Shown: positions 1 through 64,000 of the stretch, piece by piece | How positions within the stretch are numbered: the stretch's first letter is position 1 | How the letters are laid out: every line of letters begins with the position of its first letter | From: Saccostrea cucullata | Lineage: Eukaryota | DNA length: 64,000 nt | Assembly: GCF_032062105.1 (NCBI RefSeq) | Contig: NW_026920935.1 | Coordinates: 372,001 to 436,000 of the forward strand | Direction of reading: 5' to 3' | Position numbers and translations under genes: made by a program | Notes under the pieces: generated by a model | Told to the model about the DNA's origin: nothing | Database searches by the model: none | The model's input: only the letters and a program-made list of their open reading frames with translations

Positions 1-42
1 CTTGGGATCTGTTGTAATTTTTCCATGATTATTAATCCTTAC

Positions 43-3000
43 CTCCGGATCTGTTGTATCGATCCCCACACTCTGGGTCAGAGTCTTATTTTTATCCGCC
101 AGTCCCTCTGTCTCCTCAGCCAGGAGAAATCGCAGAAGTCGCTTCATGCTGACCCTGGCGGTGATGAAGGTCGTACAGAAGAGAGTAAACAGAGCCATGG
201 GGAGGGTCAGAATGTTAAACAAGGCTAGAGTAGACAAAGCCTTCCCCACATCTAACGGACTATCCTCCAGCTTTGGATACAAAATAAAAGTCTGCAAAGG
301 AGAAATATCAGGCATCAAACTTAGTTTAATTTTAAAATCAGGTTAGAAAATGCTACATGCAAGATATTTATTCTACATCTTTAAATTAACAGCAAAGTTT
401 GAATGTGAATGGCCTTATGATTCTGAAGGAGTTGAAATAAGGAAAGTTTAATCACAACAAATAATACAATACATATGAATGGCTCACTTGAACATTTGTC
501 TCATTTGAGCTAAAATGTTTTAAAAATGTACATAAAATATTGCACTAAAAATTTAGCACTATCTTCCTAATCAACTGATTTGTGTTATCATGAATTAGTG
601 CATTTAAAGCCCAGCCATTATCTGTACTATTTATTACAATCAAATATCAACATGTATTTATACTAAAAAGCAAAAGTAGAGCTAAAATGATAATGAATGA
701 AAATAGGTTCCCATTCCAAATAATCTCTGAAAATCATGAAATTGTGTCATACATACCACCATGGTTCCTATGGTTGGAACAGCAACAAGAATGAATGCTG
801 CAGAAAGAAAAGGGTTCTTTGTTAATATTATCATCTTTACTCATCTTCACTGTTGTAAGATATGTAATGTCTAATTTTTTTTTCATTCTTTTTCTTTCAA
901 TTTTGTATTATTCTTTCAATATTTGATTTACTCTATTTTATGGTTATCACAAGTTTTCTCCCTTGTTACAGAACATGACAGAATTTTTATTTTAAAATGC
1001 CTGTGTATACATACTGAAAAGAATTCTGAAAATACTGTTGATAAAGAGTACTTTCAATTCCTTCTTCCTCGATGCTTCAATTTCATGCCTAAAAAAATAC
1101 TCCCAGGCCAACAGTTTGATGACCTTTATGCCCTGAATGGCCTCATTACACTTTTTGACCCTCTTGTCAGATTGTGCCTAAAAATGATGAGAAAAAAAAA
1201 ACATATATGAGGGTTGTCCAAAAATTTTGTGGACAAATGCTTAATTCTCTACATAAACTCTGCAATAGCAAAAGTGTACGGTAATTTCTTAATATAGACC
1301 ATTATTTAGTACATATACAAAAATTCAAAAACACTATATCATGAACATTATAGGTATAAATACTTTGTATATATGCAAGCCGCACGGGCCAGTCTGACGC
1401 AACGCTAATTAACATGTTAACATCAAAAATATGGATTTGAATTTTTATCACATTCATGGACACACCTTAATTTTCTTTATTATGCCAGACTGCCAATTGT
1501 GTGCAATAATATTTATGTTTAGACCATCATTGATTTGATTTTTAAAATTAAAAACAATAAACATGATAATTTAAGAGCACAATCAATATAAGCACTCGTA
1601 TACACAGGCTGCACAGCCCAGTCCGACGGCGCTAGATTTATAACAAGGTCATGAATAAGGATATCCTCTTTTCATCAAATAACAGTGATTTTCCACTTCT
1701 TGTAGTGTCTCCAAAATTTTACACATCGCTGAAAAATCGTATTTACAAATTACAAATCAACAGACTAAATATATTCCAATAATTTTAAGCTGTCTGTATG
1801 AGTATATTGTGTCTGATGTCGTTTCAACCATATTAAACCATTATTGTAGGATTAGACCTGTCCCGTTCGAATGGCCGACGTCGCTTTTTTTGTCAATTTT
1901 TGAAACGTACTTCTTGCGGTTTTCGATTAAATTCTCACTGTCCATTTAGTAAGCAATACTTAAAGTGTCAGAAAATGTTGGTAATCGATTTATTTATTTA
2001 AGATTTGTCTCGTTTTTTAAAGAAAATTATCAATAAAATCACAACACTTTATTTAAAAGTTTATGGCATTTTAACCCTGGTCCGTGCCCATTATTGGCGA
2101 CCTTTAATAACCGCAATTTTTGCCAAAATATTAAGTTCAAACAAAAAAATCAAAACTATTCGGACTTGGATTTTCATAACTAACATTTTGGTATACAATA
2201 AGTATATCTTAAACCATTAATTTTGACAAAAAAGCCACCGTCCACGAACGTTTTGGACAACCCTCGTATATTATACACATGTATATTATTTTTAATACAC
2301 ATGTAATCTTCAATATGAGCAACACCTATAAGTATTACATTTTGTTTATGTAAACAGATGATTGAGGGGTATGCAGTTTAGAAAATAGAACTGCCCTCAC
2401 AGATTTACAATTGACTACGTATTATTTTTTAACTTCAGACAAAGCATGTCTAACTTTATCTAAATGTGATGTAAATTCTTTATCTTCCTGTTAATATCTT
2501 TGAGGTTTAGCTTCCTGGTTGTATAGAGAAGGAAGTGATTTATGATAAAGTATTTCTATAAATATGGGCTTACCATGACTTTTTTCTGCATATTAGACAT
2601 GCCTCGGCCCACCAGATATTGGAGTGGTCCAGACATCACCACCACTGACCCCCCAATCAGAGCCGTCCAGCCCATCTTCATGTACATCAACACCAGCGCT
2701 ATCACGATCTAAAATGTTAGAAAACATGCATTACTCTTCAATACCCAGCTGAAATATTAAAGGGCAGACACCTGCCACATAATACTTTGCTTGAATATTA
2801 CCAGTATTGCAAGTCATGCAAACAGAACAAATTTCTAAAATTATGGTGAAAGTTAAATTCTGTTAACTGAGGACGTTGAATTGTCTTACCGTCAGTGGCA
2901 CGCTCCAGATGTAGTGAATGAAGAAGAAGAGCATCATCATGTTGGTGGCATCCTGGGACATGTGGTTGATGATCTGTCCCATTGTCATCTTCCCTGAGTT

Positions 3001-6000
3001 AATCACCAGCCCAGACAGACGCAGTCCCTTGTTATACACCATTGCCTGTGTTCAAAGAGATTAACTAGGCTTTATTATTTCTATTACAGTCAAACCTTAT
3101 TATCTCAAAATTGTACCTTTCCATAGTACTTTCACTTTATATGGATTCATCAAAATAGTACAGCATTAGGAAATTTTCTTTAAAGATTCAAATTAAGAAA
3201 TTAGATTAATGAACATTTTTGCAATATTTTTTGCAATAAATGAATGTATTTGCTTGCAATTTAAAAATATGTAACAAGATACAGTTACCACTTTTAAAAG
3301 GCAGTATATAGGTAGACTGCAAAGTATTCACAGTGTGATAAATATAGTGATCAGTCTTAAATAACTTGATCAGAAACATAAATGAGATAGATGTGTGCTC
3401 CTCAAGTGTATCTTCATACCATTATGAGACGACAAAAAAGTCAACATATACAACCTGATAGTCAAAATAGCAAGTAAGGTAGGAAGCATCCCCCAAAACA
3501 TATTTGTGAAATCTAAAGTTAACTTTACACAGATGAATATGTTCCATTCACCTAAATCTAGGTCAATGTCAAGGTCATCTCTGTGTTTCTATTAAGAATA
3601 TCTTAATTGTCCTAGTTTTCCCAGTTGTGAACATTTCAGATTCTGCTCTAAATAATTCACTACAGAAAAGCCAAACTAAACTGTCGAGTTTGATTAATTA
3701 AGGCATGTTACAACCAATCTATAGACTGTGTTTTGGATTACAGTATAGCTAAATCTACTCTATATGCAAAATTGCAGAAGAAAAAATAAGATAGAAAATG
3801 ATAGCCACAGAAAATACATGTATAATTCAGATCTACATGTAGATAAAAAGGACTCAAAGATTATCATATTCTGTAACCACAAAAAAAAAAATAAGTAGTA
3901 TGCACCACAGCAAGCCCCACATGATTTAAGTGCTCTCCTGAGATGATCCACTGAATGAGTGAAAAACTTAAAAGAAATTAATCTTCTAACACATTACTCA
4001 GACCCTGTGACATTATTTGTGTGTGACCTATTACAGTGTCAGAGTTTTTGATAGATCTGATAACCCAACGAAGTGCATCAAGCATTAAATAACATTCTGT
4101 GAAGTATTCAAAAATTTAAATAATAATAAATAATAATGTTGCTTGTATAAAAATACATGACCATGCAATACATGTACATATATTATGTCAATGGGAGTGC
4201 CAATATTTTTTTTAACTAAAGATACACAATTGTTATTTAGGCAAGGCAAAATATTATTCATGCATATATATTTATCCCAGTAAATATTCCATATTAAAGT
4301 TTTCTTTATTTAGGTTATACTGCTCACCATTCAACTGAGATAACTACTGGTGACCAATGAAAAAAGACAAAGTCATTGATCAATACTAAATAATTATACA
4401 CAAACAGATTTCTGTGAAACAATTTATTACTACATTAGACCAAAGTGGCAATATATGGTACCACGAAATGCTATCAATCATTTCTACAACATTTTAACTT
4501 ACGTACTTTTCTGATTCATCACTTATGTTAGAAAGACATTGATCACATATTTTAAGGCCTAGAAAAAAAATATGTTTGTTTCCACTTTCAGGCTGAAAAA
4601 ATATAGGGTAGGTAGGTAGGCAATTTTTTTTTTTTTGAAAAAATTTTTTTTTGCTTCTTTAATCAAATCATGTATAGAAGTAACATTAATGACAAAAGAA
4701 ATGGTGTTTTCAAGCATTACTGTGACTTAACTTATAATAGAAAGGTGACCCAAACTTCTTTCTGTCTTGAAAAGTTTGCAAAGTTGGAGGCTATAATTCC
4801 CTGGTTGAAATCTTGCACATCATGGGACAAAAGCATTAAAAAAATATTTAGGGTCGGCACTATAAATTAGGGTCGGTCGGGAAAGCGGAAACAAACATAT
4901 TTTTTTTCTAGGCCTAATGGATTTTTTTCTGGTGTTGATTTTGTATTTGATCTTTGAACTTTTAACTCTTAATGACCATAAAAATTTCATTAAATTTATA
5001 TAGAGAAAATTTGAGGCAGACACTACATTTCCAAAAACATGGCTGAAACCTAACTGTACTTTATAGTACATATACCCTACAGAATTAATCCATATGTAAA
5101 TAGAAGATGCTTCTGAATCTTATCAGCATTTAATGTTTTTTTTCTGATGTTGATTTTGTATTTGATCTATGACCTTTGAACTTTCAGACCCTCCTAATGA
5201 CCTTGTTAAGAAATCAATCCCTGATTATTCCTTCATACTTACAATACACCTCCCAAAACATGGGTGAAATATACACTACTTAGCACCATATACCCTACAC
5301 AATGAATCCATATGTAAATGCAAGATGCGTCTGAATATTTTATTTAGATCTTATCAGCACTTATCTAATTCTAGCTAAGAATTTGAGTTTGCTTTTTCTT
5401 TGCTTTATTTTGGCAATTATATCAGAAATACAACATTTTAGAGTTTTCTTTTAGGAATCAAGCAGTGCTCTAATTAGAAAGCGTACCTGTACAGCCACTT
5501 TCAAACTGGCCCCCGTATTTAATGAAATAAATCCATAGAACTGATGACATGCAGCTTGTATTGTGGTTGTTAGTATGAGCACCACAGCTACCACATAACC
5601 ATTGGAGAAAAAATCCGCAACAGTAATGTATCTAGCATGCATGGTCTGCAAGGCAAAAAAATACAATATAAAACAACGACACTTAGTGCAGGTGTACCTG
5701 AATGGAGGCCCTCAGTTTAGCAGCCTCTAATATGACAAGGTAGTGGTGCTGCTGCCACAAGCTGTTCTGTATTACGGTGAGGATCAGTAGCCCAGCGGCC
5801 AGAACATACCCATTAGAAAAGAATTCACTGGCAGTTACATAACTATTAACGTCCTGAAAGGCAATCAATAATTTAGTCATGTTATGATATATTGTTGTGC
5901 TTCTTTTCCATGTATGTTGTTGAAGTGACTTGAGTAATAGGGCAATGTTAACTTAATAAAACTGACTTTCTTAAATACACAGGTGAACAACATTGAATAA

Positions 6001-9000
6001 CATTGAAAAGTGAAAAAAAATTATACATTGTAACTTTTATCAAGTATGTCATAAAAATTGCATAGCTGGGTGGGAAATCTCCAAATTTTAATATTTGCCA
6101 CATTTTCTTATAAATGATAATCACATTACCATATTTAGAGGTGTCGTCATGACAACAGATTGGTTGCCATTGGAAGCTGAGGAGATATTGTACAGGACCA
6201 CAGTCTGGGAGATGTTAGAGACAGCTGAGCTGCCATTGGTTAGATGGCTGTCCTCTTTGAGTTTCACTTGTTCATATGCATAATTTATAATCAGCTCAAT
6301 GCACCAAGGTCCAACAAATTGGATGATGTCTCCGAAAAAACGCAGAAAGCCGGCCAAACATAGATTCTTCCAGAAGACTCGCAGGTACACCTTGTGGAAA
6401 TTGAGTTTTTTGCCATTTCTCTGACTTTTGTCCTACAAAGAGGAGAAACAGATTCAGATCTGTAGTAAATATCCCTTGCTTTTAGGCAAAACATGGGGGA
6501 AAAGTTACACAAAGTCTTCTAATTTTTTGGTAATTTATGTGTTGAAATTCAATTAACTTTAGAGTAAGTTAAAATCTCAGAATGTTTTTTTTTATCAGAC
6601 AAAATATACATGTAAATGTTAGGTAAATGAGCTACAGAATTATGACTTTGTTCAAGCTGATTACAGAAGACTTACCAATTCATCCTCAAATACAGCCTTA
6701 AATCTTCTATACACAGACTCCACTTGTATGTCCTGCAAATGTATATAGATATTTCAAAGACTTCACAATTTTCATTTAATAAATCAAAAATATTTTGAAT
6801 TATTGATGGAGATTTTTTTTCCATTTTCATGATTTTATAAACTTTATGACATTTAAATGATTTAGATAGCATACAAATGTATAAGACACATACTATACAA
6901 GCAAGCAAATTAAGGACTGTGGCTTTTGTTAATCATGATTAATAATGTTTAAAAAACTGTAGAATAAATAAAAAATCCTGATACACTGCATATCTCAAGT
7001 TTTTGGCAAAGTAAAGTGGAAACTGGAAGAATAAATAGAGAAATTACTGGTATACAGATCCATTTGCACATTTTTCATGATTTAGATGACACCATTTACT
7101 AGTGGAGACCAGACTGCATATTTAGACCTCTATTTGGCACTTATGGCCTTTGAGCAGTGAGGAATTTTTTATGCCAGCATCTAAGTACCCTGAAAAAGTC
7201 TCAAACAAAGGACTGGTTTCTGCATCCCACAGTGGAAATCAAAGCTACAATGTAAGGATTAACTCCATACACACAACTCTAGGGAAAATGTACCACCCAC
7301 TGCACCATGTGGGCAACAAGTTTTATTTCACAATCATATTGATGCTATTTTTGGAAAAAAATCTGTTTTTTGCTAGGACTTCTTTCTTGTTTTACTTGGG
7401 GATTACAATATCTGGTATGGGGTCATATGAATATCAATATTGTTACAGCAAAAAACACCTTGACCTGACATTACTATTAGAAAGTGTACAATGACTTTTT
7501 TATAATTGATATGAGATAAACACTGCCTGTATTATGCATTAACAATTACATGTATATCAGCTAGTCTTCACGAGAAAACTTGTGTTCCATCATTATCAGT
7601 CACTGCTCTCTACCTTACGTGTAAGTGGACAGACTTTTAAGTCATCACTCATATCTCCACTGGACTCTGATGGAGTCAATCATTCAAAGACTCAGGAGAC
7701 CCAGTTCCATTTCAATATTGACCTAATTTACTGATCTGGTTGACCTATTAACTATACAGTTGACATGTACCTATTAGACCTGACTTTGTTGGATACATTG
7801 ACAAAATGTGTCTGTCAGCCTAAAAATTCTTCTGTCAAAAAATCTATTTTGTTTTCTCAAGAAATTAGAATTGTTTGCTGATCATCTTAAACCAAATTTA
7901 TGACTATGTAATGGGAAAGGAGAAAATGCAGTGGACCAGACAGGGATTCGAACCCAGGCCTTCAGGTCAGGTGCTCTACCAAATGAGCTATCTGGCCACC
8001 AGCGATCGAACCCAGCTGACCGCCACAACTGAAAAAGTTTTTCAAATATGGAATTAATTTTCTTTCATTAAGATTTAATCTCATTAACTTGATGAAATTA
8101 TTTAAAATAAAAGCAATTAACAAAATAGCTGGAAATTAAAAGGATTTAATTTTCCTTTACTTTATATGAAGTATGGTGTTCATGGTGTTAAACTTTAATT
8201 CACACAACTATGTGATTTAATTGTAAGTTGCAAATAAAGGTTTCTAAACTTATATACCTTATTTTAAAACTATCAAAAATCATGACAAAATTGTATAGTA
8301 ATCATATATGATATATATTGTGTGGTTCATTTGGATTTTGTTTTATCAAATTCACTTGTATTATAAGCTTATGGGGTATAGGACAATACATGTGCTAGAC
8401 GTGTATCATATTCATGGAGAATTTTTTTGTTTGTATGTTCAACATCTTGAACCAGATTTTCACTCATATGGAGATGCTACCATTTGCAATTTTGTGCTAC
8501 ACTCAAGGCTATTGAGCAGTGCAGGAATCTTTTTCATCATCTGACTTCATCCTGCAATATAAGGATCAACTCCTTACTCCGCAACTCTAGTCTAGAGCAG
8601 TCTTCAAAGAGTGCATTTGTCATAATTTTCTGCTATCATGTTACTGTTGAAAGTTATATACCAGAAACATACACAAGGTAGCTTCAATATTTGTTTAAAA
8701 AAATTCTTAAAGACAAAATTGATAAAACTATTCATTTATCTAGAAATCCGATACATCTCTGTCAGAACTATTTACTAATTTAATATTAATTATCAAATCT
8801 TTCTCTCTTTTTAACATTTGAATTTACTTGTATCAAAAAGTAACAATCAATGGGCAAAGGTAATCATCATATTATGATAAAAGAATTTGATATCCACTAT
8901 CCCATAACACCAACATAGTCAATCATTAATCCATAAAATCTATAGTCAGAATGATTTGCTATTTTTATTATATTTATGATAAAAAGGCATAATTGATAAA

Positions 9001-11584
9001 TTTACTTTATTATTTTTTTTTTGTACAATAGTAATCTGATGACCATGATTTTATTATACATACACATATACATATACAGAGAAATTACACATTAGTCACA
9101 TTTTTTAACTTAGATAAGAGTACAGATCAATTGTAAAAGGTTAAAGATCAGTCTTGACTTACACTTAAGTAAATGGCTAAATGTCCTCTTTTTTGGTACC
9201 ATCTATCTAGATATTTCATTTGTTTAAAGCCAATCCTTAGTTAACTCTATCTATCAGATGTTTCCTTCGAAAATGTTACACCTCAAATTCCTTTTCTGAT
9301 AAAATTTAAATCATATATATATTTTTATAAAGTTTGGGATTCAATCAAGACTTTCAAAAATTTTATTGTAATAGTATTTATTTAGGTTTTCCACACTTGT
9401 GTGATATGTCTCTGAATCAACCTTTTTTAAAAGTCCTGCACCTGTATATCCTATAAGTCCTAAATAATAACCTATTGATTATGTCAATCCCTCTTGAGGG
9501 CAGGTCAACCTTATCAATGAAAGAGTGCATTACAACCTTCAATAGTGAAAGGACATGTTAACTTGATATTGTGGTCAGCTCTACTTCAATGGATTTTATT
9601 TGTTCAAACAGCAGATTGAACTCAATACACTGACATGGTCTACATTAAGTTTCTACCACCTGATTTAGTTAACCAAGTTATTACACATTGGAGATTTCAT
9701 ATCATCATTCCTCTCTGGATTAAGTTCCCTATTTACCTTACATGAATATTGACAAGGATATATATTATAATTAGCATACAACAAATGTGAAATGGACCTC
9801 ATTTATCTGCCCTGATAACTCAACTGACCAACCAAAGACAGATGTAAATCTTGTTGGGTTTTTGTTTGAATTATTTACCGAACACTCGATTTTGTCACCC
9901 CATTTCCTATCTCACTCCTCTACGACTGACAACCCTAATCACGCTAATAAAAGCATGTAAATGTGTATTACACACAAACACAACACTATGGCATGTACAG
10001 AACATGCTGAATGTAATTTACAATTCAAACAACAATTCAGCATTCTAATTGTTCTCAAACATGATTGTTAAATACAATTTTTGCAGCATTTTGTTCAAGC
10101 AAGTAAAATAAAAGTCTCACTACACCAATACTATATCAAAATATAGAATTATTATTAATTCAAAGACAAACTGTCAGGAATTTACAGCTTTGCAAAAATG
10201 AGCTAATGAATAAATCCCCATTTTGATTTTACAAGTTGGCATGCATGTCAATTTACAGCATGGAATTTTAGTCTCTTTTGGTTTTCAACAAAACACATAA
10301 ATACAAAATTATGACCCTTAATAAATTAATCAATACAACATGTTTAATAGATATTTAATTCAATTTTCGACATCAGTAGCTCTCAACATGTGCATGATGT
10401 GCATGTGAAATACTAACTATGCTATTTTATTTGTCTCTAATAATTATCTTGTTTTCTGTGCATTTTTTTTTTATTTCATCTGGAATGATGATAATATTTA
10501 CAGAGTTGATTATATAGAAAAATAGGAACTGTTCGATGACAAAAGCGATAAAAAGTGTAACTTCAAACCTTTGGTAAATGTCCAAGGTCTTCCTGCTCAT
10601 AGGGTTTCTTAAAACCATCTGAAAGGAATCCATTTAGCCACCAAAATGTTACTTTGGATAGAAAGTTCACATGCTTGAATACAAATTTGCTTTCTCCAAG
10701 ATCAGGTGGGGTTTTTGCTGGCACTGGATTTTTGAAGAAGGCATATTTCTGTTGTAAAAATTTAAATTATTTTAAACCATTGTCATCATAATTATACAAT
10801 TTATAGCAATAAGACAGTCCATTTCAAAATTATTTTAATAAATTGTTCTTCTCAAGTAACAAACTTCGATCATTATAAATTATATGTACCAGTATAGCTG
10901 TACTGGTATATACTATTTACACATTAATTTAGTAGGAATTCAGAATTTAAAGGGACAAATTTAATTTGTCTTTAAATGACCTTTAGCCTACTGCTCTACT
11001 TTTCACTTCAACATGTTCAATCTTACCTGGACTCTTAGTAAATTAAGTTCAACCGTCAGTAATATCACATAGAATGCCACATCAATCCAAGTTAACCACA
11101 CTCTCACATGGGCTACAGATATACCATTTTTGTGCAATGAAACACCCTTCAATATTTTTATTGGTAACACCGACATCCAATATGCCAAGATTATAAGTAA
11201 AAATCTTGGAGAATTCCACTGTTCTATGTTATGGTAGAATACAAGAGTCAATATAGTTGCTACAAAGGCAATGATCGGTGGTATGAAGACATGGTAATTT
11301 ACAGTGTCAGGATCTTGGGAATCTGACATAAACCCTTCTGCAATTTCGGTGCCAATTATGATAACCAAAGCAAGTGAAAAAAGCCATCTTACATTGTGCC
11401 CCTTGAAATGTACCCATGTTGTTGCATTGTAGTACTTAGACTTGCACCACACAATCAATATAAACAAACTGACAAGCAAAAATATTGCATGTGGCACAAT
11501 GTTAAGAACATCCACAAAGCATTCATTCTTCACAACACCCTCTGCAACACTTCTAGCTTTGTTTTTAGATCCACAAAAAGACAT
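43..11584 (-). CDS. ABCC9: ABC transporter C family, sulfonylurea-receptor (ABCC8/ABCC9)-like; 5' portion (TMD0, L0, TMD1); continues beyond window start
   Basis: Exons (- strand, all GT-AG, phases consistent): 11584-11027 (MSFCGSK...NLLRVQ, TMD0), 10748-10569 (KYAFFK...FLSKVTFWWLN...DLGHLPK, L0), 6732-6676, 6432-6130, [5853-5698 or 5645-5487], 3045-2890 (AMVYNKGLRLS...GQIINHMSQD), 2708-2574, 1177-1015 (SDKRVKKCNEAIQGIKVIKLLAWE), 797-757, 291-43 (ALSTLALFNILTLP...VSMKRLLRFL). The N-terminal FCG and these motifs match SUR1/SUR2. ABCC8 versus ABCC9 cannot be resolved for an invertebrate. Confidence 0.92.
1208..2266. mobile_element. Non-autonomous Tc1/mariner-type element in SUR intron
   Basis: Imperfect ~27-bp TIR (T/C)GAGGGTTGTCCAAAA..TT.GTGGAC at both ends, flanked by TA (1206-1207, 2267-2268); no transposase ORF. 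Confidence 0.85.
4556..4914. mobile_element. MITE with GGCC termini and TAA TSD (PIF/Harbinger- or Zator-type)
   Basis: TIR GGCCTAGAAAAAAAATATGTTTGTTTCC, TSD TAA at 4553-4555 and 4915-4917; internal GGTAGGTAGG/GGTCGGTCGG motifs. Confidence 0.85.
4922..5359. repeat. Diverged two-copy tandem duplication, ~215-bp unit
   Basis: TTTTTCTG.TGTTGATTTTGTATTTGATCT...CCAAAACATGG.TGAAA...CATATACCCTACA...AATCCATATGTAAAT...TCTTATCAGCA occurs at ~4922-5128 and ~5137-5359. Confidence 0.75.
5487..5645 (-). CDS. SUR-like alternative exon B (159 nt, phase 0-0, paralog of exon A)
   Basis: ttgcag|ACC...CAG|gtacgc; TMHARYITVADFFSNGYVVAVVLILTTTIQAACHQFYGFISLNTGASLKVAVQ; colinear with exon A. Confidence 0.85.
5698..5853 (-). 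CDS. SUR-like alternative exon A (156 nt, phase 0-0, TM7 region)
   Basis: ttcag|GAC...CAG|gtacac; DVNSYVTASEFFSNGYVLAAGLLILTVIQNSLWQQHHYLVILEAAKLRASIQ. Confidence 0.88.
7932..8030 (-). repeat. tRNA-derived sequence (SINE head or tRNA pseudogene)
   Basis: Minus strand GGCCAGA TAGCTCATTTGGTAGAGC ... CTGGGTTCGAATCCCTG TCTGGTCC: A box, B box, acceptor-, D- and T-stems present; anticodon arm truncated. Confidence 0.65.
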
Positions 11585-11599
11585 GTTTTCTGTCACTAC

Positions 11600-12277
11600 C
11601 TTGCGAGGAATAAATCTTACTCTGTCATTCTTTGTAATTTACATATTGAAAGTAAAGGTGAAATTATGTTACGCTCGGGCAACAAAGGTCGTATTGCATA
11701 ATAAATAGTAACGGCAAAAACGACCCAAAAAATAAACCCCGTTCAGGTCACAGGGAGAATTCGGCTAAATTGCCAAACAACACTCATGTACTTCTAAATG
11801 CGACTTCCGGTGGGTCAACAAATAGTTAGATTACATGGATATAAATCTAGTGTGAATACAACAGATAAAAGCATTTTATTTAATTTCATTAATTTGCCAA
11901 AATATACTTAAACTAGTATATTGTTTTGAATAAGTCAATCTTTTGAACAAAAAAATTCGAAATATTCTTGCGCGAATTAAATACAGTAAGTCGACTAAAA
12001 ATGCTTCGGTTTAAAATCCCCAAACCTAGAAATCGGATGAACTGAATTATTTTCACGTTAGATTTTATTATAATGATAAATCTTTTGAATAATGAATTAT
12101 TTGATTTTTCATGTTAATGACTGTCATGAAATATTGAGCGTATTTTTAGAATCCGAATCATTAAATGAAATAGTTAACTACGTTGGACAAGAAAAATAAA
12201 TCCTGTATCCATTTGTGTCATTGTGTGTGAGTTCCAAAGCGGAATATCAAGCTCAATTTTAATATCAGTAGTGGACA
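11600..12277. promoter_or_regulatory. Putative bidirectional promoter between SUR-like gene and SPT4
   Basis: Divergent start codons at 11584 (-) and 12278 (+), ~700 bp apart; local CpG enrichment; ETS-like ACTTCCGG at ~11803. Confidence 0.55.
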
Positions 12278-24200: not shown

Positions 24201-27200
24201 CTTTGTAAATGTTGTTAAAATCTCAGATGCATAGAGTTTGTCTTATTTAATTACGCTTACAGGGAATATGGCACCAAAAGGGAGTTGGGGAGCGTTTGGG
24301 GAACATCTGTAACGGTCCCCGTTACAATTAGCACTAGTTGACTTTGAAAAAGCCTTTGATACACTTTCATGGAACTTTATACAAGGTGCACTTAACTTTT
24401 TTAACTTTGGACCCTCAATCAAGAAGTGGGTATCCCTTTTTAATACAGATATTACATCTGCAATAAACCAAGGTGGTAACCTTTCTGATAGAATTAACAT
24501 TCAGAGGGGTTGTAGGCAAGGCGATCCTTTGTCACCATATATATTCATTATATGTGCAGAAATTTTAGCAATCCAAATTAGATTAAATAAAAATATTAAA
24601 GGTATTTCTATAAACAATACTGAAAAAAAGATTTCTCAGTTAGCGGATGATACATCAATTATTCTTGATGGTAGTAAAATGTCCCTCATAAAAAACATTG
24701 CAAACACTTAAGACATTTTCAGAATTTTCTGGATTACATACATGTGTATAAATTATTCCAAAACTCACATAGTGTGGATAGGCTCCAAAAAGTTTAGTGA
24801 TGAAAATTGCTGCCAAATTACAAACTTAACTGGGGAACTACCAGATTTACTCTTCTTGGAATACATTTTGATGTAGAAATGGATAAAATACTACCATTAA
24901 ATTATGAACCAAAACTGGTACATATTAAATCAATACTTAAACAATGGGAGAAAAGGTATTTAACTCCCATAGGGAAAATTACTGTTATTAAAACATTAGT
25001 TCTACCATTACTAAATCATATTTTGATGTCCATCCCAAATCCTTCTGAATCATTCTGTAAGGAATTGGAAAAAATGTTTTTTTCATTTATATGGAATAAT
25101 TCAACCCATAGGGTTAAGAAAGAAGTAATTGTAAAAAAAATGTGAAGAGGGGGGTTTAAAAATGTTAAATCTAACATCTTTTATAGCCTCCATGAAATTA
25201 TTTTGGATAAGGCATCTAATTTTTACAAATAGAGGGTTGGAAAACCTCATTCCTAAATTTAATTTGAACAAATTTATAAGTTGTGGAATTGAATATACTT
25301 CAACTTTTTTAAAAACATTAAAAAATAAATTTTGGATAGATGTTTTTAAGTCCTGGATAATGTTACAAAATCTTGAGAAAAAGTTTGATGTTGCTGGTGA
25401 CTCACCACTATTTTACAATCCACATTTGCATATTGGCGGAAAACCATTTTATAATAAAAATATGTTTGAGAGCAACATTAGACAAATTAATGATATCATT
25501 AATGAAGATGGTTCACTATTTTCTTATGAGCAGTTGTGTAACACCTATCCAAATATAAAGATTAATTTCTTAGAATTCAGGAGTATTATTCATGCTATAA
25601 AGGATTGGATGAAAAACTCCGGTCAGGAAAAAACAATAAAAAAGCTCACAAATCCCATGATTATGTCTAATATCTACACAATAACAAAATGTAGAAAATC
25701 AAAATGCTATTATGAAATCCTTATTCAAAATTCTTCTGTCACAGCAGGTAGAACTTATTGGAGTGAGCTTTTAGAAGTTGGAACTCAGGAATGGAAAAAA
25801 ATTCACATGATACCCTTTAGGGTAACAAAAGATTGTAAACTACAATGGTTCCAATATAGGATTTTAAACAAAATCCTAGCAACAAATTCATTTTTATTCA
25901 AAATAAAAAAAAATGACTGTAAATTATGCAGTTTTTGTCATACTGAGGATGAAACAATAGAACACCTTTTATGGGAATGTGATAATACACAATTTTTTCT
26001 TGAAGAATTTGTACATTTGTTAGAAGAAAAAACTGGTTTAATGATAAATGTTACTAAGAAATCTTTTATTTTAGGATTTATTGAGGAAAATACTGATATT
26101 CAAAATGTTATTCTACTTTGGCTAAAATACTATATTTATACTGCCAGGTGCACAAAGAAACATATTAACTTACAAAATGCAATATCACAAATGAAATTTC
26201 ATTATGAAACACAGAAAATTATCTCTTATAAGAATGGTAAAAAGGAAAAGTTTGATACCCAGTGGAACAGGTGGAATCTGCTATTCTCTTAAACTTGAAT
26301 CTTTACACATTCTCTTTCTTTTCTCTCTCTCTCTGCTCTCCCCTCTATCTTTCTCTCTATCGTTTCTATCTCTCTTAAAATAAAAAAAAACACAGCAGTC
26401 AGTTTCTTTTGAAATATGTTTATAATGATGTATGTTGTGTGAATAAAAAAAAAAAAAAAAAAAAAAATTGCTTAGAATGACAATACATTGAGATAACAGC
26501 AGTGCAATAAATTCACAGCAGTAGGCTTCGTAGTAATCAACATGAGGTCATATAATTCGGTTGTAAAAATTAGTGATATATCAACTTGATAAATGACCAT
26601 CGATGTTTTATTGCTGAATTGCTGAATGCAGAACATTGTAATTAGTTGCTAAAATACCCAATTGCCATCTTCTAATGCTGCGGTGGTCATTAAAAGATAC
26701 AGTTATAATATGGGTCACACTTTTGACTTTAGTTAAAAATAGATCAAACTACAGGGTGTTGCTAAAAAATATACCTGACTCTACTTTAACTTTGTTGTAT
26801 TTTTAGAAAAATTAATTTTATCTCTTTATATTTTATTTTAAAAATAATTACTGACATAAAATATGTTTACATAAGACCTATATATGTTTTACTTCACGTA
26901 CTGCTAAAAAATTTACTTCACTCTACTTTGTTGTATTTTCTAGAGAAGTTAATTTTATCTCTTCATATTCTATCTAAAAACAAATTACTGACATAAAATA
27001 TGTTACATAAGATCTATGCATGTTTTACTTCACTTACTGGTTGATGTATTAATACCAAATCAAAAATAAAATTTTATTCAATGTTTTAATGATGATGTTA
27101 ACTCTTAATTAATTTCAATGAATTAATTTAATTTTAATTTAGTTTCACTTCTGAGCATTTGACTAAAAATTTAAACATATCATTTCAAAGCTAACCTTTA

Positions 27201-30200
27201 TGAAATAAAAATTATTTTAAGTAATATAGAGAGATATGGCATCTTCTAGGGGGTTGGGTGGTCATTCACGATTTGAAAAAATGTCAATAAAAAAATCTCC
27301 AGCTTTGAGACCCAAACTCCAGCTGAAAAATTTCAGATCTCCAGTTGTGATTGTTCAGTTCTGTCACATGTATGTGATATATATTTTAAAATACTAATAT
27401 ATTTATATTGTGAACGTTAGGCAAGCACAGATACCTCTATATTAAGAATTAAACGATACTGATAGACAATCTCAAAAAAGTTAAAAATGTTTTGATTGAT
27501 TTGGTAGCTTTTTTCAGCGCAACCCCTTCTGAATTCTTTGAATTCAGTTCAGAGTTAATCAGCTTCGATTTGCTACATTGCAAGTACATGGAATGAATAG
27601 ACGAATTTCACATTACCAAGAGTTATCCCCGGTTGTCATTTTTCCAACTTTGTCCTTTGTAAGTTACCTGTTAATAACAGTGCCTTATGCCGGTTGACCC
27701 TGGATTGACCGCGCAAAGGGGAATAACTTTTGTAAATGTGAGAGTCGTCTATTCTAACTGTGGTGAAGGCTTGTCCCCAGACACAGATTATTATAACCTA
27801 AACCTATTCAGTTTTAATTTTCATCCATCTCTTCAAACCACCTGTGTCATTTAGTACTGTACATCTAGATTCTGATGTCACATAATGCCAGTGTAAGTTG
27901 CATTACCAAACCGAAGCCTGAACAGAGTTAATTTTAATGAAGACTTTTCAGTTTAGTGTTTTTTGCAATAATTCATTAAATCCATGTGCAACCTTTGTTG
28001 CTTCCATAAGAAGGTAGTATGTGGAGAGAAACAGTACACTTTAGGGTGTAGGGTGGTTTCGCGCCGATTACGTATTCGCGCCGAGTGGTTTCGCCCCGTT
28101 TATCTACAGGTAAGATATGGGTAGTATACAGAATGGCTTCCCCCCGATTACCTGTATTTATAACTCAGGTAGCTTCTAATTAATTAAACCCAAGCGTTTA
28201 TGTCGCGTTATGTCGGATAATTATCCCATTTTGTATTTATACTTATAGTGAGGCCATTTTTAACCAAATTAGACTATTTGAAGAAATTTGATCGCCTAAT
28301 TTGGAATAATTTAGGACCGGATGTTAAAATAAATAAATAATGTGTATAAATTTATTATAACCATGATAACCTTATTGCTAGTCAAGTACAAGTAATATTA
28401 ATAAATACACATGTTTAATATCTACTATATAAGAGAATATTAAATGAGAATACTGATATTAAGAGTATTATAGGAAATTATACCTGCCATTGGAATCTTT
28501 TTGATCAACAATTTCCAATTTATGCTATATCATAATTTGAATTCTGTTAACTTTCATTATAGAGGTATCTTCAGTAATACAGCGGCGCGAACCCACGCGG
28601 GCGAATCCACTCGGCGAGAACAAGTGATTGGAGCGAAACCACTCGGCGCGTAAACGTAATCTGAGCGAAACCACCCGCATTCCACTTTAGCATTAAGGGG
28701 GCATAGGTTACTGCGGGGAAAAAAATCATATGGATCAAATTTTTTTTCTTCAATAATTGCTTCTATTTTAGTGCGGATATTTATAAATTATGATATGTTG
28801 TAGGATTAATAATTTGGTAATAACTTGGTAACACTAAAATATATAATGTGCCAGGTGTAATATATTTTGTATAGGAGTAGTGTTTTGTATGTCAATCACG
28901 GAGGACAGGCAGATTGGTCATTTAACACCTGGTGAACCTAAACACATAGATCTGTACACATTATACATGTAGTACACAAACCAAAAAAGTACAAGTTAGG
29001 TATATATTGAAAAAGGCTTTGAATGTAAGTGAATAAATTCACATGAATTCATTTTACATTTGTACACATATTTAAAAAGATTAGAAATTGAAATTGTTTA
29101 TTTCTTTTACAACTGTATTAGACGGATCTTAATAATCTATGAAACTGGGTCATCACTGAGGTATGGTTGAATTCTCTAAACTAGCCTTTAGATGCATCAC
29201 AGAAAGCTGACCTTTTTAAAAATAAGAAACGGAAAACTGTGTTAAATTAAAAAGGGGGGAGGGGGTACATTATAAGGTGTGTAACACCTACAGTACATAT
29301 AAGTATTATTTCAAACACACTGACATAGACCAATGTAGACAAGTCATGCCATCTGTCAGGGAGTGGACAATGATTAACAATGAAATTAATAACCATATAC
29401 AGTGATATATTCATTTAAGTTGATTTAATACAAAAGATTACCGATTCGATTATTGACCGATCATCGATCGGTTGAGTCAAACGATTTTACCGATTAATCG
29501 ATTATGATTTCCAACCGATTTGACAACACTAATTAACATTATAGTAATACATGTGGTGTTTGATCTAAGTGTATCAAGAAATACATTGTAGTCACCAAGT
29601 GTAAATGATTGTATTAGCTAGATGTCATCTAGCTTGCTCACAACTCTCATGTGTGTTTATGTTTTAGAAATGAGAATTTGTTTTTCTTTTTTTTTTTTTT
29701 TTTTTGATGAAAATGCCCTGAAGTTTCCATATATATACTATTTAGTGACCACCATCAAGCATTAAAAAAGTCAATAAGTGATAAATTTAAGGACTTGACC
29801 AGTCACATCAAAAACTCAAAAATATTGTGTGTATTTTGTTTTTAAATTTATTTTTATCTCACATATATACTAATTTCTTTTCTCTTTTAAATATTAATAC
29901 CAGACAGGAAGGAAGGATACAAGTATTACTTGTGTTTTTGATCTGGGTTAGCTTTATAATAAGGGGTGACACAGTAGTAAGGGGAACACAGCTGATGCAT
30001 GTGTTTTGTCTGACGGTTGACAAAAAAATTACACATGTCAGGGGGCACCTGTTGTAGATAGAGAACAGAGAGGTCACACACAGAGGGGGTTTATACTGTT
30101 TGTAAGATGAGGTTTGTACCTATCAATAAGTCTTTGTTTGGGGATGTCAAATTCATTTTTATTTTTTATGTTTATTTATAGTGGCCTTGAAAAGTAGAAA

Positions 30201-30320
30201 TTTATATTTATGAATGTGCAAAAGACTTCATTTTACCAGAAAATTTCTTTGATGAATGTGTAATAACTAATATTAGTCATCCAAAGCCCTCTTATTCATT
30301 TAATTTTTTAGCTCACTCTG

Positions 30321-30353
<33 letters not shown>

Positions 30354-33300
30354 TCATTTTAGGTCATCCGTCTGTCTGTAAACTTTAAACATTTTCAACT
30401 TCTTCTTAAGATCCACAGGGCCAATTTTAATAAAACTTGGTGCAAAGCATCCCTGAGTGATGGGGAGCTTAAATATTTAAATTGAAGGGTCAAGTCCTCT
30501 TACAAGGGGCAATAATCAAGAAAAGACAAAAATAGGATAGGGTCATTAAAAAATATTCTCAAGAACCACTGGGCCAGAAAAGCTGAATCTTATAAGTAAA
30601 CATTCTGTGACAGTGTAGATTTAAATTGTTCAAATCATGAACTCCAGGGAGGGGTGGGGCCACAAAAGATACTACAATGGAGAAGAATAGCAGGGCCATA
30701 GTTACTCAGTTGGATACTTTGTAATGTTCATCTTGGCATTGAGTATCGAAGCAATTTTTCCCCTTTCAATTTCTGAATCCGTTGTATGTACATTTGTACA
30801 TGTATACATACAGTACAATTTCCCATCAGCATTAAATTGTAAGTCTTGCTCTTATAAAGACAAATTACTATCATCAACTATATTTCATAAATCTCTAGCT
30901 TAAATTAATTCTTCTCATAATCATGATAATTTAATACTATATGATATGAATATCTAGTGTCAGTACCTAATTCAGAGTTACCTCTCTTGGTATTTTACTT
31001 AGTGCTTATGATGGATAGGAAGTGTTTATCATTTAACAGCAATGAAAACTTGATTACTCTCCATCAGCTGACACAGTGCATCCATTGATGAGTAATGGCT
31101 TGTGCAGATTTTTCCCAGACACTGATGAGATTGAAGGAATAGGCTATTTATAGAGGCAGCCTCCAACTGCCTGGCATTCTGTTGGGGTTACATCATCAGA
31201 AATTAAATTTACTTATCTCTTCTCAGGGAGTGTGTAAGAACTCAATTTCAAAGACTGCAGAGCTATTAGAAGTCACTAGACAGGTTTCTATTTACTTTTA
31301 CTTTACAAAACATGGTAATGAATCCATTCAGATGCATTAATTAACAGTGTATATTTAGACTGCAGAAAATTGCTGTATTAAGACACGTTCCATGCACCTT
31401 TAAAAGCAGTGAAATATGGTGATGAGAGTGCCCATCCGTCTGTCTGTTATGCACTGAGTACCCATATCCCTAGCTTCTCCTGTACTGCTGAACAAACATT
31501 GAATGAAATTTTGACAGAATGCTTTTTTAAAAAGTATTCCATTGTGTGTCTCCTATCTCTCATTTGATGAAATACATATTTTGGAGTTAAGTAAAACAGG
31601 GCACTCATCTCTTATAATTTGCAACTCCTGCAATATCACTGAATAAATTTGAATGAGACTTTTCATAGAATCTTTATTATAAAGTGTCATTGTGCACCTC
31701 CTATTTTACACCTTAAACAGGTTTTCCATAATAAAACTGGACAATGCCACTTTTCCTATAATATTAAGGGTACTGATCTGTCTTATCATCAACCTTGCCT
31801 ATATACATGTACCACTATATGAAATTTAAATACACTTTCCCAGAATCTTGGTTACAAAGTGTTATTGTGTATCTCCTATTTAATGGTTTGATGGACTTGA
31901 GGTTTCCTATATGGAAACATAAACTTGGCTATTATACTCATACTGGAGTGAAGGTTTTGTATGGAAATTAATGACCTATGCAAGAATACATTTTATTTAT
32001 GTACATTTTTCAAAAAAGAATCCATTGCACTATTTTTTCTAGTCATGAATAAAAGGATTATTAAAGATGTTTTAAGAAAAAAACTAAAGGTGCCAAAATT
32101 TATAATTTAAACTGTTCAATACTGCTGTTTAATGGATTTGACATACCACCTTTTAAAGTAGCATTTCTTTTAAATAAAACTTCAAGTCAGCATTATAGGG
32201 CCATGATGTTTGTTAACAATGCCTTATTCAAACACCAGATTACGGACATGTTTTTCTCGGCTAGGAATCAGGTATGCTGGGTCAGCCTCCCCCGAAGTGC
32301 TGGTAGAGAGAGGAATTAAAAAATGTAAATAATTCCACTATACAGGGGGGAGTAGGCTCTCAGTGCAGTGATATTAACCAGGTTTGTAATCATTGATAAC
32401 TTTGACAAGATCCCTGTGAAATTCTTGGCAGAGTCTATCTGTGTTTTCGGAGTAGATGATTCACTAGGAGGCCTGCTGCAGAAAGGAGAGCCATGATTGA
32501 AATAGGTAGGACACTTCAGAGCTTTAATTGACAACTAATTTACTTTCACAATTAGAAGATTCTGTTTTTAGTTTCTTTTTCTCTGATTTCCTGCATGGTA
32601 AATTGATTGATGATTGTTTTACTGAATGGAGAAGTGGGATGATTGGAGAGAGAGGGGGGATTCTTGACCTTGATTGACTTTCTAGATACTATATCTACAG
32701 TTATGTAACTGGTTTATGGCTGGGGAATGGTAGAAGCCCTGTGATGTAAATGGTAACAAATCACAGATATAGATACTGTATATTATGACACACGATGTAT
32801 TACAAGTGCTCTGGATAGTACGTACATGTATAATGGTATATCTTGTATCAACAAGCAGTACTTGATGGGTATTTTACTGGGGATAAGTGAAGGGACTTGG
32901 TAGTTCTCAGTTGTCTTAGTACTTAGCTGACTCTCACAAGTCAGCATTGTGGTGCAAAGTAGACAAGGAAATATGCTGAAATTTGTGAAAGTTTCTCCAA
33001 GGTTGCCCAGGAAGAAAGTTAAGTATTTACATGTTTTCTCTCTTGATCTTGTAGATAAAGAAGTTTTAGCTTCCTGTCATTATAAAGTAGTACTGGATGG
33101 TATATTTGTACAAGTTTTTTTTTTTTTTGCTGTCCCTTCACAATTTTTTTAAACCTTAATTGTAAACAATGTTACATAAAGAAAAGTATTGTATAAACAT
33201 AAGTACATGTACATTATTTTTAAAAGAATATTGAAAGATTTGGAGGAAATTTTTTCCTGTATTTACTTATAAGTATTTTGTTTTCTTTAAATAAGGAAAA

Positions 33301-35409
33301 GTCCCTGTGATAGAGGTGTTTAACCTTTCAACATAACTTCATAATTAAACGTAGCTCTGGTTGATCAGCATTGGTGGAATATTTGAGTATAATGGCTGAT
33401 CTTGTGGTGAAGTGGTTGTATGATGGGGGCTGACATGTGTTTTCCTTCTGACAATAAGAGCAGGCTGACTGATGAATCCCCAGATTCCCTCTAGATAAGT
33501 CAGATAATGGGGCACAAAGATATAATGGCTCCCATCCCAGGAACCTGTTCTCTGTCAATTTCCTACTTCACAGAGCACAAAATTTGCATTTTTATATTCC
33601 ATTTTTACACACACTGATTCAGCTGAGGTTATTAAAGCTTGTTGATAGAAACACATGCAGCTCTGGAGTTACATTCAGAAAGACTACGTCATTCTGCTGG
33701 TGCATTTTACTGCAAATGTTTTAATGGTAATCCTGATATAAGTAAATTTATGTGTAGTTTTGCTTTATACACCACACCGAGAAAGATAAAGTGTGATGGT
33801 ACAATGATTCAGTGTTCATATAAATGTATTTTGACCTCTATATGTGTTACTATGAGTGATTTCTTATGAGTATTAGTATGGAGATCAAAGGAATGATGTC
33901 ATTAGGCAGTGTTGTACAAGACTGATTGATTAAGGTGCTATGTACACCTGGACCGGGGGATGTGTGTTATGGTCACAGTACGACATCCCACATAGGTTAT
34001 CAGGGGGGCCATATTGTTCGTCATCTCTCGGCATGAGATGTATTTAGGATTCCTATTTTATATCAAGGGCCACTTAAGGCTTGTTATTCACTGTTGACTC
34101 ACTTGTGAGCCAGGCTAGGATACTCCGTAAATCTGTATTTTACATGTTCGGAACATGTAGCTATCCTAAGTGAAGCCGGAAAGCCCTTTGTAAATTTTGA
34201 AAGGTGACAAGAATCCTGTTAGCTTTGAGGGGTTCTTTTATCAGGAAGTTTGATATGGAGAAATAATATTTTACTGATAAAAAAAATTATTTTGAAAACT
34301 CTTTTTTGTATATGATCATTATTTTCTACTTGTGTACATACATGTTCTTGACATGTAGGATATACAGTTTCTTTGTTGTACAGTAAATTAATGTGATGAA
34401 CTGCCTTATTGTTAAAGATATAACATAACTACTAGTCATTCTTATTGACTGTTACAAAATAATATACAATACTACTAAATCTATATCATGTATAGTTCAT
34501 ATATATGTACCTTACTTAAAATGTCTCTTCTATAGTCATATTCGTGTATATATACCGGTATATATAAAGTACCACAAGTACAATATTTAGTAGTTTTGAA
34601 ACTTTTTACGAAATATTGTTCAACTGTCTAAACTTGTGGTGAGAAAGAGAAATTATGTTAAGGTAAACAGTCTGAATACTATTTCGTTCCTTAAAAGAAA
34701 TCAAGCTGAAAGTCCCAAAAGGGCAGAGGCTCACTGCCTATTTAAGAATGGAGAGGTGAAAGGGTGTTTACCTCCTTAATATAAAGTTTAATCTGCAAGG
34801 CATAGCACAGGAGAATGAGATTCATTTGAGTCTGAGGGGTGTGGTAACTTTTCCTTTCAATGTTACAGATGCATTACTGGCTGACCTTCAGAACACCACC
34901 ACACAAGTACGACAGTACCAGCACGGGGACGGATCCAATCGCTCGGGGGACGTAGGTCAGTCCAGGGAGCCGGTACAGAACCATGCTCAGTACAGGAGCA
35001 CTAACAATGAGTACAACGAGAGGTACACACAGAGGTCCAGCGGCAGCGAGACACCACCTCCCCTACCACCACCGCCACCCCAGGAACTTCTGGAGAGCAT
35101 TCCACCCCCCAAACAGTTTGATCAGGTGAGATCCAATTCATATCTACCACCTAAACGTGTGGACTCATTATTTGTACATGCATCTTTAAAATTGAATATT
35201 TCATATAAAGTCTCAAGGTAAATTCTTTGCAAGTATTATCGATAAACAGCAACAAAAGTAATACAATGAAGCGCATTGAAGTGGTAAAATTTTCCTTTCG
35301 AATGGAACATTTTGAGCTATCTTTAGAACGTTTATTGTCATCTTATGACACGCCCATTTCTTTAGAAATGGATAAAACGGTCAATTTGTTTTTTAGCTCA
35401 CCTGAGCCA

Positions 35410-35451
<42 letters not shown>

Positions 35452-35516
35452 TGTCGTTGTTGTCGTCGTCGTTGTCGTCGTCGTCGTCGTCGTCGTTGTA
35501 AACTTTTCACATTTTT

Positions 35517-35574
<58 letters not shown>

Positions 35575-35575
35575 A

Positions 35576-35619
<44 letters not shown>

Positions 35620-37126
35620 ATTCAAGGGGAGATAATTAAGAAATTATAAAAAATTGATGGAATGTTTCAAAAATCTTCTTCTCAAGAACCACTGTGCCAG
35701 GAAAGATGAAACTTATAGGGAAGCATCCTCAGGTAGTGTAGATTCAAGTTTGTTCAACTCATGACCCCTGGGGGTAGGGCGGGGCCAAAATGGCCGACCA
35801 AAATTTTACATAGAAATACACAGGAAAATTCTTTAAAAATCTTCTTCTCAAGAACCACTGTGCCAGGAAAGATGAAACTTATAGGGAAGCATCCTCAACT
35901 AGTGTTGATTCAAGTTTGTTCAACTCATGACCCCTGGGGGTAGGGCGGGGCCAAAATGGCCGATCAAGGATTTACATAGAAATTCATTGGAAAATTCTTT
36001 AAAAATCTTCTTCTCAAGAACCACAATGCCAGGAAAGACGAAACTTATAGGGAATTATCCTCAGGTAGTGTCGATTCAAGTTTGTTCAACTCATGACCCC
36101 TTGGGGTAGGGCGGGGCCAAAATGGCCGATCAAAGATTTACATAGAAATACATAGGAAAATTCTTTAAAAATCCTCTACTCAAGAACCACTGTGCCAGGA
36201 AAGACAAAATTTATGGGGAAGCATCCTCAGGTAGTGTAGATTCAAGTTTGTTCAAATCATGACCCCCGGGGTTTTAGGAAAATGGCCGATCAAAGATTTA
36301 CATAGAAATACATAGGAAAATTCTTTAAAAATCTTCTACTCAAGAACCACTGTGCCAGGAAAGATGAAATTTATGGGGAAGCATCCTCAGGTAGTGTAGA
36401 TTCAAGTTTGTTCAAATCATGACCCCCGGGGTTGGGCGGGGCCACAATGGCCGTTCAAAGTGTTACATAGAAATATATAGGAAAATTCTTTAAAAATCTT
36501 CTTCTCAAGAAACACTGTGCCAGGAAAGATGAAACTTATAGGGAAGCATTCTCAGGTAGTGTAGATTCAAGTTTGTTCAAATCATGACCCCTTGGGGTAG
36601 GGCGGGGCCACAATGGCCGATCAAAGTGTTACATAGAAATATATAGTAAAAATTCTTTAAAAATCTTCTTCTCAAGAAAAGCAAAGGCATGAATGATCAT
36701 ATTTTTATAGAAGCATCCTCAGGCAATGGACATTCAATTTTTGTTCAAATCATGACCCCAAGGGGTAGGGCGGGGCCACAACATGGAATCCAAGTTTTAC
36801 ATAGAAACATGTAGAAAAAATCTTTAAAATTCTTTTCAAGAATAGCAAAGCTATGATTAGTCCTGTTCATATGGAAGCATTGTTGGGTAGTGTAGATTCA
36901 ATTTTGTTCAAGTCATGACCCCTTGGGGTATAGGGCGGGGCCACAATGTAAGTTAAAATATGAAGGGCAATAAAGCCACAGGAAATCAAAGAAATATGCA
37001 TGCATCCTTAGTTATTGAAGATTCAAGTTTGTTCAATATTTTTAAATCATACCATCTCCCTTTTAAGGATTGGTTTAGACCACTACTGGGTATAAACTGA
37101 TTTCTGCTTTTTCCCTATCCTCATTA

Positions 37127-37161
<35 letters not shown>

Positions 37162-40100
37162 CGAATACCTGTAGAACAGGTTTTCCATAAATATAATAGC
37201 CAATGAAATTGACGGCCTAAATAAATACCGAGTAAACACGTGTTCGACCGAAACATGTGTTGTGGTATTATCAATAGACATGATAAGTTAAAAAATATGT
37301 ACATTTTTGTTGCAATTTGTGTTTTACAGAAGCGGAGAGTCTCTAACTCTATCTTCTAATTTTTTTAAAGCTCTATTTCATTGCAACTCACATTGCTTGT
37401 CGCGAAGAGTGCAGTGTCCTAAAATATTACGACGAATATTTCTTTCTCGTTTCTAAAAATATGGGCGTGTCATTATGTTGTAATTGACGTTCAAAACATG
37501 ACTCAGAACGTTTCGTCCAAACGGAAAATTTTACCACTTCAATGCGCTTCATTGTACATAGCAAGTTATTTTTTTTTTCTTTTCAATATGCTGTACCTTT
37601 TTTATCAATAATGTTTCCTGTTCACTATAATCCCTTCTCTGTAAATTGAACATAAGAAAAATTTTTTTTTTAACTTAAAATTCTGTGAAACAAAAATCCT
37701 GCAAATAACAAAGCCATTTTGGCATATTTTGAGACCATTAACAGGAAAATTATGGAAAATGACTCCAGCAAAAATTTTACTCTTTATTATCTTTTTGTAA
37801 ACAGCACAGACTGTCTGTACATGAATTTCAAGTTTATCGAGAGGTAATTGCAATGTATAGGAATAAGAGCATATTTTCTGTAATATGCAAGATTTATTAC
37901 CTATGATTATATAACCATAGAGGTGCATATGTGGATGATTTACATAATATTTGTATATCCATAAAAAGACAGTATATATTTACCTTATTACTAGACAAGG
38001 AGCAATGTATATAATAAGTAATCCTATGCACACACTAAAGGTGTCAATGACATATGTTAAAAGTTTATAATAAAAGGAAAATCGTGTGTTCAGTGTTACA
38101 TAACTTACACAGTAAGCAGGATATGTATATATACAGCTATATTGATGAATATTTGTATCAGAGCTTTGTACAATTTTTAAGGAAGTTGAAGCTATTGTAT
38201 CCTCCACTGTGTTAACAACTTTGGTATGATGGATTACAAGTAGTCATTTTCTAGGAGCTAATATTTAGAAGTGCAGTTGGAATTCCTAACCCCAAACTGA
38301 AAAATTCTGCATCTTGTCTTCACAAAAGGAATTGTGGTAGTGAAAATATATCCCTTTTTGAGAAAATCATTACTTACATGTATATAAAATGAAAGAAGTT
38401 AAACCTTTCTTACGGATCTTGTTATAAGGAAATTCTCTGTTTCTTATTTTCAGCCGATGTATTACGAGACAGGGGTGACACAGGTGCAGTCGGACCAGCC
38501 GCGGACATCACAACTCAGCAACAATCTGTCTGAGCTGGACCAGCTCCTGAAGGATCTCAACTCGGCTCAGTTCATGGCAGAAGTGGACAAACGCAATTCA
38601 GGTAAAACCAGCTTCAGGCTCATCCAAATCAGTAGTGATTGTGATATTCAACTCTTCATGAGGTGGTAGAACAAGATAGCTGTATTTATTACAAGACTTA
38701 CCAACACTTTCATTAAAATGATGAATGGTGAAGTTAACTTAGGATTGTATTGCTTTTAATTGGGATTTTTTTATGATTTACAAACATTGCTATGCAACAA
38801 TATAATTGTAAGTGTATGACATAATATTTGGCTCTTCTATGTAAGAGTCTGACAAGAAATAATTTTTTTTTTCTGAACAAGACACCCCCCCTTCCCAAAC
38901 AGATACAAAAATCATGATGTAAATGTTAAGTAATTTGACAATTGACAGAGATGTTAGAAATAGTTCTCTACATCTGTGTAAACTGCTCTGTCAGTTGTCT
39001 TCCCAAAGGTTAAGTATTTGTCTTGATGAAGATGATACATCCATGCATAAAGTTTCAATTGTAAATATTTCCCTATTATATTTAGACCAAAAGGAAACCT
39101 AGCTGTTTTCATTTCCTTTAAAATCACTGAGGATATAGTTTTTCCAAGGGGTGAAAAGGTTCCCCTTGTCAGAAGAGCTGAAACTGAATTAAATGTAATG
39201 TAATTAACTGATGTGTTTTGAAGCTTAAACAAGACAGGAATCTAATAAGCTAAGAGACACAAAGTCTTTTAATATAGACTTTTGGAATGCTAGGCTTAAT
39301 TAGTTCTTTATTCTTTTTTACTGATAACATCCTTTTATCTCTATAACAGTCATGTCATAATTACTTCTTAATTCAGTTCCTTCTTCTCTGTATAAAAATG
39401 TACTTTGAATAAACAGTAATGGGGCATTTTAATAATTTAAATACTTGGCATTCCTGACACACACAATTAAAAGGGTCTCCCGTCAATGAGCTTTAGAATA
39501 ACTTCGCAAGATAAAGAAAACCTCCCCCTCAAAAAAAAAAGAAAAGAAAGAAGTCACACAGTAAAAGATTTACAGGCACTGCCACCCGTGAGGGTTTTGA
39601 TTAACCACTGAGGTCGATTATTCCAGAGAGAGGCAAAAGTAATGTACAAAGTGGTGTCACTTCTCAGCTGTTTATTGATAGGAGAGTAATTCACTGGCAC
39701 AAACATTCACTTGACTTGGATGATTAATTGGCGTGTAAATCCATCACTGCTTTGACGGAGTCTACATGCTAGTGACTGTGCAATTCATATGAACACTGGG
39801 TCATGTTAAAATGGAAATATAGTGGTAGGAAATTATTTTTTACAGTTCAAAGGAATTCTTAAGTGATCTGTAATGGCTCTGAAGTGAGTTTCAATCTGAT
39901 TCAAGGATATAAATTTGTTGCTAGGATTTCATACCCTCACATGCGGGTACCCAAGAGAGATTTTTAAGGAGATGTTATACAGTGTAGTATTTCTATTTTT
40001 GTTTGTGAAAAAAACTTAGCTGTGTTCAAGTTCTCTTTGATTATAAATGTAAGAGGACATTTTTGGCAAAGTCTATTGGGCTCTTTCCTGCTGAAAGTAA

Positions 40101-43100
40101 AGCAATCAATCTCTTGTTTAGAATGTTATCAAGATTTTTAATCTTTTTTTTTATAAAACTACCCTGGGTCATTCTTGTTGTGGTGTGTTTGTAAAAACCT
40201 GTGTTGATTTTCCATTGCTGAGTCATTTTTCTTCCCAACATGTGTGAATTTTTTTGTTTAATGAAAAACATACTTTAGATAAGTTGGCTTTTTTGTGAGC
40301 CATAATAAAACATGAGATTTGATGTAATCCATAGAATTTTGTGTTTGTTTTTCAGGAAGTCAGCCTATTACAAATGGGGGAGGTAAACAGCCCCCTCCTG
40401 TGGCCCCGAAACCCTCCCGCGAGGACAGAACCTCCGTAGGGGGCCTCCTAGATATGTTAGAAGGGTCCGTGCCTGACACACCCAATAATAACTATAGAAG
40501 GTAGGGATATAAGGTCATTTAACATGACACCCAATAATAATGGTACAGGACACCTCTAGGAGAGTACATCAGTATGCCTGATACTACATACATACTGTCG
40601 TTTGTATAAAACGTCCACAAGATCTCTATGTTGCTGATACTAGTAGTCTCTATTACACTAGTTGGTCACATGTATAGATCCCCACCAAGTGCAGCAAAAA
40701 CTAAACATGTGAAAGATTATTTCAATAAGACTGTATTCTTTTGAACGACTCCTATCTTCCTTATGTTTTTTGGATAAGTTTACCACAAATATTCAATACT
40801 ACTCTGTCTCATATTAATTGAAAAAAAAGAAGACAAATTCACTTATTATTAAATCATATTTTACAGGATGACTTGTATGTTATATTTGGCATGAATGTTA
40901 TCAGTATTTAGATCATTATTTAAATAGTCGGTTATTGATCAAAAGGCATGTCTTTCAAGGTAAAATATTTGGTTACAAATCAATACACACATTAGCACAT
41001 TGAGTACTTGTATATTTAAAACTTTACAGTTTAAATTTTATTTGGCATACCAAATCAAGTCATTAATTCTGGCAACATTTTTTTTTTAAAAAGTTAATAA
41101 TTTTTTCTTTTCAAAATTAAATTATTTTTCAACTTTCTTGTTGTTACATAAAAGCTAGTTTACTGAGGAAATATTGTGACTGGTCCCACCATTAATACTT
41201 CACAAGCATGTCAGCTTGAGAAATATGCAGAAAAATTAAGACTTGCATTTCCTCTGATAAAAGTGAAGTACTTCACATAAATGTGTTAAGGGTCTTTTTA
41301 TTTTCTGTCCAAACAAATTTCTAACATATTTAAAAACAATATATATACAGTACTTGCAGTTATGATTCACTATTTACACATTTTAACACTAGGATTTTCT
41401 TCAAGTCTGGTATCAATAGATTTTAATTGTAGCAATTTTAATTGTATGCCAATGTGAATACACTGTATTGTTTTGTAGTCCCCCTGCCAATGATAACTAT
41501 GAATACACATCAGATGTCCCCCCTCCCCAGCCTCAACAGACCACCATTCAGGTCCAGCCCAAACCACAAGCTACTTCCACGGCAACCCGGGAGCTGGATG
41601 AACTCATGGCAACACTGTCAGGGTTCAAGGTCAGTCAGCTTGTTTGATTAAATATGGAGTATTATTTGTATTGTCTAACTTTCCATGCAACACAGTCTCT
41701 TAAAAAGTAATTTTATGGTGCATGATATGCATTTAGCATGTACTTGAAAATGAAGGTTTATGTATTTCGAAGAAAAGAATTGTTTGTTAAACACTGATGC
41801 CCCTTTGTGGCAGCTTACGATAAAAATGTCAGAATTGTTGATGTCCAAAGGAAAGCCATAGTGCTAACTGATCAAAAGTTAAGGTTATGGTTAAAGTTTT
41901 TCAGTTGGTAAATCTCTAAGGTCAAGGTCAAAAGGTAAAAAATACTTAAATCCATTGAAACTTCTTGTCAAAATAAATATACATGTGAAGTATGAAAACT
42001 GTTCAAAAGTTATGGCTAAGGCTAAAATGAGATATTTTTTTTTGTAAAAGTGGGTCAAACTCCAAGGTTAAGGTTGCGGTCAGATTTGGTGGTCCTGTGA
42101 CAAGGAATAAACTTGTGAAATATGAAAGTCATAGCCCCACCTACCCAAAAGTTATAGGCAAGGTTAAAGTTTTTGTGGACAAACATACAAACAGATAAAA
42201 CATACAGACAGATGGACCAACAGGGCAAAAACTCTATACCACCAAATCTTCAATCAGGGGAGCAATAAAAACTAGATTTGGTATGATTGTGTATGTATTA
42301 TTAAAAACTCATGTGTCAATAAACATGCTATAATACAATATCAGGTTGTTTTATTTTTATAGACATTAATTTTCATTTTCAAATCTAGATATCAGTTAGG
42401 CTGTATATAAACCAGCTTCAATTTTAATTTTTGCTTTCCTGGAAAATTTGTCAAAAGTTACAGTGTGATGGGTAGTTATAAGTAAGTTTACAGAGTTTTA
42501 ATTACTTTTATTTAGGTCAGTGGAGGTAGCTCACACGAGAGAACCCAGAGATCAGTCTCCCCCTCCAGTGAACCCCCCTACGCTAAACCCCAGAAAAGAA
42601 CCCCTTCTCAGAGCAGTGCCCCATCCACCCCTGCTGCACCCCAGAGAGAAGAACTAGATTCCATGTTGGGAAATCTTCATGAAGACATGAAGAGCCAAGG
42701 AGTAACAACCAAAACTAAGGGGGTCTGTGGGGCATGTAACCAGCCTGTGATTGGTCAGGTAAGACAGACAACATAATGTAAATTTAGGGTCATAGGGCAT
42801 ATAACCAGCTTGTGATTGGTCAGGTAAGATAGACAACATAATGTAAATTTAGGGTCATAGGGCATGTAACCAGTTGATTGGTCAGGTCAGATAGCAGAGC
42901 TCCAGATAATTTTTTACCCCAAAGTGTATTTACTCCCTGATTTTCAAATCAATGCAGATTTTGATTTTCAGCAACATGATTAAAGAGTATTTTGTTTATA
43001 AATATAGAAAAATATACCCCCGCAAACGAAAACCAGCTTTGACCTTTCAGAAACTTTCGATGGATTTGTCTGAAAATTGATACACTTATTATTCAACATA

Positions 43101-46100
43101 TGAAGGTGTGCACCTGGGATTTTCATCATGTTTGGATGATTTTTCTGCATTTTACAGGCATTTTTTCTTTTTTATTTTGTGATTTTGTTTGGCTCATAAC
43201 TAGAAAACTAAGACTACAATTCAAACTTGGACAATTTATGCAGTAGACGGTGTGTCCGACCTATTTCAAGGTCACTGTGACCTTTAATTTAAGAGATTTT
43301 TAAAAAAAAACTAAGTCTTTAAAATTTTAAATTTCATAATCCTAAAAAATGTAAAAATATAGTTGTATCCTTATTAAAAAATGCTAAATTAAGTAAAAAC
43401 TTATTCTTTATCATATACTTTACAGCAAATTCTGTAACAAATGTTAATGATTTGAGAGGAATTCAGTTTGTCCCATGGGCATAATTATCAAGCACTGGTC
43501 AAGGGGAAATTTTGATAGCAGAAATGTGCATGTCAAATATGAGAGAAATTAATGAGTTCATTGTCGGGAGTTATGTCTTGTGAGTTGGGCTAAAAGAAAT
43601 GGCCTTATAGTAGCTTGTGTCAATTAAGAGTTCTTGATGGCTGTAGTTCAGATAAAGATCTTTCATTTGGTGTAATGTAATTAAAAGAAATTGATGTTTT
43701 AGTGTATGATTAAAACTGAATTAGTATTGTATAATATAATTAAAATTAATTATACATGTGTTTATTGAAAAAAAATTACATTTCAATTTTTATATATTTG
43801 CAACAAATTGCAGTCATGTTTCACTTAGAATTTTATAGTCTAAAGAATAATAATTTTTGATTTTTTTTATTAGACTGTAGCATTTCCATTATTTCATAAA
43901 ATATGCAATAAACAATTTAAAGCTGCAGATGGATATTTGTTAAGCTCTAACACAGCCAGTTTAGAATTATATGATGTATTATTTGTTTTAATTAATCCCT
44001 ACACTGTAAGTCTCTTAGAGATGTATGTACAATATTTTAAACATGATAAGAAATGGAAATTAGATCATTGAAATCTGTGTCAATCTGTTAATCAAGGTTA
44101 CTTGATTTTCTTGCACCCTAACCAATTTATGATTATCGAACAATATTTGATGGGCGTATCATGCTGTGGCGGGGCACTTTATTAGAAAAAAGTGAACACC
44201 TCTTACTAGATCCATAAAATATTTCTGAATTGGCACCTACTCTGAAAAACCCAGCGGGGGTATTTGTCCCTATTGGACAGTTCTAGTTTTGAGCTTGTAA
44301 TTGAAGTATGAGTTTTTGAAGAGGGAAAAAACTTCAAAGGTCAGTTTCTGCAATTATCTAAATAAATTTTGTAAATTTCAACTAGACTTTTTGCTAAGAT
44401 TGGGTAGCATTCTTTTTTTGACAAAGAAGATTATACAGTAGGTCAAGGTACACTGTAGAGTCAGAGACACAGATAACTTTTCCTTCATTTAAGATATCGT
44501 ATCAAGAATAAACTGAAAGAATCTTCGTTAATATGGCAAGTTGAGAGAGATGAAAAATTGGCTATGAACCCATAATAAAAGTTATGCCTAGTGCATAGTA
44601 TTTCTATATAGAAATTGATTTTAATCTTAATCTCCGATTCTTCCTCCCGAAATGGAGATCGTCGTCGTCATTACTAGAATATTCCTGGTCACTGAAAAGC
44701 TTTAATTTAAATCTGTACTTCGTTTTGAGAAAAATCAAACACTGAGTTAACCTCAATTGGTATCATTAAGTAAGTTGTACTTGTATTCTTCACTTTGTTG
44801 TATGCAGTACTTTCATGGTGTAATGCGTATCTATGATTGCTAATGCGTAATTGTACGCTATATTTTAATTTTCAATGCGTATTTTATAAAATTTAATGCG
44901 TATTTCTGCAAATACGCACCTTATCTGGAGCTCTGGATAGGCTATGTAAATTAAGTTTGGGTATAGGGTATGTAACCAGCCTGTGATAAAATCTGATTAC
45001 CAGGGTAGTCAGGTAAAAAAGATCATGTAAAGTAAAGTGGGGGTAAAGGGCATGTAATTTGTCAGGTTAATAGGTGGCCATTCAAGTAAAGGTGAGTTAT
45101 AAGGCTTATCAATAGTTTATGATTGGACCAATGCAAACATTTTCATGTTTGCAGTAAATACTTATACTATATTAATTTTATTCTCATGGTTGATAAGTTT
45201 TTAAGGAGTAAAAAATGTAATTAATGAGAAATACATATGTATACCTAAATTAGTATAGATTATACTTTATTGTACTCTGTACATCAATAGGTAATTTGTG
45301 TAGCATGTAATGTATATTTGAGTTATCTCTCTTTGAAGCTCAAGTAGTAAATATAATGACTATTTTACAGGTGATAACAGCTTTAGGAAAGGTATGGCAT
45401 ATAGAACACTTCACCTGTGCTAACTGTAACCTACCGCTGGGCACTAAGAACTTCTATGAGAGGGACGGAGCCGCATATTGTGAAGAGGACTACCATAAAA
45501 TATTCGCCCCAAAGTGTGCCTACTGCAACGGCTCTATTGTAGATGTAAGACATTCTGACTGATTCTTTTATCATCCCCAATTTATGTTTCAATTAGTTAC
45601 CAGTATATTGATATGCAAGATTAACAATTCTTTTAAATGAAATTTCTTTCCTCAGAAATGTGTAACAGCTTTAGATATGACGTGGCATCCGGAGCACTTT
45701 TTCTGTGCGCAGTGTGGAAGACCTTTCGGTGATGACGGATTCCATGAAAAGAATGGAAAGGCATACTGCCGGTAAACTATTTAAACACACATAACACATT
45801 GTGAATTCTGCCTTGTTGAATGTCTTGATGACAGATATTGATTTATTTAAAAATAGTTACCTGATATTTTTAAACTCTTTGTATGCATGTATTATTTTTC
45901 CCTTTCAGACAAGATTTCCTGGAGATGTTTGCCCCCCGCTGTGGTGGGTGTGGCCACCCAATCCTAGACAACTACATTTCAGCCCTCTCTAGACACTGGC
46001 ATCCCGAGTGTTTTGTCTGTAGGGTACGTAAAGCAAAATATCACAAGCTTAAGGATTCTGCACATGTAAAAGCAATCTTAATTGTGAATTAATTTCCAGA

Positions 46101-46747
46101 ATGTCTGTGACAGAGCCATTGCTTCAATTATTTAAACCTGTAATATATACATATAAATTAATAATATGTAGTAAAGAAAAAAAAAGATAAATACTGTAAA
46201 CCAACTTTTATTCGTGTGCGAGTAATTTTCGTGAAGTTCGCGAGAGCCTCGTCAACGCGAATATTTCTCGCGGTGAACCAGTTTTTAAAGACTATGTGTC
46301 TATCAAAAAGAGAACTAAATAGGCTTTATTGCAACAATTAATTGTCATGAACTAGTTAACCCCTGGTAAATCGTGAAATAAAGTCGTCACGAATAAAAGT
46401 TGGTTTACAGTATTGTGTTGGGAGAGGTTAAGTCTGATTTATTTAATATGTTATTAATATATTTCCACCTGATTACTTAGGACTGTCACCAGCCATTTGG
46501 AGGTCGTAGTTTCTTTGACCACGAGGGTTTGCCATACTGTGAGACCCATTACCACGCCAAGCGGGGCTCCTTGTGTGCCACCTGCCAGAAGCCCATCACG
46601 GGCCGCTGTATCACTGCCATGAGCAAGAAGTTTCATTTAGAACATTTCACGTGTGCCTTCTGTCTAAAACAACTCAACAAAGGGACATTTAAGGAACAGA
46701 ACGACAAGCCCTATTGTCACCCTTGCTTTGTTAAACTGTTTGGCTGA
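18250..46747 (+). CDS. PXN: Paxillin/leupaxin family focal-adhesion adaptor (542 aa; LD motifs plus 4 LIM domains)
   Basis: Exons 18250-18262 (13 nt, MEDL), 34869-35125 ([10 protein letters not shown]1), 38454-38601 ([14 protein letters not shown]2), 40356-40500, 41479-41629 ([14 protein letters not shown]4), 42516-42758 ([10 protein letters not shown]5, start of LIM1), 45371-45544, 45656-45771, 45909-46023, 46481-46747 (ends [10 protein letters not shown]); all GT-AG, phases consistent, 1629 nt. Confidence 0.95.
19866..19958 (+). other. tRNA-like Pol III-type cassette (A box, B box, T-tract)
   Basis: TGGTCAAGTGG (19870-19880), GGTTCAAATCC (19921-19931), T11 at 19948-19958; no complete cloverleaf. 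Confidence 0.5.
20241..21077 (+). CDS. LINE ORF1p (coiled coil plus RRM-like/transposase_22-like domain)
   Basis: Heptad-rich segment followed by [14 protein letters not shown] ... ACHRI ... PKPILMKM ... DDVT ... AWYFNGSVY, typical of LINE ORF1. Confidence 0.85.
   Translation: MPGTKKGSEKSKSERNETVETTDDLTIGSLKADLLEIKECLQQTVKTCDLESMVTNIVKGLLKIHEANAEKRETLLNKRIDNLTKDVDRLTMENETLKEKLSETNKNNRELKKEMDQLNDLATFATVKANYNEQYSRKNNIKIYGVQETEDEDIIEVVKSVLKEKGDVEVNECDIVACHRIPGSKGKGPKPILMKMTNNDKKAHIMRKRSKVKAAPGNIRLGDDVTKENGELIARLLDCESVSSAWYFNGSVYGEVKKKRVKFDILDDIAHKVNKIRD
21365..26292 (+). pseudogene. LINE ORF2 (APE endonuclease, reverse transcriptase, zinc knuckle), disrupted
   Basis: SVNCQGL, LQDTH, YGPN, GDFN, RLDFF, SDH (APE); [39 protein letters not shown] (RT); CSFC...[10 protein letters not shown]. 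Interrupted by a HINE at 23192-24339, A-run frameshifts near 24690, 24805 and 25140, and an 8-nt insertion at 24740-24747. Confidence 0.92.
23192..24339 (+). mobile_element. HINE (non-autonomous Helentron-type element) inserted into LINE RT
   Basis: 5' ATGTTCCCCAAAC with adjacent inverted copy, (TAT)n(TCT)n microsatellite, ~149-bp internal tandem repeats rich in GCACGTGC, 3' subTIR TTTGGGGAACAT plus hairpin TGTAACGG/CCGTTACA; inserted at TT with no TSD; removal restores CTT ATT GAC TTT GAA (LIDFE). Confidence 0.9.
26760..27039. repeat. Two-copy ~140-bp tandem duplication
   Basis: GCTAAAAAAT...CTCTACTTT...AATTTTATCTCTT...TTACTGACATAAAATATGTT...ATGTTTTACTTCAC occurs twice. Confidence 0.8.
27596..27753. 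mobile_element. Short MITE with imperfect ~35-bp TIR
   Basis: AATAGACGA.TTTCACATT.C.A.AGTTAT.CCC ... GGG.ATAACT.T.GTAAATGTGA.A.TCGTCTATT. Confidence 0.6.
28045..28682. mobile_element. Non-autonomous DNA transposon with 8-bp TSD and GC-rich repetitive inverted ends
   Basis: TSD CACTTTAG (28037-28044, 28683-28690); GGGTGGTTTCGC.C.GATTACG...CGCGCCGAGTGGTTTCGC inverted at both ends. Confidence 0.8.
29435..29530. mobile_element. Solo hAT-like terminus fragment
   Basis: Clustered ACCGATT/ATCGATT repeats ending in GACAACACTA (TAGTGTTGTC on - strand); no partner end found. Confidence 0.45.
30304..30712 (+). mobile_element. Degenerate HINE of the family at 35390, with one satellite unit
   Basis: TTTTTAGCTCAC...GCTCAAGTGAGCTTTTCTGATCAC, GTCT microsatellite, CAAGAACCACTGGGCCAG, TTGTTCAAATCATGA, ends TTACTCAG. 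Confidence 0.75.
31430..31960. repeat. Degenerate tandem repeats (~3 units), probably HINE-derived
   Basis: CAGAAT/TAGAAT...AAAGT...ATTGTG..(T/C)CTCCTAT recurs at ~31540, ~31690 and ~31865, preceded by CCGTCTGTCTGT. Confidence 0.45.
35390..37161 (+). mobile_element. HINE/Helentron-type element carrying a 166-bp satellite array
   Basis: 5' TTTTAGCTCACCTGAG with inverted CTCAAGTGAGCT, (GTC)n microsatellite, tandem array, 3' CTCAGGTGAGC plus hairpin GGCCCATGGGCC, T-rich ends without TSD. Confidence 0.92.
35669..36950. repeat. ~8 tandem copies of a 166-bp unit (Cg170/HindIII-like oyster satellite)
   Basis: AAAATCTTCTTCTCAAGAA recurs at ~35669, 35835, 36001, 36167, 36327, 36493, 36660 and 36826; shadow ORFs 35761 and 35927 are offset by exactly 166. 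Confidence 0.9.
41775..42270 (-). mobile_element. Degenerate HINE-type element
   Basis: AAGGTCAAGGTCA and AAAAGTTAT.G..AAGG.TAAA repeats, (GACA)n-like microsatellite and terminal palindrome remnant before AATAAAAA. Confidence 0.6.
42895..44935. mobile_element. Non-autonomous DNA transposon with 5-bp TSD
   Basis: 15-bp TIR CAGAGCTCCAGATAA; TSD GATAG (42890-42894, 44936-44940); subterminal TGCGTA repeats at right end. Confidence 0.88.
43013..44288 (+). mobile_element. HINE-type element nested in the 5-bp-TSD transposon
   Basis: subTIRs ATACCCCCGC (43014-43023) / GCGGGGGTAT (44254-44263), followed by hairpin TGTCC-ctatt-GGACA and TTCTAGTTTT. Confidence 0.7.
46194..46410. mobile_element. MITE with TA TSD in last paxillin intron
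   Basis: TIR CTGTAAACCAACTTTTATTCGTG / CACGAATAAAAGTTGGTTTACAG flanked by TA. Confidence 0.9.
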
Positions 46748-49242
46748 GGACCACACCCCTACATCTAATAGTCAAGTTATGCAGGCTTTTGTTATGAAAT
46801 ATATACAATATTGTATTTTTATATGACATATCTATGATATATCTTTATTTGGATGACATTATTTTTACATTAATCACCTTTTTTCACATCAGCGAACTTT
46901 TTGCTTGTTAGATTCATATTTTAGTTGTTTATGTCGTAGTTTTGCCAGCAAAAATCAATGGTATTGCTTCAATGTTAAGTTTTCTCTTTTATATTTACAT
47001 ATAAATTGATGAACAAAACTGACTATCTTTTACATGTAAATCAGGATAACCGAGGCCATACTAAATGTGATCATGAGAGGATGCTCAATAAACACCAGAT
47101 ATCTGTATTTTACAGTGTATTACACTTGTTTCCAGTTAAATAGTAAAATGTGAAAGTATTTGTTGCCATCTTTAATTACTATATTACCACAATGTGAATC
47201 AGTTCCATTTTAATGCATTATTTAACCTCTTTTTCTATCCATTTCAAGTTGCTTTAATGTACATGTATCTGGTACGGCTTTTTTATAGACAGTTTTATAA
47301 AGCTTTGCAATTTGTAATTAATTTATTTAAAATGTTCACTGTTCAGACAAGCGATATATTTTAAAGGGGAAATAAAAGATTTCCATAAAAGTAAGATTCA
47401 GATTTGGATAGATGTTCCCAAAAGATGCTAGCATATGAAGTGATGGTGGTGATATTAATATACTATATAAAATTTTGTTTAGAGTCTATATGCATACATT
47501 TAAGGTAGCCATAATGAGTAAAATTGTAACAGAACTGGATCATGGAAACATCTATAAAGGCTTGTGATATAATGCATTCAATAGTTTATCTTGTCCAACA
47601 TCATGATAATAAATTTAAAGATATGCAGTCTTTACTTTTCTTTTACATATTATCTGCCCTTGTTATTATTTGTACTTCAGATACTACACCTCATGAGTTT
47701 AGCGATCCTTTGGGAGGGGTAGGTGTACCCACCCCCTCCCCCCATTCAAAGTGAATTCCTATATGATATATATTGAAACATTAAGACAGTTCAAAGACTA
47801 CAATCCCCAAGTGAATATTGTAAATGGCCCTTCTCAACATTTGTCCGCAAACATGACGAATGTTAGAGAGAGGAGAACTGGATTAGAATTTCAGGCTTTC
47901 CTGATTATCCTTCAAATTTTTGAAAACAACTGTATGGAAGACTTTGAATAACTCTTACACCACTGAAACACTCTACTTGAAAATTTTCATTTTAATTAAC
48001 TGAAGGAAGCTAATAAATGCTCGAGTGCAAAAAAAATGTGTAATATATAATTTCTAACGGGCAAAATGTTCATTGTACTATGCACACTAACTCTTGATTC
48101 CTACATAAGATTTAACATGAACATTTTGGCAATTTTGCTATTCAAGACTCTTTGAATGCAGAGTTGACTTCAAAGTAATTGATACACAATTTTAGTACTA
48201 ATGTTGATTTTAAAATTGCTCTTACAACTTCCGCCATAAAAGAAGACATAAGGAGTTTAATCGAACTGTTTAAAACATCCCCGGATTTTGAAATACTCAA
48301 GAAAACGGAAAATATCCGTTTCCTCTTTCAATTTGTTTAACTTTATGTGTAAAAATAACCAGATTAAGCTCATGAAGAAAAGAATTGTAATTGAACATTT
48401 TTCCTGCACTGAGTTCTTAACTCCTTCTTCCCCAGGTAACATATAAGATCCTTGATATTTGACAAAATAGGGAATTTTTGCTTCAAAGGGAGAGGGGGGG
48501 GAGAGATATTTTGAAAATAATTTCCATTTTCCATTAATTTCTAAAATGATTTCCTTGAGTATCAATTCAAGAAATATAGATTTCATCTATTTTATTTTAA
48601 ATTGAATTATTTCAAATTTTATGAAAAATCATATAAATCTTAGTATCAATACTGAAAAATAAGCAACGACAATGCGAATCACAACCTGGGAGAAATCAAA
48701 AGCGTCAAAAACACACAGTGAAAAAAAAGATTTTCATAGTCATTGTCCTTCTGTGCAGGACTGTTGTTTTATTGTGATAAGTACAAGACACAGAAAATCA
48801 GAAAAGATATTTATTAAAATTCTTATTTCTATTATTTATACATAAATAAAATATATTCCGGTATTTTTTTTTTTTTCTTTTTGCACATCTACAGTATTTA
48901 TTTATTTCTAGTATAAAATATACAAATGGTAGAGTGCTTTAACGTTAATTTTATCATATATATGAATCTGATATTACTGATTTAATAATTTAGGTTCATT
49001 CGGAATTTCCATTGATTTTCTTCCATATTCTCAATTAAGAACATAAGTCAGAGATTGTCATGGGTTGCCGAGCATTGGAATCTTCATATACACTGTCCAG
49101 TGCATGTACGATAAACTTTGCTCGTCGGAAATAATCAGATGATGAAACAATCACTTTATTTGATTGCCAGCTGCCTCATGAGTGAATTTTATATACCTCT
49201 GCAAAACAATAGGAAAATCATGCTATGTAGATTTTTGATAAT

Positions 49243-50787
49243 TCAGCCTTGAGAAATGTATTTATAAACACTGATATCACCATTCTTGCCACCAACCCAT
49301 AAACAAGACTTATGAAGATCAACCGAGTATGGCGAATCGAACGCTTCTTGCTTTGTCACGAGATAACGAATGAATTCACCGCATGAACTCAACATGTGAA
49401 TGAAGTTGTGGAGGCAATCTGTCACAATTATGTTACACTGAGCATCGCACACAAGACCTCTCGGATCGAAACGTTTTCTGACGTAGTTTCCGCGGTAATC
49501 AAATTTGAGCGCGCCATCTGACGAGAGAACTCGGAGGACGCCGCTTGATTGGCCAGTCTGGTCTATGACGCAAATATCGCTGTTATAGTTGTGGAAAACA
49601 CGATGAGGTTTGGTGAAAAGTTTTGTGGTTCCATCTTTGTCAAATTCATATGTCGTCAATTCCTCCCCAGCAGGTGAGATCAATTTGATCAAACGTTTAC
49701 TACTTGTGCTTAGTTTAAAACTGTAATCGTCTACTAAGGCAACAAACAGATTCCCATCCAGGGCTTTCCCAATTCCTATTGGTGTAAGTGGCTTTGTTGA
49801 GACAAGGGTTGATATTGTGCCACTTTCGTCCAATTTCTTGACTTCGTCGTTTTCAAAATCTGTGAATATTTGAGCTCCATCAGAACACACGATAAAGTCA
49901 TTTGAAACACTTTTCATTTCTATTGAATTTTTAGTAACTCCGCTTGTGTTAAGCAGGTAGGCACTGCAGTCCCATCCATGGACCCATGCAGCTTCCTCTG
50001 ACACAGAATGGATGGACACAATCGTGTTCGAAAAGTTTTTAAAGTTTGCTAGCCTTATAACTTTTACGTGTTCTGGGTCTATCAGCTTGCCATACATAGT
50101 TTCCAGGGCGGCGTGATCCATTGTACCCTTGAAGAAACAAGGGAGATAACCGTAAGCCGTCAAATCAATGTTATTAACTTCGGTGATCAGCGCCTCCGCT
50201 TCGTTTTTTGTCTCGATTAGTTGAAATCCAGACATGCAACCGGACTGTGTTTCCAGAAATCTTGCCTTGTCTTGCAAGTCTTGTTTAAAGTTGCTGAGAT
50301 TGGTCTTCAAGTTGACAAGCCTTTGTTGACAGCGCGTGTATATTTCTTTGGACTTCTCGATATTGAAATTAGTAATCCTGAAGACCTCTGTCGCCATATC
50401 ATCTTGCTGCCTGACAAGCTTTCTGATTTGACCCGAGTGTCTCTTTTCCTGCTCGTATTCTATTTGGTTGATGAACGATAAGCTTTCTGTAATTTCATGG
50501 ATGCAGCCTCGTATCCCCTGGCAGATTTCTGGGATATCCTTCTTTTTCTCGGCAGATATCTTCTTAATGCTTCCCCATCTATGGTCCTTATGTTCTGTCT
50601 GGCCACACGTCACACAGAAGATGGTCTTGCAATCTTCACAACACATATCCCGGTCCTCGTCATGCTTCCTACATAATGGAAGCACACCCCTAGAGCTCCC
50701 AAATGTAAACTCTCCCATACCAAACTTTAGCTGAGCTTCACAATATAAAGCTTCCTTACATGTTTCATGTTTGAGGCAATGGCTCAT
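49243..50787 (-). CDS. RING-less TRIM-like protein: B-box, coiled coil, NHL-like beta-propeller (514 aa, single coding exon)
   Basis: B-box CRKHDEDRDMCCEDCKTIFCVTCGQTEHKDH; heptad region; propeller motifs PIGIGKALDGNLFV, PHRV..N.NSDICVID, FDPRGLVCDAQCNIIVTD, PYSVDL...LWVG. Confidence 0.88.
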   Translation of the reverse strand: MSHCLKHETCKEALYCEAQLKFGMGEFTFGSSRGVLPLCRKHDEDRDMCCEDCKTIFCVTCGQTEHKDHRWGSIKKISAEKKKDIPEICQGIRGCIHEITESLSFINQIEYEQEKRHSGQIRKLVRQQDDMATEVFRITNFNIEKSKEIYTRCQQRLVNLKTNLSNFKQDLQDKARFLETQSGCMSGFQLIETKNEAEALITEVNNIDLTAYGYLPCFFKGTMDHAALETMYGKLIDPEHVKVIRLANFKNFSNTIVSIHSVSEEAAWVHGWDCSAYLLNTSGVTKNSIEMKSVSNDFIVCSDGAQIFTDFENDEVKKLDESGTISTLVSTKPLTPIGIGKALDGNLFVALVDDYSFKLSTSSKRLIKLISPAGEELTTYEFDKDGTTKLFTKPHRVFHNYNSDICVIDQTGQSSGVLRVLSSDGALKFDYRGNYVRKRFDPRGLVCDAQCNIIVTDCLHNFIHMLSSCGEFIRYLVTKQEAFDSPYSVDLHKSCLWVGGKNGDISVYKYISQG

Positions 50788-51399
50788 TTTAGACCGAAGC
50801 GCTTATCCCCATAGGTCAAACAGTTTTGCGTCCTGTTTTATTTCCATATAGTGTCAAAATGTGGAAGGTACCGATTATTCTTTTTTAAATAAATGTGCCA
50901 TTGAAATGGAATCACACATGGGAAATAGATAATTAAAAATGAGGAAGTAAACAAAATAAACTGATACTGTTACAATTGATCCAAGGAAAATGTTTGTAAA
51001 TAGTGGATGGCTTTCGGCTCAAAGAGGAAGAGGATCAAAGAATTGTATTTAATGACCACAAACAGAAAGATTAAATATATTTTTCCAAAGTGGAAAAAAG
51101 TCCGTGAACTGCTAAACAGATCGTCTTAGCAATTGCACAACTCTCAGATAATATCCATCATGTATATGTATGTGTAGGCCTATACGTTGAAAATTTTAAC
51201 ATTTCCTTAGATGATTTTTATGACGTAGTTTATTTAAATTCTTTAATCACGTAAATAAACTTTTGACACAGTTTCATGTGAACGTTGAGACGTAACAATT
51301 ATTCATAACTTTTCTTCATGCATCTGATTTAAAAGTCCAGACAGATTACTAACTCGCGCTGTCTATGCCCCCAAGGTGCCCTGATAGCTTTTATTAGCT

Positions 51400-51577
51400 C
51401 GCTAATCTTTACCTGACACCAGCGCGTAAAGACTTCGATTTGCTCGGCTAGTTTATAGTGGCGAGCTCTATATTTAGAACACTGTAGCCTAAACATTAGC
51501 ATTGAGACCCGGATTAGCGTGCCGCGGCTGCGATATCCGCCATTTTGCTAAGGTTTTCGCTACAGTGTTCCGTGTTG
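51400..51577. promoter_or_regulatory. CpG-rich putative bidirectional promoter and non-coding first exon(s)
   Basis: YY1-like CCGCCATTTT (~51538); + strand donor TTG|GTAAGT at 51577/51578 pairing with acceptor TTTAG at 52147; - strand donor CAG|GTAAAG at ~51413. Confidence 0.5.
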
Positions 51578-52152
51578 GTAAGTTTTAAAGATGTTGAACA
51601 ATTAAACAGTATTTCTTGTTAAATTGAATCACCTTGACTCCGTAGGTTGGTATCATAAACTTAACGTGAATAGTCAGGGCGTCTGCTTGAATATCAGTTC
51701 ACAATGGACTTCGCTAGTTCATATGTAGTTGCTATGTATTGATCGTATTATTAATTGCCACATGTAGCTTCGTTCGTGTGGAATCTCATATTCTTTAACT
51801 TTATATTCTATTATATCCTTTGTTTTGACAATGTTTACTGATAGTTGAGATACTTTGTATTCTTGAATAGATCTAGATCTATTGTTGAGATTTTAGCACT
51901 GTGTAGGGTAAATGACTATATTGGAATAGCAATTGCAGTTAATCTGAAAAGTAAAAGTAGCATATATATATTTTAAATATATAAATAATAATTAAATATA
52001 TTTTAATAAAGAGAAAGTTATGTGTATTGTACTTGTTTTATGGAAAATTGAATATTTACAATGAATATTTATATACATAAAATTAGGTACTAAACGTTGT
52101 AAAAATTTAATAAAAACAAAATTTAAACATAAAATTATTTGCTTTAGATTTG

Positions 52153-54856
52153 ATGTTCACTATGGACGACCGGATGGAAATTTTCAAACTGGCGCAATCC
52201 TATAAGATAAAATGGGAACTACTACTTGAAAGCAAGGTGCACGATGAGCTTTGTGCACATGCGCAGTCCTTAGGATGTGAACTGGATCTGCTACTATTAC
52301 CTGTGTTTGTGTCTGTAGCCAGTGCAATGGGACCCAATACAAAGGTCAAGGTTACCAAAAGTTGGACAGAATATCTTAACCTTACTGGCATTGTAGCAGC
52401 AAGACGAGGTGAAAGAAAGTCGACAGTATTAAATTGTATTAAAACTTGTAGTCGACACATGAAAAACTTCAAAGACGACAAAGAAATAGAGGACAAACCC
52501 CAGGTCGCGGTCATAGACGAGTCCTTTGTAGATAACATTACAGAAACCTGCAGAATCAGGGGAAGTCGTATGTTTATTATAGACGACCTTGACAATGTTA
52601 TTAAAGAGGTGATACAAATACCTGATATCTGGAATCTTCGCACCTTGCAATCGTCCTTGACCTCTTGTTCAGAACAGAATGGTGGTCCTCCTAGCAACTG
52701 TGTAAACGTCATAGCAGCGGTCCAGGCAGCCAATATCTCGGAGATCGTTAACTTGCCTGACCCGGGGCGGCTTGTGGATAGGATTTTAGTTTTGTGTGCA
52801 AGGGATTCTGAAGATATTGTGACATCTATCAAACCAAGTGAAACTTTAGATACAATACTCCAAAAGATATACGATTTACATGTTGATAAAGATGTTACTT
52901 ACACATTCAGTGAAGAGGCGACACGAGAGTTTGAGAGGTATACTTCCAAAAGATTTGTTTACTGAAAATCAAGAAGGTTCCTGTGTGTCTCAGATAGATT
53001 TATTTAAATTATTTTGCACTATGATGACTGGAGATTGATGATCTTCGTATATAAGCATTTAAACTGCTTTTAAAATAATTTAAAATAACTCCTTTCCGTC
53101 TTGGAAAATATATACCCAGTATATAAAAATGACATGTACTTTTGCATATGCAAGCTTTGTCTTAAAGTGTTATACATCTCGCTTTCCAATAAAAAATTGG
53201 ATTTAATACATTATATTTACTTAAAATGACATCTTTCTAAGTTTTTTTCCTTCTTGCTTTTTCAGAATGTCCGGAGTAGTCAATTCTCTTAAAAAACAGT
53301 GCCATAATGATGAACTGAAACGAGGTTGAAACTCATGTGGAATCATCCTCAGGTAGTGTAGAATCAAGTTTGTTCAAATCATGACCCCCGGGGCTAGGGT
53401 GGGGCCAAAATGCAAGTACTTCAAAGCTATGACTTGTGATATTTATATAGAATCATCCTCAGGTAGTGTAGATTCTAGTTTGTTCAAATGATGAACGCCG
53501 GGGGGGGGGGGGGTGGAGTAAATTTAAGCCTGATGTGCTCAGGTGAGCGCTGTAACGTTTCTCGCTTGCTTTTTCAGAATGTCCGGAATAGTCAATTCTC
53601 TTAAGAAACAGTGCCATAATGATGAACTGAAACGAGGTTGTGCTAATCACGTGATGTCCCAAATGGCGCGATTAAGCGTCATATCAACTGCTTTGACGGC
53701 TGCAATGACAGAACCCAACACAGATTTTACCATAACCAAAACGACTGTGCAGTCTATGTTTGTTGTCTCGCTGTACCTGCTGCGACAAAAATGTCTGCTG
53801 CTACATGGATCTGACAGTGCTACATACTCCGAACTATTTCACTCTATTCTTAGTAGTGAAGTTGAGCTACTTACATCGATGAATACTACAAATGAATTCA
53901 GTGGGAGAGAGAACGAAGATGACGTCATAGAAATCACTCTGGATGGCAACAATGAACCCGTTGCCAGAATTATACCAAAACGTGACGACTCAGTGGAGAC
54001 CAATGGCGACGAACCAGCTCGGAATCAGCAATCTGACGTCACCATGTGGACAATGGAGAACAGAGACAATGCCACTAGCCAGAGTGAGCGAGAAACAAGC
54101 AGCGTGTATTATCCAAGTGCACCACAGGAAGTGATCGGTCACCCCAAACACCCTCCACTTAATCAAGAGACAAGTAATCGCCAACATTACGAACCAAATC
54201 AAACACTACCTCTGGATGGCGACAGTAAACAGTTTAACAATTCTGGCGTTCTTCGACCAAGAGGCAAATTTCGTCCTCCACCTCCGCCATTAAAACTTCG
54301 ACCACATCAGCTTCATGTGAACCGTCGATTTATTCCTGCCCCCAAACGTTTGACCGACAAAACACAACTCAAAACATGCATATTCACATGCAGTGATAGT
54401 ATTTTTGTACAACTGTGTTGCGCTAAAATCAGAAAATGTCTGTTGACAAAAGGAGTATTCATCACTTCCTCCTACGCCTGCCAGTACCGCCTTTTCCCGC
54501 CCGTTCCCCTGGTACAGAGGACGTCTTCTCCGCGGACCACCCATCCATCGTGGGCGGCCGTGAAATTCTTTGAACGTTTAGAATCTCTTGGCTTTGGCGA
54601 GGTCATGGTCTTTCGTTCACAGTCGGTAAAATTTAGAAAGAAGTCTCTAGAGGAAATGTCAGAAAAAGCGAGGACAATACTAAGACAGGTGGGGATCACT
54701 GATGAGGACTTCAGATCTTCTCTGACGACGGAGGAGGAAGTTCAGGGGTCCATACAGGAGTATAATTATATTTTCACCGTCCATCAGAACGGGGAGATCG
54801 AAACTGAACAAATGCAGCAGATGGAGGTTGAGCAGAAAGTCCATCAGCAGACGTAA
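52153..54856 (+). CDS. DUF3987/YfjI-like (MCM-clade-like AAA+) protein, ~687 aa, two coding exons
   Basis: Exons 52153-52937 (ends GAG AG|gt) and 53578-54856 (cag|A ATG), phase 2. Motif order VASAMG...W.E.LNL.GIVAARRGERKS...FIIDD...NVIAAVQ...G.L.DRIL...YTFSEEA..EF...QMARLS...ITK.TV matches DUF3987 as recalled. Confidence 0.72.
53253..53640 (+). repeat. 76-bp duplication of splice acceptor and exon start flanking a HINE 3' fragment
   Basis: Copies 53253-53328 and 53565-53640 (2 mismatches); spacer holds CATCCTCAGGTAGTGTAGA..CAAGTTTGTTCAAATCATGACCCC units and CTCAGGTGAGCG as in the 35390 HINE. Confidence 0.88.
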
Positions 54857-56472
54857 AACAGTTTTTTTGCCCACGACTGAGTAACAAAGTCCGAATATGT
54901 TATTATCACATCGATTAATACTGTTACAAATCAAAATAAAAAAAAAAATATTCTGTCTTTTCTTATAATATTGGTTTTGTCTACTTTTCCCTCATAGCAG
55001 CTAAAACATAAATGTATTTTAAAGACTTCTAGGAGGTGGATTCAGGATGTTCAGCATAGAAAGGGGTTTGGGTGCTGAATAAATTCATACCTCAAAGAAA
55101 CAAATAAAATGAAATTGATTGTTTTATTTATTTTCTATTTAATGAACGTGCTTTAAATGCTACATGATTAGAGATGGTAGGTTCCCTTTTTTTAACATAA
55201 ACATTTCTGACATAACAAAGACCTTCAAAGAAAATTTCAGTGGTCAAATATGCCCCCTGTTACGTGGCTGTTGAATTTAATAAAATATTTATATCTTTAA
55301 GGAACCGTCCAAGCTGTTGGGTATGAAGAACTTGGAATTTTAATTTATATTCAATTGCCAAGATATGAACAATCAAACAGCCATTGCAATACAGATAGGT
55401 TAATCTGACGAATAAAACGATTGTTGTAACTAAGTCATGTTGATATCTGTCGGAGAGGTATCGATTTCGATCATCAGCTGACTATGAATGGACAGATACA
55501 TATATACTGTAGTATATCACCACGGTCCGGTAACAAGGCTCGTCGTTAATTACGCAAGGTCCTCTTAAGATTTTAAATTTAGTTCTGTAAAATCCTGTCC
55601 ACGTGGTCCGGGATTAAGAGATCAGTTGTGTGTACAGACAGGCAGCATGGCTCTGTTTACGTGTCACTGAATCGTTCATAACAAAGTACCATCCGGCGCT
55701 ATAGGGGTGGAGGAGCATACCTACAAGGGCGCTGACCTATATTGTGCTAGGTAAGTGTTATTTTCCATTGAGATTTTAAGACTCCTTCCCACCCCCTTCA
55801 CCGAACTATCACCTTCTAAACTATATGGAATAGGTAAAAGTATTTTTTTTTTGGTAGTGTTGATTTAGCATATGAAATATTTATTTAAGGCAATTGTAAA
55901 CAAAACGTAAAGAGAAAACATCGTTTTTCATGAGATGGAAGATAAGTATATTTATTATATATTGGAGAGAATCTTTCTCGGGTTGTTCCATTGAACACCC
56001 TAGAAATTAAGTGTCTCACTTAATAAATATATAGAATTTCATTTGTTATGTTATTTAGTAAACTACATTATCGTTAATAGTCGTTTTTTGAACCATGCAC
56101 TTACAGGTTATCATAATACCTTGGGAGAAAAACACGATTGTGACAGTAATTAAAATGAGGTTAAGGTCAAAGGAAAGGTCAGGGCAAAAAAAAATATGTC
56201 AATGAATTTTGGATGGCTCTGATTATAAAGTATCAGCATATGAAAAGTTTCTTTGACACAAGGACAGAAGACTATGATATACACTATTAATAAATTCAAA
56301 ATTTATTTTTTATCTTCAATTAAGTTATTTCCGGCGGATGTCCCTTTTCACAGCAACAATAGTGCACATCTGTTCTCCTCTGGAAAGAAGAGAGATCTTA
56401 TTAAACCCTGACACAATTTCCCCGATTCATCATTTCTCCTTTTTATGTTAGAACACAGATGACACTGAAGAC

Positions 56473-58747
56473 ATGGAAAATATAGCTCTAAACGACCAAA
56501 ACAAAACGGATGAGTAAGATTTATTATACACTCTCTATGGCTTCCTTCAGAGGGTTTATTTAAGTTCAAGTTTATGATTTTGTTTTTGATTGTTAATTTT
56601 GAAAGAAAATCTTTTGTTTAAATCTTAGCAAAAGTATATGCTGATGTAAGTTATAACTGTGCTAGTATTAAACTGTTTAATTTTATTACAGTAAACAGAA
56701 TCCGTCTCGATCACAGTCTTCGGCAAATAAAGTTTATCCAACAGGGTCCTTTATACATAATTCTGATGTGGAGCCATCTTTCGAAAAGGACGAACATATC
56801 TACTGTTTCAGGAACGCCAAAAAAGGATACGCTGTTCTTATAATGAATTATGAGTTTGTAGATGAAGACGAAAATTTACCTGGAGTAAAACGTGACCTTG
56901 AAGATATGTCCAAACTATTTGATTCTATGGGTTTTGAAGTGAGGGAGTTTGTTAATCTTACAAATGTAGAACTAGTATCAGAGCTTGAAGGTAGGTATCC
57001 ACTGATTGTGTAATGCTTTCACCAATTAAAGAATACTGTAGACTGTGTAAAGCTTTGAGTGTAGTCCATACATTTCAATAGTATTTTCAGGGACAAAAAA
57101 CAAACTTGTCAAATCCTGAAAACCTATTTTGATAGTGAAGTGAGAAGACATTTCTAATTTACTCTCAGTACATTGTTTAAAGTGGTCCTTTTCTATGGAG
57201 CGTGGAAGATCATTTTTTGTTACTTTTTCATGGAAATTGAATAACAGTTATTGAAAAAAAGCATGGAGGATCCGAGCCTTGAACTTTCCCCCAGTAATAT
57301 AAAGTGTCTTGTTTTAGGTATCCGAAAGGAGATGCCTAGTGATTGTGACTGCTTTGTATGTGTCATCAGTACCCATGGAGGAGAGGATCCAGGATTTTAT
57401 AATGGTTATCCTAAAGAATCATTTACAAAGACCGAGCACTATCTGTTGAACACGGAAGGCGCAGTCTGGACACGGCAGATTGTAGGCATGTTTAACAATC
57501 AGCAATGTAGAGCACTCAAAGGGAAACCCAAGTTATTCTTCATTCAGGTCAGAGCACCTTAAGAATAAACTAATTTCACAAAATATCTGTACGAGAACAA
57601 GGCATTTGAACATTTAAAATATTTATTATCGCATTGTATTTATTAGGCTTGTCGAGGAAGGGGTGTAGATAAAGGTGTTGATTTGTTAGAAAATAACGGC
57701 GACGAAAGTGACGACGATTCTGTAGACAAGGAAGTGTTCCAAATCCCATGTTACAACGATTCCTTGGTGATGTTTTCTTCTACCTCAGGTATTTAGATAT
57801 ATATTGACGAAAGTTTTACCTAAAAGCACTATTTATGTCTACTTTTACCTAACACAACATTGATATTTTCCTCCCCCAATAATATCGTTTCATCGGTCAA
57901 TATACAACCTTTTTAAAGAATTCATCTACTCAATGTAAGGTAAAAAGTAGTTTTTGGACACATGGGTAACTCGGGTTACATATCACCACTCCTCCCTCAG
58001 CATGCCGGGGGTTGAGAAGGGGAGGGGCAAAAACAAATCAAAATAATGCAATCTTTTCATTTGATTTCTCAAGTTCCCAAAATATCTATGGCAAAGTCAT
58101 TTGTCTCACTGAATTCGGCGACTTGTACTTTTGCAGAGTCGGAAAAAATGTTTCTTCATCTTTTCTTAATTTGTTTTAGTTTTAACTTTGTATGGGCAAC
58201 AATGAACAGCTTATCTCTCTCAAAAAAGCCAACAAACCAGTCAAGGAATAAAACAAAAATTGAAAATTGCTTATCAAAATATAAGAAGTACACTTGTATT
58301 GAAATATATCTGCAAGAAAGTATGTTTTAGTCATCAAATATAGACGCAAACTAACATTTTTAAAGGATTATATTTGAAATACTCGTGTTATGCCATCAAG
58401 AAACAGAATTTTATTCTTATTTAAATTGATCATTTTCAAAATACTTTTAATTCACCAGCTGCAAAGGATGCTTGGACAATAAACTACACATTGAATTTTT
58501 TCCAGGTAAATATGCGTGGTCTGAAGATTTGGAAGGTGGCTGGCTTCTCTCAGCCTTACAAAAGGTGTTTTCCAGTAATACTGGGGAGGACCTACTTTCA
58601 CTTTTGACACAAGTTTGTGGAGATGTGGCGACTAGAGAAGCATTTATACCGTGTAACAAGAGGGCCCATCAGTCAAAGAGCACCGCCTGCATTTATCACA
58701 AACTGTCTAAAGACATTCATTTTCCTCCGTTCAAGCTTAAAAAATGA
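56473..58747 (+). CDS. Caspase (peptidase C14A), short prodomain, ~317 aa, atypical S1 pocket
   Basis: Exons 56473-56513, 56692-56990, 57318-57547 (CFVCVISTHG...LKGKPKLFFIQ), 57647-57788 (ACRG...), 58506-58747; 954 nt, phases consistent; probable 5' UTR exon ending at 55750. The start codon is less certain. Confidence 0.9.
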
Positions 58748-59539
58748 AAAAAAATCTTTTATATCATTTAAAGATGGACCATAGACTATTTCGAAATTTC
58801 TGTACAAGAAACTTCGAGGAAACTTAGGCCCGCAGGAAGCAATTTCAGTTTGAGAAGGGGCACAGCCTCATAGAAATGCTTGACAAGCCAAGAAAGCATC
58901 AGACAGCCTGAGCATTCATGAAGGTGTGCAACTGTAAACTTGCAAAATTTTGTTCTTCTTTAAGCATAATAAAAGTACAATAATACCAAACAGTAAGTTG
59001 GATAGTCCAAAGAACAAACTGTGTATTTGCACTTGCTAAAGACCAATGTCCATTTGAATTAAACTGTAAGTCACGTACGTACCACATATGATTTCATGTA
59101 TTATGCGTCAGGTTTGTTACTGATATGTTCGATATTCTTGTATATCGTATGGATTCATTTTGAGTTATTGTACATGAAGTGAACATTGCTGTGACTTTTT
59201 CAAAGAACGATGATTTTGGTATTGTGAATAACATTGAGGGGAATTTATCTATGCACTGCCATGGACAACTGCTGCTCAATACCGCTCACATTGCAAGCAG
59301 CAGCCTTAAACGAATGTCGTTAAATACCGTTTACTTTACATTTTGCAATTCGTTCGCTTCTACAGTACTAGTATTTGCTGATTTTACAGGAAGCAATGCT
59401 CCAAATGTCAATGTATTAGTTTTGAAGACTTTAGCAAGTACTGTAGGACTATAGCAGTTGACTTTTTCAGAAGCAGTTTTGAGGAAAATGATTAAAAAAT
59501 AAAAAAAAAATATTAACAATGTTCCAACCATCCACTAGA

Positions 59540-59785
59540 GTTGCGAAGTGATCCTTACGTCGCGAGTTCGAATCCCACCGTGGGACGTGGAGACCGGACC
59601 CTTTGGATGAGAATGTATAAACCGAGGTCCCGTGTCACTGTAGGTGTTGGCACGAAAAAAAACCCTCACTGCTTAATAGCCTTAAGTGCCGAGTATTGGA
59701 CAAAATTTGCAGCTCTTCATCGGCAAGTGATGACGTCTCTATATGAGTGAAAAATTATTGAGAGGGACGTTAAACAACATGCAAA
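59540..59785 (+). mobile_element. tRNA-derived SINE with Deu/Nin-like central domain (5' truncated)
   Basis: B box GAGTTCGAATCCC; GGATGAGA.TGTATAAACCGAGGTCCCGTG core; tail GGGACGTTAAACAAC. Confidence 0.75.
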
Positions 59786-59799
59786 ACATGATTTCAAAG

Positions 59800-59995
59800 A
59801 ACGGTGTTGCCATGGTTACTAAAAATAGAAGTTTACGTGAAATTCCCTCAAAAACTATACTTCTCCTAAAATTATGGTTGATTTCAGCATAAATTAGCAC
59901 ACAAGTAAACTATATTAAAGTATAATATTTAGTACATTGGTGATTGTTTGAAAGGTGTTGCCATGGTTACTAAAAAATAGAAATTTCTGTGAAAT
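59800..59995. repeat. Direct repeat, ~150-bp spacing
   Basis: GGTGTTGCCATGGTTACTAAAAA(A)TAGAA at ~59803 and ~59954. Confidence 0.6.
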
Positions 59996-60320
59996 ACTTT
60001 CAAAATGCAACTCTTGAAGTTTTTGTTTGATTTCAATACATGTAAAAATTGGAATACAAGTAGACTACAATAAGATTCATAATTCTGTTTATTACCCCTG
60101 TTGCAAATTTTCAATCCAAGTGTTACTTTTCTTTTGTTATACGTACAGACCAGTAGAGCTAGAGTCTTATCAGAAACTTCTGATATACTTTTATCACTTG
60201 TATTTTAATTAAGGGTTAAATATACAGTTAAAGTCTCTCATGTATTTATAAAATAATGTGTTTTGTCGTAAATATGGAAGTCGAGAATATTTGACTTAGG
60301 AGATAGCTAAATTTAATTTT

Positions 60321-60921
60321 AAACTAGAGGTATACTGGGAGCAATAAGCTCACTAAATGTTACCCGAAATAAGTGTAAGACTAAAAAGAAAAATATGAGA
60401 TGCATAATGGCATTATGTAATAAAGAATCTGTGAACGTATAATTAAATCTTATTCAGTGGTTTAGAAGGAGTTACGGACACAAGATGTGTACCCTTTAAT
60501 CTAAAAGAAAATGACCGTGCTCATGTTTTACTCTGGGGAACCCAAAATATGTGTCCGATCAAAAAGTAAAATAGGAGGTAACAATGGCAGTATATACATG
60601 TAACAAAGATTCTTTGAAAGTATCATTAAATTTCATTCAGTGGTAAAAGGGGAGTCGCGGATAAGAGATGGGTACCCCAAAGCGTACCAAACGGACGGAC
60701 AGACAGACCGAAATTAATATCCCCTTTCAGCAGGGAACAAAATTAAGTACAATTTTTAGGGCCAATATACATGATATATGAGTTTCGAAACAGTTTTGAA
60801 AGGTCTTGTCATAAGGAAATCGCACTACGTTTTGCAGACAAAAAGAAAGATTGATAGAAAGGCGGACAGATGAAAACCATAATTATATACCCCCAAATCT
60901 TCGATTGGGGTGGTATAAAAA
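60321..60921 (-). mobile_element. HINE-type fragments (two 5' ends)
   Basis: AAACTAGAG start, repeated TTCAGTGGT..A..AGGAGT..CGGA, (GGAC/AGAC)n microsatellite, terminal palindromes TCCC...GGGA and TATACCCCCAA...TTGGGGTGGTATAAAA. Confidence 0.6.
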
Positions 60922-61556
60922 CACATTGAAACAAGTATTGTAGTAAAAATATTTCTCGATTTTCGAGTTAAAGAATTTTTCTTTGTTACTTTCATGAATG
61001 AAATGTAAAGAATATTTAGGAATCCATTTAAATCGGTGGCCAAAAGTGAAACATTAACCTTCAGTAAGTTACAAATAAGAAATCATGAATATCTTATCAC
61101 GTGGTATAGATAAAGGTGATTGACTGATAAACTTGTGGGAAATTCTGCCAAAAAAAAAAATAGACGTCGGCTCACTTTGCATCAATGCAGCAGAATGGCT
61201 ACACTTACAAGCCCGTGTTATCAAAACAAGGCTTTGCTTTAAACCATATTTTCCCACCATTTGCTTTTTTGACCCATTCGTTTTTGTTTGTTAATCGTGT
61301 GTATTGGGATACAATGTAAACTGGTTCTATGGATGAGTGAACAACGGTTACGAGCAGGGGATTAGGGGACCTATTCTCTTTAAACTTGTTCCACGTAATC
61401 CGGGGGCATTCCGACAGTCAACTGATTATTGATTGTGTGTTCGGGTTCCTGTTGGCTTTTCTGGAATTTCTGTTCTAAATTTAACCTTTGTCGTAGGGGG
61501 CTAGTCCCAATGTCCTCACCGGGATAATTCGTTGATACGGTGTGAAATAGTGGGAA

Positions 61557-64000
61557 ATGGAGCCGGAACATCAGGAGAAAGAGTTTCGTGAAAACTTGGA
61601 AGATTTAACCGAGGGTAAGAATAGATTAAATCGACCGTGCTAGATAAAAGCTTACAATGTTGGTCCGATAATTTTAGTTAAGTTATGAAATATGATGTTA
61701 TCTCAATGATAAAGAATTTCATCTAGTAAGGTGTAACGAGTTTCCTATGTAATGACAGTGAATGTCAAACTGTTCATCTGTGTGTGGTTCACGCCGTTTG
61801 GATCAGAAGAAAAGAAAAACTTGACCCAAAACTCGTCAATATTAGTGCCTCTTGAATAGACTAACTTATAAAGATATGACAAACAACAAAAGAAAACTTC
61901 CGTCCTTTTAATAATTATATATATAATAAGCCAGAACATGGCAAATATTCTGCAGACTTCGTGTTTAGTTTTAGAAATGCTAAAGATCGACTTGTTTTGT
62001 TTTAGGGAGGATTACAATTTGCTGCTTCTAGAAGTCCTGAATACATTGTATTTGTTTTTTCTGTAGATTACACTGACAACTATCAAACGACTAAAAATGT
62101 CAATAGAAATATTGATAACATATCGTTAGTGACCTAACAATGCAACACGAATCACCTAACGCATAAAAAAAAACCCGTATGTCCAGTCACGAGACTCAAG
62201 GACTTTCGTTTTTTAAAAAAGAGGAAATTTGAGTACATACAGACGTGCATATCATTATGCATCCGAAGTCTGCATTTTTCCTTCTACGTACCACAATTTA
62301 CTTTAGCATTGGTGGCACAATTTTATATTATGATTACCGAGAGATGAATGCTTTGGAACGGAAGAAATATTGAATTCATGTATCAAAAGTTATATAATCA
62401 GAATCAGTCTATTTAATATTTTATTTCGAACATTTGTCAAATATCATGACCGAAAATTAAATATTGTGGAATTTCAGTAAAGAAAGTGTATTTGATAAAA
62501 ATTCCTCTCGCTGCTAATTATTTTATTTATTTCAAAATAATCCTTTTATTACTTATTAAAATTACTAGAAATAAAAACTCTTTTACAGAATCAGAACCTG
62601 ACGGACTGAAAGCTGCCTTCAACAAAACACTGAAAGAGTAAGAAATTTTCTGGCTAATTAAATCTTATTAATACATAAGTCGGTCTTTTATGGTGTTTAT
62701 AGGAAGAAATATACATTTCTTGGAATTTTTTCAATAATTCTAGATCATTTGATAAAAAAGTTGAGCTCGTGGAACCTTGATGTCCCGTATGACAGTTTAA
62801 CAAACACGTTTTTAATGGAAGCTATTTATATACAGAGTTCTAATATACTCCCAAAAACTCTACAATACGGAATAGTCATTTGATCACCATATGAGGACAT
62901 TGTCGTTAACCCAAATTTAGTTGTAAAAAGATCGCACATAAAAAAAATCAATAAAGAATTAAACTCTTGAAAGTTGATATTTTAATAGTTTGTGAGGTAA
63001 GGAATAGAGCAAATAATAAAGGCAAACAATGTCGATGATGAGGCGTCAACAGACGGTGCTTAAATTTCTGAGTAGCTGTTAGTCAGTGTAAAAGATATCC
63101 TGTTACTTGTTTAAGTGCTCATACCTGTTCTGTTTAGATACACTAATCACCCTTACTAAGGTTTTGTTCTTTTCAAACTGTGATAAGAATCTAGAAGGAC
63201 CGTCATTGTATCATTGGACCATATGATAATTTGTCCCTATAAGGCTTACAATTTTTAAGGAAGATAATACCTGACTGTATTACACCTGTCAAATTCTTTA
63301 TTTTCAGTTTTCTTGGTCTTAAGTCGAAGAAAAAGAAAAGAAGAAATGGACCTCCCTCAGAAACCAATATCGACGAAGATAAAACCGGTCTTTTGGAGAC
63401 TCGAACCAATCAGAACAGCCGGAAACCACGTGCAGTTCCCAGCGTACCAGAGTCTGAAGATACCATACGTCAATCACAGGGCTCCGAAGAACTCAACTGG
63501 TCATACCCAGAGTCGTCCCGCCCACAAACCGATCATGGCCACCAGCCGTCTGTTGACGATACCAGATACAACTTCCGCCACGAGAAGATCGGTCATGCTG
63601 TCCTTGTAATTAACAGTATATTTGACAGCCAATCTGAAAGAAAAAATGCTGCATGGGATTTATACTTCATGCGTAAAATGTTCCAGGAGATGGGGTTTGA
63701 AGTAAACGTTCTTGAAAACCTTACTTCTAGAAAACTTCTCACTGAAATGAAAAGTAAACAGTTTTTGGTAACATTTTGCTCCAATAACTCAAAATTCATT
63801 GTAAAAATGAATTAAGATCTAGAACCGTTTGAAATGTTATCATTTATTTTATTTCGATAGCTTAACTGATTTAAATTAATAGTGATGTGGTGCTTGTAAA
63901 TGAATTACAGGTATACAGAAAAGCATTACTGAAGAATCGGACTGTTTTGCCTGTGTCCTCAGTTCACATGGTATGGAGGGACAAACAAGCACTAAGGGGA
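61557..64000 (+). CDS. Second tandem caspase (partial; runs off window end)
   Basis: Exons 61557-61614 (MEPEHQEKEF...), 62589-62637, 63308-63753 (...YNFRHEKIGHAVLVINSIFDSQSERKNAAWD...GFEV..LENLT), 63911->64000 (DCFACVLSSHG); phases consistent and the visible intron positions match the upstream caspase. Confidence 0.85.

Follow-up and report, generated by a model that had tools for sequence, protein, structure and literature searches.

The locus examined here raises two linked questions: whether an oyster gene carries two interchangeable versions of one membrane-spanning helix and, if it does, what keeps both versions out of the same mRNA. An earlier note on this DNA had proposed that tandem-duplicated, mutually exclusive exons swap the seventh transmembrane segment (TM7) of a SUR-like transporter. 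We address this proposal in the window, by which we mean the whole 64,000-nucleotide stretch of Saccostrea DNA that was analysed, and in RNA contigs, in the isoforms of other oysters, and in the corresponding gene of mussels and other molluscs. All positions given without a contig name are those of the window.

The first coding exon of the gene encodes a SUR-type TMD0 (11030..11584, minus strand; the ATG is at 11584, and the 3' end, which comes from tblastn, is approximate). This exon is 48% identical to Potamilus ABCC9, and its PDB matches are SUR1 and SUR2 only, with E 2.6e-37. Among oysters, the identity of TMD0 is 89% to Ostrea edulis and 84-86% to Crassostrea and Magallana, so the window belongs to an ostreid other than these. 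The window contains just the 5' third of the gene; exon-by-exon tblastn covers residues 4-1711 of the Pinctada orthologue over about 27.5 kb of contig C3072, and that orthologue scores 1192 bits against SUR1 versus 817 against ABCC2. The architecture of the SUR subfamily is present, namely TMD0-L0 followed by two TMD-NBD halves, and the protein is nearer to SUR1/SUR2 than to the MRPs. Judged by these alignments, the gene is a full-length SUR-type ABCC8/9 homologue and the only SUR-type gene of this ostreid oyster, so that the SUR-like identity proposed earlier is borne out by the TMD0 matches and the Pinctada bit scores. When the Pinctada orthologue is searched against the gene with tblastn, the TM7 segment alone matches twice, which makes it the sole duplicated exon. 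At 15570-15719, on the plus strand, an ORF with CDNCEEYL resembles the zinc-finger start of the transcription elongation factor SPT4 and belongs to a neighbouring gene.

The two copies of this segment are adjacent. Exon A occupies 5853-5698 on the minus strand (156 nt, 52 codons), with AG at 5855-5854 and GT at 5697-5696; exon B occupies 5645-5487 on the same strand (159 nt, 53 codons), with AG at 5647-5646 and GT at 5486-5485. Each has an open frame. The last codon of the upstream exon is complete at 6130 and the first codon of the downstream exon is complete from 3045, so both alternatives are phase 0-0. Between them lies a spacer of 52 nt (5697-5646, minus strand) with the GT..AG ends of an intron and with the motif CACTAAG at spacer positions +10 to +16 (5688-5682). 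The two peptides are identical at 18 of 48 positions (38% of amino acids, 67% positives, E 3e-12). They have in common an N-terminal block, Y.T..(E/D)FFSNGYV, and the final Q, and the exons have the same last three letters as well. Where exon A, which encodes a canonical-type TM7 with the motif NSLWQQHH, reads NSLWQQHHY, exon B, which encodes a divergent TM7 with the motif ACHQFYGF, reads AACHQFYGF. From the alignment, the homology of A and B is far beyond chance, and the pair is found again in other oysters. The two exons are thus adjacent, homologous, similar in length, equal in phase and intact at their splice sites, and all the coordinates and motifs that the earlier note had given for a homologous phase 0-0 pair with canonical sites are confirmed.

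The exons on either side are constitutive. The upstream exon (6130..6432, minus strand) encodes TM6 and the extracellular loop and ends with the full codon ATG at 6130; an RNA contig spans 6132-6431 of it and joins 6675. The 276-nt intron that separates it from exon A (5854..6129, minus strand) appears in RNA as a joint that skips 5855-6131, the cut being displaced because some letters are shared and one base, at 6131, is changed. The downstream exon (2890..3045, minus strand, 156 nt) starts AMVYNKGL and is 74% identical to Pinctada. Further upstream, a small coding exon at 6675-6734 is absent from the ORF lists, and an RNA contig runs from 6431 through 6675-6734 to an exon near 10570-10750. 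At 6165, one of the RNA contigs from run X1 carries GCC as an in-frame insertion that the window lacks, together with several amino-acid changes in the TM6-TM7 extracellular loop, the least conserved part of the upstream exon.

Two repetitive features lie in introns of the gene. The 2441-nt intron between exon B and the downstream exon (3046..5486, minus strand) contains, at about 4553-4919, a sequence to which numerous short and variable contigs match at high depth in each of the four runs, one of which comes from another study; it is probably an interspersed repeat that is either expressed or abundant. An element of ~1.07 kb, in appearance a non-autonomous DNA transposon, lies at 1203-2271; its terminal inverted repeats of 55 nt, at 1203-1257 and at 2217-2271, are 75% complementary.

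In order to see how A and B are used, we turn to RNA contigs from three metatranscriptomic runs of one study. Given their identity of ~96% to the window, their source is a close relative or a divergent population. Each of the three runs yields a 213-nt contig composed of 30 nt of the upstream exon, exon A, and 27 nt of the downstream exon, as well as a 216-nt contig in which exon B lies between the same flanks. This pair of contigs is a bubble of a k=31 assembly whose flank sizes are exact: the flanks measure 30 and 27 nt, the reason being that the last three letters of A and B are the same. Across the three runs, contig depth is 26.8, 34.1 and 33 for A, and 39.6, 14.4 and 29.2 for B. A and B are joined, therefore, to the same neighbours at similar depth. 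All four junctions proposed for exclusive use (6130 to 5853, 6130 to 5645, 5698 to 3045, and 5487 to 3045) are found in the contigs. Conversely, the joint between A and B (5698 to 5645), which had been predicted to be missing, occurs in none of the RNA contigs of the three runs, and the spacer is neither retained, covered nor spliced out in any of them; contigs lose rare forms, so that this missing joint is soft evidence, and double skipping lies outside what contigs show. The differences between the RNA and the window are mostly silent. In exon A all five listed differences are synonymous; in exon B two of four are, the other two being A-to-T and I-to-M; and both changes in the 27 letters of the downstream exon are synonymous.

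The same arrangement recurs in other oysters. A profile of A and B, compared with protein representatives, retrieves genomic read-through ORFs in which the two exons follow one another in tandem, and on the contigs of these ORFs the spacer is 51 nt and 58 nt. RefSeq contains A-only and B-only isoforms in Ostrea edulis (XP_055997060/XP_055997063, of which X1 is the B-type and X2 the A-type), Magallana gigas (XP_034336799/XP_034336800), Crassostrea angulata (XP_052714370/XP_052714371) and C. virginica (XP_022339096/XP_022339097). In each of these four species the A and B isoforms differ by 1 amino acid in length, and no RefSeq isoform of the four carries both A and B. Transcripts with A or B, but not both, are thus found in the three RNA runs and among the RefSeq isoforms of four oysters, and one automated model holds both. 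That model (P0211; UniRef A0A8W8JNZ9, M. gigas, 1748 aa) has A and then B in series and exceeds the RefSeq isoforms in length by 53 aa; either it is an artefact of annotation, or it hints at double inclusion as a rare event.

Both exons have also been maintained. Their lengths of 156 and 159 nt are kept across all oysters compared, and dN/dS is 0.15 for exon A, as against 0.22-0.38 for exon B, with dS values from 0.5 to above 1 (to saturation), so that both exons are under purifying selection in oysters. The B-specific residues are invariant in five oysters, and the A-like motif is present in other molluscs; on this comparison exon A represents the ancestral-type TM7, and exon B a divergent copy under its own purifying selection across Ostreidae. 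All the listed full-length transcript-derived proteins from public assemblies are of the A-type, which suggests that A is the major form. Neither decay of one exon in relatives nor routine splicing of the two together was seen. Exons A and B are used in a mutually exclusive manner, both are maintained, and we conclude that they are a genuine, old mutually exclusive pair in the oyster SUR-type gene. Some of this was already known: both isoforms are in RefSeq for four oysters, mutually exclusive ABCC exons have been described in Drosophila MRP, and steric exclusion is an established mechanism. Our search of the literature on mutually exclusive exons in mollusc SUR/ABCC genes found no paper describing the switch, and looking up the accessions of the RNA runs likewise gave no result.

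We now ask what enforces the exclusivity. In the five oysters the spacer measures 52, 51, 58, 58 and 59 nt (58 in M. gigas, 59 in C. virginica), and it is conserved in length but not in sequence. The intron upstream of A, by comparison, measures 276 nt here, 696 nt in M. gigas and 968 nt in C. virginica; for the intron downstream of B, the lengths in the same order are 2441, 1085 and 2286 nt. The other introns of the SUR-type gene are at least about 96 nt here, 98 nt in M. gigas and 114 nt in C. virginica, which leaves the spacer at about half the size of the next smallest. An evolutionary restriction on spacer length, as steric exclusion would lead one to expect, is thus found in five oysters. 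In vertebrates, the steric limit on the distance between donor and branch point is ~50 nt (PMC5740500, PMC7969005). In a spacer of 52 nt in total any branch point falls below this ~50-nt threshold, which is a vertebrate value and may not be the oyster's. Against the steric reading, flies and worms splice introns of a size similar to that of the spacer. As for the branch site itself, the CACTAAG motif is absent from the spacers of the O. edulis-like sequence, M. gigas and C. virginica, and we have rejected it as a candidate; in three species a run of U with an A after it is found 23-26 nt ahead of the acceptor. The steric mechanism put forward in the earlier note therefore stands as consistent with the data, and the conserved spacer of 51-59 nt strengthens it, but the branch motif named there does not survive the comparison with other oysters.

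Each mRNA runs from the upstream exon through A or B to the downstream exon. According to the steric account, given a spacer of 52 nt (51-59 nt elsewhere), the branch point would lie at most about 35 nt from the donor of exon A, and the parts of the spliceosome would probably be unable to assemble at both ends of the spacer, so that A and B could not be included together. Nonsense-mediated decay cannot enforce the exclusivity, because A and B together are in frame (315 nt). The consequence is a pair of proteins whose only difference lies in the inner half of TM7 (SUR1 365-386), a region that in SUR1 lines the central cavity and carries Y377; the protein would thus have two forms of its inner cavity. 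Taken as a whole, an old exclusive pair, kept exclusive by a short spacer and giving rise to cavity variants, is in our judgement the probable explanation of this locus, and on the question of mechanism the data fit steric exclusion by the short spacer.

The mussels allow a comparison with a pair whose spacer is long. In Mytilus galloprovincialis and M. edulis, RefSeq isoforms X1 and X2 differ only at residues 366-405. The two TM7 exon copies of M. galloprovincialis lie at 7256-7411 and 8360-8515 of locus L009, the divergent copy first, with a spacer of 948 nt; they are 62% identical. In a tree of exons, the two mussel copies group together (95/90), and the oyster B clade (99/98) is separate from the oyster A exons; this tree has 52 columns only, and its deeper forks are unsettled. 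The simplest reading is that the TM7 exons of oysters and mussels were duplicated independently. In Pinctada and Pecten we find one TM7 exon copy, and tblastn found no second copy in the locus. Two further B-like exons (P0007 and P0014) group weakly with B (85/81), one of them being a single copy on a short contig. Another sequence (P0003, 162 aa, Logan) is a genomic read-through ORF in which a full TM7-type exon is followed by ~14 residues and a near-identical partial copy from which the first 15 residues are missing. This may represent a further duplication of the TM7 exon, recent and partial, in a different animal.

The mussel pair speaks against the steric reading to the extent that, with 948 nt between its members, a short spacer is evidently unneeded for exclusivity at the TM7 position. 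It thereby supports the alternative that exclusion is real but non-steric, arising through regulated competition of the splice sites, through trans-acting factors or through pairing within the RNA, and that the short spacer is a leftover of tandem duplication. Under that alternative, one must account for a spacer kept at 51-59 nt in five oysters while its sequence and the lengths of the flanking introns changed freely, and for a spacer about half as long as any other intron of the gene. A competing RNA structure of the kind described for Dscam or Drosophila MRP was also looked for: the region 5300-6250 has only short, AT-rich, imperfect inverted repeats, among which there are no convincing complementary docking and selector pairs, and the spacer has no unusual fold, folding no better than shuffled sequences (z = +1.3). 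We therefore regard non-steric exclusion as unlikely in oysters, though it is the strongest of the alternatives to the steric account.

Whatever enforces it, the exchange of A for B affects a defined part of the protein. In HMMER alignments both exons align ungapped to SUR1 345-392, ending at Q392, so that the segment is TM7. In SUR1, Y377 sits in TM7 and contacts glibenclamide (PMC5655142, PMC6699824). In the same alignments, exon A has H at the equivalent position and exon B has G. The mapping of the segment to TM7 and to Y377 is thereby upheld, by the ungapped alignments and by the two SUR1 papers. The earlier note had gone further, placing both Y377 and I381 in the sulfonylurea pocket. For Y377 this is correct, but I381 was not found as a pocket residue in PMC5655142 or PMC6699824, and we do not retain it. 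Since Y377 is kept in neither exon, sulfonylurea binding is not to be assumed for either form.

The differences between the two types are not spread evenly along the helix. Fixed differences between the A-type and the B-type in five oysters cluster at SUR1 365-386 and are densest at 370-378, and the outer half of the TM7 helix is common to both types. We modelled TMD1 of the two natural O. edulis isoforms from an alignment of 32 sequences, and in these models the A and B segments form the same long helix, with pLDDT of about 90-95. From the SUR1 mapping, we infer that the two helices would yield different cavities, and the A and B forms probably differ in a cavity ligand or in coupling. As regards a possible Kir6-type partner channel, at least seven Kir genes are present in the genome. 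Of these, the two that match best score slightly higher against Kir3.2/Kir2.2 than against Kir6.2 (405 vs 361 bits), and they are no nearer to Kir6 than to Kir2 or Kir3. The Kir genes have long uninterrupted frames and occur in small clusters (G000:C11781:84539-84967 and 101408-101833; C19440; C13062). Thus, of the earlier claim that a splicing switch provides two ligand or substrate pockets, the switch is upheld and the two pockets stay at the level of a conjecture, with Y377 kept in neither exon and no clear Kir6 partner identified.

A second alternative grants the splicing but denies its importance: exon B would be spliced in without consequence, as a tolerated alternative helix that has no distinct role. 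The A-type identity of the listed full-length transcript-derived proteins is what one would expect in that case. The conservation of exon B is not, since its frame, length, splice sites and specific motif are kept in five oysters at a dN/dS of 0.22-0.38; nor is its contig depth, which resembles that of A in three RNA samples, nor the fact that mussels independently evolved a second version of the TM7 helix. We consider an inconsequential exon B to be improbable. The last alternative, that A and B are regularly included together so that the protein gains an extra helix, draws on their joint frame of 315 nt and on the one automated M. gigas model with both, and it is very improbable in view of contigs that lack an A-B joint despite similar depths and that lead from each exon directly into the downstream exon, of RefSeq isoforms that in four species never contain both, and of the extra membrane pass, which would be expected to invert everything downstream.

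With an old exclusive pair, a short spacer and two cavity variants as the preferred reading, we may consider what the oyster and mussel cases could mean jointly. Oysters and mussels may have independently evolved a splicing switch in a helix that lines the cavity of their sole SUR-type protein, the helix being the same in both groups and the conserved LLQ-HH stretch being replaced in each case. If the switch is adaptive, the two forms would differ in ligand, substrate or channel coupling and would be deployed according to tissue or stress, and in oysters an intron too short to be spliced would hard-wire the switch. We offer this extended reading tentatively, as a possibility that we hold with less confidence than the explanation of the oyster pair itself.

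The features of greatest interest are the conserved, tiny spacer and the convergent case in mussels. The exon pair is a clean, conserved case in which to test how short introns block splicing in molluscs. Moreover, A and B provide two naturally occurring SUR-type proteins whose one difference is the helix that in mammals bears a drug-contact residue, and independent duplication in oysters and mussels points to this TM7 helix as a site of functional tuning. There is a practical implication as well: automated annotation may merge A and B, as in one M. gigas model, or omit exon B.

Several known systems resemble the one described here. In the account given in PMC7969005, which cites Smith and Nadal-Ginard 1989, exons 2 and 3 of alpha-tropomyosin and exons 4a and 4b of OGDH are subject to steric exclusion with a conserved restriction on intron size. 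Like the oyster pair, these consist of two homologous exons; a branch point necessarily too near the upstream donor characterises them and would do so in the oyster. In those cases, however, the block is due to a distant branch point in a longer intron, whereas in the oyster the whole intron is 52 nt, and the vertebrate threshold may not be the molluscan one. Drosophila MRP has clusters of mutually exclusive exons with 2 and 8 variants (PMC4588896), and the earlier note was right to cite it as a precedent. It, too, is an ABCC-family gene that varies its transmembrane segments by mutually exclusive exons, but it is ABCC1-like, of the MRP and not the SUR subfamily, it belongs to another phylum, it has larger clusters, of a kind for which competing RNA structures are discussed, and its origin is independent. 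Within oysters, exon 10 of the C. virginica alternative oxidase is likewise a tandem duplicated exon that gives two protein variants by alternative splicing (PMC5589949), although that is a terminal exon of a different gene, selected via an alternative 3' site, and not a steric internal pair.

The nearest relatives of the Saccostrea pair are the ABCC8/9-like isoform pairs of other oysters in RefSeq. These come from the same gene (the orthologue) and have the same exon types, in the same order, with 52 and 53 aa and a spacer of 51-59 nt. They differ in belonging to other species, with a TMD0 identity of 84-89%, and in being automated models for which we found neither a published description nor a proposed mechanism. 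The Mytilus X1/X2 pair is alike in that it, too, consists of alternatively used copies of the TM7 exon, which again differ in the stretch equivalent to SUR1 370-378, but unlike in its independent duplication, in its upstream placement of the divergent copy, in the 62% identity of its two copies and in its 948-nt spacer.

Follow-up and report, generated by a model that had tools for sequence, protein, structure and literature searches.

Superfamily-6 ring helicases of the DUF3987 family (PF13148, YfjI-like) are described, in the literature that we searched, only from phages and prokaryotic mobile elements; within that scope, which left out Repbase Reports, most subscription journals and supplements, no eukaryotic DUF3987 gene, mobile or domesticated, was found, nor any description of a superfamily-6 ring helicase as the cargo of a eukaryotic transposon. 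PMC4889955 places the family and reports that phage DUF3987 proteins end in a winged-helix domain, and the characterised superfamily-6 member is AgaPH (PMC11724360). AcademH transposons are reported to carry a helicase (PMC10045372), KDZ and other elements to carry TET/JBP, and RAG1 to have been domesticated from Transib (both in PMC12730594). Here we describe a spliced DUF3987 gene at 52153..54856 (+ strand) of the oyster Saccostrea cucullata, referred to below as the oyster gene, which was analysed within a window of 64 kb, the whole stretch of DNA under study. It is a conserved, single-copy mollusc gene that, on balance, was probably domesticated from a DNA-transposon helicase and now probably encodes an ATP-binding, hydrolysis-poor DNA-binding protein, not a motor. 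The domestication of transposon genes is well known, CENP-B, HARBI1/NAIF1 and ALP1/ALP2 being further examples; the source is unusual here, and the process was perhaps repeated.

The spliced frame, which runs from the ATG at 52153 through a GT donor at 52938 and an AG acceptor ending at 53577 to a stop codon ending at 54856, encodes 687 amino acids and is identical to residues 1-687 of the S. cucullata RefSeq model XP_062597356 (row P0003). The first coding exon (52149..52937, +; residues 1-262, with the ATG at 52153) contains the DUF3987 AAA+ core, and a phase-2 GT-AG intron (52938..53577, +) separates it from the last coding exon (53578..54856, +), which, as defined by the frame and the contigs, contains the AAA+ lid, the linker, the winged-helix-like domain and the stop codon. 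In transcript contigs from a close relative (about 95% alike), the 640-base skip joining 52937 to 53578 was present in four of four runs, three of which are presumed RNA or unlabelled; four further runs covered the last exon, with the upstream exon as a loose end at the identical joint. A non-coding first exon (51490..51577, +), followed by GTAAGT at 51578, was recovered as contig pieces or joints in runs X13, X1 and X7, with an alternative donor after 51645 (+) in run X7, and transcripts reach at least 54936 past the stop codon (55411 in run X19). The initial annotation had proposed a spliced gene with a probable non-coding first exon, and these contigs bear it out: the oyster gene has an intact frame and, on the evidence of its close relative, is transcribed and spliced.

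Two further features were noted around these exons. Inside the intron, at 53246..53328 (+), lies an 83-bp second copy (94%) of the acceptor site and of the beginning of the exon, absent from the initial annotation and followed to about 53550 by a repeat that is high-copy by its depth in contigs; use of the duplicate acceptor, at 53266, would end the protein after 282 aa, and together with the repeat it could act as a stop-bearing exon in the S. cucullata genome. Over the first exon, a 25-bp inverted repeat with a single match in the genome (51477..51570, no strand assigned) is predicted to fold into a long hairpin (z = -4.09; equalled by 0 of 200 shuffles). In run X13, 87 bases of this hairpin are identical, whereas the coding exons differ by about 4.5%.

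Five transposase queries matched nothing in the 64-kb window (best E 0.65), and no inverted repeats bracketing the gene were found, in agreement with the earlier claim that terminal inverted repeats and a transposase are absent nearby. Its upstream neighbour is a divergent single-exon B-box (TRIM-like) gene, not a transposase (49243..50802, −; zf-B_box match 1e-4, under the cut-off), which lies head-to-head about 700 bases from the first exon, so placed that a shared promoter is possible. Farther off, exons of an ABCC-type transporter occupy 1-11640 on the minus strand (TMD0 match 2.6e-4, under the cut-off), and at 20202-26292 lies a non-LTR retrotransposon whose first frame encodes a coiled coil and whose endonuclease/reverse-transcriptase frame is broken. 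Two tandem caspase-domain genes lie downstream, at 55558-58748 and 61553-64000 (PF00656, 1e-7 and 6e-7).

In RefSeq, the first of these caspase genes (55558..58748, +; contigs and PF00656) is fused to the oyster gene, and a caspase neighbour is also found in S. echinata by its gene model. RefSeq models place both domains in one protein in two Saccostrea species (P0003, 990 aa; P0004, 1053 aa); were this fusion real, the AAA+ part would serve the caspase as a platform for oligomerisation. We regard this as very improbable, as the point of fusion differs between the two models, alignment A1 contains 12 other full-length rows that end without a caspase, the contigs continue past the stop codon into 3' untranslated sequence, and the caspase has its own first exons at 55558-55748 and 56323-56513. 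Furthermore, among the joints listed in eight runs none links the two genes, in contigs that drop rare forms. The RefSeq AAA+-caspase fusion is therefore likely an annotation error, and the present analysis flags it as a likely false fusion in two RefSeq annotations.

The assignment to DUF3987, first made from the order of motifs, was confirmed at the levels of profile and fold. The Pfam profile (PF13148) matched the oyster protein with 33.7 bits against a curated cut-off of 27 (E = 3e-8) and matched 12 of 12 orthologues. Structural comparison used the predicted model of orthologue P0006 (mean pLDDT 64), in which a long linker of low confidence separates two folded parts; all top Foldseek matches listed for it were MCM proteins (best E 5e-5), and alignment with MCM by VIA-align gave a Z score of 16.1 and an rmsd of 3.8 over 274 aligned residues. 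The second structure match was the MCM homologue 3f8t of M. kandleri, which we take to be inactive. The sequence of P0006 gave 0 matches to solved structures, and a wide search for folds like the exon-3 model returned mainly helical bundles aligned to residues 1-106 and was uninformative on the tail.

All four motifs named in the initial annotation read as stated, although one of them had been misjudged. Walker A, AARRGERKS (K89, S90; 52396..52422, +), had been called degenerate; its Lys and its Ser/Thr are each kept in 21 of 21 orthologue rows, and the alignment makes it a family-normal variant, the same place reading RKGE[RK]K[ST] (RKGERKS, RKGEKKT) in intact animal-type relatives and K-K-S or G-K-S in prokaryote-type rows. 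The claimed loss of the Walker B glutamate stands. In FIIDD (52573..52587, +), D145 occupies the catalytic Glu place of the intact relatives, and this position is D in 17, N in four and E in none of 21 orthologue rows, the first Walker B Asp being present in all 21; the glutamate is found in 19 of 19 comparison rows (six intact relatives, nine prokaryote-type and four Merlin). QA (52723..52728, +) replaces the family QP, with no P in 21 orthologue rows, at a site that we take to be the sensor-1 region. Two predicted arginines persist, namely the arginine finger R210 of DR (52777..52782, +; R in 20 of 21 rows, K in one) and the sensor-2 arginine R293 of ARL (53669..53671, +; R in 15 of 15 rows reaching the site).

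Because the nucleotide-binding residues are invariant while the catalytic residue is free to vary, these alignments suggest ATP binding with little hydrolysis, and the oyster protein is likely an ATP-binding, hydrolysis-poor one. DnaA has DD at Walker B. In lambda terminase, a related ASCE motor, a Glu-to-Asp change slows the motor about 13-fold and Glu-to-Gln or Glu-to-Ala halts it (PMC6379665); by analogy, some slow hydrolysis may remain with Asp at the second Walker B place. The protein could still be a motor, a slow ATPase or a helicase/translocase with an MCM8/9-like role in meiosis, recombination or DNA repair, a reading helped by the retention of both arginines, of the first Asp of Walker B and of the Lys and Ser/Thr of Walker A, by an acid at the catalytic place in 17 of 21 rows and by the weak activity left in the terminase mutant. 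We consider it unlikely, given that four of the 21 rows have Asn at that place, that QP is lost in all, and that a Walker B mutation leaves AgaPH, the one characterised DUF3987 helicase, with no unwinding (PMC11724360).

The comparison of motor and tail also bears on this reading. In the intact helicases the motor is the better conserved part (38% identity, against 25% for the tail; five rows, 10 pairs), and the order is reversed in the orthologues of the oyster gene (31% and 49%; seven rows, 21 pairs), in which the motor is the least conserved folded part. Relative to the close relative, the tail showed 15 silent and one amino-acid difference (pN/pS 0.02) and the AAA+ exon 11 silent and 19 amino-acid differences (pN/pS about 0.50), these ratios being raw counts of displayed differences only (30 of 34-36 and 39 of 42-54). 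A pN/pS near 0.5 in the least conserved folded part of the family argues further against a slow motor, and we return below to an ATP-binding, hydrolysis-poor protein.

Between motor and tail lies the disordered Pro-rich linker that had been predicted, of about 194 aa (53807..54385, +; model and alignment), and the corresponding region of the orthologue model, at residues about 355-527, has a pLDDT under 50. Linkers measure 188-278 residues in the orthologues and 13-32 in the intact relatives, a roughly tenfold difference. The winged-helix-like domain that follows (residues 532-648; 54386..54736, +; model and alignment) is the most conserved part of the protein and folds at high pLDDT as helix-helix-strand-helix-helix-hairpin, a topology in keeping with the earlier suggestion of a possible C-terminal winged helix; its structure matches are weak (Z 5.9-6.5; E 0.3 or worse) and mostly to winged-helix proteins, and the winged-helix matches listed include RNA-binding and protein-binding domains. 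No Pfam family matched the tail. The family profile matched the tails of P0044 (2e-13) and P0051 (5e-7), and no separate tail match was obtained in the prokaryote-type rows.

The distribution of the gene is that of a host gene. The AAA exon and the tail each have one genome match (from 20 and 2 first-look candidates; the counts are lower bounds). Named orthologues were found in oysters, scallops, Pinctada, Potamilus, Solemya and Haliotis, and the orthologue family forms one group (support 100/99) in which, among the named rows, abalone splits off first and Solemya next; across these distant species the orthologues are under purifying selection. A primase domain is absent from 12 orthologues, and the neighbours of the oyster gene are the B-box gene and the caspase. 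Domestication had been proposed earlier, and high-copy dispersed homologues with element boundaries were found only in distant families; the oyster gene itself gave a single match.

Those distant families are themselves informative. The DUF3987 profile matched 14 other contigs of the oyster genome, two of which are near-duplicates over 20 kb, and several of the genes stand head-to-head with an IS1595/Merlin transposase (Pfam confirmed in two tested). The Merlin elements are 5.5-5.7 kb long and have common ends (GGCCC.../...GATCC) and internal 8-bp tandem arrays; their DUF3987 helicase gene is intact and divergently oriented. Four full copies are 93-99% alike, and three of the four have 8-bp target duplications. 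Copies of this Merlin/IS1595 type lie at G000:C2747:400360-406056 and on C11865, C1420 and C3646 (L004-L013, L020-L039). At least two further related families were seen (C14902; C12797/C132; C22949). A second class, the CxC5-KDZ transposons of 9-12 kb (G000:C23558:109487-118685, C23371, C18166, C14195, C467 and C10738), has short inverted ends and carries a divergently oriented DUF3987 gene of several exons, with DE in its Walker B; 8-bp target duplications flank two of two copies tested. Taken together, Merlin and KDZ elements that bear a DUF3987 gene and 8-bp duplications identify the DUF3987 helicase as transposon cargo in oysters. A broken DUF3987 gene was also observed next to a Myb/SANT gene (PF13837, 2.8e-13), an arrangement like that of Harbinger-type elements (L003:1471-2811 on G000:C16236; related copies on C23558 and C21602).

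The presence in the same genome of recently mobile Merlin elements, and of KDZ elements, both with Glu-bearing helicases, raises the possibility of host defence by poisoning, in which a tamed ATP-bound subunit would join active transposon-helicase rings or sit on transposon ends and block their spread; kept binding residues with a lost catalytic Glu would fit a dominant-negative subunit. We doubt this explanation. The oyster's transposon helicases are far from the oyster gene, the Merlin-borne ones forming a separate long branch in the tree and the oyster protein having no tblastn match to the oyster KDZ copies, and a tail engaged in an arms race would be expected to change fast, when that of the oyster protein is nearly frozen. 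Descent of the oyster gene from the oyster's own Merlin-borne helicases was likewise rejected on account of that separate branch.

The ancestry of the domesticated gene was examined in a main tree of 45 chosen rows plus four new ones, with relatives drawn from the best 150 of 1,970 matches (an earlier tree left out five of 71 rows: three near-duplicates, one Merlin duplicate and a broken Pinctada model). The nearest relatives are P0044 and P0056, which have intact motifs and are sister to the oyster-gene family (100/99). The linker of P0044 has 13 residues, and the frame of P0056 ends in the intron column of the oyster gene, a position at which four unnamed orthologue exon fragments also end. 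Family and sister fall in a 39-row group (97/88) with three KDZ-linked rows, a group whose inner branching order the tree leaves unsettled; P0044 and P0056 are known here without genomic context. A scan recovered kin of these two at 35 metagenome loci, and a long transposase-type frame pointing away from the helicase was seen at 10 of them. When frames from five loci were searched with Pfam, KDZ or CxC5 scored above the cut-off at three loci and below it at two. When the family was held with the prokaryote-type rows, the cost was 17.5 log-likelihood units (AU p = 0.072), a placement that is not rejected; the common tail domain and intron column favour the animal transposon route. A tblastn search with P0030 found no match in 50,697 phage records, and among viral contigs 43 pattern matches to alignment A3 yielded 0 confirmed. 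Among atlas clusters, the top feature match was a eukaryotic DUF3987 cluster of 71 members, in which Rotifera is the commonest phylum. Of the mobile or horizontal origin that had been suggested, the mobile part is supported; the nearest sources are animal-type intact helicases, several of them beside KDZ transposases, and not bacterial or phage proteins, though the prokaryote-adjacent tree stays at p = 0.072.

Loss of the catalytic glutamate is not confined to the oyster-gene family. Five other Glu-less animal lineages were found, the rows comprising a second mollusc group (Potamilus, Sinanodonta and Elysia), nemerteans, horseshoe crabs, an unnamed group, and single Diadema and Ptychodera rows; when the second mollusc lineage (P0050) was sought in the oyster genome, the oyster gene was the sole match. 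In four of these groups the linkers have 84-251 residues, and one pair per group gave motor/tail identities of 0.35/0.60, 0.37/0.68, 0.34/0.47 and 0.32/0.35, so that the reversal is clear in three and scarcely present in the horseshoe-crab group. A single origin of all Glu-less lineages was rejected at a modest AU p of 0.028, for a grouping chosen after inspection of the tree, which shows at least two origins, not six. Tentatively, at somewhat less than an even chance, we propose that a phage-type, MCM-like ring helicase is cargo in several superfamilies of animal cut-and-paste transposons, and that molluscs (twice), nemerteans, chelicerates and deuterostomes each tamed it alike, dropping the glutamate, lengthening the linker and freezing the winged helix.

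The direction might also have been the reverse: an old animal host gene, or one acquired directly from a bacterium or phage, would have come first, and copies would later have been captured by transposons. TET/JBP genes are carried and exchanged by fungal transposons of many lineages (PMC12730594), Glu-less relatives are present in molluscs, nemerteans, horseshoe crabs, a sea urchin and a hemichordate, and the prokaryote-adjacent position is tolerated by the AU test (p = 0.072). Such a history is improbable, as it would require many regains or losses of the catalytic Glu and of QP, the Glu-less lineages are not one group (p = 0.028, the group having been named after seeing the tree), and the transposon-type rows keep the short linker.

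Under domestication from a transposon, the donor would have been a KDZ-type element, prior to the bivalve/gastropod split, whose helicase was fixed in an early mollusc, losing its stroke and keeping its grip. The AAA+ domain would still bind ATP-Mg, its arginine finger serving oligomerisation, and the winged helix, tethered by the long and flexible linker, may recognise a fixed DNA target in the way of a chromatin or transcription regulator. This would place transposon motors beside transposases among the known origins of domesticated genes and would offer, in one genome, a natural paired test of an intact transposon helicase and its tamed copy on the path from ATPase to pseudo-enzyme; it also names an unstudied, old mollusc gene with an almost invariant tail. 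If the broader proposal of repeated taming is true, such genes would form a new class of DNA-binding regulators, gated by nucleotide and arisen more than once, with a transposon motor and not a transposase as their source.

Compared with the superfamily-6 DUF3987 helicases that phages and bacterial mobile elements encode, the oyster gene is alike in its Pfam match, its MCM-like fold, its arginine finger, the Lys of Walker A and a predicted winged-helix-like domain at the C-terminus, but it has no primase or PriCT partner, lacks the Walker B Glu, has lost QP, and is a spliced single-copy animal gene with a linker of 190-280 aa ahead of the tail. With MCM2-7, MCM8/9 and archaeal MCM it shares the AAA+ fold (Z 14-16) and, as predicted, the tail winged helix, and catalytically weak MCM members are known; in contrast to these, the model of the oyster family has no N-terminal OB/zinc domain, identity is 9-16%, and the lineage is a different one (DUF3987). 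Among DNA transposons with accessory genes, the oyster Merlin and KDZ elements are likewise cut-and-paste elements with an extra enzyme gene, and their 8-bp duplications are as reported for Merlin and Zisupton; unlike in AcademH and TET/JBP-bearing elements, the cargo is a superfamily-6 ring helicase, and the oyster gene itself lies outside any element. Finally, the oyster gene resembles RAG1, CENP-B, HARBI1/NAIF1 and ALP1/ALP2 in single copy, orthology, purifying selection, and a lost catalytic residue with a kept (here predicted) DNA-binding domain, whereas those genes came from transposases or Myb partners and the oyster gene, on the reading preferred here, from helicase cargo.

What the first reader, a model, noticed from the sequence alone, without database searches (positions are those of the whole stretch)
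56473..58747. Caspase with intact His/Cys dyad but both aspartate-binding S1 arginines replaced
Seen: the catalytic STHG and QACRG motifs are intact and the frame is open across five exons. Where caspase-3 has S-R64-SGTDVD this protein has N-L-PGVKRD, and where caspase-3 has SW-R207-N it has AW-S-E. GSWF becomes GGWL and a ~15-aa insertion follows HG. Established: these two arginines (caspase-1 R179/R341) together with the QACxG glutamine confer P1-Asp specificity, and an L-x-G...D pattern here is typical of non-Asp C14 relatives such as meta/orthocaspases. Inference: this is an animal caspase-fold protease with altered, non-Asp P1 specificity, or a catalytically intact decoy.
Basis: partly seen in the sequence, partly recalled or inferred. 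Interest (0 to 1): 0.85.

Follow-up and report, generated by a model that had tools for sequence, protein, structure and literature searches.

The report
Oyster caspase lacking aspartate-binding arginines
Oysters keep, under purifying selection, a caspase with intact catalytic residues but without either arginine that lets caspases cut after aspartate, so it is either a caspase with a different cutting preference or a catalytically equipped decoy.

Summary
Confirmed. The locus is an intact five-exon, 317-aa caspase gene in Saccostrea cucullata. His133, Gln190 and Cys192 are present; the caspase-3 R64 position is Leu76 and the R207 position is Ser243. This is not private decay. Leu is kept in all six oyster sequences tested (two Saccostrea species, two Magallana-like species, two C. 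virginica copies), and none has Arg at the second site. dN/dS is 0.20, and the Magallana-like orthologues occur as spliced mRNA. The M. gigas orthologue is Cg3/7D of Vogeler 2021, catalogued with no comment on its S1 pocket in the main-text passages I read. The loss was stepwise: R207 is already absent, with GSW changed to GGW, in scallop, mussel and pearl-oyster relatives and in the tandem neighbour; R64 to Leu is oyster-specific in my sample. The insertion after HG is family-wide. The metacaspase/MALT1 likeness is partial: at most one of three acidic S1 residues. Best reading: active protease with non-Asp P1 (0.5); rival: decoy or partner subunit (0.35). No activity data exist here, and expression of this copy was not tested. 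The scan noted this stretch before (s1-707327), not on other DNA.

The parts
55545..55750 (+). Probable non-coding first exon / promoter-proximal block (inferred; ends ...TAG before a GT donor at 55751)
   Evidence: 77% identical in S. echinata; 55567-55621 matches the 5' UTR of orthologous spliced transcripts L024 and L029
56473..56513 (+). First coding exon from the ATG (acceptor AG probably at 56450-56451)
   Evidence: S. echinata has an ATG-led exon in the same place
56692..56990 (+). Coding exon 2: short N-terminal peptide, beta1, loop L1, helix alpha1
   Evidence: PF00656 32.3 bits
56876..56878 (+). Leu76, at the caspase-3 R64 / caspase-1 R179 position
   Evidence: Leu in 6/6 oyster orthologues, Arg in 27/27 R207-less relatives
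56894..56896 (+). Asp82 on helix alpha1 (caspase-3 D70; matches the MALT1 D365 / TbMCA2 D95 position by my own recollection of those sequences)
   Evidence: Asp in 6/6 orthologues and 30/31 two-Arg caspases
57318..57547 (+). Coding exon 3: catalytic His133 (57374), oxyanion Gly134, insertion (57383-57436), Gln190 (57545)
   Evidence: PF00656 41.7 bits
57647..57788 (+). Coding exon 4: catalytic Cys192 (57650), short acidic intersubunit linker (57689-57727), start of the small subunit
58506..58747 (+). Coding exon 5: small subunit and stop
   Evidence: PF00656 26 bits
58520..58522 (+). Ser243, at the caspase-3 R207 / caspase-1 R341 position
   Evidence: Ser in 5/6 orthologues, Phe in one C. virginica duplicate
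58538..58540 (+). Gly249 (GSW to GGW), which co-occurs with loss of R207
   Evidence: Gly in 6/6 and 27/27 R207-less sequences; Ser in 27/31 two-Arg caspases
61557..64000 (+). Tandem paralogue (XP_062597260, Cg3/7C-type, 485 aa), runs past the window; keeps R64 but has W-S-D at the R207 site

Best explanation
An oyster (Ostreidae) member of the mollusc caspase-3/7 expansion, orthologous to M. gigas Cg3/7D, that lost aspartate recognition in two steps. Shown: an older bivalve branch lacks the small-subunit Arg (R207 to Ser/Gly/Cys, with GSW to GGW), and the oyster lineage also changed R64 to Leu while keeping the fold, His/Cys, Gln and the S2 Trp. Inferred: it is still a protease. Its S1 pocket, lined by Leu76, Val79, Gln190 and Ser243 with an unpaired Asp82 at the base and extra acidic residues around the groove, would take a neutral or basic P1 rather than Asp. 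With a short N-terminal peptide and a short acidic linker it would most likely be matured in trans by an Asp-cutting caspase, or work uncleaved as MALT1 does.
For: Leu 6/6, non-Arg at R207 6/6, and His, Gln, Cys 6/6 across Saccostrea, Magallana-like and Crassostrea sequences. dN/dS 0.20 tree-wide, 2-delta-lnL 220 against omega=1; 0.08-0.14 between genera excluding the CvB duplicate; 0.18 between the two Saccostrea. Intron-less contigs encode the orthologue in many sequencing runs. Orthologue model pLDDT 91.9, closest to caspase-3, Z 31.7, rmsd 1.6 A. The Leu clade (100/100) lies in a 99/99 clade with 13 R64+/R207- relatives. His, Gln, Cys are invariant in all 27 R207-less relatives, whereas other oyster caspase-like genes did lose the His (L018, L020). 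Groove charge is -4 to -6, against means of -2.0 and -2.3 in the other groups with the Arg sites left out.
Against: No enzymatic data. 53% of positions are invariant among the six orthologues, so keeping His and Cys within this clade alone is weak evidence (about 0.28 by general constraint). R341 also anchors the substrate at P3 (PMC12550167), and an R341K change is taken as grounds for calling mouse caspase-12 a pseudocaspase (PMC11121540). Only one of three MALT1-type acidic S1 residues is present. The groove positions were my choice and the six sequences are kin. I had no model coordinates, so pocket geometry was not measured.
Confidence: 0.5

Rival explanations
1. Catalytically silent or nearly silent decoy / partner subunit (cFLIP-L-like) that heterodimerises with, or competes with, its tandem neighbour or other caspases; His and Cys persist through general structural constraint.
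For: Both Asp-binding Args are lost with no complete replacement set. It is tandem with a related caspase in S. cucullata, S. echinata and C. virginica, as cFLIP lies beside caspase-8 (PMC11121540). Conservation of the dyad within the clade is not distinguishable from background.
Against: Known decoys, and other caspase-like genes in this genome, lose His or Cys; here His, Gly, Gln, Cys and Trp are all kept. The new S1-lining residue (Leu) is itself invariant.
Confidence: 0.35
2. It keeps weak Asp/Glu-directed activity using Gln190 and a substitute basic side chain or exosites.
For: Vogeler 2021 (PMC7836458) cites DEVDase activity for Cg3/7, whose close paralogue Cg3/7A has R64 but Asn-Arg at the R207 site, and RNAi effects on apoptosis for Ch3/7, which has R64 and W-S-E. 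So loss of R207 alone may be tolerated.
Against: Those members keep R64 and this one does not. No conserved Arg/Lys occurs in L1 or at 243-247, and position 244 is acidic. I could not read the primary Cg3/7 and Ch3/7 papers. The purified DEVDase of Wang 2024 (PMC11543851) is, by residue numbering, probably a two-Arg member (my inference).
Confidence: 0.12
3. A decaying or mis-modelled gene, or the C-terminal part of a DUF3987-caspase fusion protein.
For: Public gene models in C. virginica (1064 aa) and S. echinata (1053 aa) join the upstream DUF3987 gene to this caspase.
Against: Open frames and low dN/dS rule out decay. The DUF3987 gene has its own stop at the equivalent place in three species, and orthologous transcripts have in-frame stops upstream of the caspase and no DUF3987 sequence.
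Confidence: 0.03

Closest known systems
M. gigas Cg3/7D (XP_011454107) in the bivalve caspase-3/7 group, Vogeler et al. 2021 (PMC7836458)
   Same: Orthologue: the paper's alignment row matches the exon-3 and exon-5 proteins P0001 and P0160 (machine-read PDF). The neighbour corresponds to Cg3/7C.
   Different: In the main-text passages I read the paper scores His and QACxG and says Cg3/7A-J are potentially functional; the S1 arginines are not discussed there. I did not see the Cg3/7D exon-2 residue directly.
Effector caspases-3/-6/-7 (MEROPS C14A)
   Same: Fold (TM 0.80, Z 31.7), dyad, QACRG, S1 Gln, short prodomain, S2 Trp
   Different: Both S1 arginines absent; insertion after HG; GGW
Mollusc long-linker caspase-3/6/7 (Wang 2024, PMC11543851)
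   Same: Same family, tandem duplications
   Different: Linker here is about 26 aa between QACRG and FQIP, not 63-286; the assayed member is probably a two-Arg paralogue (inference)
MALT1 paracaspase and metacaspases (C14B, Arg/Lys P1)
   Same: Leu six residues before the alpha1 Asp (from my own knowledge of those sequences); no S1 Arg
   Different: Gln instead of Asp462/Asp211, Ser instead of Glu500 (residues per PMC4357240); structurally farther (Z 22 and 19); nests inside true caspases
cFLIP-L and mouse caspase-12 (pseudocaspases)
   Same: Tandem with a related caspase; caspase-12 has a dyad plus R341K (PMC11121540)
   Different: Dyad intact, unlike cFLIP; both Args lost, unlike caspase-12; no death-fold prodomain
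Mytilus caspase-2 and caspase-3/7-4 (Romero 2011, PMC3037946)
   Same: Arg341 substitution in mollusc caspases was noted and altered specificity suggested
   Different: Arg179 was kept in all of them; different clades

Membership tests
Caspases (C14A) | Caspase fold | tested here: met
   Tested on orthologue P0152 (71% identical): pLDDT 91.9, Foldseek E 5e-24, best VIA hits caspase-3/-8/-9
Caspases (C14A) | His-Gly and QACxG catalytic motifs | tested here: met
   His133, Gly134, Gln190-Cys192
Caspases (C14A) | S1 Arg179 (caspase-3 R64) | tested here: not met
   Leu76; 6/6 orthologues
Caspases (C14A) | S1 Arg341 (caspase-3 R207) | tested here: not met
   Ser243; Ser or Phe in orthologues
Caspases (C14A) | S1 Gln283 | tested here: met
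   Gln190 invariant
Caspases (C14A) | Cleavage after Asp | not testable with these tools
   Needs an assay
Caspases (C14A) | Maturation by cleavage in the intersubunit linker | tested here: inconclusive
   Linker is acidic in all six with two aligned Asp, but DESD is specific to Saccostrea
Bivalve caspase-3/7 group (Vogeler 2021) | Phylogenetic placement and orthology with a named member | tested here: met
   Within the 51-row 100/99 clade that holds Cg3/7A and Ch3/7 cluster members; matches the Cg3/7D row
Long-linker caspase-3/6/7 (Wang 2024) | Intersubunit linker of 63-286 aa | tested here: not met
   About 26 aa
MALT1 / metacaspases (C14B) | Acidic residue two before the catalytic Cys (D462 / D211) | tested here: not met
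   Gln190 (PMC4357240)
MALT1 / metacaspases (C14B) | Acidic residue at the R341 position (E500) | tested here: not met
   Ser243; an acidic residue lies one later, at 244
MALT1 / metacaspases (C14B) | Asp on helix alpha1 (D365 / D95) | tested here: inconclusive
   Asp82 is present but also in 30/31 ordinary caspases; residue-level equivalence rests on my memory, not on a tool alignment
Pseudocaspases (cFLIP type) | Loss of catalytic His or Cys | tested here: not met
   Both intact in 6/6

The most novel reading that the evidence does not exclude
A true animal caspase (C14A by descent) that has switched to cutting after basic residues, reaching MALT1/metacaspase-like specificity independently through a traceable series: two Arg, then R64 only, then none.
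Probability: 0.2. Interest if true: 0.87.

Novelty: new variant of a known kind. Interest (0 to 1): 0.62.

Why it matters
Aspartate specificity defines animal caspases, and reviews describe the R179/Q283/R341 pocket as conserved across all of them (PMC12550167, PMC11121540). A selected, orthologue-wide loss of both arginines with the dyad intact, plus living one-Arg intermediates in scallops, mussels and oysters, gives a natural series for asking how clan CD enzymes change P1 specificity. It also means that several bivalve genes labelled caspase-3, -6 or -7 in expression studies may not be DEVDases. If it is a decoy, it would regulate by loss of substrate binding rather than of catalysis, which is a smaller but still useful result.

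Tried and rejected
Private decay: rejected by orthologues and dN/dS. Misalignment hiding an Arg: rejected, since there is no Arg in loop L1 or at 243-247. DUF3987-caspase fusion: rejected as a likely gene-model artefact. Relay from a canonical Asp-caspase neighbour: the neighbour also lacks R207 and the DESD linker site is not conserved beyond Saccostrea. Single origin of R207 loss: suggested by the quick tree (88) but unresolved in the careful tree, so not claimed. Single-sequence folding failed (pLDDT 40). The ESM Atlas gave only generic caspase clusters. Five paper searches aimed at S1-arginine loss found no report on this clade; subscription journals are not covered.

Full report
Gene model. 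The stretch holds five coding exons with GT-AG introns that translate to 317 residues without a stop. Three exons pass the Pfam caspase cut-off on their own. The neighbouring gene's protein is annotated as Saccostrea cucullata XP_062597260 on a contig of the same length as the window's, which identifies the genome. The joined protein was used only in local scripts; remote searches were run exon by exon or with natural orthologues.

The observation. His133, Gly134, Gln190 and Cys192 are intact. Leu76 occupies the R64 column: a paralogue in this genome reads P-R-PGVKRD where this gene reads N-L-PGVKRD, and 27 of 27 sampled R207-less relatives have Arg there. Ser243 aligns with the W-R / H-R of solved caspases. 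No conserved Arg or Lys lies in loop L1 or at 243-247 to take over.

Not private decay. An exon-3 search led to full-length orthologues: C. virginica XP_022341801 and a second C. virginica copy beside it, two Magallana-like transcripts of unnamed species and a syntenic S. echinata gene. All six have Leu at the first site; five have Ser and one has Phe at the second. Codon analysis gives omega 0.199 over the tree, with 2-delta-lnL of 220 against omega = 1 (that tree omits S. echinata and includes a second allele), 0.08-0.14 between genera when the divergent duplicate is left out, and 0.18 between the two Saccostrea species. The two C. virginica copies differ at omega 0.53, so the younger duplicate may be relaxing. 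The orthologue cluster has 48 sequence variants in Logan assemblies, and the contigs read are intron-less, so orthologues are transcribed.

Family and order of events. The M. gigas orthologue is Cg3/7D in the bivalve caspase-3/7 group of Vogeler 2021, matched through a machine-read supplementary alignment. In a 72-protein tree built without the trait columns, the six Leu sequences form a 100/100 clade inside a 99/99 clade with 13 oyster, scallop, mussel and pearl-oyster proteins that keep R64 and lack R207. R207 was therefore lost before R64 in this line. Two further R207-less groups (Ch3/7 type and Cg3/7A type) are unresolved relative to it, so a single loss is not shown. GSW to GGW tracks R207 loss (33/33, against Ser in 27/31 two-Arg caspases). 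The insertion after HG also occurs in two-Arg paralogues, so it is unrelated to the S1 change.

Structure. An alignment-based model of orthologue P0152 has pLDDT 91.9 and is closest to caspase-3 (Z 31.7, rmsd 1.6 A), ahead of MALT1 (22.3), cFLIP (21.8) and metacaspases (19.3 or less).

Mechanism. Shown: fold, dyad, loss of both arginines, selection, order of loss. Inferred: the S1 lining is Leu76, Val/Ile79, Gln190 and Ser243 with Asp82 beneath, and groove-flanking positions carry a net -4 to -6, about 2.5 more negative than relatives even after discounting the two Arg sites (my choice of positions, related sequences). That points to a neutral or basic P1. It is not a MALT1 pocket: D462 and E500 (PMC4357240) correspond to Gln and Ser here, and the alpha1 Asp is common to ordinary caspases. 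For activity: His, Gln and Cys are invariant in all 27 one-Arg relatives, while other oyster caspase-like genes lost the His. Against: within the Leu clade 138 of 262 positions are invariant, so dyad retention there proves little, and R341 also anchors P3. I put active non-Asp protease at 0.5, decoy at 0.35 and residual Asp activity at 0.12. One-Arg relatives have reported function (Ch3/7 RNAi lowers apoptosis; Cg3/7 DEVDase; both as cited in PMC7836458, primary papers not read), but they retain R64. A speculative driver, untested: OspC-family effectors, present in Vibrio, modify exactly the R207-equivalent arginine (PMC9239266), so its loss could reflect escape.

Surroundings. The downstream tandem caspase keeps R64 but has W-S-D, so it is not a canonical Asp-caspase, which weakens the relay idea of note s1-707327. 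Public gene models in two other oysters fuse this caspase to the upstream DUF3987 gene. The DUF3987 stop is conserved in three species and orthologous transcripts are free-standing, so the fusion is probably an artefact; it may also be why no full-length Saccostrea protein came up in the homologue searches.

Novelty. The gene has a catalogued orthologue, and a single Arg341 substitution in mussel caspases was noted in 2011 (PMC3037946). I found no report of the double loss or of the wide R207-less clade in the open literature searched. Verdict: a real, conserved new variant of animal caspase whose function is untested; interest 0.62.

Noticed in passing
window 61557-64000 and beyond; L007, L008, L011-L014; P0013, P0020, P0045, P0153, P0157, P0278: A large set of bivalve caspases annotated as caspase-1/2/3/6/7-like keep R64, Gln and the dyad but lack R207 (W-S-D/E/N, or S/N-R and G-R with the Arg shifted by one). 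This includes the published Ch3/7 (QHE23272) and Cg3/7A.
   Followed up: partly
window 52153-54856: Spliced DUF3987 gene directly upstream, syntenic in S. echinata and C. virginica, where public models fuse it to the caspase; its stop is conserved in all three.
   Followed up: partly
window 53253-53327 and 53565-53640: Near-duplicate of the start of the DUF3987 last exon, including its acceptor.
   Followed up: no
L028:4540-8391 and 10001-15144: C. virginica has two copies of the Leu caspase; the second has L-P-P and W-F-D, an allele has HGR and W-C-D, and omega between copies is 0.53.
   Followed up: partly
L018:4699-4860, L020:4909-5178: Caspase-like genes in this genome with His replaced by Tyr (LSYG); L020 also has W-Y at the R207 site.
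   Followed up: no
window 20202-26289: LINE-type retrotransposon (coiled-coil ORF1, endonuclease, reverse transcriptase, zf-RVT), broken into several frames.
   Followed up: no
window 49246-50802 (-): Single long ORF with a B-box zinc finger (TRIM-like).
   Followed up: no
window 1-11638 (-): Exons of an ABCC/SUR-like ABC transporter (TMD0 domain at 11006-11638).
   Followed up: no
G000:C12409:154000-204000 (L011-L015): Tandem array of at least four Cg3/7-type caspases with Glu in place of the alpha1 Asp in those read and the shifted Arg at the R207 site.
   Followed up: partly
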